Positions 1-64,000 of a DNA stretch of 64,000 bases are shown here, piece by piece. How positions within the stretch are numbered: the first letter of the stretch is position 1; the number at the start of each line of letters is the position of its first letter. The notes under the pieces are model-generated. The model saw nothing but the letters and a program-made list of their open reading frames with translations. It was not told where the DNA came from and searched no databases. The DNA is from Octopus vulgaris (lineage: Eukaryota), in contig OX597817.1 in assembly GCA_951406725.2 (NCBI GenBank), forward strand, positions 113,460,001-113,524,000, in the 5' to 3' direction. The translations under genes were made by a program, and so were the position numbers.

Positions 1-732
1 ATTCCACCTTTGACTATCTAGTCATTTATTTAGATATAGAATATCTTGGACTAAATGTTTTTCTTTTCATGCAGAACAATAGGTTATGATTTGAAGAAGA
101 TTTAGCTGCTATTTTCCCTTCATTGGAACCAAATTTATATAGGTACCACATGGTAGTATACAAAGTCTGATCAATAAATATCTGGACTGTTGCCATAGTA
201 ACGAAGCTAAAGCATGCAGAGTGAAACTTCTTGTCAAAGTTTGATCTTGAACTCTGCTGTGCATGAGCACTAAGTTTTAACATTGCAGGTCACTTCTGCT
301 GTTTACAGCAATGCTGGGAAGGAAGGTGTGTAGGGCCTGTTTGTCACATTGACCATGACAGAGAAAGTTGTCATGGCAATAGTTCTCTTTTACTTGTAAT
401 AGAATCATTATACAATTGATTAGTGGTTTCTTAGTTTACAACATTGAAGCTTGACTCTTTTTTTGTAGACATAGAGAGAGCAATAAGAAACTATTCCAGT
501 GTGTTATTTATTCCCTTGGAGCACTACAAGAAGACAGTGTTCAATAGTGTCACAAAGTTAGAGGACTAACTATTACCATTGTTGTGTCTGTTGATTTATG
601 GATATTTTAATAATATCCATATTTAATAATGAGATTTTTAACTAAAAAACTGTCTGGTGGTTATCATGTAAAACAGTAAAACACAAAAGTATTAATTATG
701 TATTACATGAAGATTCTTTATCACTATTTCAG

Positions 733-801
733 GCTTGTCTAATGCTGTCACTTGAAAGTGTTTATACTCCGGCTCACCAGTTGGCGCTAGATATGATGAA
801 G
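733..801 (+). CDS. RMC1: RMC1 (C18orf8/Mic1, regulator of MON1-CCZ1) internal coding exon; upstream exons lie outside the window
   Basis: ag|...|gtaag bounded 69-nt exon encoding ACLMLSLESVYTPAHQLALDMMK, matching the recalled RMC1 C-terminal Mic1 region (ACLLLSLESFYPPAHQLSLDMLK). Confidence 0.9.
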
Positions 802-1427
802 GTAAGAATTCTGACTGGATATTCATTCGCATTTTCTTTGATGTGTCTACACACACATGTGTATAAGTATTGCTGCATTCACTATATCCAGCTTTAGCGT
901 CATCTCTAATCATTTGTCATTCTCCTTTCACACCGTTATGAAATTACCCACTCTTTCCTTTCTTCTTGATTCACTGCCTCTATACTCCCTTATACTTACC
1001 TTCATGTACCTTGAAAGTGGCACCCTGTCACCACCATCTTTATCTCTCTTCAGCTACTCTCACCCCACTTTATAATGTGGATTAGCCATGTATCTCCTCT
1101 ATAGCAAAGCACTTCTACTTGTCACTATATCATATTTTAGCCTTCAATACCTGGCATAAAGCCACCTCCCTTTTTCCTAAATACACTCCACTCAGTTGAG
1201 GGGGCTTTTTCTTTTCCTTTGTTTTCTTTCTCTTGCAATTTGCTTGGCAAACTCATTAGTGCAAGTGTTACAAAAATAAACACCCATTACACATGGTAAA
1301 ATGGATGACATCCAGCCATAGAAACCATTCCAAAGCAGACACTAAGACCAGACATAGTTCATTGGATCTTGTCAAACCGTCAACATGAAATATTGAGATT
1401 TAATGATGATGGTGATGATGTATATAT

Positions 1428-1804
1428 ACTCTTTTACTTGTTTCGGTCATTTGACTGCGGCCATGCTGGAGCATATCGACCCCTAGACTTATTCTTTGTA
1501 AGCCCAGTACTTATGCTGTCGGTCTATTTTGCTGAACCGCTAAGTGACGGCGACGTAAACACACCAGCATCGGTTGTCAAGCAATGGTAGGGGGACAAAC
1601 ACAGACACACAAACATACACACACATATATATACATATATACGACGGGCTTCTTTCAGTTTCTGTCTACCAAATCCACTCACAAGGCTTTGGTCGGCCCA
1701 ATGCTATAGTAGAAGACAATTGATCAAGATGCCACGCAGTGGGACTGAACCCGGAACCATGTGGTTGGTAAGCAAGCTACTTACCACACAGCCACTCCTG
1801 CGCC
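1428..1804 (-). mobile_element. tRNA-derived SINE, near full length
   Basis: Reverse complement begins GGCGCAGGAGTGGCTGTGTGGTAAG (A box), then GGTTCAGTCCC (B box), with an internal (TA)n/(TG)n tract; related copies at 18566, 40885 and 41940. Confidence 0.85.
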
Positions 1805-2454
1805 TATATATATATATATATATGTATATGTAAGAAATGAAAAAAGGAAAATACGCACACTTACATAGTTTTAATATAATTTTTAATATATCGACCCGTT
1901 TAGCTATCGCTTTTCATGATATCATGTTTTACTTATTTGAATATATATTTTTTCTTTAGAAGAAATTTTGTTCATGTATTGTGTGATGAAATTCACTTGT
2001 GAATGACTTCACAAGTAGATAAATAAAGGGAGGTAATTGGTTGCCGTTATTATTTAATTGTTGTGGGTAAGGGTGATAACTGTTCAGCTTTCGGTAATGG
2101 GAGGGGAATATATGTGTACAGACAGAGACAAGGTTCAAAAACCTTGTTTAGTGAGGGGATTTATGTACAGTGATGTAATCGTGAATTGAAATATGTAAAA
2201 AGATAAAAGTAAGTTATGTGTGCATTTTAAGACGTGTTTTGTATTTCTCAATGTGTGCACTGCCCTCTATCTTGCTATAAGCCTTTGTTTTATGTTAACA
2301 TAGTGCAATATACTGTTCCCTTGAAGAACTGTTGTATATCTGCATCCAAATGCACTATTAACACCTAATGCAGAAAATATAAAATATAAATAGCCACAAT
2401 GGTGAAACATATGTAGAGAACAAATGGTATAACCTGCATGTCTTATTTTTCATC

Positions 2455-2670
2455 ATCATTATCATTTAATGTCCATTGTCCATGCTGGAATTGGTTGGAT
2501 GGTTCGACCTGGGCTGATAAGCTGAGGGGCTGCACCAGACTTCAGTCTGATTTGGCATGGTTTCTATGGCTGGATGCCCTTCCAAACACCAACCACTTTG
2601 AGAGCGTAATGAGTGCTTTTACATGCCATCAGCACGGGTGCTAGTTGCATGACACCAGTATCTGCCACAA
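2455..2670. repeat. Dispersed repeat (LINE 3'-end or SINE-like family)
   Basis: Motif tttaatgtcc..ccatgctgg..ggatgcccttcc..accaacc recurs at ~18117, 20505, 41755, 49585 and 51850. Confidence 0.6.
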
Positions 2671-3049
2671 CTATGATTTCAATATATATGATTTTCATAA
2701 ATATATATATAAATGGGATGGTAGCTCTATGCTACCATCCCATTTATATTCTGATCCCCATTCCTTGTGAGTATGCCCTGGCACTTCACCACTATCTCTC
2801 TCGCTCTTTGTATTGCTCTCTCCTTCTGACTGGGTAACCATATATCTCCTTTACAACAACACACCCATTTCTCTCCTCGGTTTTAATAGCTCACTCTGAC
2901 CAGGTAACTATGCATCTCCTCTACAGCAAGACATCTGTTTTTGTCTCTCTCAGACTCTAACCTTTCATCACCTCCAATGCCCCCTCCCCTCTAAAAGAAT
3001 CTTTGTCTTACAAAGAAACTGAAACTGAAAGAAGCCCATCGTATATATG

Positions 3050-3095
<46 letters not shown>

Positions 3096-3459
3096 AAATG
3101 AGATAGGGGTTGAAAATTCAACCCACCATGGGATAATATATATCCAATATACTGCTAGATAGGTACCCAACAAAAATAATACATAGATGTTAAAAATTGT
3201 CAAGCAATCAGTTCATCTATTGTATTAAATGGGTAAAGGTAATAATATTACCGTAAATTAATACTACAAAATTAGAGAATGGAGAAACATACTTAAATCA
3301 GTAAAACATCAACTATCCGATGATACTCAATCCATACTTTAATACACCATTACATATGAGTAAAGGCAATATATAAAATGAAATGAGATATACAGTAATA
3401 GTAAAAGTAAAAAGATAAAGAGATATAAGTAAAAAATTTCAAATATAATATGCAAATAA

Positions 3460-3580
3460 ATCAAAACTGACAGCTGTTTCGGCAGTGAGGACAGTCATAC
3501 CTCATTTAACCTATAAGCCATAAAGGCAGGTATAAATGAGGCATTAACAAGGATGCCCCACGGCCTCTTCAGAGAATTAA
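3460..3580 (-). ncRNA. Hammerhead ribozyme (type I, long stem II), copy 1
   Basis: Reverse complement of the motif at 9611-9730. Confidence 0.8.
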
Positions 3581-3906
3581 ATTAAATTTGTTATAATAGT
3601 GAAAAATATTATATAATCATATACATATAAATATAAAAATGTAAAATATAAAAACTTATACATCATAATGCTACACTTATATAATATAATACACATTTGT
3701 ACAAAAAGGAAGGTAAACAGAACAATATAAAACAAAATATATAACAGTGTATATATTAATATTAATAAGTACCGATATTATACATATTTGGCTAATAGTT
3801 TTTTTTAATAAAAAGAGGGCTAACACATATGGAGATGAAAAATAATAATTAAATCCGTGGTACAGTTCATAAAATTCTAAAGCTATAAAAGTTAATAAAA
3901 ATTACT

Positions 3907-3950
<44 letters not shown>

Positions 3951-5696
3951 TAATAATAATAAAAAAATACTAAAAATAGATACCATTAAGTTAGCACCAA
4001 GTCCATCCTTTCAAGATCGAAATAACTATGAGTTAAGAAATGCTGACCACTAGGTAAAGAAAATTTAGATTAATTCGATTGGCTATTGGTTTGAAATTTA
4101 AATCACAAAAGAAAATTATACGGTTGGTTAGTCAAGGAACGCCAATATTCACACACGCATCTACAGATCAATCGCACATACACACATAGTTATATGTATA
4201 TACATACACTTATACACATACATATTAACAAGTAACAACCAGCACTTAGATAAACAAAAAAGGGAAGCAACTATGCTAACATTTAGTCCTTCAAAATTAT
4301 AACTGAGCCTTAATAACAGAAAAAGAACCATCCATGCATTCTATAAAATATTTAATTTAGATATAAATATATTTTTAAATATCAGTATGTTACTAATTCA
4401 GATAATTATTTCATGGGTAACTTAAAATTTATAACACCGGTTTGTTACAGAGTAAACATACGGTTGTTAGGTTTATCGTAAGTTTGTTATGATTTTAAGT
4501 ACGCTAAATTATAAAATATAAAATATAAAATATATATTAATTTAAATATTATAAATAAGTCACTTATTAACTTAATAAAAATAGTGCCATAATATACCAG
4601 TTTAGGCATTAAAGAATAGAAGGGGAAGTATTAATGTAAACGCTTATGAGAACATCACAGAAATTTTAAATAAATTTTATATTATAAAGACTTAAGATGA
4701 AAAGAGATAAAATAAATAAGAAGGAATAAATACGAAGGAATAAATACGGTTGTACACATAATTATAAGTACAAACTAGTATATATGTATTCATATATTAT
4801 TAAAATTAAATACAAATAAATGATAGATATGTATGTATAAAACTACACCAGTATAAGTAAATAAGTAAAAAATAAATAGGTAACAAATTAGATGACTTGA
4901 TATGTATGTAAACATCTACACTTAAATAGGCAAATAAATAAATGAATAGAGGACTAGATGCAAAGATTGATAATATTACAATAAAATGGGAAATAAATAA
5001 AAATAAATAAAGTGAATATATATATTTTATATATATTTTATATTGTTGAAAGTAAAAATGTATGGAAGGATAGTTTAAAGTACAGATCCAGAGGACTATA
5101 GATATAAACTAAATATATGAGGCTGGTAATAATTATAAAGCAAAATGCATGTAAATGAGAAAATGAAAAAAGAAAAATGAAAAAGGTTTATCAGTGAATA
5201 GCATAAGATACAAATTAAGGTGAGTACAAAAAGACCAAATATATAATAAAAACCTTCCAAATAAACACATACAAAAAACCTATAATCTCAACCTAAACCC
5301 ACCAAACTCATAAAAGGCTCTCATATATTACATATTATACAATATCATTACATTATCTAGAGCTAGGTATCTAACCAAGATATACATATATACTATGCAA
5401 TATACTATGCAATATTGGAAAACTTCAAAAATCACACATTACAAGGCAAATACCAAAATGAATATGCTATTTTATGTCATATTGCGTTTCTCTTAAAAAA
5501 ACAAACAAAAACCCACATACAAAAATCAAGGAACCAATAATACTAGACACATCCATTAATTATTATACAAATGTAGCTATAAAAATTATAAAATTATGAA
5601 ATTTATAAATTGTATACTTTAGAATTATAGAGGACCACAGGTATATTTAGTTAAAGAAGGGAATTAAAAAATTAATAATAGTGGAAGTGCTAAGTT

Positions 5697-7492
5697 CTAT
5701 TTGAATCTAGAAAAGGTGAACGGTAGCCTATGAATACAAAAGAAGTTTTTCTCATTAATGTTGTTAATAATTTGCCGACCCGCTTTAATAATGAAGAAAA
5801 TTTCATTAATACATAGAGAGCATTTTTTATTTTTTCCATTATACACAGGTGCTGAAGTTAGTATTTTCCAGTTTAATCTAAAATCTAAGTTCTTACTTTT
5901 AAGTTCCCAAATGTATGCACTTAGCCCTGTAGAGTACATTCTATTTTTATTCCTAAAAGTATATCTGTGATAATTCCATCTTTGTTTTATGCTATTCATA
6001 GTTGCACCGATATACACCCTACTACTCAATTGTGTATCTACAGTGCATTGGTAAACTACCTCCTTCCTGAGGCATTGATTACCAAATACACATTTATTTT
6101 TATTTCTGCAATTACAAAGATTAACAGAATGAGGAAATCTAAGATTGGACACCACCCCTATACTACTATTCACATTATAAGTGTTACAATTGTTATCATC
6201 ATCCAAACCCAAAATCAACGAATGAGTTAATTTCACATTATCGGCTATATTTCTATCACTAGTACTAGTATTGGTAGTAGTAGTATGATCTATTACATTT
6301 ATATTATCTCTGACAGGTATGGTGTACTCATTATTAGTAAGGAGGTTGTTCCCATTTGTTCCAAGAAAATTTCTATTCCTATTATTAATGAAGAGGGGCA
6401 AGTTATCCTGGTCTAAATTCAATTTTCTATCCTTATAGAAGTGATCCAGTTTCTTGTTATTAAAAGAGGAGATAATGGTGGCTAGATTATGAGTAATGCT
6501 ATATCCCACTCTAACAGTACCGTTGTTAATTAAAGGACTAAATTTATTCATATCCTTACCAAAATGCCTAAAAATAACATTATGCAAAGCTCTCACTATG
6601 TTTGTTTTAATCTGCATTGCATACGGGATAATCAACCAAAGAGTATCCTTATCAGAATTAGGATTGCCTATAGAATTAATGTTATTTGTGAAAATCCTAT
6701 TCGTAGACCAACTCATAGGATTACTATTCTTACCACTGTTATTATTATATCTATCTATATCAATATTACCATGGTTATTGCGCAAGTAAACTTTACCATT
6801 ATCATGTCTACCATAAGTTTTAATTCGTATATTATTATTAATATTACTACTATTACCCGTATGCTTAGATCTATTTGAGCTACCATTCACCTTTCCAAGG
6901 TTAACGTCACTTCCACATTTATTATAGGTGTTATCATATATTCTATTTTTACTATTCTTATGTATATTGTTGATTATCCTAAATCTATTTGTGTTGTTCC
7001 TGATAGTTCTACCTCCATTAGGGGGTTCCCCTTAGGTATAAACCAAATCTTACTTTTATATCCTGCCTTAAGTAATGCTGCATTGTATCTATCACAGTGT
7101 TTGTTAAAAATTTCCTCGTTTGAGGATAAACTAGAAATTCTCTGACTAATGCTACGCACTAGTGCATTTTTAATTTGGGGGGGTGATTACTAGAACGGTT
7201 AATGTATATTAGGTTAGAATTAGGTTTAATATAGGGTTCATGTAAACCATTAGTAATGTTACAATTAACATCTAAATAATTAGCAGAATAATTTTCACTT
7301 TCAATGATAATGGATAGGCCGAAGCTTTTAAAAAATTTATTTATTCTTTTTTTCAGAAGATCTAATCTCCTATTTGATGTATTCCTAACACAAAATAAGG
7401 CGTCATCCCTGTATAATCCACCTTTTAATTCAGGGAATTCCCTACTAAAGTTATCTAATAGATACATCCCAACTAGATCAGTCACCTCCGCT
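5697..7492 (-). pseudogene. 5'-truncated inverted copy of the Penelope-like ORF (RT C-terminal half + GIY-YIG)
   Basis: ORFs 7159-7485, 6974-7159 and 5697-6890 translate identically to the + strand ORFs at 11293-13081. Confidence 0.93.
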
Positions 7493-9232
7493 TTCCACTA
7501 TTATTAATTTTTTAATTCCCTTCTTTAACTAAATATACCTGTGGTCCTCTATAATTCTAAAGTATACAATTTATAAATTTCATAATTTTATAATTTTTAT
7601 AGCTACATTTGTATAATAATTAATGGATGTGTCTAGTATTATTGGTTCCTTGATTTTTGTATGTGGGTTTTTGTTTGTTTTTTTAAGAGAAACGCAATAT
7701 GACATAAAATAGCATATTCATTTTGGTATTTGCCTTGTAATGTGTGATTTTTGAAGTTTTCCAATATTGCATAGTATATTGCATAGTATATATGTATATC
7801 TTGGTTAGATACCTAGCTCTAGATAATGTAATGATATTGTATAATATGTAATATATGAGAGCCTTTTGTGAGTTTGGTGGGTTTAGGTTGAGATTATAGG
7901 TTTTTTTTTGTATGTGTTTATTTGGAAGGTTTTTATTATATATTTGGTCTTTTTGTACTCACCTTAATTTGTATCTTATGCTATTCACTGATAAACCTTT
8001 TTCATTTTTCTTTTTTTCATTTTCTCATTTACATGCATTTTGCTTTATAATTATTACCAGCCTCATATATTTAGTTTATATCTATAGTCCTCTGGATCTG
8101 TACTTTAAACTATCCTTCCATACATTTTTACTTTCAACAATATAAAATATATATAAAATATATATATTCACTTTATTTATTTTTATTTATTTCCCATTTT
8201 ATTGTAATATTATCAATCTTTGCATCTAGTCCTCTATTCATTTATTTATTTGCCTATTTAAGTGTAGATGTTTACATACATATCAAGTCATCTAATTTGT
8301 TACCTATTTATTTTTTACTTATTTACTTATACTGGTGTAGTTTTATACATACATATCTATCATTTATTTGTATTTAATTTTAATAATATATGAATACATA
8401 TATACTAGTTTGTACTTATAATTATGTGTACAACCGTATTTATTCCTTCGTATTTATTCCTTCTTATTTATTTTATCTCTTTTCATCTTAAGTCTTTATA
8501 ATATAAAATTTATTTAAAATTTCTGTGATGTTCTCATAAGCGTTTACATTAATACTTCCCCTTCTATTCTTTAATGCCTAAACTGGTATATTATGGCACT
8601 ATTTTTATTAAGTTAATAAGTGACTTATTTATAATATTTAAATTAATATATATTTTATATTTTATATTTTATAATTTAGCGTACTTAAAATCATAACAAA
8701 CTTACGATAAACCTAACAACCGTATGTTTACTCTGTAACAAACCGGTGTTATAAATTTTAAGTTACCCATGAAATAATTATCTGAATTAGTAACATACTG
8801 ATATTTAAAAATATATTTATATCTAAATTAAATATTTTATAGAATGCATGGATGGTTCTTTTTCTGTTATTAAGGCTCAGTTATAATTTTGAAGGACTAA
8901 ATGTTAGCATAGTTGCTTCCCTTTTTTGTTTATCTAAGTGCTGGTTGTTACTTGTTAATATGTATGTGTATAAGTGTATGTATATACATATAACTATGTG
9001 TGTATGTGCGATTGATCTGTAGATGCGTGTGTGAATATTGGCGTTCCTTGACTAACCAACCGTATAATTTTCTTTTGTGATTTAAATTTCAAACCAATAG
9101 CCAATCGAATTAATCTAAATTTTCTTTACCTAGTGGTCAGCATTTCTTAACTCATAGTTATTTCGATCTTGAAAGGATGGACTTGGTGCTAACTTAATGG
9201 TATCTATTTTTAGTATTTTTTTATTATTATTA

Positions 9233-9276
<44 letters not shown>

Positions 9277-9610
9277 AGTAATTTTTATTAACTTTTATAG
9301 CTTTAGAATTTTATGAACTGTACCACGGATTTAATTATTATTTTTCATCTCCATATGTGTTAGCCCTCTTTTTATTAAAAAAAACTATTAGCCAAATATG
9401 TATAATATCGGTACTTATTAATATTAATATATACACTGTTATATATTTTGTTTTATATTGTTCTGTTTACCTTCCTTTTTGTACAAATGTGTATTATATT
9501 ATATAAGTGTAGCATTATGATGTATAAGTTTTTATATTTTACATTTTTATATTTTTATATTTATATGTATATGATTATATAATATTTTTCACTATTATAA
9601 CAAATTTAAT

Positions 9611-9730
9611 TTAATTCTCTGAAGAGGCCGTGGGGCATCCTTGTTAATGCCTCATTTATACCTGCCTTTATGGCTTATAGGTTAAATGAGGTATGACTGT
9701 CCTCACTGCCGAAACAGCTGTCAGTTTTGA
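9611..9730 (+). ncRNA. Hammerhead ribozyme (type I, long stem II), copy 2
   Basis: ct-CTGAAGA-GGC[~80-nt hairpin]GCC-GAAAC-AGCT-GTC^ag: intact core, palindromic stem III ACAGCTGT, predicted cleavage after 9722. Confidence 0.85.
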
Positions 9731-10240
9731 TTTATTTGCATATTATATTTGAAATTTTTTACTTATATCTCTTTATCTTTTTACTTTTACTATTACTGTA
9801 TATCTCATTTCATTTTATATATTGCCTTTACTCATATGTAATGGTGTATTAAAGTATGGATTGAGTATCATCGGATAGTTGATGTTTTACTGATTTAAGT
9901 ATGTTTCTCCATTCTCTAATTTTGTAGTATTAATTTACGGTAATATTATTACCTTTACCCATTTAATACAATAGATGAACTGATTGCTTGACAATTTTTA
10001 ACATCTATGTATTATTTTTGTTGGGTACCTATCTAGCAGTATATTGGATATATATTATCCCATGGTGGGTTGAATTTTCAACCCCTATCTCATTTTATAA
10101 CCTAAATTTATCTTTTGAGGAACCTGAATTGCTCATATTGGTGTAATATAAGCATCCATTTATTGATTTAAATATTAATAGTGCATGTGAATACACCCTA
10201 GTGTAGTATATTTGTTCCTTTGATCATTACTGCTAGAAGA

Positions 10241-13081
10241 ATGGAGAAAATACTGATCAATTCATCAATGAAGGATGTACCTATCCCTACCAAAGACCAT
10301 TACACTAAAGAACTAATTTATAGAATGAATGAATTCATCCATAGGATCAGATGGAGGATTTTCCACCATGAGAACTATAATAATAAAATAAACCAACAAC
10401 ACACTGGGGAAACGATCCGTAATGGAATTGGAAGCACCTATGAAGAAATATTAAAACTAACAGGCACTACATTTAAATCTAGAAAGTCTCCTCCACCAAA
10501 TATACATCTAGACAATTTTGAACAAGAACTATGGGAGACTGTAAAAACATAAAATTTAGAAATCATCCTTTAAGATATAACCCGCACCAAAGAGAATTGA
10601 AAGACTTAATTAGAACTCTCAAAGGTAAGAGCGGCATTCTAACACATTCTGACAAAACCAACAACATCTACAACATGGACATTACTGCATATCATGATCT
10701 TCTACACAAGGAAATAACCAAGAAATACAAAGTAGTACCTTCTAGTACACTTAGAAAACTGAACCTGGAGATCAGAGAAATCATATTTGACTACTACCTA
10801 GAAGAAAAAACGGAACCCTACACCCCATCCAGACCGAGAATTACACTAAAGGATCATAAAGAGAATTTTCTTGGAAACACACAGGTCAGATTAATTTGCC
10901 CCACTAAATCTGACTTAGGCAGACTAAGTAAACTCATTCTGGATAAATATCTACCCACCATCCGCAATAAAATCAAACTAAACCTTTGGAAGAATACTCA
11001 GGGTGCTTTGGATTGGTTTTCTACCATTAAGGTCTGTGACAGTAACAACTTTAGCTATAATAGAAATAAATTTATACAATTCGATATACAGAATTATTAC
11101 ACTTCAATTAACCCTATTATATTAAATAAGTCCTTAATTTTTGCTAGAAAACACACTAAACTAAGTATGGGGGAGATTAAGGTTATACTAACAGCCAGGA
11201 AAACTTTAATAGAGTTTGATAATAAACTTTGGGCTAGAAAGGACACACCCAACTTGTTCGATATCACAATGGGATCGCCGGACTCAGCGGAGGTGACTGA
11301 TCTAGTTGGGATGTATCTATTAGATAACTTTAGTAGGGAATTCCCTGAATTAAAAGGTGGATTATACAGGGATGACGCCTTATTTTGTGTTAGGAATACA
11401 TCAAATAGGAGATTAGATCTTCTGAAAAAAAGAATAAATAAATTTTTTAAAAGCTTCGGCCTATCCATTATCATTGAAAGTGAAAATTATTCTGCTAATT
11501 ATTTAGATGTTAATTGTAACATTACTAATGGTTTACATGAACCCTATATTAAACCTAATTCTAACCTAATATACATTAACCGTTCTAGTAATCACCCCCC
11601 CAAATTAAAAATGCACTAGTGCGTAGCATTAGTCAGAGAATTTCTAGTTTATCCTCAAACGAGGAAATTTTTAACAAACACTGTGATAGATACAATGCAG
11701 CATTACTTAAGGCAGGATATAAAAGTAAGATTTGGTTTATACCTAAGGGGAACCCCCTAATGGAGGTAGAACTATCAGGAACAACACAAATAGATTTAGG
11801 ATAATCAACAATATACATAAGAATAGTAAAAATAGAATATATGATAACACCTATAATAAATGTGGAAGTGACGTTAACCTTGGAAAGGTGAATGGTAGCT
11901 CAAATAGATCTAAGCATACGGGTAATAGTAGTAATATTAATAATAATATACGAATTAAAACTTATGGTAGACATGATAATGGTAAAGTTTACTTGCGCAA
12001 TAACCATGGTAATATTGATATAGATAGATATAATAATAACAGTGGTAAGAATAGTAATCCTATGAGTTGGTCTACGAATAGGATTTTCACAAATAACATT
12101 AATTCTATAGGCAATCCTAATTCTGATAAGGATACTCTTTGGTTGATTATCCCGTATGCAATGCAGATTAAAACAAACATAGTGAGAGCTTTGCATAATG
12201 TTATTTTTAGGCATTTTGGTAAGGATATGAATAAATTTAGTCCTTTAATTAACAACGGTACTGTTAGAGTGGGATATAGCATTACTCATAATCTAGCCAC
12301 CATTATCTCCTCTTTTAATAACAAGAAACTGGATCACTTCTATAAGGATAGAAAATTGAATTTAGACCAGGATAACTTGCCCCTCTTCATTAATAATAGG
12401 AATAGAAATTTTCTTGGAACAAATGGGAACAACCTCCTTACTAATAATGAGTACACCATACCTGTCAGAGATAATATAAATGTAATAGATCATACTACTA
12501 CTACCAATACTAGTACTAGTGATAGAAATATAGCCGATAATGTGAAATTAACTCATTCGTTGATTTTGGGTTTGGATGATGATAACAATTGTAACACTTA
12601 TAATGTGAATAGTAGTATAGGGGTGGTGTCCAATCTTAGATTTCCTCATTCTGTTAATCTTTGTAATTGCAGAAATAAAAATAAATGTGTATTTGGTAAT
12701 CAATGCCTCAGGAAGGAGGTAGTTTACCAATGCACTGTAGATACACAATTGAGTAGTAGGGTGTATATCGGTGCAACTATGAATAGCATAAAACAAAGAT
12801 GGAATTATCACAGATATACTTTTAGGAATAAAAATAGAATGTACTCTACAGGGCTAAGTGCATACATTTGGGAACTTAAAAGTAAGAACTTAGATTTTAG
12901 ATTAAACTGGAAAATACTAACTTCAGCACCTGTGTATAATGGAAAAAATAAAAAATGCTCTCTATGTATTAATGAAATTTTCTTCATTATTAAAGCGGGT
13001 CGGCAAATTATTAACAACATTAATGAGAAAAACTTCTTTTGTATTCATAGGCTACCGTTCACCTTTTCTAGATTCAAATAG
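10241..13081 (+). pseudogene. Penelope-like RT/GIY-YIG polyprotein, ~947 aa if three -1 frameshifts are repaired
   Basis: N-terminal SMKDVPIP..RIRWR, SDKT, QFDIQNYY, TMGSPDSAE, LYRDD, YLDV, SNHPP; Cys knuckle CNCxxxxxCxxxxxC; VVY..YIG, R..H, CxxC..E, C-x-H. Split at homopolymers 10543-10547, 11595-11601 and 11747-11757. Confidence 0.92.
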
Positions 13082-15164
13082 AACTTAGCACTTCCACTAT
13101 TATTAATTTTTTAATTCCCTTCTTTAACTAAATATACCTGTGGTCCTCTATAATTCTAAAGTATACAATTTATAAATTTCATAATTTTATAATTTTTATA
13201 GCTACATTTGTATAATAATTAATGGATGTGTCTAGTATTATTGGTTCCTTGATTTTTGTATGTGGGTTTTTGTTTGTTTTTTTAAGAGAAACGCAATATG
13301 ACATAAAATAGCATATTCATTTTGGTATTTGCCTTGTAATGTGTGATTTTTGAAGTTTTCCAATATTGCATAGTATATATGTATATCTTGGTTAGATACC
13401 TAGCTCTAGATAATGTAATGATATTGTATAATATGTAATATATGAGAGCCTTTTATGAGTTTGGTGGGTTTAGGTTGAGATTATAGGTTTTTTGTATGTG
13501 TTTATTTGGAAGGTTTTTATTATATATTTGGTCTTTTTGTACTCACCTTAATTTGTATCTTATGCTATTCACTGATAAACCTTTTTCATTTTTTCATTTT
13601 CTCATTTACATGCATTTTGCTTTATAATTATTACCAGCCTCATATATTTAGTTTATATCTATAGTCCTCTGGATCTGTACTTTAAACTATCCTTCCATAC
13701 ATTTTTACTTTCAACAATATAAAATATATATAAAATATATATATTCACTTTATTTATTTTTATTTATTTCCCATTTTATTGTAATATTATCAATCTTTGC
13801 ATCTAGTCCTCTATTCATTTATTTATTTGCCTATTTAAGTGTAGATGTTTACATACATATCAAGTCATCTAATTTGTTACCTATTTATTTTTTACTTATT
13901 TACTTATACTGGTGTAGTTTTATACATACATATCTATCATTTATTTGTATTTAATTTTAATAATATATGAATACATATATACTAGTTTGTACTTATAATT
14001 ATGTGTACAACCGTATTTATTCCTTCGTATTTATTCCTTCTTATTTATTTTATCTCTTTTCATCTTAAGTCTTTATAATATAAAATTTATTTAAAATTTC
14101 TGTGATGTTCTCATAAGCGTTTACATTAATACTTCCCCTTCTATTCTTTAATGCCTAAACTGGTATATTATGGCACTATTTTTATTAAGTTAATAAGTGA
14201 CTTATTTATAATATTTAAATTAATATATATTTTATATTTTATATTTTATAATTTAGCGTACTTAAAATCATAACAAACTTACGATAAACCTAACAACCGT
14301 ATGTTTACTCTGTAACAAACCGGTGTTATAAATTTTAAGTTACCCATGAAATAATTATCTGAATTAGTAACATACTGATATTTAAAAATATATTTATATC
14401 TAAATTAAATATTTTATAGAATGCATGGATGGTTCTTTTTCTGTTATTAAGGCTCAGTTATAATTTTGAAGGACTAAATGTTAGCATAGTTGCTTCCCTT
14501 TTTTGTTTATCTAAGTGCTGGTTGTTACTTGTTAATATGTATGTGTATAAGTGTATGTATATACATATAACTATGTGTGTATGTGCGATTGATCTGTAGA
14601 TGCGTGTGTGAATATTGGCGTTCCTTGACTAACCAACCGTATAATTTTCTTTTGTGATTTAAATTTCAAACCAATAGCCAATCGAATTAATCTAAATTTT
14701 CTTTACCTAGTGGTCAGCATTTCTTAACTCATAGTTATTTCGATCTTGAAAGGATGGACTTGGTGCTAACTTAACTGTATCTATTTTTAGTATTTTTTTA
14801 TTATTATTATTTTTATTATTATTATTATTATTATTAATAGTAATTTTTATTAACTTTTATAGCTTTAGAATTTTATGAACTGTACCACGGATTTAATTAT
14901 TATTTTTCATCTCCATATGTGTTAGCCCTCTTTTTATTAAAAAAAACTATTAGCCAAATATGTATAATATCGGTACTTATTAATATTAATATATACACTG
15001 TTATATATTTTGTTTTATATTGTTCTGTTTACCTTCCTTTTTGTACAAATGTGTATTATATTATATAAGTGTAGCATTATGATGTATAAGTTTTTATATT
15101 TTACATTTTTATATTTATATGTATATGATTATATAATATTTTTCACTATTATAACAAATTTAAT

Positions 15165-15285
15165 TTAATTCTCTGAAGAGGCCGTGGGGCATCCTTGTTA
15201 ATGCCTCATTTATACCTGCCTTTATGGCTTATAGGTTAAATGAGGTATGACTGTCCTCACTGCCGAAACAGCTGTCAGTTTTGAT
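15165..15285 (+). ncRNA. Hammerhead ribozyme (type I, long stem II), copy 3
   Basis: Same motif as 9611-9730, ~200 nt before the element's 3' end. Confidence 0.82.
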
Positions 15286-15484
15286 TTATTTGCATATTAT
15301 ATTTGAAATTTTTTACTTATATCTCTTTATCTTTTTACTTTTACTATTACTGTATATCTCATTTCATTTTATATATTGCCTTTACTCATATGTAATGGTG
15401 TATTAAAGTATGGATTGAGTATCATCGGATAGTTGATGTTTTACTGATTTAAGTATGTTTCTCCATTCTCTAATTTTGTAGTAT

Positions 15485-15685
15485 ATATATATATATATAT
15501 ATATGTATATGTTTGTGTGTCTGTGTTTGTCCCCCCCAGCATCGCTTAGCAGTTCGGTGAAAGAGACCAATAGAATAAGTACTAGACTTACAAAGAATAA
15601 GTTCTGGGGTTGATTTGCTCGACTAAAGGCAGTGCTCCAACATAGTTGCAGTCAAATGACTGAAACAAGTAAAAGAGTAAAGAGT
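15485..15685 (+). mobile_element. 3' half of a SINE split by the Penelope-like insertion (5' part at 3014-3090)
   Basis: gaaactgaaagaagcccatcgtatata (3014-) and tatgtttgtgtgtctgtgtttgtcccc (15505-) are contiguous in the intact SINE at 1428-1804. Confidence 0.8.
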
Positions 15686-15843
15686 AAGATAAACTTACAT
15701 GTCTTTGTAACTGACACTGTGACATCAGACGAGTGTAAACAAATCTGTGTTGTTTTGTTATGTATTCTGCAGACAGAAATTAGTGCAATAATAATAATAA
15801 AGAAATTGAGAGTCAAATAACTTCTTTTGTTTGTTTCTTTCAG

Positions 15844-15914
15844 AGATTATCTACAGCTAATGAAGAAATCATTGAAGTTCTGCTTTCGAAACAACAATTG
15901 CTGCCAGCTCTTAG
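15844..15914 (+). CDS. RMC1: RMC1 coding exon
   Basis: tttcag|AGATTA...CTTAG|gtaag; encodes RLSTANEEIIEVLLSKQQLLPAL(R), in phase with exon 733-801 across a 15 kb intron. Confidence 0.92.
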
Positions 15915-16286
15915 GTAAGCTATGAGGATAACTGGGAATATTTTTCTGTAGTGGAATCAGTTGATCCTTCTCTAAAAATTCCTATTTTCATGCTAATATA
16001 TCGTTGGGTTGTTAGAATTATTAGAGCATTGAACAAACTGCTTTGCGATAATTAGTTACAACTCTTTATATTCTGAGTTTAAATCTCACAAAAGCCAAAT
16101 TTGCCTTTCATCCTATGTTAGACAAATACTGGGACCAATATAATTTACTGCTCCCTTCCTCCACATGTGTGACATATTATTATTGAGTGAGAGAGCAGTG
16201 CATGCCATCAAAGTGACACTGGGGTAAAATATACGAAGCCCAGCAAACCCATCTTGACGACCTGTCTGATAAAGGTACACCAGTAT

Positions 16287-16545
16287 TGGGATATACCAAT
16301 ACACACAGATAGAGAAATCAAGGCTAATAGGACAGATATTGTTGTCAGGGGCATCCAAGAAAAATATGCCTTCTAATTGACATATTAATCCCAACAGATG
16401 ACAACATATCTCTAAAAGAAATAAAGAAACTCTCAAAATACAAATGTCTGGAAATAGATATAACCTAAATGTGGAACCTGAAAACAAATAATCCCTATAA
16501 TACTTGGTGCATAAGTATGGTTAAAAATATACAGGCTGATACATA
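16287..16545 (+). mobile_element. Decayed R4/Dong-like non-LTR fragment (restriction-like endonuclease C-terminus)
   Basis: Reads WDIPIHTDREIKANRTDIVV..LIDILIPTDDNISLKEIKKLSKYK..MWNLK with frameshifts and stops. Confidence 0.65.
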
Positions 16546-16577
16546 ACTGAGTCACCACAATTACAAATATATATATA

Positions 16578-17815
16578 TTGGGTCATCCCATAAACAATGC
16601 ATTTTTTTTACACTTCTTTTATTTTTCAAAATTAAGATAAACAAAGTCCTTATTTAATCTAAAATATACTCTCCTTCATTTTCTACAATGCTCTTCCATA
16701 CTATCTGGTAGACTTGCAAGGCCCCTCTTCCAAAATTCACTTGTCCATGATAAAAAATACATACACTTCCAGTACTGTTCTGACTGCATCTACAGAATTC
16801 ATATTTTTTCTGTCCAAATGATTTCGAAGTCTGTGCAATAAATAATCAGATGGGGCAATGTCCAGTGAATATGGTGGGTGGGGCATCATTTCCCATTCAA
16901 ACTGCTCCAGCCTTTGGAATGTCATCTTTGTTGTATGTGGCTGAACATTATCTTGATGGAAGAACACTTTCCATCTGGAAACCAAAGATGGTTGTTTTTC
17001 TTCTAGCACTGACTTAAGCCACTCAAGCTGCTCGCAGTAGATCTCCTTTGTTATCATTTGGTTTTGGTTAAAAAGTTCAAAGTAGACTAAACTTTTCATA
17101 TCCCTCCAAACAGATAACAACACCTTATGTGGGTGAAGACCTTCTTTAGCCTGGGGTGCCAGTGTTTCTCCTTTCCCTACCCACTGTTTTTGGTGCTTGA
17201 CATTTTTATAGAGAACCCATTTCTCATCACCAGTCACTATTCAGGTTCATTCATGAGACATAACAACAAAGAAGAGCACACATTCACTCTCTACATATGA
17301 TTAGATTTGGAAAGTTTGTGAAGAATCCACTGACCCAATTTGCTGACTTTTCCGATGGCACGCAGGTGTCGATGAATGGTTGAATGACCAAATCCAAGCT
17401 TCTCTGCTAGTTCCTCAACAGTTATGATGGGATTTTATTCCACCAGGTTTTGAAGGACATCCTTGTCAAGCTCTACAGATCTTCCAGGACGAGGCTGATC
17501 TTCTAGGCTGTAGTTTCTGACCCAGAATTTCTGGAACCGCTGTTGACACAGGTTTACATTTATTGTCTGATCCCCATATACTGCATTAATATTCCTCACA
17601 TTTTCCGTTGCATTGTTGCCTTTATTGAACTTGTAAATCAAAATATGCTGAATATTCTCCTTTGTCATTTCCATTATAGCTTTGAAAAAATAACTGTTAA
17701 AATCGAACTGCACTCTTCAAAACTTGCACTATGAATAAGTAGAAGGTAAAATTACTACCTGCTTTTATAGCAAGTTGATGCAGGTAGTTTATCCAACTTT
17801 TAGTTCATGCAATTG
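16578..17815 (-). mobile_element. Mariner transposon relic (transposase pseudogene)
   Basis: TGDEKWVLY, HQDNVQPH and PPYSLDIAPSDY motifs plus the HTH region PRPGRS; TA-flanked terminus ttgggtcatcccataa at 16578; second TIR not evident. Confidence 0.88.
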
Positions 17816-18565
17816 TGCAAATTGTACTCAGCACTTCACCAGCTCTATCAGTCCACCATCCATGAAGAATTTGAGTGGATAAAATCAAATCTTGTGATAT
17901 ATTAGTCAATACACCAAACATCAGAGTACTATCACTACAAGTTATAATGGAATTGTTTGAGAAGAGAATTTTAGGTTAAATTGATGGGGAAATCAATGAG
18001 TAGCCAGAGTAAGGATGGGGAAATACTGCAAAGCACTTTGTCCAGCATGCTAATGATTTAGCCAGCTGACTGCCTTAATGATGATGATGATAATAAATAA
18101 TAATAATAATAATAATCGTTTAATGTCCGTTTTCCATGCTGGCATGGGTTGGACAGTTTGACTGAAAACTGGTAAGCCAGGGAGCTGCACCAGGTTCTGA
18201 TCTGATTTGGCAAGGTTTCTGCAGCTGAATGCCCTTCCTAACACCAACAATTCCAAGAGTGTAGTAGGTGTTTTTTATGTACCATTGACCTGACACCAGC
18301 CACAACTATGGTCTCACTTGACTTAAAAAGTTTACACTTTTGCAAAATATTGTGGTTTTGGATTAAATTTAGAATTTATCATCATTACTTCTACTAAGCT
18401 GATTAAATCAATTCACTCTTCCAAAATGTGTGGCTTGGTCTGTTTGTAAATCACTGTTATTTCATAAGAGAAGCACTAATGGCTTGTGTGGAATAAGTTT
18501 ATAATTTTTCAGACGATTGACTTGATCTTTTAATATGAAAAATGTTTGTACAATATTTAGATTTA

Positions 18566-18828
18566 GGCGCCAGCATGGCTATGTGGTAAGACACTTGCTT
18601 CCCAACCACATTTCCGGTTTCAATCCCACTGCATGGCTTGTTGGGCAAGTGTCTTCTATTATAGCTTTGTGAGTAGAATTGGTAGACAAACTGAAAGAAG
18701 CCTGTCACATATGTGTGTGTGTGTGTGTTTGTCTGTTCCCTACCACTGCTTGACAACCAATGTTGGTGTGTTTACATTCCTATAACTTAGCAGTTCAACA
18801 AGAGATAGAACAAATACTTGGGTTTAAA
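18566..18828 (+). mobile_element. tRNA-derived SINE
   Basis: ggcgccagcatggctatgtggtaag..ggtttcaatccc..ttgggcaagtgtcttcta; same family as 1428-1804. Confidence 0.75.
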
Positions 18829-18910
18829 AAATATTCCTTCCAATTAGACTTTTAAAGGCTGCCTCAATCATTACTAGGTTACTTCTGATGGATTATATTT
18901 TCTTTTATAG

Positions 18911-19065
18911 ATTCATTCGCAGTATTGCTATTATTGATACAGTGTCTGCTCGCAAATTCCTTGAAGCTGCTCTCAACTGCGATGACCAAATGCTTTTTTA
19001 TACAGTGTTCAAATTCTTTGAGCAGCGAAATATTCGCCTTCGAGGTTCACCAAAATTCCCATCAG
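18911..19065 (+). CDS. RMC1: RMC1 coding exon
   Basis: ttatag|...|gtatg; encodes FIRSIAIIDTVSARKFLEAALNCDDQMLFYTVFKFFEQRNIRLRGSPKFPS; phases consistent with neighbours. Confidence 0.93.
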
Positions 19066-20046
19066 GTATGTAGCAAAAAGTCAATGAACAATTTACGATA
19101 ATATTCTGATTAACATTCAAGCCTAACTTTAACATTTCTTAGTATTTTAGGCATTTGTTTTAAATCGTAGTTGAACAGTTGTCATTGATTAGAGCTTAGT
19201 AATCATTGGTACACTGCAACACTGGTGAATGAAAAAAGGGATTGTTTGTAACTTAGAATAGATACCGAGAAAGACTTAGCATATCTTTTCTAGCTGTGCT
19301 TAAAGTTGGAAATTTTAATATTAAGTGAAAAAGTTTTTTTGTTACAATGAAATCAGTAGCTTCAGCTTTGCTTGTTGCTATGGAAACAGACATTAATGTG
19401 AAATTTAGTCATGTATAATGATTTTTGATTGGCTAAAATTACCCAAAATTTGCACACTTTAAAAGCAATAAATTTAATTTGTGGCAAACAGGTATTTCTT
19501 TTTCATAATTAGTATACAAAACCAAACCTGTATGCCAAATTTAAAAGCAATTGGAATAAAACTGAAGTATAAAATATGTGATAACTGAAAGAATTTACCT
19601 TTGCTTTGAGAATATTTTCAGTTTACTGTCATTTAAAATCTTTTATATCTACATGACAAGTTTCTGCAGTTTCCATTTACCAAATTTTTTTCCTGCCATA
19701 AACTATGTAATATAACAATGGAGCTTCTCTCAACACACTGGCTCTTGTAATATTTAAACTCAGTAGGACAGCTATCTGGTAGAAATATTAGCACACAGGG
19801 CGAAATGCTTAGAAACATTAGTTCTAAAACAGGATTTTCACACTAGTAACCTACACCACAGCTCCATACAGTAATTGCTAAACTTCCCAGATTTAAATGT
19901 TTTTCCTTTTTTTCAACAATGAAGGTCATTTTGTACTGCAGCCTGCTTAATATTTACTATTGATAATTTTGGGAGAAAAGTAGTTTACTTTTTACCTACA
20001 ATCATTGTGATCAAAATCATTTAAAAGCTTCTCTTTTTTGTTTCAG

Positions 20047-20126
20047 GAGAACATTGTGAGCATTATGTCCATCATTTTGAGTCATTATTTGGTACAGAAG
20101 CTTTGGGTGATGTCCAGTCCAGTTAA
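20047..20126 (+). CDS. RMC1: RMC1 terminal coding exon
   Basis: tttcag| then (G)EHCEHYVHHFESLFGTEALGDVQSS-TAA; AATAAA signals at 20342 and 20375. Confidence 0.9.
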
Positions 20127-21971
20127 CTTCCAGTCAGAAGTAATGTCTTTAAAAAAAATTTAAGTCTTTTACCCATCTAAAAAGAAACTAGGCATGGTTT
20201 ATTAGATTTGGATATCAATCTTCATCTATTAATTCTCTTTTGTCATCTTATCTACTGGATACAAGGTATTCACTTTTTGAAGCTATCCTTTCTAAGTTTG
20301 AAACCTGCCAAGAACAGACATAATTGAAAAATGTACAGTGAAATAAATATTTAAAACATTTTAGTATCTTCTGAAATAAAACAAATTTAATGTCTTGGTT
20401 TGTTCACAATTTCGCTGATTTTTTTCTTTATAGGAATTTCAGTCTATTACCAAATTTTAAGATTACAGTAGTTATAACCTGATTCTAGTACAAACTTCAT
20501 CCTTTCACATCCATTTTCAATGCTGGCAAGCCAGAGAGCTGTACCAACTCCAGCCTGATTTGGTTTAGATGCCCTTCCTAACAGCAACCACTCCTGTGTG
20601 CTTTGAACATCACTGGCACAGGCACTTATGTGACACCAGTTCAACTGTCTGATGTAGCACAAGACTCTAGCAGGCCAGTCCTCTACACCAGAGATCCATC
20701 TGAGTCCTTTGGAAAGGTTCAGCATTCTGAGGTCATCCTTCCATACTTCATCTGTTTTCCTGTCTCCTTCCATGAGCTCTTGCCACTAAGTCAATGGCAC
20801 TTTATAGAACTGTTGGCATCAATGCACTGTCTTATCTCTTACACTTTTCTCAATACATCTAGCTATGTCACACATGTACACCTACATTACAAAATTTTGT
20901 ACCAGTTTATTCCAAACACCAGTCGAACAATGACAATCATTTTACTGAATTCCTTTTGAAAAATTGAAGCAAAGGCAGTGTATTTAAAATATTTAGGCGA
21001 TTTTCTATCAGATCTTATGATCACAGTGTAACTGTGTCAAAGATGCTATGAGAAATGTGGTTGCTATATCTAGACAGTTGAGAGACCACAACTCTTCCTT
21101 TACTTGGCTCACTCAGCTCCAATCAAAGAATATTCTGTTCACCAGTTGCTACAAATTCTAGTTTCACAACCTGCCCAACATTGCCCTTGGTTTTATGATA
21201 GAAACTTCAGGATTTAAAATGTTAAAACTTTATGAAAAATCTATAATAATCTGCTTGTTCATTTGCCCATTATACATTAGTTAGAGAACTAAAAGAGGAG
21301 TGAAGAAGAGGTAAATGTTTAATGTGTAGTGGGGAAGGAATACTTACATGGTTAAAAAGCTAACTGAAAGTAAAGGTAGATTGAGAGTTGGACAGGGGAA
21401 GCAGTTATATTGAGACAGTGGTGATGTGTTGGTATTGAAAATTCAGTTGCAAGCTACCTGAGAAAAGATGTACAGATATAGAGCATGGATCAGAGGGGAA
21501 CAGTGATAAGATATAAAAAAAAAAACACCAACAGAAATGCAAGGAAATGAATGACAATTCTATAAAAATGCAAATCATCCTTTCTTAAATAGGTCCTCTT
21601 AAACTTTTGGAATTTATACGGATCCACTAGTTCTTCATTAAATTATGTCCCCAACACCAGCTTAATGACAAAATTTTACTAGAATCATTTTCGGTATGAA
21701 TTGAAACAAAGGCAGTGAATTTTAACAGGAAGATTGAGGGAGGTGTTGCAAAGAGCTAGCAGTTTTCCAGTTATGTATATTTATATTAGCATCATGAGTA
21801 TCAGCCCTAGAAATAATAATTAAAAGAAAAAAAAAAAAGCATTTGAAGATAACTCTTTTTACAATTTTTTTTTATTTACATTATTTTCACAGGTCTCTTA
21901 ACCATACACTCAAGTAAATCTTTCAGTTTATGTACACTATTGAAAAATAAATTAGAAAAGGTCCAGATATT

Positions 21972-22121
21972 TCAGAACTCAGCATCAAGTGTGAATGTGT
22001 GGTTCGATCCAGACATGACGCCCATTTTTTGGTATTCACCAACTCTCTTCTCAAAGAAATTAGTCTTTCCCTCCAATGAGATGTGTTCCATGAAATCGAA
22101 TGGATTCTCAGAGTTGTAAAT
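21972..22121 (-). CDS. RRM2: Ribonucleoside-diphosphate reductase small subunit, exon 7 (terminal)
   Basis: cag|[52 protein letters not shown]; AATAAA on the - strand at 21871-21876. Confidence 0.96.
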
Positions 22122-22333
22122 CTGCAAAGAAATGTAAATCCCACATTAAAATTGTGCACAGGTTTTTTCTCATAAAATATAAACACATTAACCACTTTTG
22201 GTAAAATCTTAACCTTAGAGCTGATTCTTGATCTACTACATCACCCTACTTGCTCTTGCAATAACCATCCATAATCAAATACAAGTTTTATTACATGAAA
22301 ATAAAATTAAAAATTTTGATAAGACCCAGTTAA

Positions 22334-23827
22334 CCCATTCATTACTGTATTTATTTTGAGATACTCTGTGTTTCTTTCAATTACTTTAAATATAAGAAAG
22401 AATTTAGTAAAATAACATAGTAATCATTAACCCTTTCGTTACTATATTTCTGACAAAAATACACCCCTCATGAGTTTCAATTAAATTCTAAAATAATCAT
22501 GAATTTAGGCTTGTTTCATTAAATAACTGTAACTTTTTTACTTATCAACATTTTAATGTGATATTTGGAACATAATTAAAGGAAGGGTTCTTAATAAATT
22601 CTATTGCATAACTTTTGTCTCAAAGTGACTTTAATTACAGGTAAATCCAGGTAAATTGAGCAAAAGGTAAAAATATTAAAATTTTAAATTGAGCAAAAGG
22701 TAAAAAATAAAAATTTTGTTTAAACATCACTATAGAAAATGAATCATCAGCTAATATTCAAATGGGTATGCAACAAAATTTTGATAAAGAAGAATTGTGC
22801 ACATCAGTTGAATTTAATGCACAACAGGTGTACCATAAAGGTGGAATAAACTGAAATATTGGAATCCACCGTAAGTTTGACCGAACTAAAGAAATCGGTC
22901 AAAAAATAATATACGGCCCTGGTTATGGTATGGAAGTGATAAATTCCAGACCACATCGTTCCCTAGGCCATGCTGACTAATATTATTTTCCCTGTATAAA
23001 AACTAAATCCACGCAGTACCCAGTAATTTGCTTCACAAATTTCCCAAACTTTGAACCCCGATTTTGGGTTTGTTTACAATCTGCGTAAGTTTGTTTCCAC
23101 ATTGATCGCTTCAAACTAGCATACTGAAAAAAATAAAAGTCTAATGGTTTCACTTCCTAAGAAAGGCTATAGATAAACTTTATCTCCTCAGAAAAATTGC
23201 TAATAAAAACATTTAAAAAGTTTTTTTACTTCATTCCGATGTAAAATCGTCTTCGCTGTCGCCTTCGCCGCTTTGTTTCTTCGGAAGGCGCTGCTTTCAT
23301 TTTCGGATAAAAAAATATTCATTATTTTGTACACCACGTGCTTTAGTACCTATTTCATTCTTTTTCTCGATATCTCCCTATTTTCCGTTGACAAAGCTTT
23401 AAATTCGGAATCAATGCTTGATAACATGAAACTCCTATCCATTTTCAAAGTTGAAGAAAATCGATGCCGTAAAACATGTGGAAAAAAATCTCCCAAAATT
23501 CACTGAGTTGAGATATCACTTCAAGCAATGTCGGATACTATAACTTAACTATTTACAATGTGAAATCACATGCTTTAACGAATGTACCAACGAGATTTGG
23601 GTTCAAATTTACATTTAAATAACAATGGGTTCTAACGGCCGGGTATGGCCGGGTTGGTACTTTGAACCAAAAAATTGTTCGGCCGGCTACGGCCGGGTTA
23701 GTAACGAAAGGGTTAAGCTAGTGTTAGGAACATAAATTGTGACTAAGGTTTGGTGGAAGAATTTAATTCAAAATTTATGACACATTTGTACTCGGAGCCA
23801 GTTTCAGCCAGGCTGGTAACGAAAGGG
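22334..23827. mobile_element. Older short piggyBac-type MITE hosting the 22431-23712 insertion
   Basis: ttaa|cccattcattac ... gtaacgaaaggg|ctaa: degenerate versions of the same TIR and TSD. Confidence 0.75.
22431..23712. mobile_element. Non-autonomous piggyBac-type element (1282 bp)
   Basis: TTAA|CCCTTTCGTTACTA ... TAGTAACGAAAGGG|TTAA: 14-bp perfect TIR and TTAA target-site duplication; no transposase ORF. Confidence 0.9.
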
Positions 23828-23938
23828 CTAAGAAGATGGAATGTTCTAGTTATGATAGAAAACCTGTTTCACTCCAACCACTGATGTTCAACTATAAAAA
23901 AAAAAAAAAAAAAATTTTTTTATAAAAAAAAAGCTTAC

Positions 23939-24157
23939 CTTCTGACATTTGAGTTCAACAAGAAGTCTGTCTGCAACAAATTCAATGTAACGTTTCATTA
24001 ATTCACAGTTCATACCAATTAAATTACAAGGAAGTGCTTCGGTAAGAAATTCCTGCTCAATCTTAACAGCATCAGTGATGATCTCATAAACTCTCTCTTG
24101 TGATGGTGGATTAGCTAAGTGTTTGAACATAAGGCAAGCGAAGTCTGTGTGGAGACC
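23939..24157 (-). CDS. RRM2: RRM2 exon 6
   Basis: tag|[14 protein letters not shown]...[15 protein letters not shown]|gtaag; 219 nt, phase 0. Confidence 0.96.
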
Positions 24158-24939
24158 CTAAAAACAGAATAAAAGGGGAAAAAAAAGTTTATTAGGCAGC
24201 TGGATTAAGTTGTACACAGCACTTGGTAATGTTACGTTTTAGCATTGGATTATCCCCCTTTGACAGAATGTTGCTTAGCCTAGACATTGATATGATTTGA
24301 TCCAGACTTGACAACTGTCAAACATATTCATGTAAGTCATTTCAGTGTAAAGAACATCCAATATGTCCAATAGGAGTAATTTAAGAGATGCGATTGCCAG
24401 CAGGCCTCTACATGGATTCATGTCAGATTAAGTTATTTAATATACATAAAATTACAAAGTGTCAAAAAGATTTGTGTGCATGCTTCATTAATTAACTGGC
24501 TCAGATGCACGTGTTAAGTCTGTGTATACATTCAGTTTGAAGGGTAAGAATATATGCAAATGTGTGTGTGCATCATATGCATGCCTATATACATAAATGT
24601 CACATGGAAATGTCGAATGTAAAGGCACATTCTGCAGTCCACTGCCCTGATTGGATTCATTATCAGCAGCACCGAATTTAAAAACTAATATTTTCACTAT
24701 AAAAGATATATAGTTATGATGGACTCACATGATTGTTTATTTTTACAATGACATTGTAGGGTGTAAGAGGCTGGATCTGGCCAGTTAGAATATTTAAATA
24801 CTAAGCTGTAACTTGCTTTTTTTCAATAGGATACAAGAAGAAATATTAGAAATTTTATTTTCCCTAAATTCTTACTATTATCATTTAGCCTAGAATATAA
24901 TCTTAGGATGAATTATCTTGCAATCAAAATAAAACTTAC

Positions 24940-25165
24940 CTCATCTCTGCTGATTAATTCATTGCTGAATGTCAAACCAGGCATGATGCCACGTTTCTTT
25001 AACCAGAAAATAGCAGCAAAAGAACCAGAGAAAAAGATTCCTTCTACCCCAGCAAAAGCAACAACACGCTCTGAATATGGGACCTTGTCAGAAATCCATT
25101 TCAAAGCCCAATCGGCTTTCTTTTTAATGCAAGGCATTGTCTCTATGGCATTGAACAAATAATCC
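24940..25165 (-). CDS. RRM2: RRM2 exon 5
   Basis: cag|(R)[21 protein letters not shown]...[36 protein letters not shown]|gtaag. Confidence 0.96.
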
Positions 25166-25832
25166 CTGAAAGGCAAAACTGAAGTATAAATACTTGGACA
25201 CGAAAACATACAAATAGTTATTTAGCCTCTAACCTATGATCAAAGCAAACCAGCAATGGCCACTTTGTATAATTTCCTTAGTGTACCTCATACAAGAGCA
25301 GTGTAACATATTGTATGCATACATTAACATGTTAGGTCAGTATATGTTGATAATTTTTACTATAATTTCAAACAATGAGCAGATTTCTATATAAAATCTG
25401 CTATGAACAAGTAAAACAACTGGGATGCAGACTTTACTATGTGGTCAAATATAGCTGAACAATGACATGGCCACAGGACCAATCTCACTGGGAGCCTCAA
25501 AGTCAACCTGACCAGTGCATGAGCGAGATTTGACAGAAAACTGCAGAACCAACTACAAATCAGTACATCAAGCAAAAACGCCTTGTAATATAGTAATGCC
25601 GACACAGCAATTCAATAAAATAAAATACTAGACTAAGTGCAAAAATGGAGGGGCTTTGCAATATAAGTGACACTATTACATAATTGTTTAAATGCCTTTT
25701 GAAAAATAGAATTTAAGTCCTTCCTACTTTAGTAAATGTAGTGATACATGCCACTAACTATAAATACCCAAATTCGCCTTGCAAGCGATAAGCAATTCCA
25801 AGATAAAATGGAGAAATGCATAACACACATAC

Positions 25833-25966
25833 CTCTGTTTAAAATCTTTAATGTATGTATCAATAAGGAGACTGTACATTTCAGAATGGATATTTTCAAT
25901 AGCAATTTGGAATGCGTAAAATGAACGTGCTTCAGAGACTTGGATTTCCTGATAGAACCGTTCAAC
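25833..25966 (-). CDS. RRM2: RRM2 exon 4
   Basis: tag|[44 protein letters not shown](R)|gtatg; includes the ExxH iron ligands and the radical Tyr. Confidence 0.95.
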
Positions 25967-27066
25967 CTATGAAAAGAGTTCAAAACAAAAATATTAGGGC
26001 AATTTTTTTTTTAAATGTTAAAATGAAGATGTAAATTATGTATTTTTATGACTATCACATAGCATGTATCGCTCCAGCACAGCAACTACCACAATCAAAC
26101 GTCACCAACTAACAAGCAGCCCATCTCTAACCCATGTTATCATAAACATGACCAACTTATCACTAACTTTGTAGAAAGGAAAAAACAGGCGTAACAACAT
26201 TTGGCTCTTTTCTTAACATTTTGACATTACATGAAACGCCATGAGAAATAGCTTATTTGTCTTTTATAAAAATTGCATATTTCTGTCTTAAAAAAGCAAA
26301 GCCTATACTTAGGCTACACAGAAAACCTAACACTTTATTCATGCTACATGGCACCAATTAGCATATTTTTGTTTTCATTTACTGATCAACCTTTGATATA
26401 GCCACCTTAGCTCCATTGATGACAATGTAAGCCTAAGGGTAATGTACATTAATCAGGCGAAAGGATTAAAGAACCAAATGAGCAGCATTTGAACAATTTT
26501 GTACACAACTTACCAAACAAATCAGAAATTTTATTTAACATAAACGATGGCAGGAAAAAAAAATTGGAAAGCATGCATTAATCTTGCTGCTGCTTAGATC
26601 TAAAGACCTGATTACATAGGTGTGCTGAGCAACTGACTTTTGCACAACTCATTGCAATAGAAACCCAGAATGGAAACTAATCCTTTTGATACAAATTCCA
26701 ACTAAAGACCATCCCTGATTCTAGGGTAAAAACTTCCTATTTTAAATTCATTTAAATTAAAACTTTGGTATTCTTCATCATTTTCCCCAATTAATTGAAA
26801 GAAACAGTGCATTTAAATAGAAATATGATAACAATGAGTAAAATAGCATAAATCTTGAAATTAGAAGTCTCAAATCCTTTTTGTCTTTTTTACCTCTTTT
26901 GTATATGCTTTAATATAGATTTAAAAAGTTAAGGACTAAAAATATATCATCCATTTCATTGCACCAAGAGCAATGATGATTAAACCACTTCAATATCTAA
27001 CAAATTCACAATACAAGATCATGCAATACAATCAAAAACAATGCTCTCCAGGACAGCATATCTTAC

Positions 27067-27336
27067 CAAGTTTTCATTGACAATTCCATCACTTGCAGCA
27101 AAAAAAGCCAAGACATGAGAAATGAAATGCTGTTCATCAGTTTTTAATTTCTCCCAGTGAACCAAATCCTTCGATAAATCAACCTCTTCTACAGTCCAGA
27201 AAGAAGCAACAGCTTTCTTATACATGCTCCATATGTCTTGATATTGAATAGGAAACATTACAAAACGGTTTGAGCTTTCTTGTAACAGGGGCTCTACCTC
27301 AACTTTCTTAGTCATTTTCTCATCCTTCTTGAGGAT
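27067..27336 (-). CDS. RRM2: RRM2 exon 3
   Basis: tag|[54 protein letters not shown]|gtaag. Confidence 0.96.
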
Positions 27337-28859
27337 CTAAAGTGAACAAAAAAGGATAAAAACATATTCAAAATATGAATGTCAGATAATTGAATTGTAA
27401 TTCCACACCCATGCAAGTTTCTATTCTTTGATTTAACATAACTGGAAATATCCATAAACAAGTGATTAACCCCAAATGAACAATAGATAGAAATATGAAT
27501 TTGAATTGGCTGGCATTTTACTCTTCAGTGTTATCAACCAATCTGTTTACACAGAAGAATTGCTTGAGGGGCTGGTTTTTAAGCTCAGTCTTCTCATCTA
27601 ACAATCACTATTATTACCTATAGTGCACACTCAAAGCAAGAGCGGCAACGACAATACAAACTATAGAAAAAAGCCCTGGAGCCACCCCAGTAACTCACCT
27701 GCCCCAAATATAACACTATCATCAACCCATCTTGAAAACTGTCATAGAATATATAGATATGTTAAAAGACAAAAATAAAAAATCCTAACTAATAAAAATG
27801 GGCAGCCACAAACTGCACTAGGTAGAAAGTTCAGTGAACTTAATTTCATATTAACTAAGACACCCCACTACTAATGTTCTTGTTCTAACAAACTATTAAT
27901 GATAATTCATGATTCACCAATAAAGTTTTGAAATTGTAACATTACCTGCTCTTGAGGAACAGTAATAATATTCTGAAAAGAAAAAAAGAGGAAAAATTAT
28001 ACAACAAATTAATGGTTACAAAAGTTATATTGGCACAAGGTCACAAATTAATAGATTTCTACAACTGTAATATAAAGCATCAGCTGATACAGAGCAATGG
28101 TTCTCGACCATTTTTTTTTTACCTATGGACTCCAATTTCTATGGCATTCTTTCGGCATTAGCAGCATAAATGTCAAACTATCAGCTGGACCGTTCATTAA
28201 GTTCTGTAAATTTTTTTTATTACCTCCCACTCGCCTTAGCAAAGGCAGAGGTATTGTTTTCAGACATTGCTTGTTTGTCTGTCTATGTACAAGATATCTC
28301 AAAAACCACTGGATGGGTTCAGATGTAACTTTCAGGGATGTTTGGCCTTGTGACTGGCATGAACTGATTAGATTTTGAGATCGATCTGGTACCAGACAAG
28401 GACTATTTTTCATTGAGAGGACGTTGGTGTTGCCTTGGTAGAGGTTTGCACTGAGTGCTTGTTTCCATGACATGGAAGGCAACATTTGCTTTGAAGTGAG
28501 AAGAGAAAGTGAAAAATGTATGTGTATATGAAAGAGTGGGTATACGTCTATTTGTGTGTATGCATGCACTGTGTTCAGCTCTATGTATCTGTAGTCAGTC
28601 ACACACACGTGCACCTATTATCTTTCATATACACGTACATACATAAATACATATGCAGACATCTTTTTTGAATGCGAGAGTGAAGGTGTGTTCTCGTATG
28701 CATTTTTTTTTTGCATGTATATTTAAGTGGCTATGGTTCGTTCTTACCTGCTTCATTTGTTTCACAAGAGACAGTCAGGAGTCTAAACTCTTCAGCATAA
28801 ATTTCCCAGGGCTAAATAAAACTGTCCAACACTTTATATGTACCTGTTTAATCTAGAGT

Positions 28860-29880
28860 GTAGGAATCACACACATACATACAAGTAAGCTGAGAATGGA
28901 TGTGGGCCCAAGATGGGTTCACAAGGAAAACTAAATAGAATATGCAAAGGCAATGGCTCTGGTAAAAAAAGGAAACCAAACTAGTCTGCAAGTTCTATGT
29001 AAAGGGTACCTGCTGACATTGGGACAGGCAGCAGATTTGCTCAACCCAAATCCCATATGAGCAGTACTCATTCCACTTGCCCAAAGACTGGGAAGAACAG
29101 CATCCAACAAGTCAGATCACAAGATACAATGCCACCACCACCATGAAAATATGTGGATGGTGAACAGGCTCTTTTTGGAGGTTGCACAAAAGATTGCTAG
29201 GCAGTTGACCTGGCTTCAGACATCTAGTGCAAGGAACACATACCAATATTCACAACCACCTCAAACAAAAAAGGATCCAGGATGGGCACAATGTGTGTTA
29301 CTAGCCAAAAAGGCATGCTGGTCCTGTGGAGGATATTTGTTCTCAGCCGTTTGGACTACTGCTCTCAACTGTGGTCACCCGACAGTGTCAGATTAATAGC
29401 AGAACTGGCGCAGTTAAGCAACATTACACAAAGAAGATTGCATCAATGGAATAGCTGAGCTACTGAGAGAGCTACGACTACTCCCTAGAGCAGACAGGAG
29501 AGGTATGCAGTAACATACATGTGGGAGATACTGGATGGGCTGGCACCAAACTGAAATTGAGTAATACCAGCCCCCAAATTGGACGTCACTGCACTCTTCT
29601 AAAGGAACCAGCTGTCCCACCAAAAATGAGAACCATATACTGCAATAGCTTGGAATTCAAAGGCCAACAGTTATAACACCTTGGCAAAACATCTCACAGC
29701 TCTCCATGGAGTGGGTGTAGGTGTTTTCAAGAAACAACTTGACCTCTTGCTATCCAAGATCCCACAGGAAGCAATACCAAGGCAAGAAACTCAAAGAGCA
29801 ATAGTGTCAAACTCCTTCACCAGAAGCCAATCATAGGATTGGCCATTTAAAAGGCAATTACACTGGCCACAGCTTTAGGG
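28860..29880 (+). mobile_element. Decayed CR1/L2-like LINE 3' fragment
   Basis: Degenerate 'YSLE.R.ERY....W' region at ~29470-29530 and 'FKKQLD' at ~29725; many stops. Confidence 0.45.
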
Positions 29881-31240
29881 TTGAAACACAAAATTGTGTA
29901 AGTGTATGTGTGTTTATGCATATGTTAATCCTAAAATGTCAGTTTTATTTAGCTCTGGGAAATTCAGAATGCTAAATAATAAACTTCTGACCTTTTATGA
30001 AAGAAATGAAGCAGGTAAGAACGAACCCTAGCCCCTTACACATTAATACTACAATTAGAGCTGAAAACCACGCGCTCTTTCATAAACATTTTTCTTTCTT
30101 TTTTTTGCTTATTTGTAATCTCAGACATCTTAAACATAAGAAGCCAAAAAGCATTTTTCAAGGAGAGGTGCGATTCTGCATTAGCCCCCATCATTCACTT
30201 TCTCCTTTCATCTCTCACTTCAAAAGCAAATTAATGCTGCTAAAGCCGAAAGAATGCCATTCCTATTTTACTCAGGTGGACCTTCAACAGCCATTCGATA
30301 TTTTTAAAAATCTCATTTTTAGAATTAAATGTTAATAGGAATTGTATTTAAAAAATCGAATATTTTGTGTATTGTAAAAGTGTAACCAGTTTATTGCACA
30401 CGAATTTTAACAAAAACTCTTTAACACTTTCGGGAGCATATTTTTTAACTACAATGCCGGTTTCAATTTTCAAACAAAACTGGAGCAGTTTAGAAAAATT
30501 AATGATGTTTATCCATAACTTATTGTCCCACTGAAGTTTGCAGCATTCAGAAATATTAGGTACGTAAGAAAACATTAGTCAACAGAATCAATGTACAATG
30601 TGAACTTCCGTTTCTCAAGGACAATGTAAACACTAAATTACACGTGTTTCCTTTGTGGAGAGAAGAAAAATACAGAATGAAGTGACTTTTCTTGTGCATC
30701 GAGTTCCACTAGCTCAATTAGTTTTGACCAAAAATTGTTTATAGGTGTGCATGTATGCATTTTATAAAAAAAACAAATGAAGGAAAAAGAACTTCATTGG
30801 TTATTGCCGATTTATTTAAATAAGCACTCACTACTCGACGAATATGTGCACTTTCCATCAATCTCTCAAGTCACGAATTGACTGATGCCTCAGTGTGTAT
30901 ATAGTACAGTGCTCGGTTCAATTTACAACTAAAATTCCGGTTTGACCAGCAACTGAAAATGGAGGCTGGGATGAAGCAAAACAAACATTTGGCAACACCG
31001 GAAAACATTTAATTTAGATAATACAGTCCTGTATAGCTGCTTCTAGAATAGCCACGCACGTAGATGATATTCTTTTCTACTTTAGGCACAAGGCCCGAAA
31101 TTTTAGGGGAGAGGCCAGTCGATTAGATCGACCTCGGTATACAACTGGGACTTGTAGCTAAGGACATTTGAGTAAATAATTCATAAGCTCGGTATCCTGT
31201 CGTTGGCGAGATAAGTCAGAAAAATATGAAACACTATCTG

Positions 31241-31573
31241 GGCGGAATTCTGCTTTAATCACGCCATTCATATCACCCCTCATTACTTTCATTGTTTGAT
31301 AATTTCAGAAAACTTTTGTCAATTTGTGTACTACACACGAGAATTCATACGATTATACAAAAGCGACCACCTGATACTCTCCTCGTTTGTCTCTGACGAT
31401 GGTCTACTGCTAAGATTTAAGCAAAAAATTCGGACTGTCCTTATCTATAACTGGTAAAAAAAATTTTCAGTCGTATGAATTCCCGTGTGTAGAATACAAA
31501 TTCGCAAAAATTTTCTGAAAATCCCAAAATAAAAAGTTGGGTTTGTATGGGGTACTTAAAACAGAATTCCGTC
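31241..31573. mobile_element. MITE-like foldback repeat (second copy at 34833-35153)
   Basis: Terminal gcggaattctg/cagaattccgt plus an internal inverted repeat (31304-31353 vs 31469-31520). Confidence 0.6.
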
Positions 31574-32156
31574 ACCATCTGTTTATATTCGTTTGAGTGA
31601 TGCCAAATTTTTTTTTTCCATTTCAATCCCACTATAGTACCTTGGGCAAGTGTCTTCTATAACCTCCAGTGGATCGGGTAGACGAAAAGTGAAAGAAGCA
31701 CGTCCCTCTACCATCGCTTGATAACCGATGTTGGTGTGTTTACGTCCCCGCAACTTAGTGTTTCAGAAAGAATGACCAATAGAATAAGTACTAGGCTTAC
31801 AAAGAATGTCATGGATTTGATTTCTTCGACTAAAAAACCTTCAAGGCCGCAGTCAAATGACAAGTAAAATAAAGAATATATACAAGCGCGCGTGCAGATA
31901 TAACTACTTATAATTATGGTAATAAAGGCTTCATCATTCGAAAATGACAATTTTAACGAAATTGTTATGTAATTGTATAAATACAAATATAAAAATCAGA
32001 GATAACAAGTCACCACTTGAGAAAAATTTTAGAACATTAAAAAATTTGGATATCTAGTTATGCAATCACGAAAAACGTTGAACGTATAAAAGGATGCCAT
32101 AGTTCGACATCTTAAAAGGATGTATATTCAAGAAAGTTTTTAAAATGGTTAATTAC

Positions 32157-32213
32157 CTGCTGTTGACTTTCTCCGAGTACTTTTCTTTTGGATGGTGAAC
32201 GATGCATGGGCAC
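32157..32213 (-). CDS. RRM2: RRM2 exon 2 (N-terminal regulatory tail)
   Basis: cag|VPMHRSPSKRKVLGESQQQ|gtaat; 57 nt, phase 0 at both ends; SPxK CDK-type site and RxxL motif. Confidence 0.75.
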
Positions 32214-34832
32214 CTGGAAATGAGAAGAGATATGTCATCAACTCCAAGAATAAACGACGAAAACGGTGCAAAAGATAAATGAACTTGAGAAAAAATATCC
32301 GGACAGAACCCGCCGAGTGATTTCTATAAAAGCTGAATCGACTATTTCAGCTTTGAGCTTCACATGACTGATGTCCAATAACCAACCGAGTCTAGAAATT
32401 CAAAGGTGCTTTCTAACTACAACATTTAAAATTTTCGTACTTTCGCTTTTACGTATTAGGCAAGTAAGATAAGGTTTTTGCTAAGTTCAGATTGCTAACC
32501 AAGGGCGACAAGAGGCATATGAGTTAAGTTAGGCAAGAACTTTCATAACGTATAGTTTATGAAATTTCGCATATCATATTTATGAAGGTGTAACAACTAC
32601 GATTATTTACATTTGACGGATATTTGTCCTCATCTTATGTGTTAACAAGAGGACAAATATCCAAAGTACATAATTCCTCATCTCTCAAATAATACGATTA
32701 TGCTGGCAAATTTTTTCCAATCAATTTTTCAAAAGCACTGGCGATTCTTCGATATTGTTCTAGTGTCGGTATACGAAAACGACGCCATTCACCCTCTTCA
32801 GCCTTAGCTTCTTTATCTGTCTATACCAATAACGAGGGACTGCCAAGGTACCTTTGAAAACACTCAATCTGTTAGTTATCATTACACAAGATATTCAGGA
32901 TACTGATCGCAGGATACACACACACCAAAAAAAAAAAAAATCACTCTTTAAAAAAATTTTTTTTCAACACAAACCCCACTTTCCGGCTACGGGGAATACG
33001 AATCTGCAAAAAATTTGGCAAAAATCAACATTTCTAAATTACCCCCACCCCCATTTCCTTATTTTTAACTTTTTTTCAAAATATGCGGAAAAATACGGAC
33101 ATCATGATTCGGACTGAAATTTCAAAACATTTCTGTACATACGGTTATGGTTTTAGGGTTAAAGAAAAGTCAAAATTGAAGGGGGGGGGCACAAGGCCGA
33201 TTTTGGGCAATTTTCCCCGAGCCTTTTGTATCTGAAAACGGAGGTTTTTTGGCAGAAAAAAAATTACAAAAATAAACAAATTTGGGAGAAAATGGGGGTC
33301 TACTAGCGAACACTGGTCCCGGTGCGCGCACACTAGTCGTAAGTAGTCGATCCCGGACGCGCGACTGCGCGCACCAGGACCAGTATTCGCTCGTAGTACC
33401 AACGTCTTCAAGTGTAGCCCCGAGTGGATTAGGTAGACGAAAACTGAAAGCCTGTTGTGTTTGCCTCCGCTGCTTGACAACCGGTACTGGTGTTTACGTC
33501 CCCGTAAATTAGCAGTTCGGAAAAATGTTACCAAGCTTCTAAAAAAAAAAAAAAAAAAAAAAAAAAGGTACTGGAGTCGATTCAGTCGACTAAAAAAGTT
33601 CAAGACGGTGCCCCAATCGTATTTTAAACCTTCGAAAACGCATTGTTGCAAAATTTCAGTCATGAAGGAAAACACTACGGTGGAATATATCCAATTTGAG
33701 GCCCCACTCTAGATTTTTTTTCTTCAGCTTTTTCTTAATCTTGTATTTTATTGAAATTTTCCATTTAAGTTTTTCTAAGGTGTGAATTACGATTGTGTTG
33801 AATTAAAAAATCTTTTATAAGACGGGATACACCTTTCCATTTGTATTAAAGTAAGCTGAACTCTGCTTAATGTATAAGGAAATGATCATTAGCAAGTCAT
33901 TGAATGTTTAAAAAAAAAAAAAAAAAAAAAATCAAAGCATGAGCTTTTCTTAGTTAAAACAAAAGATTAAAATTTTTTTTCTCTAGTTTCAGCTCAGAGC
34001 TGTGGCCATGCTGATGCACCGCCGTTTTGCTACACTGTTATTACTCAGAGCCTCCTCTAATATGTGGCACTTGGTGAAGAATGGAGTTTGATATAGGCTA
34101 CCTTAATATCGATACATCTTAATCTACACCTTCGAAAGTGATCTCAGTAAAATTTCACTTAAAAAATATGTATTAACAAAATCGCAGATGATACGCGGGA
34201 TTCTGCATATCCAGAATTTGGGAGATGTGGCTTTTTCTAGTAAGTAAATCGAACATTGGTACTGCTAGGTTTAAGACTGGAAAAAAACAAAATTCGGGAA
34301 ATATATAATCACTTCAGTTTTGTTCAAGATAGATAGCATTTCTGTAGTTCGTTCCGGAGTGCTCGAGTAGAAACTTGCAAAATCATATACTCAAGATACT
34401 CCAAAAATGACATTAAGTAGTATCAGATTACAATTAAATCGAATATTTTAAAAGTAGTTCTTAAATGCATGGAAATTGCAGATTCTTTACATAGGTTCTA
34501 AGAAATGAGTTCGGGCTTCAAGCATTATATAGATAATTATCAAGATAATTTTAGCTTCACAAATTCAATTGCAAATATTTAAATAAAGAACAAAACAAGG
34601 GCTTAGGAATCAGACAAATACTTCATAGAGCTGGAGAGAGAGGAAACGAATTTTCCCTCCATAAATCGTTATCTATTTAAGCCAAAATGCTTGCCTTAAT
34701 GAAAATTGATTCAGAAAATATATCGGATAAATAATTTGAGAATCGGAAAGTGTGATGTGAAGAAATTCAGATTAGCGTTATTATATAATCTTGATCGTTA
34801 GTTACTTGTTGACTTTTGGAGGGAAACCATTT

Positions 34833-35153
34833 GGCGGAATTCTGGTTTGAGTACCCCATATAACCTCAACTTTCTTATTTTGGGGAATTTTCAGAAGACT
34901 TTTGCGAATGTGTTTAACACGGGAATTCATACAATTACGACAAATTTTCTCTTTTTTAATTATTTAGACTCCCCCACCCCACTCCACCGCCGAAAAAAAT
35001 CCTAAAAGTTCCACGTTTTCGTTTCTTTTTTCTTTAAGCTTAAAACAGTCCAAATTTCTTGCTATAACACTAATTCGCAAAAATTTTCGGAAAATACCAA
35101 AACATAAATAAGTTACGAGGGTTTATATAGGATGCTTAAAACAAGAATTCCGC
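34833..35153. mobile_element. MITE-like foldback repeat, same family as 31241-31573
   Basis: ggcggaattctggtttgagtacccc ... aaacaagaattccgc, with shared internal motifs ttcagaa.acttttg and gggaattcatac. Confidence 0.55.
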
Positions 35154-35440
35154 TGAAACCATTTCCTGCAAGCCTTTGTATTCTCTGGTATGTTTTATTT
35201 TGTAACTGCAGGGCTTGCCTCGATTCCACAAGAAGCTTGAAATTATCTGCTAAATTTCAAAGGCAATTATTTAAGTTGATTACAAATTTCAGGTTTCCTC
35301 TAAAATCCTCCAACTCAACACTATTTTCCCTAAGATATAAGAAAACCCAGAACTGTGAACCTGTAAAAAAAAAGAAATAGAGAAATAATTGAAAATGCAG
35401 AATAGGAAATATACTAAATTAAAAATAAAATAATATATAC

Positions 35441-35491
35441 CTGGTTCTCGTCGTTTATGCTCATCTTGTAGAGGACAGGTTCTAAGCTCAT
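35441..35491 (-). CDS. RRM2: RRM2 exon 1 (start)
   Basis: ATG..MSLEPVLYKMSINDENQ|gtata; 51 nt, phase 0, just downstream of a CpG-enriched promoter with E2F sites; gives a 368-aa protein. Confidence 0.75.
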
Positions 35492-36197
35492 TATGATGGT
35501 AGAGAAATAATGCACGGCAATACGAAAAAAGTGTACAAATAATTAGAGAAATTGGAATGGATAATGAAATTTAAAAGTTATTTCGTGATAGATATTCGAA
35601 TTATCAAAAATAAAGAGAAAGATTAAAATGCCGAAATAAGCGAAGGGGATTGGAAAGAGAAGTGAGCTTAAGAAATGAGCTCCGATAGACAATGCGAATC
35701 GGACGACGGCTAGATGGTATATGCGATGTCAGTAACACTTAGCGATTTAATATAACCGCGTTTACTGACGATTCGGCGCCTAAATTTAAGAAGCACCCAA
35801 TCGGAGAGGAGATGCCAGCACTTAATAAACAACTCGCAAAAAAAAATAATATCCTTTATAAACAGGATGGAAAATTACCCATTAAATATTAATAATAATA
35901 ATAGTAAACACACAAAAAAAAACTTAAGATTTAGTTATATTAGCATCACAAACAAGTCGACGCCAATTCAAATTAGTTGTTCTGAACACGCCTCTGAATC
36001 GGTTGCTCTAGCAACGATGTTATGATATTAATACACAATTTCTTTCGTAACGCATAACGATTTTAACAAATATTTGGCGCAAATTGAAGTAAACATAATA
36101 TGGCATAATACTCTTATTGCTTACTATACGAGTAGTTACCGTGTAAATTACTCTTCAATTACGCTTCTAAAAGCAACTTTACAAATATAACGGAAAC
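35492..36197. promoter_or_regulatory. Bidirectional promoter RRM2/STPG1
   Basis: Divergent ATGs ~700 bp apart; local CpG enrichment; E2F-type TTCGGCGCC (35772) and TTTGGCGCAAA (36073); CCAAT (35797, 35963); X-box GTTGCTCTAGCAAC (36002-36015). Confidence 0.7.
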
Positions 36198-36258
36198 ATG
36201 CAAAAAACAATGGACAAGGTGACGAAAGATCGCAAAAATGCTCATGGCAAGGTAAAAG
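36198..36258 (+). CDS. STPG1: STPG1/MAPO2-like probable exon 1
   Basis: MQKTMDKVTKDRKNAHGKVK-G|gtaatt; the phase-1 donor matches the phase-1 acceptor at 47974; lies ~180 bp downstream of an X-box. Confidence 0.6.
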
Positions 36259-39200
36259 GTAATTGGACTAGTTATACACAAATATACGCACATATGGATG
36301 TATACATAGGTGTGTGTAGAAATGAAGTGGTGTTATTAAATGTTGCGGTCATTTTTTTTTTTTTTATGTGTATTAAAGCATTTTAACCCGACTAAAAACC
36401 TACAGAAAATTAATTCCCCGTGCAGTAGATATATGCATATACATTTAATATCATGAATGTATAAGTAGACATAAGCATATTTGTGTGCGTGTGTGTATAT
36501 TTGTAACTTCATTACGCAGAAACGACGCGTTAGGTTTATAAAATCTTTCAGAAAGACAATAAGGCCTGCCCTAATTTGACTTGAAATCGATTTCCAAATC
36601 AGCTCACTGCAGAGGCCAGTAGTTAAATTATTGATTTAATTGGCTTTTATTACACAACTGGCATTGTTTTATCAATCCCGCTAGAATTTGAATACTGTTT
36701 GGTGCCCCACTTTTACAGCTTGGCCATTACTTTATATATGGAATTGAAACTGGTTGTAGAGTGGAAGATTAACTCACGTAGAGACTGAGGAGGTCAATAG
36801 TGGTGTGCATAGGACTGTCTTAACCACATTATAGCATCACCCTCAGTCAAAGCAATGCTATGGGCTTCCTTATACACAGCATGCATAGTTTAGCACTGGG
36901 TCCCTAGACCCGAGGAGCCCCACTACCATAGGCAACTGCACCAGTGTCCCTGCCTTATGTACAGCACTGGATGTATATAAGTAAGGATATCACAGTTGTC
37001 CGAGATGGAAGGGAAGAAAGGTCAAAATAAACTTTATTCGAAAATTAATCAAAATGGTCAGTTTGAAATGTGTGAGTGCTTCTTTTTCGGATATATGATA
37101 TATTGACGTTTATGAATTTGTGTTGAAACATCATATTGTTGAATTTCGGGGTGGTAATTTTTTTTTCTTTTGCCAAATAAACACGCACTGTATATTCGTT
37201 CTTCACTCGTTTATTACTGTTCTTATTTAACTTGTCCATTGTCCGGAAATCTTTCGTCGCATAGAAAATATGATTAGTACTGCTTCAAAGCTTTACGATT
37301 GATTGTCTATCGGGAACCAAACTTTTTTCGGTGAAGGTGAAGAATACGCACACCCGGTGTTTTGGTTTAGGGTTAGTTTTGGGGTTGTTAGGGTTACACC
37401 GAAAACGGGTGGTGAGCGTATTCTTTACCTCCGCCACTTTTCAGCATACGTGTGTTTCGCAGTCAGAGACCGTAAATATATTGGCAACAATTTAAAGTTT
37501 ACAAATTGAGTTCAGTTCGTAAGGTGTGAGAAGAAAATTAGTTCTAATTTACTTTATATCCAAGTAGAACTAACTAACTACTCCTTTATTGATACTAATA
37601 TCTAAATTTAAAGGGAAGATTTCTACCTCGAATATATAGACTATCAAATATTTCACTGCTACTTTGTTTATCGGCTCAGGAGGAACTTAGCGGAATTTGA
37701 CGTCGCAACTTGAATGTCTCCATAGCATTTTGTCAGACACAATTCTGCTATCAATTATTAGTACATTTGGTATCCCCTTATTGTTATCTTTGTTATGGTG
37801 TGAGTAAAGGCCCCTGGCCCCACATTTGTATGTCATCACTGGTGTCAATAAATATCGTTATTCATTTATACCACTCTGCAGTTTTTTAACATTTAATTCC
37901 GTCAAAAATGTCTTCAAGTTACCACTAGACTTGGAACACCTTCAACAAGCTTTTAATATTGAGCCAAAGGAGAAGCCCCAGCATGATCACTCTACCTTTG
38001 GAAATAGCTGATAAAATCTCTCACGCTTTATCGTTAAAAAAAAGGCACATTGAATAAAGTCTGAGAGGCACATACACTAATGACTGTAAACTAAACAACC
38101 TTGTCATGAATGAAACGCTTTTGATCGAAATCCCGCCCGATCAGGTTACACATGAAGCTTAACAACAGTAATCTGTATTGCTGTATTTATTATAATTTCC
38201 GAGAAACAAGCGGCTCGCGTTAACGAGGTGTCAGGAGATGCCGGTGTGGGTACTTGGCTGTTCAATACTTTAGTCTCGCCATCGCCTGTAACCAATTGAG
38301 GCACTTCTTTCTTTGTTCCTTTTTCCGCTTTTTTCTTTTTCACATACATACGTGTTATGTATGTTATTATTATCTCTGCTGATAATAAAAACTGTCATAA
38401 TGATTAACAGTAACTGTTCAGCTGTTCTTAGATTGTTTTCAAACATAGGCACGCAGCCACAATTATTAAGCGTATGGAGTGTATAGACCAGTACATGAAA
38501 ATATGTCGCTGCTGGATCAAAAGCGCGGCAAACTACAGAATATCCCACTATAAAAAAAAAAGGATTGTTCACTGTTGACATGCAATTGTTTTCTCTTTTT
38601 TTTTTTTTCTCTAAAACCCTGAGGCATCTGAATAAATAATATTAGGAAAACAGATTTTATAGCAAAATATCAAATAGTTCAATGCGCGGGCTTATTTAAA
38701 ATAATTGTTCGTTTCAGTTTGAAAATATAGGAGAGGTATTTCTATTTTGATTTTCATACAATAAAATATATTTTGCAACTTACGGCTGAACAATATTTGC
38801 TACAGGTGTCTTTTTGAAAAAGGTTAAAATTCTTTGCAAATAACTTCAGTTTTCTCTATATTAACGTGTATGTGTAGATAATTAGATTACTGACATCTTG
38901 ATTAAAACTTTACAATAGTACTTGTAGTAATAACACCTACTCAGTTGCGATCTTTGGATACTTTTATGACACATTCCTTGCAATGATGTGCTAGTGCCAT
39001 CCAAATATTTTTGTATTTTGCTGATACCAAATTACAATTACGAACGAGAGATTCAGCTGTCTCAAATAATGTTATAGTATCAATATATGTCATCTCACTT
39101 TTTATTGAAATCTTCAAATGCCACCTGATTCTCCAGTTACTGACAAACAGGCCGATTTATTTGTTACGCTAAACTTTCTACACCTGTAGTGTCTACTCTT

Positions 39201-39358
39201 ACTTGTATCAATGCTCGATACACCGAAAGGCCAATTATGCTTGACCTCTTTCTCAGTCTTTACCATTATCATCACAACAATCATCGTCTGATCAATGTCT
39301 AGTCAAAGCAACTCGCCTCTTATTTTCCTCGCAGTAGCCCATTTCTTATCTAGGTACG

Positions 39359-40294
39359 GATCTTTTCTAAAAGATGGACAGAATTTTCTACTTAACTAAA
39401 TAATTTGAAACTTCGTATACTGGTAGAATGTGTCAAAAGAAAACATTAGTTTCAATTAGTTTTTTTGAGAAAAATGTATTTTGTAACTTTTACGTAGTTT
39501 AATTCTTCGAATTTTAACCAATCGTATTCTCTGTTTTGAGCTCAATTCATTTGCTGCTGTGTTATTCATCCTTATCACTGTCTTCTGTCTTCAAAGGCTT
39601 CTCCCATGTTTATTTCAATGTCATCCCTGACTTACGGAACGATTACCTGTGTGTGTGTGTGTGCTTTTGTTGTGTATGTATGTGCGTGTGTGTGTGTGTT
39701 TTTGTTGTGTATGTGTGTGTCTTTTTGTTGTGTATGTGTGCGTGTGTTGTGTATCTCTTAAATCGATGAATTTCGTCGCCCAATAAAAATATTAACGATA
39801 TTTTTTTAACTTTGATATCGTTAATATTTTTATTGGGCGACGAAATTCATCGGTTTAAGAGATACACAACAAAAAACACATAACACAACAAAAAGACATA
39901 CACAGCAAAAACACACACACACATACACAACAAAAAGACATACACAACAATAACACACACAACAAACGCACACACATACACAACAAAAACACACACACAC
40001 ACACAGGTAATCGTTCCGTAAGTCAGGGATGACATTGAAATAAACATGGGAGAAGCCTTTGAAGACAGAAGACAGTGATAAGGATGAATAACACAGCAGC
40101 AAATGAATTGAGCTCAAAACAGAGAATACGATTGGTTAAAATTCGAAGAATTAAACTACGTAAAAGTTACAAAATACATTTTTCTCAAAAAAACTAATTG
40201 AAACTAATGTTTTCTTTTGACACATTCTACCAGTATACGAAGTTTCAAATTATTTAGTTAAGTAGAAAATTCTGTCCATCTTTTAGAAAAGATC
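39359..40294. repeat. Near-perfect 936-bp palindrome (foldback/MITE-like)
   Basis: Arms 39359-39801 and 39815-40294 around a 13-nt spacer; they differ mainly in an internal (TG)-rich microsatellite. Confidence 0.92.
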
Positions 40295-40884
40295 TATCAC
40301 TCACTCTGATTAACCTGAATACTGGCAAATCAAGACAACCCACTTCATATCTTCCACACAATAACCTCCTCCCGTAATCATTCAGTGCTTCAAGTTAAGC
40401 TGAATGATTCATACTATCTTTGTATGTATACCCCTTTATATTCTGCACACAACCAAAACCCCTACTACCTACCCTAGCCAATTGGTTTATACACAACTGT
40501 GCTGCAGCGGTACAAGCAAAATCACCACCTACAGCACAAGTGCAACATTCGCATGACCACCTTGGGGAAAAGAAAGGATGCCTTCATACATTGTACAGCA
40601 GCCAATAAATTTTTCTGCTTCCTAAATTCCAGCAGTCCTCAGATTATCTCTTTCCAAGAGAGTTTATACCAGTTTGGTGGAATATTTCTACCTTTCACTT
40701 CACAGTTTTTGCCTGTGGGTGGTGGGTAGGGACACAAACTCAAGGGCTGCCCTGGCAGGGTACGCATTTTAGCTAAATCACTGCCAGTTACACTGGTGAG
40801 ACGAACCTATTACTGACACTTATTTGCAGCTGGTTGTATTGATCCAATAAATACTGATATTTTTTTATTTATTTTTGTTTCATA

Positions 40885-41280
40885 AGCGCAGGCATGGCTG
40901 TGTAGTAAGAAGCTTGCTTACCAACCACATGGTCGCAGGTTCAGTCCCACTATAGGACGCCTTGGGCAAGTGTCTTCTACTATAGCCTCGGACTGACCAA
41001 AGCCTTGTGAGTGGATTTGGTAAACGGAAACTGGAAGAAGGCTATCATGTGTGTGTATCTCTGTGTCTGTGTTTGTCCCCCCACACCATCTCTTGACAAC
41101 TGGTGTTGGTGTGTTTACATCCTCATAACTTAGTGGTTCGGCAAAAGTGACAAATAGAATAAGTACCAGGCTTAAAAAAAGTAAGTACTGGGGTCAATTC
41201 ATTCAACTAAAAAAAATTTTTTAAGATATTGCTCCAGCATGGCTGCAGCCTAATGACTGAAGCAAAAAAAATAAAAGATA
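40885..41280 (+). mobile_element. tRNA-derived SINE, near full length
   Basis: agcgcaggcatggctgtgtagtaag..ggttcagtccc..ccttgggcaagtgtcttctactatagc..tgactgaa tail. Confidence 0.85.
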
Positions 41281-41939
41281 TATAGGAATTAAAAGTAGAC
41301 CAATGCCCATCAATTTTGCAGGCCTTCCTAAATTTGTGAGATTAATGATCAAACATCTATAGGTTTGTAGGAAAACAGCTATAGGTCTGTAGAAAAAACA
41401 TCAATAGGTTTGTAGGAAAACATTTATAGGCCTCTAGGAAAATCCCAGTTGAGGAGGGAATTTCTTATACCTTCATTTCCAGAAAGATATGATTAGGAAG
41501 GAGATTACTTAGTGTGAAACATGGGATATCAGAGAGAATTGCATTGTGGTAGGGCCAAGGTAAACACTAACAATACACATATACTCCTCAATATCTGATA
41601 TGGTGAAATAGAACATTAAGGTCCAAAGCATAAAATGTATGTTGACAAACTCTGGTACTTGATATGTGTATTATCATAAGAAAAATATATTCACTTTTAC
41701 TTAACAATCATTTTTTTCATTTTATTTTAACTTCCTCTTTTTCATTCTTCAATGAATTGGACAAAGTTTACTGAGGCAGATTTTCTACAGCTAGATGCCG
41801 TTCCCATTGCTAACCCTCCTCTGTTTCCAAGCAAGGTAATATTTCCCCATGATGAGGCATGTTTTCATAGTATATTGGAAGCAAATTACACTGCTTGTAT
41901 GAAAGTGACAATGATTTACAACTACATGCAATGTCAGGA

Positions 41940-42128
41940 CAAGGAGACACAAGCATACACATACATATATACATGATAGACCTCTTGCAATTTCTATCAA
42001 CCAAATCTACTCGCAAAACTTTTGTCAGCTTGGGGCTATAGTAGAAGACGCTGCCCAAGATGCCATGCAGTGGGTCTGAACCCTGTGATTGGGAAGCAAA
42101 CTTCTTATCACACAGCCATGCATGCACC
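41940..42128 (-). mobile_element. SINE 5' fragment
   Basis: Reverse complement of the head of the same SINE family. Confidence 0.6.
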
Positions 42129-42314
42129 AAACAAATTATTAGAAAAATATATCTACTTTCATTTTAAAAATTATCAGAAAAATATATCTTCTTTCATTCT
42201 ATAAACTATAAGAAAAATATATTCACTTTCATTTTACAAATTATGAGAAACATACATATTCACTTTACTTTTACAATAATTTGAGAAATATTTTGACTTT
42301 TACTTTACAAATTA

Positions 42315-43583
42315 CAATGGGCATTCATTACAGATTTCCCCTAACCCATTTCCTGTTATTGCAGGAAATGGAACTTGTACAGGTACAATCATACATGTCT
42401 CTACTAGTCACATTGTAAATTGCAGCTTCCACTAGTATTTGTTTGTCTTTTATGGTTGCTGAAATGGAATATGGTGTTATAATGGAGGCAGTTGAATGCA
42501 GATCAGTGATCAGGTTCTTTTACTTGAAAGATCGTACCAAAAGAGACTTTCAATGAAATGAAAGAAGTTTATGCTGATGATGCACCATCATACGACATAG
42601 TCAAGCACTGGCATTGCCAGTTCAAATGTGGCCAGACTTGGTGGAAACTGCTCCTATTCCTGGACAACCACTTTCTGCCATTGATGACAACACCCTCTGT
42701 AAAGTGGAAGCTGCCATTTTGGATGATCACTGCATAGCTATTCAGCAACTAGCTCAAGAAATGAAGATAAGTGTAAGGTCCATGGAAAAAATCATTCATG
42801 ACCATTTGCACACGCAGAAGTTGTCTGCATGATGGATTCCTCAGATGCAGGAAATGAGTTAATTGCTCCCAGGCTCTTTTGGCAATGTGCCAAGGAAACA
42901 AGGAGGACCTTTTCAGCAGATTTATCATATAGGTTGAAACATGAGTCCATCACTATGATCCTGAGACTAAAGTCCAGTCGAAGCAATGGAAGCATGATAA
43001 CTCACCACCTCCAAAGAAGGCTCGTGTCCAATCCTCAGCAGGTAAGGTGATGCTCACAATTTTGGGACCAGCGTGGAGTAGTGATGATGGATTTTCTGGA
43101 ATAGTGCACCACAATTAACAGGGCATATTATGCTTCTCTGCTGCAGAAATTGTGAGATGCCATCAAAGCAGAGGGGCATGGCATGCTGACCAAAAGAGTC
43201 CACATCCTCCAAGTCAATACCCCAATTCAATGCACATGTTGCCCAGATGAATGCACACTCCTGCAGCTATGAAATCCTTCCACATCCCCCTTATTCTGCC
43301 AACCTTGCACCATCTGACTTCCACTTCTTTCCAACCATGAAGTCATTTTTGAAAAGGAAACACTTTTTGGATGATAATGAACTTATTTCTGAGGTAAAGT
43401 CTTGGCTCCAGACGCAACCTACTGACTTCTACAGACAAGGTCTTCACAGCTGCACAAAGTGATGGGAGAAGTGTGTCACCATTGGTGGTGGCTATGTAGA
43501 GAAAGACTAATAATTATGTCAAGTTTCATTTATTCCAATCCTTGGGAAGTGGCTCAGGGTAAATCTTTAAAGAATACCCCTTG
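42315..43583 (+). mobile_element. Full-length decayed mariner transposon (1269 bp)
   Basis: TA-flanked imperfect TIRs (caatgggcattcattacagatttcccct / agggtaaatctttaaagaataccccttg); transposase remnants KLSA*WIP, SAGKVML, HPPYSANLAPSDFHFF. Confidence 0.9.
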
Positions 43584-43879
43584 TATATTATATATACTAT
43601 ATTATCAAGTGAGATTGTATTCCTATGGACTTTTCCTGAAAAAAAAGGTGGGGGACAGAATCACAAGAAAACAACTGAGAACAAGAACAGAATATATTTC
43701 TAAACATACACAATATAATATAGATACAGAACACGAAAACATTTCAAGAGGAATATGTTAGGGAATCAATAAGAATTGTAATATCGTAAGAATACATTTT
43801 TACTTCAAAAGATGTTGACTAATGTGTGAGGGGTGGCGGTAGATTGAGTGTTTCTAAGAGACTGTGGTACAATATTTAC

Positions 43880-45360
43880 TATGTTATAGGTCATTATCAT
43901 GAACATCAGCTTGATGGGTGAAGAATGTATCAAAAGTTGTTTGTTGTTTATGATGCATCATCTTTTTGTACAGCTTAGGATAGGAACTAAGCTAATTGTA
44001 AATTCCTCTTGTAATTTTTATGCCAACCCTTAAGCAATAATTTTTGTTGTCAATTTAAGTGGTGTAGATGGAACTTCTATTGTCTCTCCCGTATTCTCAG
44101 CTTGTTCCTTTTCTCTCTGGGACACTAGCAACTCACTCACATCATCCTCTTTGACTTCTTCAAATCCTACATCCTTTGCAAGTGTTTCAATATCTTTCTG
44201 AATTTGATGTAGGCTTTGAGGGAAACTTGTAATATCACACATACAGTCTGGCCATATACTTTTCCAAGTACTATTCAAAGTTGAAGATTTCACTTCATCC
44301 CATGACTCAACTATATTATCTGCAGCATCCCATATGTTGAATTTCTTCCAGAAATCTCTAACTGTAGGTTTATCTTCCCTGTTAATTGCTTTCATAAGCT
44401 GCTTGAAAGTTCTTCTCAATATGCCTTGAAGTTAGCTTGATCCATTGGTTGGAGCAAAGAAGTTGTATTCTTGGGGATAAATTCTACTCTCACATTATCA
44501 AAAAAGTCATCTAAGTTTTCTGGATGGCTCAGTGCATTCTTTAAAAGAAGCAATGTATTGTTGGAAATATTATGTCTAGTACTGTACCTTTCTACTACAG
44601 GACAAAAAACGTTTGTAAACTACTCTTTGAAAAATGTTTCTTATTTGAATGTCAAATTGGGAGTAGATTAGACTTTGTGTAACCTTTAAAAACCCTTAGA
44701 TTTTTGGAGTGATATGCATGTAGGGGCATTAATTTCATATTACCAGCAGCATTTCCTTCCAAAAGAGGTGTCAAATGATTTTTGGAAGCTTTAAATCCTG
44801 GTGATGATTTTTCTTCCTGCGAAATAAAAGTTCAAGCTGGCATGCATTTTCAGAGAAGTGCAATTTCATCAGCATTGTGTACTTGCTCTGGTGTGTAGTC
44901 CCCTTCAGCAATCCTTTTCTGTAACTGCTCAAGATAATTAATAGCGGCCTCTGTATTAATGCTTGCAGTTTCACCAGTCATTTTTAAGTTGTGCTAATTC
45001 ATCCACTTCTTAAACATTCAAACCAGCTTTTACTAACCAAAAAGGAGTTTTTCTTGGACATTTCACCTTCCCCTTTCAGCAAATCGTGTTTATTGACACA
45101 TTTATGCTGATTCTGATCCTTGATCTATACACTCAAGAGTCGTTCCATTCTAAGCATTACATTAGATATATGGAAAATAAGTCCAGGCAGTTAGTGGAGG
45201 AGTTTCTTGAGCACTTGACATAATTTTCTCTCTATTGTCACATATAGTTCCTACTGTAGACGTTGGCAAACTTAGTTTTACTTCTGCATCAAGTCTCTTC
45301 AAAACATCAAGTTTACTATTCAGTGTAATCCCTTTACAGTTCCTTTTCACACTCGTGCCT
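43880..45360 (-). mobile_element. pogo/Tigger transposase relic
   Basis: CENP-B-like HTH (ITLNSKLDVLKRLD..LPTSTVGTI), PKNTTSLLQPMDQ, DFWKKFNIWDA..SWDEVK; many frameshifts. Confidence 0.85.
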
Positions 45361-45419
45361 TCAGGTCAAACATCTTGAATTGAACAGTAACAGCAATTAA
45401 TTATCCACAACTATGTATT

Positions 45420-46940
45420 CTTCTTACCTAACTGAATAGGTGTCTTGTAAACGATGTCCTATCTGAATCTCAATGTGGTTTACAATCTGGAAGAGGAACA
45501 ATGAATATGATTTACACAGTGGGACAGATGCAGGAGAAGTGCTATGAGTAGAATATGGTTCTTGTCCAGGTATTCATTGATTTAACCAAGGCCTTTGATA
45601 CTGTGAACAGGGCCTCCCTATGGAAAATACTTGGCAGACTTGGATGTCCAGATCATTTTGTATCAATAATCAAATCATTTCATGATGGGATAGAGGCTTG
45701 GGTCAATGTTGGTGGTGGCATAGCAGGACCCTGTAAAGAATGGTGTCAAGCAAGGTGACATCCTTGCACCAGCTCTCTTTTCTCTGTACTTTGCTGTTAC
45801 TCTCATGCTTTTGCTGTGGACAGCTCTCCAGGGATATATGTTAGGTATCAATCTTCTGGCCATCTTTTTAACTTGTGTCAATTTGCTGCCAATTCCAAAG
45901 TTTTCCAGTCACTTATTCATGAACTCCTTTATGCAGATGACTGTGACTTAGCCACTCATACAGCAGATGATATGCAAATACTTGTGAATCATATTTCTGC
46001 ATCTTGCAAGGCATTTGAACTCAGTATTGGCTTGGACAAGACTGTTGTAATGTTACAGCCTGCACCAGGAAACCCATATGTGGAACCAGCTATCTTGGTT
46101 GAAGGAGCAATACTGAAAGTGATAGACAAGTTTGTTTACCTGGGCAGCACACTCAGCTGTTCTTGCTCCCTGGATGATGAAATATCTTTCAGGCTGCAGA
46201 GAGCAACTGGTTCCTTCAGGTCTTTTGAGTCTCATGCCTAGTCCCAAATATGGCATCACAAAGCAAAGAAAGATTGCTGTGTACCATGCATATGTACTGA
46301 CATCACTCTTTTACTCGTGTGAGACATGGATTCTTTACAAATGTCATGTAAAGGTCCATGACCGCTTCTATCAGTGATGTCTGAGACACATTCCAAATGT
46401 TGACTGGACCTTAAAACCTCCATGTCCTGAGGAAAGCCAATATCCTGAGTATTGAGGTGATGGTATACAAACACTGGTTACATTGGACCGGACGCCTTGT
46501 TAGAATGAATGATAGCAGGATCCCTAAACAGATGCCATATGGGGAACTTGTTAGTTGAATGCGACCCCAGAAGAAGCCAAAACTGTGTAAAGTCCTCAAT
46601 AAAGGCCTGTGAAATGTGGGAGGCTGACTTGGAGAGCAATGCTTGTTATTGCCACAGATGGAGGAAACAGGTAAAGGAGGGAATTAATACCTTTCAAAGA
46701 GCATGTATTCTTCATGAAGAATTTAAGCATGCTGCTTGAAAATGCACTGGTAATGTAATGAATGGGGAAAGTTTGGTCTGCAATGTTTGCAGTCATGTAT
46801 GTTTGTCAAGAGCAGGGCCCGTTAGTCACCAATGGAGCCACTAGTGTAAAGTATAAAGTAGTCTTGAGTGCACAATGTTCCTAAAGGTCAGTAATAGTTT
46901 TCCTCGGTCACAAGTGGACTGCCATCATGTATGTATGTAT
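45420..46940 (+). mobile_element. RTE-clade LINE, 5'-truncated and decayed
   Basis: ESQCG, FIDLTKAFDTV, GVKQG, LYADDCDL, FVYLGS, YSCETW; (ATGT)n tail at ~46927. Confidence 0.9.
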
Positions 46941-47973
46941 GTGGTCATCATCGTCATTTTGTATCTGATCTTCTATGCTAACAGGTCACTATTATTTGAG
47001 TCAGTTCTTGTTCACAATTACTGCCCTCTAAGTAAGTTGGAAACTATATCAAGTATGTTTGTTCCTTTTTTTTTTTTTTTTTGCATGGTTTCTCTATCAC
47101 CAATCACTTTATAGGGTGAACTGAGTATATTTTAACATAGCTTCAGTGCTGAAGGGGTTAGGTTGTCTTGTTCCCTGCATGACTAAAGAACCTTCTCTGT
47201 TCTACGTTGCATCTGTTCATTAGCACCAGAGATGACATCCCTTCCAGCAGATATTGTCCATTTGCAGCAAATCTACAGCATCACATTGATATATCAAATA
47301 TTCAGTATTTCTTTTGGTTCACTTCTACCGTATCATGTTGTAAAAAAAAAAAAAGGTAGTCACTGGCCACCTATGGTAGTCTGAGTACAAAAGACATGGA
47401 AGGACTGAAGCTATTGGGTAGTGAATTATTTGAAGTGAGACATACAACCCATCAGGTCACTGAAACATTACTTGCATTCTTTGTCTTCACATAGCATACT
47501 GAGAGCAAACCTATCAATGTACAAATAACACGTGTGGAAGTGTTTCACTTCAGTACTACGAGTGGAAGAAATATTCAACCACTACATACATCTGTTCTAT
47601 TGCTAACAGCCCTACTTTTACGTGGTACGTATTTACAATAATGTTGAATGAACAAACATATTTCATAGAGTAAAGAGTTTACACAGAGCTTGTGATGAAG
47701 TATAAATTGTGGATGTTCTATGAACATTCTTCCTACTCTTCTTTTGAAGCATCAGTTTCATTTTTCAGTGACTTCAGTGAATGTCTTGGTTAAAAAGAGT
47801 TTTGGAAGATCAATCCAGTTCAAAGTAAGACAAATAAAAATAAGTGAGAAAATGATATGAGGTTGTTAAAAAAATGGTTTCTTTAATACTATTCTGCAGA
47901 ATATGAACTTTAGATTTTAAAAATGTAGTTCCAAATTAAAGAACATTAATTATTTTCTTGCATATCATTTTAG

Positions 47974-48089
47974 GAACAGAACTTATCACTACCACTGCAA
48001 CAATTCCTTCAAAATACCAAACTGTTGTTATTGTTGAAAGTGATAAAAAAGGCTTCCTTACAACAGCTAAACGCTTTAAAAATATAGCA
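47974..48089 (+). CDS. STPG1: STPG1 (sperm-tail PG-rich repeat / O6-methylguanine-induced apoptosis 2)-like exon
   Basis: ttttag|(G)TELITTTATIPSKYQTVVIVESDKKGFLTTAKRFKNIA|gtaagt; the KKGF.s.AKRF motif is recalled from STPG1. Confidence 0.8.
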
Positions 48090-50029
48090 GTAAGTAAAGC
48101 ATGAAAATGTCCTCTATTTAGTCTTGTTAAAAATTGCTTTGTATTTTAAGTGTATCCATGCTGCAAATATCAAGTACTATTTCAGTTAAAATTATCGAGA
48201 TAAATATGAATTTATGAACTTTAAAGGAATGTGAAATAATTCTTTTTTAGAGCAGTTAATGCTGAAGCAGAAAACCTATAAACAATAAATAATAATGTGT
48301 AAATATTGGACTGAAAAACGTTTTGGGATAGAACATGAACCTACATCTCCTACAGACAGCTTTTTACCTTTGTATCCAAAGGATTTTTTAAACCGAACAT
48401 TGATTTCAAATTTTGACACAAGGCCAGCAATTTCAGGGAATGGGATAAACCAATTACATCAATCCCAATACTCAACTGGACCCCAGTAAGGATGAAAGAC
48501 AAAGTTGACCTCAGCAGAATTTGAACTCAAAATGTAAAGATGAATGAAATGCCACTAAGCATTTTGTCCAGTGTGCTAACAATTCTGCCAGCTCACTGCC
48601 TTATTTTTTTTTTAAAGCGAATATTTACATGCTGTTATTTATAGATTTTCTGCTTCGAGATCCAATGTTTTAAAAAACAATTATCTAGGCAAATTTTCAG
48701 TTTCAAACTCATTACATCAATTTTCCTTGAATTTATAAAATTTTAGACTTTTTCATGATTTTTCTTCTGGATATATATTGTTTTAATATGTAATTCCTAA
48801 CACTTTCCTGATAGAGAAATGTTCGAATTATGTAAGCAAAAAAAAAAATTTTTTTTCAAAAACCCAAATTGCACTCAATGTATTACCTAGTTTATTTCTC
48901 TTAAAGAAAGCAAGAATGAAAAGAGAAAAAAATGATCTACTTTTGACCTAATCTTTGTCATCATGACACCTGGCATCAGTAAATCAACCCACAAACATCG
49001 AGACATTTAGACACACTAGGTGTGTTACATTTACAGATAATTTGATCTTAAAATCACAAGTAGTTTTTATCTCATCAACTATTTTATCTATATAACTTAG
49101 TATGTATTATGCAGATAATGACACTACATATGTGTGTGTGTGTATGATCAAACAGACTCCAAAGAGGCTAGTGTTGGTCTGTGTTGCAAGACTTATATAA
49201 TGACTTATATAGTCACCTCATGGCAAGTTCACCAACCAACCAAACAAAGAAACGAACAATTAATTAATTAATACAGGTGGAGGATGCATATTAACCATTC
49301 AAAAATACATAAAAACTATTAACATCACTTAAACATTTATTATTTGGTGTCAAATTTTCCTTACACTAACTGGAACCTGGTCAGTGACACAATTTTACTT
49401 GTGAACCAAGTTGCAGCTAGTGCAAGGAAACTTTAACATCAAATAATAAAAGTGTGAAGTTAAGAGTTTTTGTGTTTTTTAAATGCCTATTATATGTCTT
49501 CCATGTAATTGTTTTAGTTATAACACATGGTCTGAATCCACTCACTTGCCAAACAACTACATCTTGGAAACAAATATTATGATCATCATTGTTTAACATC
49601 TGCTTTCCACACTGGCATGGGTTAGAGAGTTTGACTGAGGACTGGTAAGCCAGGAGGCTGCACCAGGCTCCAATCTGATCTGGCAAGGTTTTTACAACTG
49701 GATGCCCTTCTTAATGCCAACCACTCTGAGAGTGTAGTGGGTGCTGTTTACATTCCACCAGCACAGGGGCCAGTCAGGTGGACTGGCATCAACCACACTC
49801 GAATGGTGCTTCATATGTGCCACCAGCATGGGACTCTTAAATAGACCAGTTATGTGACACTGGCCTAGGCCACAGCTACAGTTTCACTTGGCTTGCTGGG
49901 TCTTCTCAAGCACAGCATATCTCCAAAGGTCTCAGTCGCTTGTCATTGCCTCTGTGAGGCCCAATATTCAAAGGTCTTCCTGGGTCTGCTGAAACCAGTA
50001 AAAGATAAAAGACAATTAAAAATCTTTCA

Positions 50030-50370
50030 GGTTCCCTCTACTGTTAGGGAGTGGACTTCCTCACACAGCTGTTCACATCCAAATGTAACACATGACCATA
50101 CCAGCACAGTCATCTCTCTTGCACACCATGCTTGATGCTTCTTATACCCAACTTTTCTCTCAGGGTGCTTACACTCTGTCATGTATGCACACTGACATTA
50201 CACATCCAGCAGATCATACTAGCTTCATTTCTTTCAAGCCTGCGCATGTCCTCAGCAGTCATGGCCCATGTTTCACTGCCATATAGCTTGATAGTTCGCA
50301 CACATGCATCATACAGTGTACCTTTCATCCTGAGTGAGAAGCCCTTAGTTGCCCACAGAGGTAGGAGCTG
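50030..50370 (-). mobile_element. RTE-like LINE fragment
   Basis: KGTLYDACVRTIKLYGSETWAMTAEDMRRLERNEASM. Confidence 0.7.
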
Positions 50371-51128
50371 GTGATTCTTTGTATAATTCATCTTAGTAGG
50401 CATTTGTCAAAACAATACTGTATACTTTAAATAAAAGTATTTATTAAGTGTAAGTGTCAAAGAACAGATGATTTCAGTAAAGCCCAAAGAAATCCAAAAT
50501 CACAATAGCCTGTTACTTCATAAAATATTCTTTTTAACATAGGATTAACTTAAAACAGTTTTAACAACAAAACTAGGTACCTTTACATGCACATTGAATT
50601 ACATTATAAGTTGTGTGGTTTCATGTCTCATTAACTCCAGCCAATGCCCCAGCATGGCCTCAGCTTCTGGCTGAAACCAGTAAAAGATAAAAGACAATTA
50701 AAAATCTTCCAGTCATTATTGATTTCAAATTTTGGCTCAAGGCCAGCAATTTCAAAGCAGGGTGTAAGTCAATTACATCAGCCCCAGTACTCAACTGGTA
50801 CTAATTCTATCAACCCCAAAAGGATAAACGGCAAAGACAACCTCAGCAGAACTTGAACTTAGAATGTGAAGACAGATGAAATGCTGTTAAACATTTTGCC
50901 CAGCATGCTAACAATTTTGCTAGTTCACCACCCTATAATTTCTCAGACAATATTAAGAGTATGGTTGGCACATCATGACAGATCTGTGGATATAACTGAT
51001 ATTACTCAACAACATCAATAACAATTGTTAAGACCAGATAAAAATAAAGTTAAGTTTAATCTTACTTGAAGGCAGAAATCTGATTTATGAATATTCTTCT
51101 GAATATTGTAACATTTTTTGTTGAACAG

Positions 51129-51227
51129 AATGATATTCCTGGACCTGGAAAATATGAAACCCTCTCAGAATTTGAATCAAACAGTGCTTCATACTCAAAA
51201 AAAGGGACTGGTGGTCTGGCATCAATG
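51129..51227 (+). CDS. STPG1: STPG1-like exon
   Basis: cag|NDIPGPGKYETLSEFESNSASYSKKGTGGLASM|gtaag; PGPGxY SHIPPO repeat, resembling STPG1 NDIPGPGFY..SKKGT. Confidence 0.87.
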
Positions 51228-51728
51228 GTAAGTTAATAATCTTTATCTTCTCTATTGAGAGAAAATTATTATGGAAGCCAAAAATGTTTTCCTGCTATGA
51301 GGAAAATAAGGAAAATTCAATTTTTAATGTTATGTCTGCATGAAAAGACATTTGATTTGACTAATATAACATAAATTTGAGTCTTATAATATCATTCCTC
51401 TATGTTTTCATTTTATTGAAGCTGATTTAAAATTGTTTGTCTTCACTACCTATTAAATATATACAAGTACCAATTAATTGACTTTGCCAGTTATTTAATT
51501 GACCATAAATCTCACCTTCAAAAATTGCTTGTGCTTATTCAAAAGAAATCTACTGTGTCTGCCATTCCATTGATTGGTGAAGTTAACTTTTAAAAAATTT
51601 CTGACATGGTTTTAAGATAGAAATAATCATCATTTTATGAACATTTATCATATTTACTCACAAAAATATAACAAATTTGAAGATGTTATGGCAAAGTCTT
51701 ATTTTACTGGTGTGCAACTTTGACCAGC

Positions 51729-51731
<3 letters not shown>

Positions 51732-51781
<50 letters not shown>

Positions 51782-51812
51782 TGTGTGTGTGTGCGCGTGT
51801 GTGTGTGTGCGC
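51732..51812. repeat. (TG)n microsatellite
   Basis: Direct reading. Confidence 0.95.
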
Positions 51813-52925
51813 GCATGCACGTCTGTGTATCATCGCCATCATCATCATCGTTCAATGCTAGCATGGGTGGGACAAGAGCTGGACAAGACAAAGCCTGCAC
51901 CAGACTCCTGTGACTGTTTTGGCAGGATTTTTACAGCTGGATGCCCTTCCTAACACCAACCACTCAGCAGAGTGGACTTAGTGCTTTTTATGTGGCACAA
52001 GCACAGGCAAGGTGAGCAGTGTTTTTTATATGGCACAAGCATAAGCAAGGTCAGTTTTGGCAAGGTTTTTACAGCTGGATGTCCTTCCGAACACCAACCA
52101 CAAGAGGAGAGGAGGATTTGGAGGGGATGATGAAAAAGTTATAGTGGCGAGACAGATACAGGTGTCTTGCTGTAGAGGAAGTACAAGGCTTCGCAGCAGG
52201 AGAGAGAAAGATCAAGAATGAAGACAGAAACAGGTGTGCTACCACAAGGAAAATACACAGTTGCCCAACCTGAGGGAAGTGCCGAAGAAGGAAAGAGTGT
52301 AGGAGACAGCAGAATAGAGATGGTGGCAAAATGCCAGGCATACTCACGAGGAACTGGGATCAGAATATGAGATGGTTGAGTAAAGGAAGAAAGAGATATA
52401 GATGGTGGAAAGTGCCAAGGCATACCCTTCAGGTTCAAATGCCATAATATAGGTGGCAGAGTATTGTGCAGGGAGTGTGATGAAAGAGTGTGAGTAAGCA
52501 GTGAAAGACCTGGGTATATATAGAGTTGGAGGAGCTACCGGATTGCAATAATACAGAGGAACAGGGGTGTGAGGACAGGATTAGGGAGTGAGAACTAGGT
52601 ATAGTGTACGAAGGAGGAAATGTGATAAAGAGAAGAGATGTAGATTGGCTTGTTGGGGTAGGGTGAGGGAAAAGTTTTCTTGTTATATGTGGGTGGAACA
52701 CCCAGGTTGGGGGCTAGCAGATGGCAATAATAGAATGAGACAAGGCCTGTAGGTTGGGGGCAAGTGGAGAGCAATGATACAGTGGCACAGGGCCAAAGGG
52801 ATAGGATTGGGGAGTGGGAGGTAATCAGATATATATATATATATATATGATTACCTCCCACTCCCCAATCCTATACATGTGTATATATGTGTGTATGTAT
52901 GTGTATATGTGTATGTATATATATG

Positions 52926-52962
<37 letters not shown>

Positions 52963-52964
52963 CT

Positions 52965-53298
52965 ATATATATAGAATTACAAAAAAACACCTTTTATCAA
53001 TTCAAAATGAACAATTAAATTACACCATCTAGAAAATTACATATAATAGAAAAATTGAAATTAAAATAACAATAAAATGTCAAAGATTAAGTAAATTGCA
53101 AAAAATAATAATAAAAATGTATATAATAGATATTATATATGTTTTTATTATTATTTTTTGCAATTTACTTAATCTTTGACATTTTATTGTTATTTTAATT
53201 TCAATTTTTCTATTATATGTAATTTTCTAGATGGTGTAATTTAATTGTTCATTTTGAATTGATAAAAGGTGGTTTTTTTTCTAATTTTATATATATAT
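52965..53298. repeat. ~330-bp AT-rich near-perfect palindrome
   Basis: accttttatcaattcaaaatgaac... is mirrored by ...gttcattttgaattgataaaaggt; centre ~53130, essentially no spacer. Confidence 0.9.
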
Positions 53299-53457
53299 TA
53301 TATTGTGTGAAATTTGATTTAGTATTTCTAAATTGAATTTTTTCCTTGTAAGTTTGGATTTTATTCCCTCAGCTGCTGATTAATCATTCCTTTATCTTTT
53401 TCCATTATTTTCCTCCATCATTCCTTTTCCTTGTGGTTGCAAATGTGGAATCACCAG

Positions 53458-53631
53458 AGTAAACGTAGATTTTCTTTGTCAAGAACTGAAAGTAGCGGCA
53501 CATTTGTTTCACTCCCTTCATCATTCAATACCAAGCGTGACTTCAATCGTTCTGGCAACACTAGAGCGTTCCAAAAGAATATTGCTGAACAAGTGGAACA
53601 CATTCCACTACCAGCACCCAACCAATATCAG
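53458..53631 (+). CDS. STPG1: STPG1-like exon; the gene continues, later exons not identified in the window
   Basis: cag|SKRRFSLSRTESSGTFVSLPSSFNTKRDFNRSGNTRAFQKNIAEQVEHIPLPAPNQYQ|gtaaag; KRDF and PAPNxY motifs, phase 0. Confidence 0.83.
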
Positions 53632-54239
53632 GTAAAGAAATAATTATTTTAATATTTCCTTATTAACTCATTTTTCCTTCTGTTAATATCTAAACCAGCG
53701 TTTCTCAACTGGGGTTCCCTGGAACCCTAGGGTTCCACAAAAGGTTCCTAGGGGTTCCGTGAGAAAGAGGTGAGATAAGTTAATGCTAATTTCACTATCA
53801 TAATATTACCATACATGCACAACATATTATTAGTTACTGCAATATTGTAATATAGACATCATCCTATCTAACCTATTATGTTATCAAAAAAAATAATAAC
53901 AGCCATGCATGTATGTATGGATGGATGGATGTCATTATTCAGTTTATTTCAAAATTTCTTGCCAATAGAGAAAGAACCAGTTTCTAACCTAGATCCAAGG
54001 TTCCTTCATTGGAATTTCAACATCAACAGCAGGGTATTTTTGTTTGTCTGTCTGTATGTATGTATGTATGTATGTATGATATTTATCACATGAGCTACGA
54101 TGAAAAAAATATGAGAAAGATATGATACATAATATTTTTTTGTGCAGGGCTTCCTTGAGACATGTAATTTATTTTAAGGATTACACAAGGGTGACAAGTT
54201 TGAGAAACACTGCTCTAAACGTTATGAATTCAGAACACA

Positions 54240-54380
54240 ATGGTGGTGATAGTGGTGGTGGTGGCGGCGGTGGTGGCAGCAGTGGCGGTGGTGGTGGTGG
54301 CGGCAGCAGCAATGGCCATGGTGGCAGCAGCAACATGTTGGGAGGGATGAAAGGAGGAGGAGGAGGGTGATGACGATGAC
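54240..54380. repeat. GGT/GGC/GCA compound trinucleotide repeat
   Basis: Direct reading. Confidence 0.8.
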
Positions 54381-55843
54381 AACAATCCTGTTGTTGTTTA
54401 GTCCTCAGGTCAGCTCTGTCATCAAAACTGTTCCAGTCATGCCCATCCTGTCTTTTCCCTAGATATTGCATATTTAACAACGCAAGTTGGCTGAACTGGA
54501 ATATATGTCAAAAAGAGTTTAGTTTTGTCCTTCAAATTTCACTTGTATAGAGTTAACCATATGTTTTAATAACCTTATCTATGCTCAACTCTATTGAAAA
54601 ATGCGAACACTATCTATCTTTTTTTGATGTCAATTCAGGGTCAATAAAATAAGTACCACTTGAGTACTGGGGTCTGTGTAATTGCTTTATCTCCTCCCCT
54701 CAAATTGGTGACCTTGTGCCAAAATTTGAAAACTATTAATGCTTCTTGATATTAGTATACTTGATATTTTTTCAAATGGCTTTCTAGTTATTTATCCTGC
54801 TTTTCCAGCTCTTCTTTTGATTTTAAGATAAGTGTATCATGACCTGTATTTCAGGATGGTCATTTGATTTTTCTTGCCAAATAAATACACGTACAATATG
54901 TTCGTGCTTCATTCCTTTATTATTGTTCTTCTTTTATCATATGACCATTGTCTGGAAATCTTTCATCACACACTTGTGACCTCTTCAGCGACTCATCCAT
55001 CCCATGTGTTACTATATCTCTCTCCAACCCTACACACTCAATAATACTATAAAGAGAGGAATCCCCTAAAAAAAATTAAAATCTGAAGAATCTACTAGAG
55101 TAGATGCAAGCCCTAATATATGATTTATAAAACGTGACATATTAATAAAAATCTGTAAATGTACAAACATCCAGATTTCTGAGTACCTTATTTTTTCTAA
55201 TATATAATACCTGTACATCACCTCCAAACCTTCTAATATATATATATGTATATAAGAATGGTCATTACATATAATTCTTTTATTAGAGCAAATTTGGCTT
55301 ACAGATGTTTCCAGTAGTCACTATAGGTACTTTACTGATAGGTTTACTCAATTGGTCCATTGATCAATTGAGGCAAATTGAACAACCTAAGAAAATTAAT
55401 GCTACTTTTGTCAGAGCTATTTCTGGTTATAATAAGCAGAGCATGGAGGAATAGCCATTGCGTAAAGGGATTGTTTTGTTTTACTATATATGTATGTGTG
55501 TGTGTTTGCAAAGGTAAGATCTAAAAATCAAAGTTTAAGATGTTAGTAAGCTTTGAGCAGTCTGTAGAAGGTAAAAAAAAACAACTTTTAGGAACAATAG
55601 TGGTTTACTGATGTTAGAGGGTTGTAAATTTTTTCCATATTGAAGTTCGGTAAGATGATAAATGTTATTCATAGTTTACGGTCGGCAGCTGAGGTTGCTG
55701 TGTATGCAGCCCAATGAGTAGCTAGTGGACTGCCCCTCGCTTGTGTAATAACTACATTTGCTAGCTATGAAACATGTAGCGTACATTTTATCTATTCCAT
55801 TCCCTAATTTTGAACATATGTATATATACACACATACAGTGAA

Positions 55844-56165
55844 GGCACATGTCTTAGTGGTTAGGGCATTCAGCTCATGATTGTAAGATCATGAGTTCAA
55901 TTCCCAGCAACACGTTGTGTCTTTGAGGAAGACACTTTATTTCACATTGCTCCAATCCACTCAGCTGGCAAAATTGAGTAGTACCTGTATTTCAAAGGGC
56001 CAGCCTTGTCACACTATGTGTCACGGTGAATCTCTCTGAGAACTACATTAAGGGTACACATGTCTATGAAGTGTTCAGCCACTTACATGTTAATTTCACA
56101 AGCAAGCTGTTCCGTTGATAGTATCAGCTGGGACCCTTGTCGTCATAACCAACAGAGTGCTTCTT
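55844..56165 (+). mobile_element. tRNA-derived SINE, second family
   Basis: ggcacatgtcttagtggttaggg (A box), gagttcaattccc (B box), tgtgtctttgaggaagacacttt; followed by (TGTA)n. Confidence 0.7.
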
Positions 56166-56399
56166 TACATGTATGTATGTATGTGTGTGTGTGTGTATAT
56201 GTGTGTGTATGTATGTATGTATGTATGTAGTACAAAGTAAGATAGGGGTTATGAGGGTAACCCACTATAGGATATCAGTTATCCAATATACTGCTGGTGA
56301 AGCACCCAAATACTAAATACATAAGTGCTTATAATTGCAATGCAATTAATTCATTTATTGTATTGGATGGGTGAAGGTAAAATATTTTACTGTAAATTT

Positions 56400-59135
56400 A
56401 TAATGGTTGGCATCCTTTTTGTCTCGGGAGACAATGGAGTTGCGCATAAAGTAGTCTAGTCCGGCTTTTACATTTCATGTCCTGATACATTTCCTGCTGT
56501 GGCTGTGTAGTCCTATCCTGGACAAACACTCTGGCAGGTACCGCAAATGTAGCGAAGACTGTTCCTGGCTGGTTGTAATGCCATAGTTTCTTGTTGACGT
56601 CTTTTCTTGTCTTTCCATTTCTCCTCTCTCTCTCTGTCACTCCTTTGTATTTCCTCTCCTACGGTACGTCGCCAGTCTCCACGGTTGCCGGCAACTGCCT
56701 CCCAACTGCTAATATTGATGTTGCAGGCCTTCATGTCTCTTTTGCAAACATCCTTGTAACGTAAGAGCTGTCTACCCACAGACCTAGTACCCCTAGCAAG
56801 CTCTCCATAGAGTATGTCCTTGGGGATTCTGCCATCTTTCATACGGCTAACATGCCCAAGCCATCTCATACGTCTTTGTGTGAGGAGTGCAAACATGCTT
56901 GGTATTCCTGCTTGCCTGAGGACATCTTTGTTGGGGATATGGTTCTACCATTTGATGCAGAGGATTTTCCGGAGGCAGCGCAGGTGAAAGATGTTTAGGC
57001 GACGCTCTTGGCGTGTGTATAGCGTCCAAGTCTCACTTCCATACAGTAGAGTGCTAAGTACACATGCCTGGTAGATCTTCATTTTCGTGGTCTTGGTCAG
57101 CTTATTGTTGTCCCAAGCCCATTTGGAGAGTTGGGCCATCGCAACAGCTGCCTTGCCAATGCGTATATTGAGCTCAGCATCGAGGGATAGGTTGTAGGTG
57201 ACGGTAGAGCCCAGATAGGTAAACTTCTCCACCTCTTGTAATCTATGGTCTCCAATATGTATGTTTGGGATGTCCAATGTAGCCTGACCCATGACGTTGG
57301 TCTTCTTAAGGCTGATAGCTAAGCCAAAGTCATTACATGCTTGCTCAAAACAGCCCTTTGGAGGGCTTCTTCTGTGTGTGATACCAGAGCGGCATCATCA
57401 GCAAATAGCATCTCCTTGATCAGGACGTTTCTGATTTTGGTCTTGGCATGCATGCGCGAGAGATTGAACAGTTTCCCGTCACTTCTACTGTGCAGGAACA
57501 CTCCATCATCTGATGTCTGAAAGGCATGTGAGAGTAAGAGCGAGAAGAAGATGCCAAACAATGTAGGAGCAAGGACACAACCTTGCTTTACCCCGTTTTT
57601 TATTTGGAAGGCGGCTGATGTTGAACCGTTGTGCTGTATGGTGCCTTGCATGTCATCATGGAAAGACTTGATGATCCTCAGCAGCTTTGGTGGACATCCG
57701 ATTTTTTGGAGCAGGGTGAAGAGGCCTGTTCTGCTTACCGAGTCAAAGGCCTTTGTTAGATCAATGAAGGCCATATATAATGGCATTCTCTGCTCTCTGG
57801 ACTTCTCCTGAAGTTGGCGTATGGAGAATATCATATCGATAGTTGATCTGCTTCTTCTATAGCCACATTGCGATTCTGGATAGATTCGAGAAGCAAGTAG
57901 TTGTAGCCTGGCCAGGATAACGCGGGCAAAGGTCTTTCCAACAGTGCTTAGAAGAGATATTCCACGGTAATTGTTACAATCACCACGGTCACCTTTGTTT
58001 TTGTAAAGCGTAATGATGTTAGCATCCCACATATCCTGAGGGATTGTACCCTCTTCCCAGCACTGACACAGAAGCTCATGAAGGTGCCGAAGCAGGATGG
58101 TGTTTTTGCTGGCTTTGATGATCTCTGAGGGGATGCCGTCTTTTCCCGGAGCCTTGTTTCTTGCTAGGGAGTCAACAGCCTTGATGAGCTCTGCTATAGA
58201 TGGCGGACTGTCAAGTTCGCACATGACTGGCAAGATCTTGACACTCTCAACTGCAGCCTCAGCCACTGTAGTCTCCTGTGAGTAGAGATCCTGGTAGTGC
58301 TCCACCCATCTATCCATTTGCTTGCTTTGATCCCTGATGAGATCTCCAGTAGTTGATTTCAGAGGGGTTGACTTGGTTGCGGATGGACCAAGAGCCTTCT
58401 TCAAACCGGCATACATTCCACGGGTGTCGCCCCTGTCAGAAGCTGACTGGATACTCTGACAGATTTCCTGCCAATACCTATTTGCACAGTGTCTGGCTGT
58501 CAGTTTGGTTTTATTTCGTGCCTTTCTGAGTTCTTCGAGTGACTTTGTAGAAGAGTCGCTCTTGTATTGCATCAGAGCTGCACGCTTTGCTTCGATAACT
58601 GGCTCCAGCTCTGAGAGCCCAGCAATCTGGGTTTTGCCTTTCTCTCATGCCAAAAGTATCTATTGATGTCGTATACAAAGCTTCCCTGATGTAGTTCCAC
58701 CTACTTTCAGCAGAGGAGGTTGGGCAGCCACTGAGGGCAACCTTGATAGCAGCAGCAAAACATTTTCGCAGTGTAGGGTCCGAGGTTCTGGCAGTGTTAA
58801 TGCGTGGTCGGCCCACTTTCTTGGAGCGGTGGACTTTTTTAGGTAGAATCCTCACCCTACTTCTAATTAGTGAGTGGTCTGTGTCACAATCCGCGCTCTG
58901 GTAACTGCGGGTCAATAGAGTAGAATTCAGAAAGGATCTCTGTGTAATGATGAGATCCAGCTGATGCCAGTAGTGAGATCTTGGATGTCTCCAAGATGCC
59001 TTGTGGGATGGCTTGTTGGTAAAGAATGTGTTTGTGATGCACAGGTTGTGGTATGTGCAGGATTCAAGTAGTCTCTGACCATTGTCATTCATGTTGCCAG
59101 TACCAAAGTGTCCAATACAAATGGGCCACGAATCA
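56400..59135 (-). mobile_element. RTE-clade (BovB-like) LINE, 5'-truncated within the APE domain, frameshifted
   Basis: NDNGQRLL, WRHPRS..LD, CDTDH (APE); KAPGKDG, YRGISLL, FIDLTKAFD, GVKQG, LFADD (RT); RWLGHV; 3' stem tgtctcccgagaca..ggatgcc. Confidence 0.95.
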
Positions 59136-60169
59136 TTATTTTTATTGTATTATTAATTTGCATATTGATGTATATTGTTTTGTTCGATTTTCATGTTCCT
59201 ATTTATATAATTAATAAATAATATGAAATTGTAATATCTGTAAATTGATGATCGAAATGAATTTGTTCCTCCTTTTTCTTATTTGTATTATATATATATA
59301 TATATATATATGTATTTATCTGTATGTATGTATAAGTGTGTGTATATATATGTGTGTGTGTGTAATTATCTGCCTTGAAGAACTTAGTTGAATGAATTAA
59401 CCCCAGTACTTATTTTTTTGCTTTAAGTCTTATTATTCTATTGCTCTCTTTTTGCTGAACTGCTAAGTTGCAGAGATGTAAAGAAACTAACACACACATT
59501 TATATATATATGTGCATGTATATAGATTTGTGTGTCTTTGTATTTGAGTTTGTGCCCCTTCCACCACTCTTTACAACCAGTGTTGATTTGCTTAGATCCT
59601 TGTAACATAGCAGTTCATCAAAAGAATTCAATAAAATAAGTATACAAGCTTAAAACAAAAAAAAAGTACTGGGTTCAATTTAGTCAACTAGAACCTTTTA
59701 AGTGGTGCCCCAGTATGGTCACATTCCAATGACTGAAACAACTAAAAAGTTAAAAAGTATGTATGTCCCAAATTGTAGGCTACAGTTTTGCCCCTAAATA
59801 GCTGAAATTGTGCTTTGGGACTCATCTTTTGAAGATCAAGGCCATAGAATATAAGACTTAATCTTATACTTCCTATAACCCCAAGTAGGGCCAGATACTA
59901 CAAATAGTTATTTATATAATTAGTTTTGTAGTATTATGTCATATGTTTACATTCTAAATTCATATACCACCAGCATTAACTTTGCCTTTCATTCTTCTGC
60001 CTGCAGCTGATGAAATTACTATCAGTTATATGCCAGCTTCAGCATTCACTCCCCAGATGAAGCGAGGTTGTTAAAAAAGCTAAACTATCTTTAATTTGGT
60101 TTTCTTGTTTATCCTCATTTATGGTCATGAATGTTGGGTGATGACCAAAGGAATGTCATCTCATATACA

Positions 60170-60380
60170 ATCAGGTGAATTGGGATTCTTCTGAAGAATC
60201 TCTGAAGTAATGTTACTTGATAGGATGCACAGCTCAGAGATCAGGGAGTCTCTCCAGATCTAGCTGCTATTTTTCTAGATTGAGAGAACTATGCTCCAGT
60301 ACTATGGATATGTGGTTAGGATGCCACAGGAAAGGGTTGTAAGACAGATTCTTCAAGCTAAGCCAACTGGCAGGAGACCT
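60170..60380 (+). mobile_element. Decayed RTE-like 3' fragment
   Basis: Degenerate 'LQYYGYVVRMPQERVVRQIL..PTGRRP'. Confidence 0.5.
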
Positions 60381-60939
60381 ATATTTCTGGCCTTGTACTA
60401 ATGCAAGATTTTGTTATAAATTTTGTTTCAACCAGTTTTGCAATTATTTTGATATGAGAATAGATGTAAAAATATTTTTTACAACTATTTGATAAATGCA
60501 ACTATTTTAATAATAAAACCATGTTTACATATATATATATATATATTTTTCTTTTTTTATTAAGTAAACTCTTTGAACTTTGTTTATTAGATACACTCAA
60601 AACCAAAGAACAAAATGTCTGCAGAATCAGCCTTCCGTTCACAAACCAAACGAGAGGTCACAAACTTTCAGACAGCTTCACAAATTCCCGGTCCATGTAT
60701 GTGTTCAAAACTAACTTATTCTCTCTCTCTCTCTCTCCACCCGTCCGTCTGTCTGTCTATCTATCTATCTATCTTTATCAATTTTTATATGATATAGAAA
60801 AAATGGTAAAAATATGCAAATATCTGATAAATATTCTGATATCTAGTCTTATCTTTCATATCATTGATATTACACCAAGTTTTATGCAGTGAATAGTAAA
60901 AAAAATCAATAAAATCACAAAATTACTGTGTAGTGTTGT

Positions 60940-61175
60940 TGTTATATATATATATATAATGTATTGAGTATTAAAGGAAGTAGTGAGTACTTAGTATGAA
61001 AGATTAAGAAAATGAGAGAGACTGAAACAACGTGTTAACGATACAAGATACTTTATTCGACTGCCGTTGTTGTACAAGTTAATTGTTTTGGCGGGAAACA
61101 AAGTGAAAGTCCTTTTATCAAGGGAGACAATGGGCGACGTTGATTGTTCATGTTTGTTGTGATGATTATATAACA
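60940..61175 (-). repeat. 3' LTR (236 bp)
   Basis: TGTTATATA...TATATAACA inverted termini; PPT at 61176-61191; AATAAA on the - strand at 61053-61058. Confidence 0.85.
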
Positions 61176-61207
61176 TCTTCCTTTTTTTTTTAAATTTTTT
61201 TTTTATA

Positions 61208-64000
61208 TCATCTGTATCTACAGGGAATAATTATTCGTCGTCCACTTTTTGTGGTTTTATTATTTTGTAGTGTTGAATTCTGTAGTTGTGCTGTTTTTGT
61301 TTTTTCATGCGTGTTTGTTGACTTTGGAAATATATTTTCATAATCTAATTCTTCTGTTATGCGAACGTGTTCGTTTGTTTTAAGAATATGTTGTCTATTT
61401 CGTTTGACTGTATTTCCTTCCTCTGTTATTACTAAGTATGAATGAGGTTGCTCTAGTTTTTTAATTATTTTGCCCCTTCTAAACCAATTGTTGTTAAACT
61501 TAATTCTAACCGTGTCGTGTGGTTTTAACTCTGGGAGTTCTGTTGTAATGTTTGATTTCTTCTTTTCGTGAGGCCTGATACCAATTTTGTCGTGTAGTAT
61601 GTTTGGGAGATTTGTTCGCAATGTTCTATTCATTATTTGATTTGCAGGGGATGGTGCACCATTTTGTAATTTAGTCGTGCGTAATGCTAAGAGCGCTAAC
61701 TGAGGTTCTTCGTCACTTTTGAATGCCTTTTTTAGCGTCTTTTTTATTGTCTGTATATTTCTCTCAACCATGCCATTCGCTTGATGATAATGTGGGCTTG
61801 TCTTCGTGTGATGAAAATGCCAATTTTTTGCAAATTTTTTGAATTCAGCCGAATTGAATTCTGGACCGTTGTCACTTACAACTGTTTGCGGAATTCTGAA
61901 TTTAGCAAAAGTTTCTTTTAATTTTTTGATTACGGTTTTTGTCTGGCAATCATTTATTTCGTGTAGATCAAAAAATCTTGTTGTATAGTCAATAATTGTG
62001 ACATACGAATTTCCAGACAGGTGAAATACGTCTGTACCCACTTTGGTCCATGGTGTAGTAGGTATTTCATGATTTATTAGTGGTTCGGCTGCTTGTTGAT
62101 TTTTGTAGTCAATGCAGTATGAGCATGTGTTAATCATGTCTTTGATTTGAGCGTTAATGCCGGGCCAGTATATACATTCCTTCGCTCTCTCTATGCATTT
62201 TTCGATACCCATGTGTCCGGTATGTATTTCCTGTAGAGCTTCTCTACGTAATGACTTAGGTACAATTATTCTTGAACCTTTTAGAACAAGACCATTGACG
62301 ATTGATATTTCATCACGAACGGATACGAATGGTTTGATGTTTATTGGTATTTTGTCTTTTGGGGGCCATTCTGTTCTTGTATATGTGACGAGTGTCTGTA
62401 GAGACGGGTCGTCTGCAGTGGCTTCTTTATACTCTTTTAATTTAGTGTCGGTTATGGGGTAATTTTTTATTACTGCATGAATGTGCGATTTCATATCTTC
62501 GTCTGGTACTTCTGGAGTATTTTGCTCAAGGTATGCACGTGATAGGGTATCTGCAACAATTGATTCTTTACCAGGTATGTGGTTTAGGTCAAAATCATAT
62601 CTTTGTAATGTTAGTAGAAATCTTTGGATTCTGGGGGGGCATTTAGTGATCGATTTTTTGAATATTTGCTTCAACGGTTTATGGTCATTTTCGATTCTGA
62701 AATGAGTTCCGTATATAAACTGATGAAATTTCTTGCATGCGAAAACTATACTGAGAGCTTCGCTCTCTATCGGACAGTAGTTTGTTCCGCTTGAGTTGTT
62801 GCACGAGATGCAAACGAAACAGGTAGCCATCTTTCGTTGTGTTTCTGCTCAAGTATCGCTCCGAGCCCATGCTTACTAGCATCTGTAGTTATTTTTATTG
62901 GTAGATCTGGATCATAAAATTGTAGCACTGGTTTTCTGGTAATCATTTCTTTTAGCTTTTTTATTGCTTCGATTTGTGGTTTGTCGAATGACCATAACGT
63001 GTCACTCTGTAGAAGCTGGCGCAATGGTGCTGTGACTTCGGAGTAATTAGATAAAAATTTACATAGGTAATTTGTCATACCTAGGAATCTTTGTAATTCT
63101 TTTTTACTTGTTGGCAGTGGCATGTGAATGATTGCTTGTACTTTGGTTGGATCTTGTTTTATCCCTTCGCTGGTTAATATATGCCCAAGGTACTTGATTT
63201 GTGATTCATAGAAGATACACTTTGATTTATTTAACTTTAATCCGTGCTTTCGGATTCGATCGAAAACTTGTTGTAGTCTATTCGTGTGTTCTTCTAAAGT
63301 GTTGGACCAGATTATGATGTCATCCTGTGAATTTCTTGCTCCTTCTATGCCCTCTATTATTTTTGAAATTTCTTTTTGGAAAACTTCACTGGCGCTGTGA
63401 ATTCCAATGGGTAGTCGTGTGAAGCGATACCTTCCAAAAGGTGTGTTGAACGTTAAAAGATGGGAGCTTTCTTCGTCAACTGGAATTTGCCAGTATCCAT
63501 TAGATGCATCGAGTTTTGAAAAATATTTAGGGTTATGCATTTGTGCAAAAATGTCCTCCGCTGTAGGGAGTTTGAAATGTTGCCTTTTTATGGCTTTGTT
63601 TAGATTCTTGGGGTCTAAACAGAGTCGGAGTTTTCCGTTGGCTTTTTCAACGATGACTAGGGAATTTACCCAGTCTGTAGGTTCACTAACAGGTTTTATG
63701 ATATCTAATTCTGTCATTCTTTTTAATTCTTTGTTGAGTTTTTCTTTTATAGAAAAAGGAACCGATCTTGGTGGATGAATTACAGGAGTTATTTGTGGAT
63801 CCACTGTGATATGATGTGTTATTGACAAAGTGCCGATTTCTCCGAAACAGTCTTCATATTTTTCTAATATGTCGTTTGTGTTCAACGAATTTATTTTTGA
63901 AATTCTCTGAATTAGGTTCAGATCTTTAGCTGTCTTTGCATCTATAACTGCGTGCGAGTTTGTTTTTGCAACAATGAATTTTATTTGCTTTGATAATTCT
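61208..64000 (-). pseudogene. Gypsy pol (RT, RNase H, integrase) with one frameshift near 62780
   Basis: LRLCLDP, LDASNGYWQ, SQDDII, TDASKHGLGA, NYCPIE, DHKPL, H..H..C..C zinc finger, D..SDNGP..E. Confidence 0.92.

Follow-up and report, generated by a model that had tools for sequence, protein, structure and literature searches.

An array of a putative Hydra-type Penelope-like element in the TA microsatellite of an octopus SINE: a probable case of priming from both strands of one break

Background

How does a retrotransposon come to lie in a genome as two arms that are joined at their 5' ends and have both 3' ends pointing outward? The formation of tandem and inverted structures by Penelope-like elements (PLEs) and their preference for microsatellites have been named as open questions (Craig et al. 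2021, PMC8557442, section 15). A canonical Penelope insertion consists of a partial tandem with an inverted 5'-truncated copy and an optional tail (PMC8557442, section 6; passages of PMC3846280). For the Hydra clade, 26 of 27 families are given (TA)n as their insertion target, among them the Octopus bimaculoides family Hydra-1_Obim (section 11 and File S1), units are listed at 1.1-3.0 kb, and Penelope-13_HM has an inverted 5'-truncated copy (PMC8557442).

In the present study, we analyzed a 64,000-nucleotide stretch of Octopus vulgaris DNA (the window) that holds such an array in an intron. TA targeting and this array shape are already described for the Hydra group, and the locus is a clean but ordinary example of both. 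Its value is as a test case: it is young, it retains both ends and three distinguishable repeat copies, and its empty site can be reconstructed between known exons. Furthermore, its allele pattern separates priming on two strands from the published self-priming model.

Results

Structure of the array

The array (3091-15481, 12.4 kb) is bordered by a pure TA run on each side (27 nt on the left, 23 nt on the right) and consists, in order, of an inverted 5'-truncated copy, a pseudo-LTR, the element body and a 3' repeat (Table 1). Both element 3' ends face outward and, as a first-pass annotation of the window had described, are fused to TA tracts (3064-3090 and 15482-15504). The unit is 5599 bp long, with a 3' untranslated region of approximately 2.6 kb and a tail of 173 nt. 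The 5' ends are joined head-to-head at 7492/7493 without intervening target DNA, palindrome or overlap, and at the internal tandem junction (10100/10101) no TA was added. Self-BLAST also revealed further palindromes elsewhere in the window.

Apart from the tail, the three repeats (L, M and R in Table 1) differ at seven sites: three set R apart from the others, three set M apart, and at one all differ. The right-hand terminus (R) is incomplete, being 173 nt short of the left-hand one (L); thus, the tail is present at the left outer end only. L alone joins the body to the tail, and neither M nor R does. Because L has none of the private changes of M and R and has a body-tail join of its own, it is not a copy of either right-hand repeat. 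At the right junction, the 3 nt after 15481 (TAT) are common to element and target, which is unremarkable in that 14% of repeat positions begin with TAT or ATA.

Table 1. Features of the window, with positions, strand, description and the basis where one applies
Feature	Position	Strand	Description	Basis
Upstream host exon	733..801	+	RMC1 (Regulator of MON1-CCZ1) C-terminal domain, putative; profile positions 151-173; GT donor at 802	Pfam RMC1_C, E 2e-07
Reference SINE, full-length, tRNA-headed	1428..1804	-	A/B-box-like pair at 1794, 2 mismatches	
Left remnant of target SINE	3018..3041	+	24 bp bordering the central tract on its 5' side, without the head; 22/24 identical	
Left microsatellite	3042..3090	.	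G-interrupted TA on the SINE side; pure alternating T/A 3064-3090 (27 nt) on the element side	
Inverted 5'-truncated copy	3091..7492	-	RT C-terminal part, linker, endonuclease, 3' region and full 173-nt tail	Self-BLAST
Repeat L	3091-5686		Within the inverted copy	
Upstream pseudo-LTR (repeat M)	7493..10100	+	Tail 9928-10100	
Candidate hammerhead-ribozyme core	9619..9722	+	Equivalents 15173-15276 (+) and 3572-3469 (-)	Motif scan
Element body	10101..13091	+		
Linker zinc-finger-like motif and GIY-YIG endonuclease domain	12632..13078	+	Model pLDDT 92	
Downstream 3' repeat (repeat R)	13092..15481	+	Ends 173 nt before the full 3' end	
Right microsatellite	15482..15509	.	Pure alternating T/A 15482-15504 (23 nt), then G-interrupted	
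3' half of target SINE	15510..15680	+	138/165 identical to the reference SINE; internal deletion of ~36 bp	
Next host exon	15844..15914	+	RMC1_C profile positions 174-195; AG acceptor before 15844	Pfam, E 3.2e-05
Second, different tRNA-headed SINE-like element	55845..56168	+	Old copy lies in its 3' microsatellite; occurs once in the window, so family status inferred	
Old related copy, 3' tail only	56231..56402	-	74% over 173 nt	E 5.8e-23; nhmmer E 6.2e-16

Target site and host intron

The first-pass annotation had taken the flanks of the array for two pieces that are contiguous in an intact SINE. This was borne out, in the sense that the pieces lie on either side of the central microsatellite; in the reference SINE at 1428-1804, the homologue of the target is a mixed TA/TG tract of 26 nt. 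The flank words that it quoted were located at 3021-3041 and 15510-15534. The left flank is tied to the SINE by 24 bp only, a match above chance (BLAST E 1.4e-4), and the tRNA-like head and approximately 140 bp of the 5' half are missing. A scan with a 60-nt window (5-nt steps, both strands) gave seven clusters with a score of at least 30, all of them SINE copies and the target site among them. Comparison with three reference copies revealed no extension of the SINE 5' of 3018. The segment 2452-2992 was assigned to another repeat, the continuation of which was not found after 15680. A target-site duplication is unreadable, as both junctions lie inside TA repeats and the longest shared words are TA repeats; other words of 6-11 nt common to both flanks do not frame the array.

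The two flanking exons match consecutive positions of the RMC1 profile, and both flanks are thus in one intron, which is 2651 bp long without the array. The host is likely an RMC1-like gene. With SINE halves on both sides and consecutive exons around them, the claim that the array is a real insertion at one site is supported. The inverted copy shows no difference from the plus copy over 1806 nt of the body. Three other SINE copies, by contrast, match the 3' half of the target at 80-85% identity; therefore, the SINE came first. We read the insertion as young and the SINE as older and already truncated. The pure TA runs at the array are longer than those of seven other SINE copies in the window (0-11 nt), a length that is not accounted for if the element simply entered a typical copy.

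TA tracts, SINEs and an older copy elsewhere in the window

At least seven other partial or full copies of the target SINE family are present in the window. Pairs of A and B boxes with two mismatches were found at 1794 and 18576, a level that shuffled sequences reach 1.8 times per window; ARAGORN detected no tRNAs, and an Rfam search with the SINE head gave no tRNA. The target SINE may resemble the CORE-SINE OR2 of octopus, a type marked by a central CORE domain. In a passage of PMC4758252, OR2 is named as a CORE SINE.

When the 12 other TA tracts of at least 5 units in the window were scored against this first SINE family only, one lay inside a copy and two lay inside or abutting one. No element copy was detected at these tracts. 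Because the seven other copies have T/A runs of just 0-11 nt and only one of the 12 tracts lies inside a copy, the suggestion in the first-pass annotation that an abundant SINE supplies such sites genome-wide is weak for the target family within the window. A looser version, in which the microsatellites of SINEs at large serve as sites, has one further case in its favor. An old related copy, of which the 3' tail alone is left, terminates at the same full 3' end and adjoins a decayed microsatellite (56169-56229) of a second, different SINE-like element; the latter has the best A/B-box pair in the window (one mismatch; 0.27 expected per shuffle). For other protein remnants in the window, tblastn with seven relatives gave one weak match (E 0.011), in an LTR-element region.

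A segment at 59150-59288 is suggestive of a plus-strand partner of the old tail. Its end-anchored score was reached by 14 of 1000 shuffles and was the best of 24 TA flanks, in a test that was chosen after looking; unanchored, the flank at 53288 scored higher (50 versus 48). The alignment of the segment with the whole unit was not above shuffles, and nhmmer did not detect it. A first match (59264-59331) was discarded because it was mostly TA repeat.

Protein and candidate ribozyme of the element

The element would encode a reverse transcriptase (RT) followed by a C-terminal GIY-YIG endonuclease, as four collinear pieces match single relatives of 759-803 aa. The reading frame comprises approximately 947 codons, compared with a median of 706 among 120 relatives, and its linker is 21% Asn. 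It is broken at three places, at homopolymer runs; two of these frameshifts fall where both copies can be compared, and both copies have them. The donor, then, may have been unable to encode an enzyme of its own; alternatively, the breaks may be sequencing errors.

RWR is present at 10349, with no match to GxKF/Y (RW[KR] is found in 107 of the 120 relatives), and DKT at 10651 (DKT in 110/120, DKG in 6/120). The linker has CxCx5C at 12662; its C11, C13 and C19 are invariant in 60 aligned sequences. CCHH is absent: there is one cysteine between the two tyrosine motifs, with CxxC at 12956 and CxH at 13040 around the conserved E and N (E115 and N128, invariant in the same alignment). From these motifs, and in agreement with a reading of the reference Hydra motif blocks, we assigned the element to the Hydra-type PLEs. 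The Naiad and Chlamys groups were rejected since their endonuclease is N-terminal, and Penelope/Poseidon, Neptune and Nematis were rejected for their CCHH and DKG, against one core cysteine and DKT here.

The endonuclease model resembles I-TevI, with a Z of 10.3 and an rmsd of 2.3 over 89 residues; T4 EndoII and UvrC are among the rows that follow. A Foldseek search gave nothing at E 0.001 or better. Pfam assigned no family to three ORF pieces of the window and matched GIY-YIG in 4 of 60 aligned family members; a PDB sequence search from the alignment gave one chance match only (E 0.47). Among candidates for stand-alone endonuclease relatives (81-261 residues), 0 of 4 passed.

A candidate hammerhead core, with a long stem II and a palindromic stem III, is found in all three repeats (fold z -4.5; a dimer cofold was also computed). 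Stem I is weak, with two clean pairs, stem II is unusually long, and 85 nt separate the core halves. The core resembles hammerhead rows in File S2 of PMC8557442. An Rfam search of 1-20000 gave 17 weak matches, none at the gathering score and no hammerhead.

Discussion

We propose, with a probability of about 0.7, that one insertion event produced the array: the self-complementary TA tract was opened by cuts on both strands, and from each of the two free 3' ends a separate cDNA was primed. In this scheme, (TA)n, which reads alike on both strands, would be nicked by the GIY-YIG domain, and the CxCx5C linker may guide the domain to it. For the right-hand end, priming would begin inside the RNA, 173 nt before its 3' end, and the resulting cDNA of approximately 8 kb would cover the 3' repeat, the body and the upstream repeat. 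For the left-hand end, it would begin at the true 3' terminus of a second RNA; this cDNA would halt after 4.4 kb, and host repair would then join the two 5' ends. The idea that (TA)n is the target of the endonuclease or of the priming step, put forward in the first-pass annotation, is supported and was already published for the Hydra clade (PMC8557442). Its further suggestion, that both strands of a single break were used for priming, agrees with the junction and with the allele pattern and, as we infer, is likely: the 5' ends meet with no target DNA or palindrome at the join, the left arm is not a copy of either right-hand repeat, and a different Penelope protein, Poseidon of Anolis carolinensis, cleaves and extends both strands in vitro, favoring AT-rich DNA (PMC11167929). 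For Anolis Poseidon, two start sites define the tail (PMC11167929). The octopus array is alike in its AT-rich target, its two tail-defining start sites and the proposed two-strand priming. However, Poseidon belongs to another clade and initiated without homology in vitro, it starts within the beginning of the ORF and not in the 3' untranslated region, and the target here is a microsatellite.

In twin priming of LINE-1, head-to-head arms with outward 3' ends also arise from one break, and the arms are non-overlapping parts of one RNA. In contrast, the octopus arms overlap over 4.2 kb, so that two RNAs or a multimer are needed. In a search for literature linking twin priming with Penelope, nothing on a two-strand mechanism was apparent from titles or the starts of abstracts.

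One possible explanation of the inverted arm that dispenses with a second target-primed start is self-priming, or fold-back, on the antisense template or the first cDNA. Palindromes at inverted junctions were read in this way for head-to-head Penelope structures of Adineta vaga in passages of PMC3846280, and the body copies are identical. We consider this doubtful, since the junction at 7492/7493 has neither palindrome nor overlap, and L has none of the private changes of M and R, yet has the tail that is missing from R. The Adineta structures also differ in their pseudo-LTR, approximately 0.2 kb against 2.6 kb here.

A further possibility, compatible with two-strand priming, is that the pure TA runs were partly added at integration by RT slipping on a UA-rich start site. 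The pure runs adjoin the element on both sides, with the interrupted, SINE-like parts outward, they exceed those of the seven other SINE copies, and both start sites are at TAT or TATA. However, the picture would be the same if staggered cuts had duplicated a tract that was already long, or if slippage had occurred later; 12 TA tracts of this kind exist in the window without a detected element copy, and the tandem junction received no TA. Thus, such addition seems unlikely.

The SINE is likely a passive donor of the microsatellite and not a recognized sequence. It is improbable that the element recognizes SINE sequence or chromatin and prefers SINE microsatellites to other TA tracts, although both family-related ends with readable context (2/2) lie in SINE-associated microsatellites, against 2 of 12 other tracts in or abutting a copy of the one family scored. 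These are two sites only; the SINE-like elements that hold them are unrelated, one site is central and the other terminal, and the target retained only 24 bp on one side. Moreover, SINEs cover 11.6% of the O. vulgaris genome according to a passage of PMC13282606, and (TA)n is used by Hydra families in four phyla.

It is quite improbable that the flanks derive from different SINE copies, brought together when the intron received two insertions and then underwent recombination or deletion. The left piece is short, no duplication marks a single site, and position 3007 has an 11-nt word that is also part of the SINE 3' half; however, the pieces share register and orientation around the homologous tract, the exons are consecutive, with 2651 bp of intron left once the array is removed, and no target DNA lies between the 5' ends. 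An assembly artefact, with the inverted arm being a fold-back read or collapsed repeat, could account for identical body copies, shared frameshifts at homopolymer runs and other palindromes in the window, but is very improbable given two different symmetry centres, three distinguishable repeat haplotypes, unique SINE halves and consecutive exons outside the array, and a layout that agrees with the published Penelope one.

The evidence comprises one full locus and one fragment. A broader reading, rather unlikely as a whole, is that Hydra elements with long tails form an octopus branch that opens both strands of (TA)n, reverse-transcribes two RNAs from two fixed start sites at a distance of 173 nt and, while integrating, extends TA in the fashion of telomerase; SINE microsatellites would seed the first insertions, each insertion would make longer targets, and 56169-59311 would be a second such event with the same two start sites. 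Literature on nested insertion in SINEs held, by title or start of abstract among the matches listed, nothing on the present case.

Compared with known systems, the element is closest in its features to the Hydra clade of Craig et al. (2021, PMC8557442): RT then C-terminal GIY-YIG, RW[KR], DKT, YRDD, CxCx5C, CxxC and CxH without CCHH, a candidate hammerhead core in the 3' region, the (TA)n target and an inverted 5'-truncated copy as in Penelope-13_HM. The 5599-bp unit and the 173-nt tail are both unusual for the clade, although its length of <3 kb is described as typical, not absolute. Hydra-1_Obim appears to be a separate family, since its protein and 5' DNA differ on reading. The Naiad elements of octopus (Naiad_Obim and Naiad_Ovul) share the (TA)n target, but their N-terminal endonuclease, DKA, CCHH and lack of canonical hammerheads do not fit the octopus element. 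The arrangement is that of canonical Penelope structures, with the tail at one outer end only; the tail itself is 173 nt here and 30-40 bp there.

Organization of the array and its target

Self-comparison splits the array (3091-15481), formed by a Hydra-clade Penelope-like retrotransposon, into four blocks (see the table). At 7492/7493 one 5' end joins the other without target DNA, overlap or palindrome, and the 3' ends face outward on both sides, each meeting pure alternating T/A. Because the body common to both copies is identical across 1806 nt, the insertion is young. The pseudo-LTR at 7493 starts 11 nt beyond the position of the stop codon and therefore lacks coding sequence.

Components of the array, its junctions and a second SINE-like element (positions in the window)
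Feature	Position	Strand	Length	Remarks
Inverted copy	3091-7492	minus		starts inside RT, reaches full 3' end
Upstream repeat (pseudo-LTR)	7493-10100	plus	2.6 kb	from self-comparison
Element body	10101-13091	plus		from self-comparison
Second repeat	13092-15481	plus		ends 173 nt before full 3' end
Pure alternating T/A, left	3064-3090		27 nt
Pure alternating T/A, right	15482-15504		23 nt
Second SINE-like element	55845-56168			tRNA-headed, different family; best A/B-box pair in window; single copy in window

The first-pass annotation placed the array in a (TA)n microsatellite inside a SINE, and this setting was borne out: both quoted flanks are present and adjoin the central microsatellite as in the reference SINE (1428-1804), and the outward 3' ends run into TA. 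The left flank matches the reference SINE at 22/24 bp, and a scan of both strands found seven clusters scoring at least 30, every one a SINE copy, with the target site counted. The observed left-flank score was reached by 37 of 20000 random 60-mers; these are probably SINE copies, since the scan leaves no other source. On the right, 138/165 positions match and an internal deletion is present; with a left match limited to a 24-bp piece, the target is thus an aged, 5'-truncated SINE rather than a whole one. The SINE may resemble a CORE-SINE. Independently of the SINE, an RMC1-like gene supports a single site for the array: its exons at 733-801 and 15844-15914 have compatible splice signals and fall next to each other on the profile of the RMC1 C-terminal domain, the first at 151-173 and the second at 174-195. 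The intron holding the array spans 15042 bp; taking the array out leaves 2651 bp. No target-site duplication is readable at the array ends. For the unusual length of the pure T/A runs that border the array, candidate explanations are duplication of a rare long tract, later slippage, or addition by the reverse transcriptase.

Origin of the head-to-head arrangement

From the sequence, we favor a single event in which both strands were primed. The self-complementary TA tract would be cut on both strands, each cut end would prime its own cDNA, one from the true RNA end and the other from an internal site, and host repair would join the 5' ends of the two cDNAs. Besides the tail, seven differences distinguish the three copies of the 3' repeat, namely L in the inverted copy, M (the pseudo-LTR) and R (the second repeat): R is the odd one at three, M at three, and all differ at one. 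The join of body to tail is present in L only, and together with the allele pattern this shows that neither M nor R was the fold-back source of L. The published self-priming (fold-back) model for the inverted arm is disfavored by this pattern, and the palindrome on which it rests (PMC3846280) is lacking at 7492/7493; the same two observations speak against a fold-back artefact. Judged on these alleles, the pattern is the evidence that discriminates two-strand priming from fold-back. However, 5/7 of the differences are repeat-unit indels, which could be slippage or assembly noise and would weaken the argument, and the 3-nt TAT overlap at the right end has a background frequency of 14%.

The targeting of (TA)n by the endonuclease or the priming step, and the priming of both strands, which had been proposed from the sequence, have precedent in PMC8557442 and PMC11167929. 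File S1 of the former gives (TA)n for 26/27 Hydra families, among them Hydra-1_Obim of Octopus bimaculoides; for Penelope-13_HM it records a 5'-truncated copy in inverted orientation. According to the same paper, these elements typically form partial tandems and inverted copies and may carry a tail of 30-40 bp, and the linker motif has been proposed as the guide for microsatellite targeting. Asn-rich linkers are described for Adineta Penelope elements (PMC3846280). In work on the anole Poseidon protein, AT-rich DNA was cut, with both strands cleaved and extended, and two start sites were used that define the tail (PMC11167929). The present element differs from known Hydra elements in size (unit 5599 bp, 3' region about 2.6 kb, tail 173 nt). 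A two-strand explanation of inverted Penelope copies was not found stated, but may be in print in older Penelope papers, which lay outside the search; octopus Hydra families may already be in the supplements of bioRxiv 10.64898/2026.07.22.740005. The region of the 173-nt tail (9880-10110) has several hairpins and folds better than shuffles (z -3.4); these are possibly a binding site of the reverse transcriptase.

SINEs as a possible source of TA sites

The proposal that the SINE supplies such sites fared less well, the window giving weak support for supply by the reference family. In seven other copies, alternating T/A runs are 0-11 nt; the window has 12 further TA tracts of at least five units, one of which lies inside a copy of this family while another abuts one. 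An old tail at 56231-56402 (74% match, same 3' end position) lies against a decayed microsatellite directly 3' of the second SINE-like element, whose head was scored with the A/B-box consensus. The Rfam Plastid-ycf2 model matches the reverse strand of this element (E 0.002), which we take to be an antisense tRNA-like match. Thus 2/2 element sites are SINE-associated, but with unrelated SINE-like elements and at different positions. Given the SINE coverage (11.6% of the genome in PMC13282606), the two sites fit a passive supply of microsatellites.

The reference SINE family may favor TA sites too. TA runs lie on either side of the reference SINE (1421-1428, 1805-1823), and short TA stretches follow copies ending near 31882 and 41282. 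At 59384-59747, a TA/TG tract lies between two oppositely oriented 3' halves of old SINEs.

The locus 56169-59311 reads microsatellite, minus-strand tail from the same family as the array element, 5'-truncated LINE (56403-59149, presumably of RTE type), AT-rich stretch and TA tract; on the plus strand, the AT-rich stretch shows weak similarity to the part of the element directly 5' of the tail. The old tail starts at the point in the element at which the right-hand copy of the young array stops. The plus-strand match beyond the LINE is weak, with marginal support, and was missed by nhmmer. By its layout, the locus may be a second head-to-head insertion with the same two start sites.

Coding region and clade

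The ORF (10241-13081) has three frameshifts, each in a homopolymer run, and both copies carry the two that fall in their common part. XP_029653623.1 of Octopus sinensis, 99% identical along the matched RT stretch, reads through these two, which are therefore sequencing errors or private to the donor. This protein and XP_052826861.1, both octopus relatives of the element annotated as GATA zinc finger 14-like and uncharacterised, respectively, are retrotransposon ORFs misannotated as host proteins; relatives were also found in Argonauta, and together with the O. sinensis match they make an octopus the likely host. The element has RWR, DKT, YRDD, CxCx5C, CxxC and CxH and lacks CCHH, the motif set that section 11 of PMC8557442 describes for the Hydra clade. 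Among 120 relatives, RWR-type was found in 107, DKT in 110, YRDD in 120, CxCx5C (counted as CxCx4-6C) in 114, CxxC in 110 and CxH in 109. Foldseek and Pfam taken alone gave no significant match for the C-terminal domain; its model (pLDDT 92) aligns with the I-TevI GIY-YIG domain (Z 10.3, rmsd 2.3 over 89 residues).

Other features

A scan for the hammerhead core gave four matches, three of them one in each repeat on the sense strand. The candidate, undetected by Rfam, has a long, stable stem II (z -4.5), a palindromic stem III and a weak stem I.

The 165-bp inverted repeat at 52964-53297 (96%) is nearly perfect, lacks homology to the element and bears TA runs at each outer end; it may be a MITE, or else a different family that targets TA may have inserted there as a short head-to-head copy. 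A small hairpin at 52801-52874, with G-rich arms and a central TA run, adjoins a long mixed TA/TG tract. Self-comparison revealed long terminal inverted repeats at 39359-40294, which contains CA-rich microsatellites, and 49288-49493 (90% and 74% self-complementary), likely non-autonomous DNA transposons. On the minus strand, translated exons at 24913-27336 presumably encode a ribonucleotide reductase small subunit, judging from their motifs; a Mariner-type transposase remnant lies at 16737-17240 and an LTR-element RNase H/integrase stretch at 61208-62848.

Follow-up and report, generated by a model that had tools for sequence, protein, structure and literature searches.

Hammerhead ribozymes in Penelope-like repeats, their cleavage as dimers and a circle model for their role are already in print (PMC8557442, PMC4209133), and the comparisons with published work made here apply to the accessible parts of the sources cited. 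The closest relatives of the motif described below are the type I hammerheads of Hydra-clade Penelope-like elements (PLEs; Craig 2021, PMC8557442, File S2). These lie on the sense strand within a pseudo-LTR and have CUGANGA and GAAA cores and a short palindromic stem III; the elements that carry them insert into (TA)n targets and encode the same protein motifs as ours. The octopus motif shares all of these properties and differs in its dimensions. Stem II consists of 3-7 bp with a 3-10-nt loop in 26 of 26 published Hydra rows, including Hydra-1_Obim from Octopus bimaculoides, and spans at most 24 nt, whereas it measures 85 nt here. Stem I has 2-3 bp compared to mostly 4-7 bp in the published rows, the unit 5.6 kb compared to generally less than 3 kb, and the tail about 170 nt compared to 30-40 bp (PMC8557442).

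An unstable palindromic stem III and a G10.1-C11.1 pair are also found in minimal PLE hammerheads, for which cleavage as dimers and a circular template have been proposed (PMC4209133; Lunse et al. 2017 via PMC6765202). However, the helix II described there as 'larger than usual' has 7-8 bp, and the family in our window lacks the extra nucleotide after A9 (PMC4209133). Wide cores have precedents in PLE-X1_sMoe, the widest entry overall (9-bp stem and 35-nt loop, 53 nt), and in the Naiad 'HHR_half_core' entries, one of them listed for Naiad_Ovul, with half cores 35-50 nt apart (PMC8557442). These cases are isolated, flagged as deviating and presented in the accessible material without covariation, whereas we find a paired rod with spacings of up to 85-122 nt and tens of thousands of long-armed copies.

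PAc Poseidon resembles our element in its AT-rich targets and in the two internal start sites for reverse transcription that define the tail downstream of the ribozyme, but its ribozyme overlaps the ORF start and its tail is short (PMC11167929); here the ATG follows the predicted cut site at a distance of 518 nt, and about 170 nt separate the two ends. Non-LTR retrozymes likewise form tandems of non-coding units that carry type I hammerheads (PMC7229834; bioRxiv 10.64898/2026.07.22.740005). The 535-nt arrays described below appear to be the same in kind, while published invertebrate retrozymes have units of ~170-400 nt with canonical short stems and the window feature belongs to a protein-coding 5.6-kb element. 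As to the role of PLE hammerheads, the literature proposes excision and circles, and in the one in vitro study available insertion did not depend on the ribozyme.

A full-text literature search brought up no report of long-armed octopus hammerheads; Lunse 2017, Arkhipova 2017 and the descriptor limits of Cervera 2014 lay outside the comparison and may bear on the stem II lengths already known. In their accessible text, a 2026 repeat annotation of Octopus vulgaris does not mention 'ribozyme' or 'hammerhead' and the 2026 retrozyme preprint (bioRxiv 10.64898/2026.07.22.740005) does not mention 'octopus'. New here are the 85-nt stem II, the genome-wide occurrence of long stems, the covariation of stems I-III, and genomic ends that lie beyond the cut site by ~205 or ~378 nt, together with private substitutions shared between repeats.

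A hammerhead with an 85-nt stem II

The window, i.e. the whole 64,000-nt stretch of Octopus vulgaris DNA that was analysed, contains the motif in three places (Table 1). A preliminary description made from the sequence alone had noted the core CTGAAGA, a stem II of ~85 nt, GAAA, a palindromic stem III and GUC, all of which are present; together with A15.1-U16.1 and GUC as the N-U-H cut site they make up the core features of a type I hammerhead. Stem II is indeed long and stable (-38 kcal/mol, equalled by none of 200 shuffles; -27.7 kcal/mol for the opposite strand), while the two hairpins named within it proved to be nested segments of one long bulged hairpin. Its G10.1-C11.1 closure has a pair probability of 0.98 in the window copy and is G-C or G-U in 19/19 aligned motifs. 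The open-ended stem I adjoining the cut site is, as had been remarked, short and imperfect, with two Watson-Crick pairs (CU/AG) that can be called firm, two U-U mismatches and four weak pairs. The motif likewise stands out as a GC-richer island in an AT-rich UTR (0.47 versus 0.19 upstream and 0.23 downstream). A terminal loop 2 near the core is absent, and an internal loop could take its place in the canonical tertiary contact between loops 1 and 2. In engineered hammerheads, stem II can accept large insertions.

Table 1. Positions of the hammerhead motifs and of the parts of their host element in the window
Feature	Position	Strand	Remarks
Type I hammerhead motif, copy 1, upstream pseudo-LTR	9611..9730	+	predicted cut after C9722
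5' core CUGAAGA (DNA CTGAAGA)	9619..9625	+	
85-nt stem II hairpin, G10.1-C11.1 closing pair	9626..9710	+	fold z -5.5; covariation
GAAA 3' core (9711-9714), palindromic stem III ACAGCUGU (DNA ACAGCTGT, 9714-9721) and C17 (9722)	9711..9722	+	
Hammerhead copy 2, downstream pseudo-LTR	15165..15284	+	predicted cut after 15276
Hammerhead copy 3, inverted arm	3461..3580	-	predicted cut after 3469
Upstream pseudo-LTR (2.2-kb 3' UTR, ribozyme, first 208 nt of 5' UTR)	7493..9930	+	self-BLAST 98.0% to 13092-15484
Downstream pseudo-LTR	13092..15484	+	stops in (TA)n 208 nt beyond cut site
Predicted unit-length RNA between cut sites, 5,554 nt	9723..15276	+	
Hydra-clade RT-linker-GIY-YIG ORF	10241..13081	+	frame lost near 10545, 11596, 11750
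~170-nt 'tail' between genomic end positions +208 and +378	9931..10100	+	
Inverted 5'-truncated arm	3091..7492	-	start equivalent to 11286; end at +378 in (TA)n

In a scan of the window with Rfam 15 (E<=1), none of the 26 matches was to a hammerhead, so the covariance-model search suggested in the preliminary description did not recover the motif. It was likely missed because of its 85-nt stem II; an Rfam match defines the curated models only and not the class of hammerhead ribozymes.

Folding further indicates how the motif might work. In the monomer, stem III has a pair probability of only 0.001-0.002, and its palindrome is engaged with the core CUG in the best fold. In a two-molecule fold both stem II arms remain intact and the palindromes form an 8-bp ACAGCUGU duplex of -11.1 kcal/mol. 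A single motif is thus predicted to be inactive, stem III being usable in these models only between two motifs, which conforms to the earlier suggestion that the tandem copies can dimerise. The modelled dimer agrees with the published dimer cleavage (Cervera 2014). That the youngest subfamily, to which the window copy belongs, has only two firm stem I pairs is to be counted against cleavage.

The host element

Self-BLAST of the window revealed a single compound insertion between (TA)n tracts, in which the inverted, 5'-truncated arm abuts a direct copy (7493-15484) that amounts to 1.44 units and is made up of a 2.4-kb repeat, the ORF region and a second 2.4-kb repeat. The three 120-nt motifs are identical, as had been reported, with the limits of the second and third copy now placed as in Table 1; since they are parts of one insertion they lend each other no independent support. 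A partial tandem with pseudo-LTRs, an inverted 5'-truncated arm and a tail at one end are hallmarks of Penelope-like elements. The distance between the two predicted cut sites bears out the unit of ~5.55 kb proposed earlier, and units of 5,573-5,603 nt are found in three other tandems.

The protein carries the motifs IRWRIF, SDKTNN, YRDD, CNCRNKNKC (CxCx5C linker), a degenerate GIY-YIG (VY..YIG), CSLCINE and NNINEKNFFCIHR (N..CxH), and no CCHH. Hydra-clade proteins are defined by an RWK-type motif, DKT and a CxCx5C linker, with CxxC preceding E, CxH following N and no CCHH (Craig 2021, PMC8557442). By this definition, and by a by-eye match to Hydra-1_Obim and Hydra-1_Ajap, the predicted protein places the element in the Hydra clade. 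The identification of the motif as the type I hammerhead of a Penelope-like element is supported. A search gave 105 homologues at E<=1e-10, the top one being named from Octopus sinensis (99% over 39% of the query) and others coming from Argonauta and O. bimaculoides. The RT and GIY-YIG domains are identified by motifs and homologues, while sequence searches against Pfam and PDB failed to detect the protein; neither a search for longer homologues nor one of viral contigs produced a match. The ORF region comprises ~945 codons, compared to ~700 aa in most homologues, and the linker between RT and endonuclease (11750-12650) is enlarged by Asn-rich low-complexity sequence.

None of five near-full-length copies (window, L031, L032, L035, L212) has an unbroken ORF, and the frame breaks in the window lie at three homopolymer runs. 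A comparison of seven loci showed a shift at one site common to 6/7 and, at a second site, a length that differs from that of the named protein in 7/7. Young copies (L030-L033, L035, L212) commonly carry the window's frame shifts near 11596 and 11750, in homopolymers between RT and linker. Judged from these common shifts, defective lineages appear to move in trans, with recoding or assembly errors in homopolymers as alternatives; the window locus, its ORF being broken, would need protein supplied in trans. A first look at the genome gave 1,288 candidates, and the best 40, which were scored, were all identical over 201 nt (40/40), as would be expected of a young, high-copy family.

Long stem II across the genome

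For a relaxed census we used the pattern CTGANGA-N-GAAACNNNNGTH at spacings of 8-30, 38-68 and 69-99 nt (31-37 left out), with the backwards pattern as control. The counts were 15,344 (control 1,196), 40,620 (1,656) and 12,652 (1,266), respectively; they are rough, because the 69-99 bin contains unrelated repeats and nested matches count twice. A strict pattern gave 334, 14,304, 2,615 and 665 matches at 8-37, 38-68, 69-99 and 100-130 nt, with 9, 15, 15 and 21 backwards matches. With 15 backwards and 2,615 forward matches at 69-99 nt under the strict pattern, the motif in the window is not a chance match. The strict pattern undercounts short forms, since most of these carry an extra base after A9, and a first impression that 98% of the motifs are long (334 short versus 17,584 long) was discarded as a pattern artefact in view of the 15,344 short-spaced matches of the relaxed census. 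Among motifs with a 4-nt palindromic centre, long arms appear to outnumber short ones by about three to one.

Similar motifs were also reached independently of the pattern. In 30 loci of sister families, chosen by their downstream UTR and not by the motif, the 3' core reads GAAACAGCTGTA in 14/14 places that hold one and the 5' core is CTGANGA in 8/11, with G8 changed in three of the 11, all older copies. An old 3'-end fragment of a sister Hydra element in the window (56179-56402, -; 73% identical to 9928-10099), itself without a ribozyme, has 2,126 candidates in the genome. The sister families reached through it have the motif at the equivalent place with the same palindrome and arms of 94-110 nt.

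Three families with arms of 53-60 nt sit downstream of endonuclease pieces that are 34-38% identical to that of the window element. We had considered the abundant 53-60-nt families to be Naiads, which is unsupported, as three of them adjoin these Hydra-like pieces; five core motifs are absent from the accessible part of the Craig supplement (PMC8557442). A remoter Hydra-type endonuclease fragment (30% identity) at L214 2622-3362 (-) points to more Hydra lineages in the genome.

Covariation and selection on the fold

From 146 distinct motifs we dropped four with a spacing below 38 nt and kept chance matches in. Among the remaining 142, a fold with z<-2 was found in 102 and a stem closed next to the core in 120. 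Clustering at 65% identity yielded 33 clusters. Pairs 1, 2 and 3 of stem I, which no search pattern included, conform to Watson-Crick rules in 27, 26 and 26 of them, each with all four pair types, compared to shuffle means of 8-11; the observed values were reached in 0/5,000 shuffles, a count that is not a probability because the clusters are related. Pairs 4-6 show no excess over shuffles. The central pair of stem III is Watson-Crick in 26/33 clusters, nine of which have GC, a class partly fixed by a search pattern; without this class the figure is 17/24.

For stem II we aligned 19 motifs of the window's lineage (16 of 28 listed, near-duplicates being omitted, and three others), the rows being hand-chosen and related. 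In the named structure, which was derived from the same sequences, 91.9% of cells are paired compared to 29-46% in slid controls, and eight pairs are altered on both sides. A count of further pair types in this alignment was not above shuffles (488 of 500). RNAalifold with 16 distant representatives kept only ~7 basal pairs of stem II, and a single consensus fold for all sister families, with a common distal structure, was dropped for this reason. In single-sequence folds the arm is nevertheless predicted to remain a hairpin, with lengths of 49-122 nt, while its distal register, sequence and length turn over. The aligned sequences thus argue for selection on stem II pairing within the window's lineage, and the covariation of stems I, II and III across families for a hammerhead motif that is real and selected. 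The preliminary description had looked to conservation or covariation of the core across family copies, and covariation is what was found.

It had also proposed that stem II might be a binding module for the reverse transcriptase. A sequence-specific module of this kind is weakened by the few basal pairs kept, by the range of lengths and by the abundance of short-stem forms, and a role in binding the RT is made less attractive by the fact that copying starts 200-380 nt downstream. A more radical view is that the window's subfamily does not cleave at all and that the hairpin is a protein-binding, translation or RT-pausing element whose core is kept for the sake of the fold. Selection on stem II pairing within the lineage would fit this, as would the two firm stem I pairs and the alternative monomer fold. 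However, the core is kept at every position, as is the N-U-H cut site, stem I covaries across families immediately next to that site, and distal stem II has no common sequence or register between them, so that we consider the absence of cleavage very improbable.

Copying as recorded in genomic copies

A (TA)n tract lies within 400 nt of 54 of the 58 motifs of the window's own family (family A). The distance from the cut site to the tract is +173 to +211 in 31 of the 58, +357 to +387 in 21 and in between in two; the remaining four run on to the ORF side with no tract within 700 nt, and none ends before +173. The sister families (69 motifs) have the same two modes, with 33 motifs in the first (+163 to +216) and 24 in the second (+316 to +413), and in a family with 53-55-nt arms (26 motifs) 17 end at +45 to +79 and eight at +187 to +221. 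Genomic ends are thus found ~205 or ~378 nt past the predicted cut site and never at the site itself, and inverted pairs have one end of each kind. The two end modes would fit the two internal RT start sites of PAc. Copying runs through the cut site, and does so twice in the direct copy of the window, since copies end past it; a linear unit RNA copied once cannot account for this. Similar sequences, CCATTCTCTAATTTTGTA at 9905-9930 and CCCCTATCTCATTTTATA at 10080-10100, precede the two end positions; they are kept in sister families that have diverged by ~26% and are candidate RT start signals.

The repeats themselves also record the copying process. They differ by 1-3% between loci, and in four direct tandems 66 locus-private substitutions are present in both repeats and eight in one (both/one: 11/4, 8/0, 6/0, 41/4). 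In three inverted pairs the corresponding numbers are 0/1, 8/8 and 1/2. Private substitutions common to both repeats indicate that the two are re-made from one sequence in each cycle, and copying likely passes through a monomeric, unit-length intermediate. The 535-nt units of a non-coding family, whose stem II measures 49 nt, form arrays of at least four; they differ by 0-3 substitutions within an array and by 15-18 between the two arrays compared. Taken together, the ends, the homogeneous repeats and the arrays would be accounted for most simply by a circle, with jumps, strand transfer and gene conversion as alternatives.

The reading towards which we lean, with little better than even confidence, is that the hammerhead likely cleaves itself only when paired with another through its palindromic stem III, likely aided by protein, and releases a 5.6-kb unit RNA that is probably circularised and reverse-transcribed for more than one round. 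It builds on the core, the 85-nt stem II, the palindrome and the covariation of stems I-III observed across families. As a lone motif is predicted to be inactive, two would have to pair through ACAGCUGU, and cuts after 9722 and 15276 would release the unit RNA. At nicked (TA)n DNA, the RT would then begin within this RNA at points ~205 and ~378 nt beyond the cut site and read back across the joined site, which would yield 1.44 units in one orientation and the inverted arm in the opposite one. Stem II would serve as a structure-selected but sequence-tolerant arm that unites the core halves in a 20%-GC transcript, rather than as a sequence-specific binding site.

Several observations on related systems count against cleavage in this role. 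The PAc ribozyme needs protein, its mutants leave in vitro insertion unaffected and no RNA-seq read begins or ends at its cut site in the accessible data (Frangieh 2024, PMC11167929), while minimal PLE hammerheads cleave poorly even as dimers (Cervera 2014, PMC4209133). Gene conversion would make the repeats homogeneous as well, as would strand transfer on terminally redundant RNA. The ribozyme could be real but off the main path: the RT would copy uncleaved, terminally redundant RNA from internal starts, homology-guided strand transfer would restore and homogenise the repeats, and cleavage would serve translation, turnover or late processing. This would be in line with the genomic ends lying 200-380 nt from the cut site, with the use of unprocessed RNA for PAc insertion in vitro (PMC11167929) and with the Naiad PLEs, which lack canonical hammerheads and still build tandem and inverted structures of this kind (PMC8557442). 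Yet arrays of four or more near-identical 535-nt units would need one transfer after another, the palindrome is under selection across families, as expected if motifs act in pairs on multimeric RNA, and the PAc assay, as far as its accessible description goes, scored initiation on short RNAs and not the regeneration of repeats. We regard an off-path ribozyme as unlikely, while giving it real weight.

Alternatively, linear unit RNAs might be cut out and the RT, on reaching the 5' end of one of them, might jump precisely onto the 3' end of that RNA or of a sister molecule, with no circle being formed. The genomic products would be identical to those of a circle, and the three repeats of the window, which are mosaic for two variants, would fit switching between slightly different molecules. 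The PLE literature compared, in its accessible parts, gives no precedent for precise, repeated jumps onto a 2',3'-cyclic-phosphate end, though, and the related retrozymes accumulate as circles (PMC7229834), which makes such jumps decidedly improbable in our estimation. The family is young, has long repeats that record copying and offers genomic evidence for a monomeric intermediate, so that the role of its hammerheads is directly testable in tissue RNA.

A broader proposal is that ~50,000 octopus Hydra-clade and retrozyme hammerheads with a stem II of 38-130 nt have been missed by curated models, that the 5.6-kb family transposes via a ribozyme-made 5.6-kb circular RNA, and that the long arm is a protein-docking switch which licenses cleavage. 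As a whole we hold this to be speculative and doubtful. If true, it would provide the first circular intermediate known for a protein-coding Penelope element. Apart from this proposal, the long arms mean that ribozyme censuses with short-stem models miss tens of thousands of motifs in this genome, and that claims of 'no hammerhead' for other PLE clades merit a recheck with wide spacing.

Two candidate observations were discarded. L206 and L207, with a spacing of 5.6-5.7 kb, were taken for full elements and are local tandem duplications of a truncated PLE end with ribozyme and host DNA, lacking an RT. A footprint of A-to-I editing was also considered, but A>G changes (24.1 per 1,000 sites) are not in excess over T>C changes (19.4 per 1,000 sites).

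Further repeats

The 535-nt arrays at L211 (G000:C1:16524500-16531000) and L142 are retrozyme-like; they include an inverted arm and meet (TA)n at +159 or +287. Other arrays with a spacing of ~550 and ~594 nt are present among the census matches listed. Elsewhere in the window, an inverted repeat of ~935 nt (39359-40294, 89.6%), MITE-like or foldback, is the source of sub-threshold Rfam miRNA matches. A LINE-type RT fragment occupies 57319-59149 (-), and a Ty3/Gypsy-like region with RT, RNase H and integrase (61208-64000, -) extends beyond the window.
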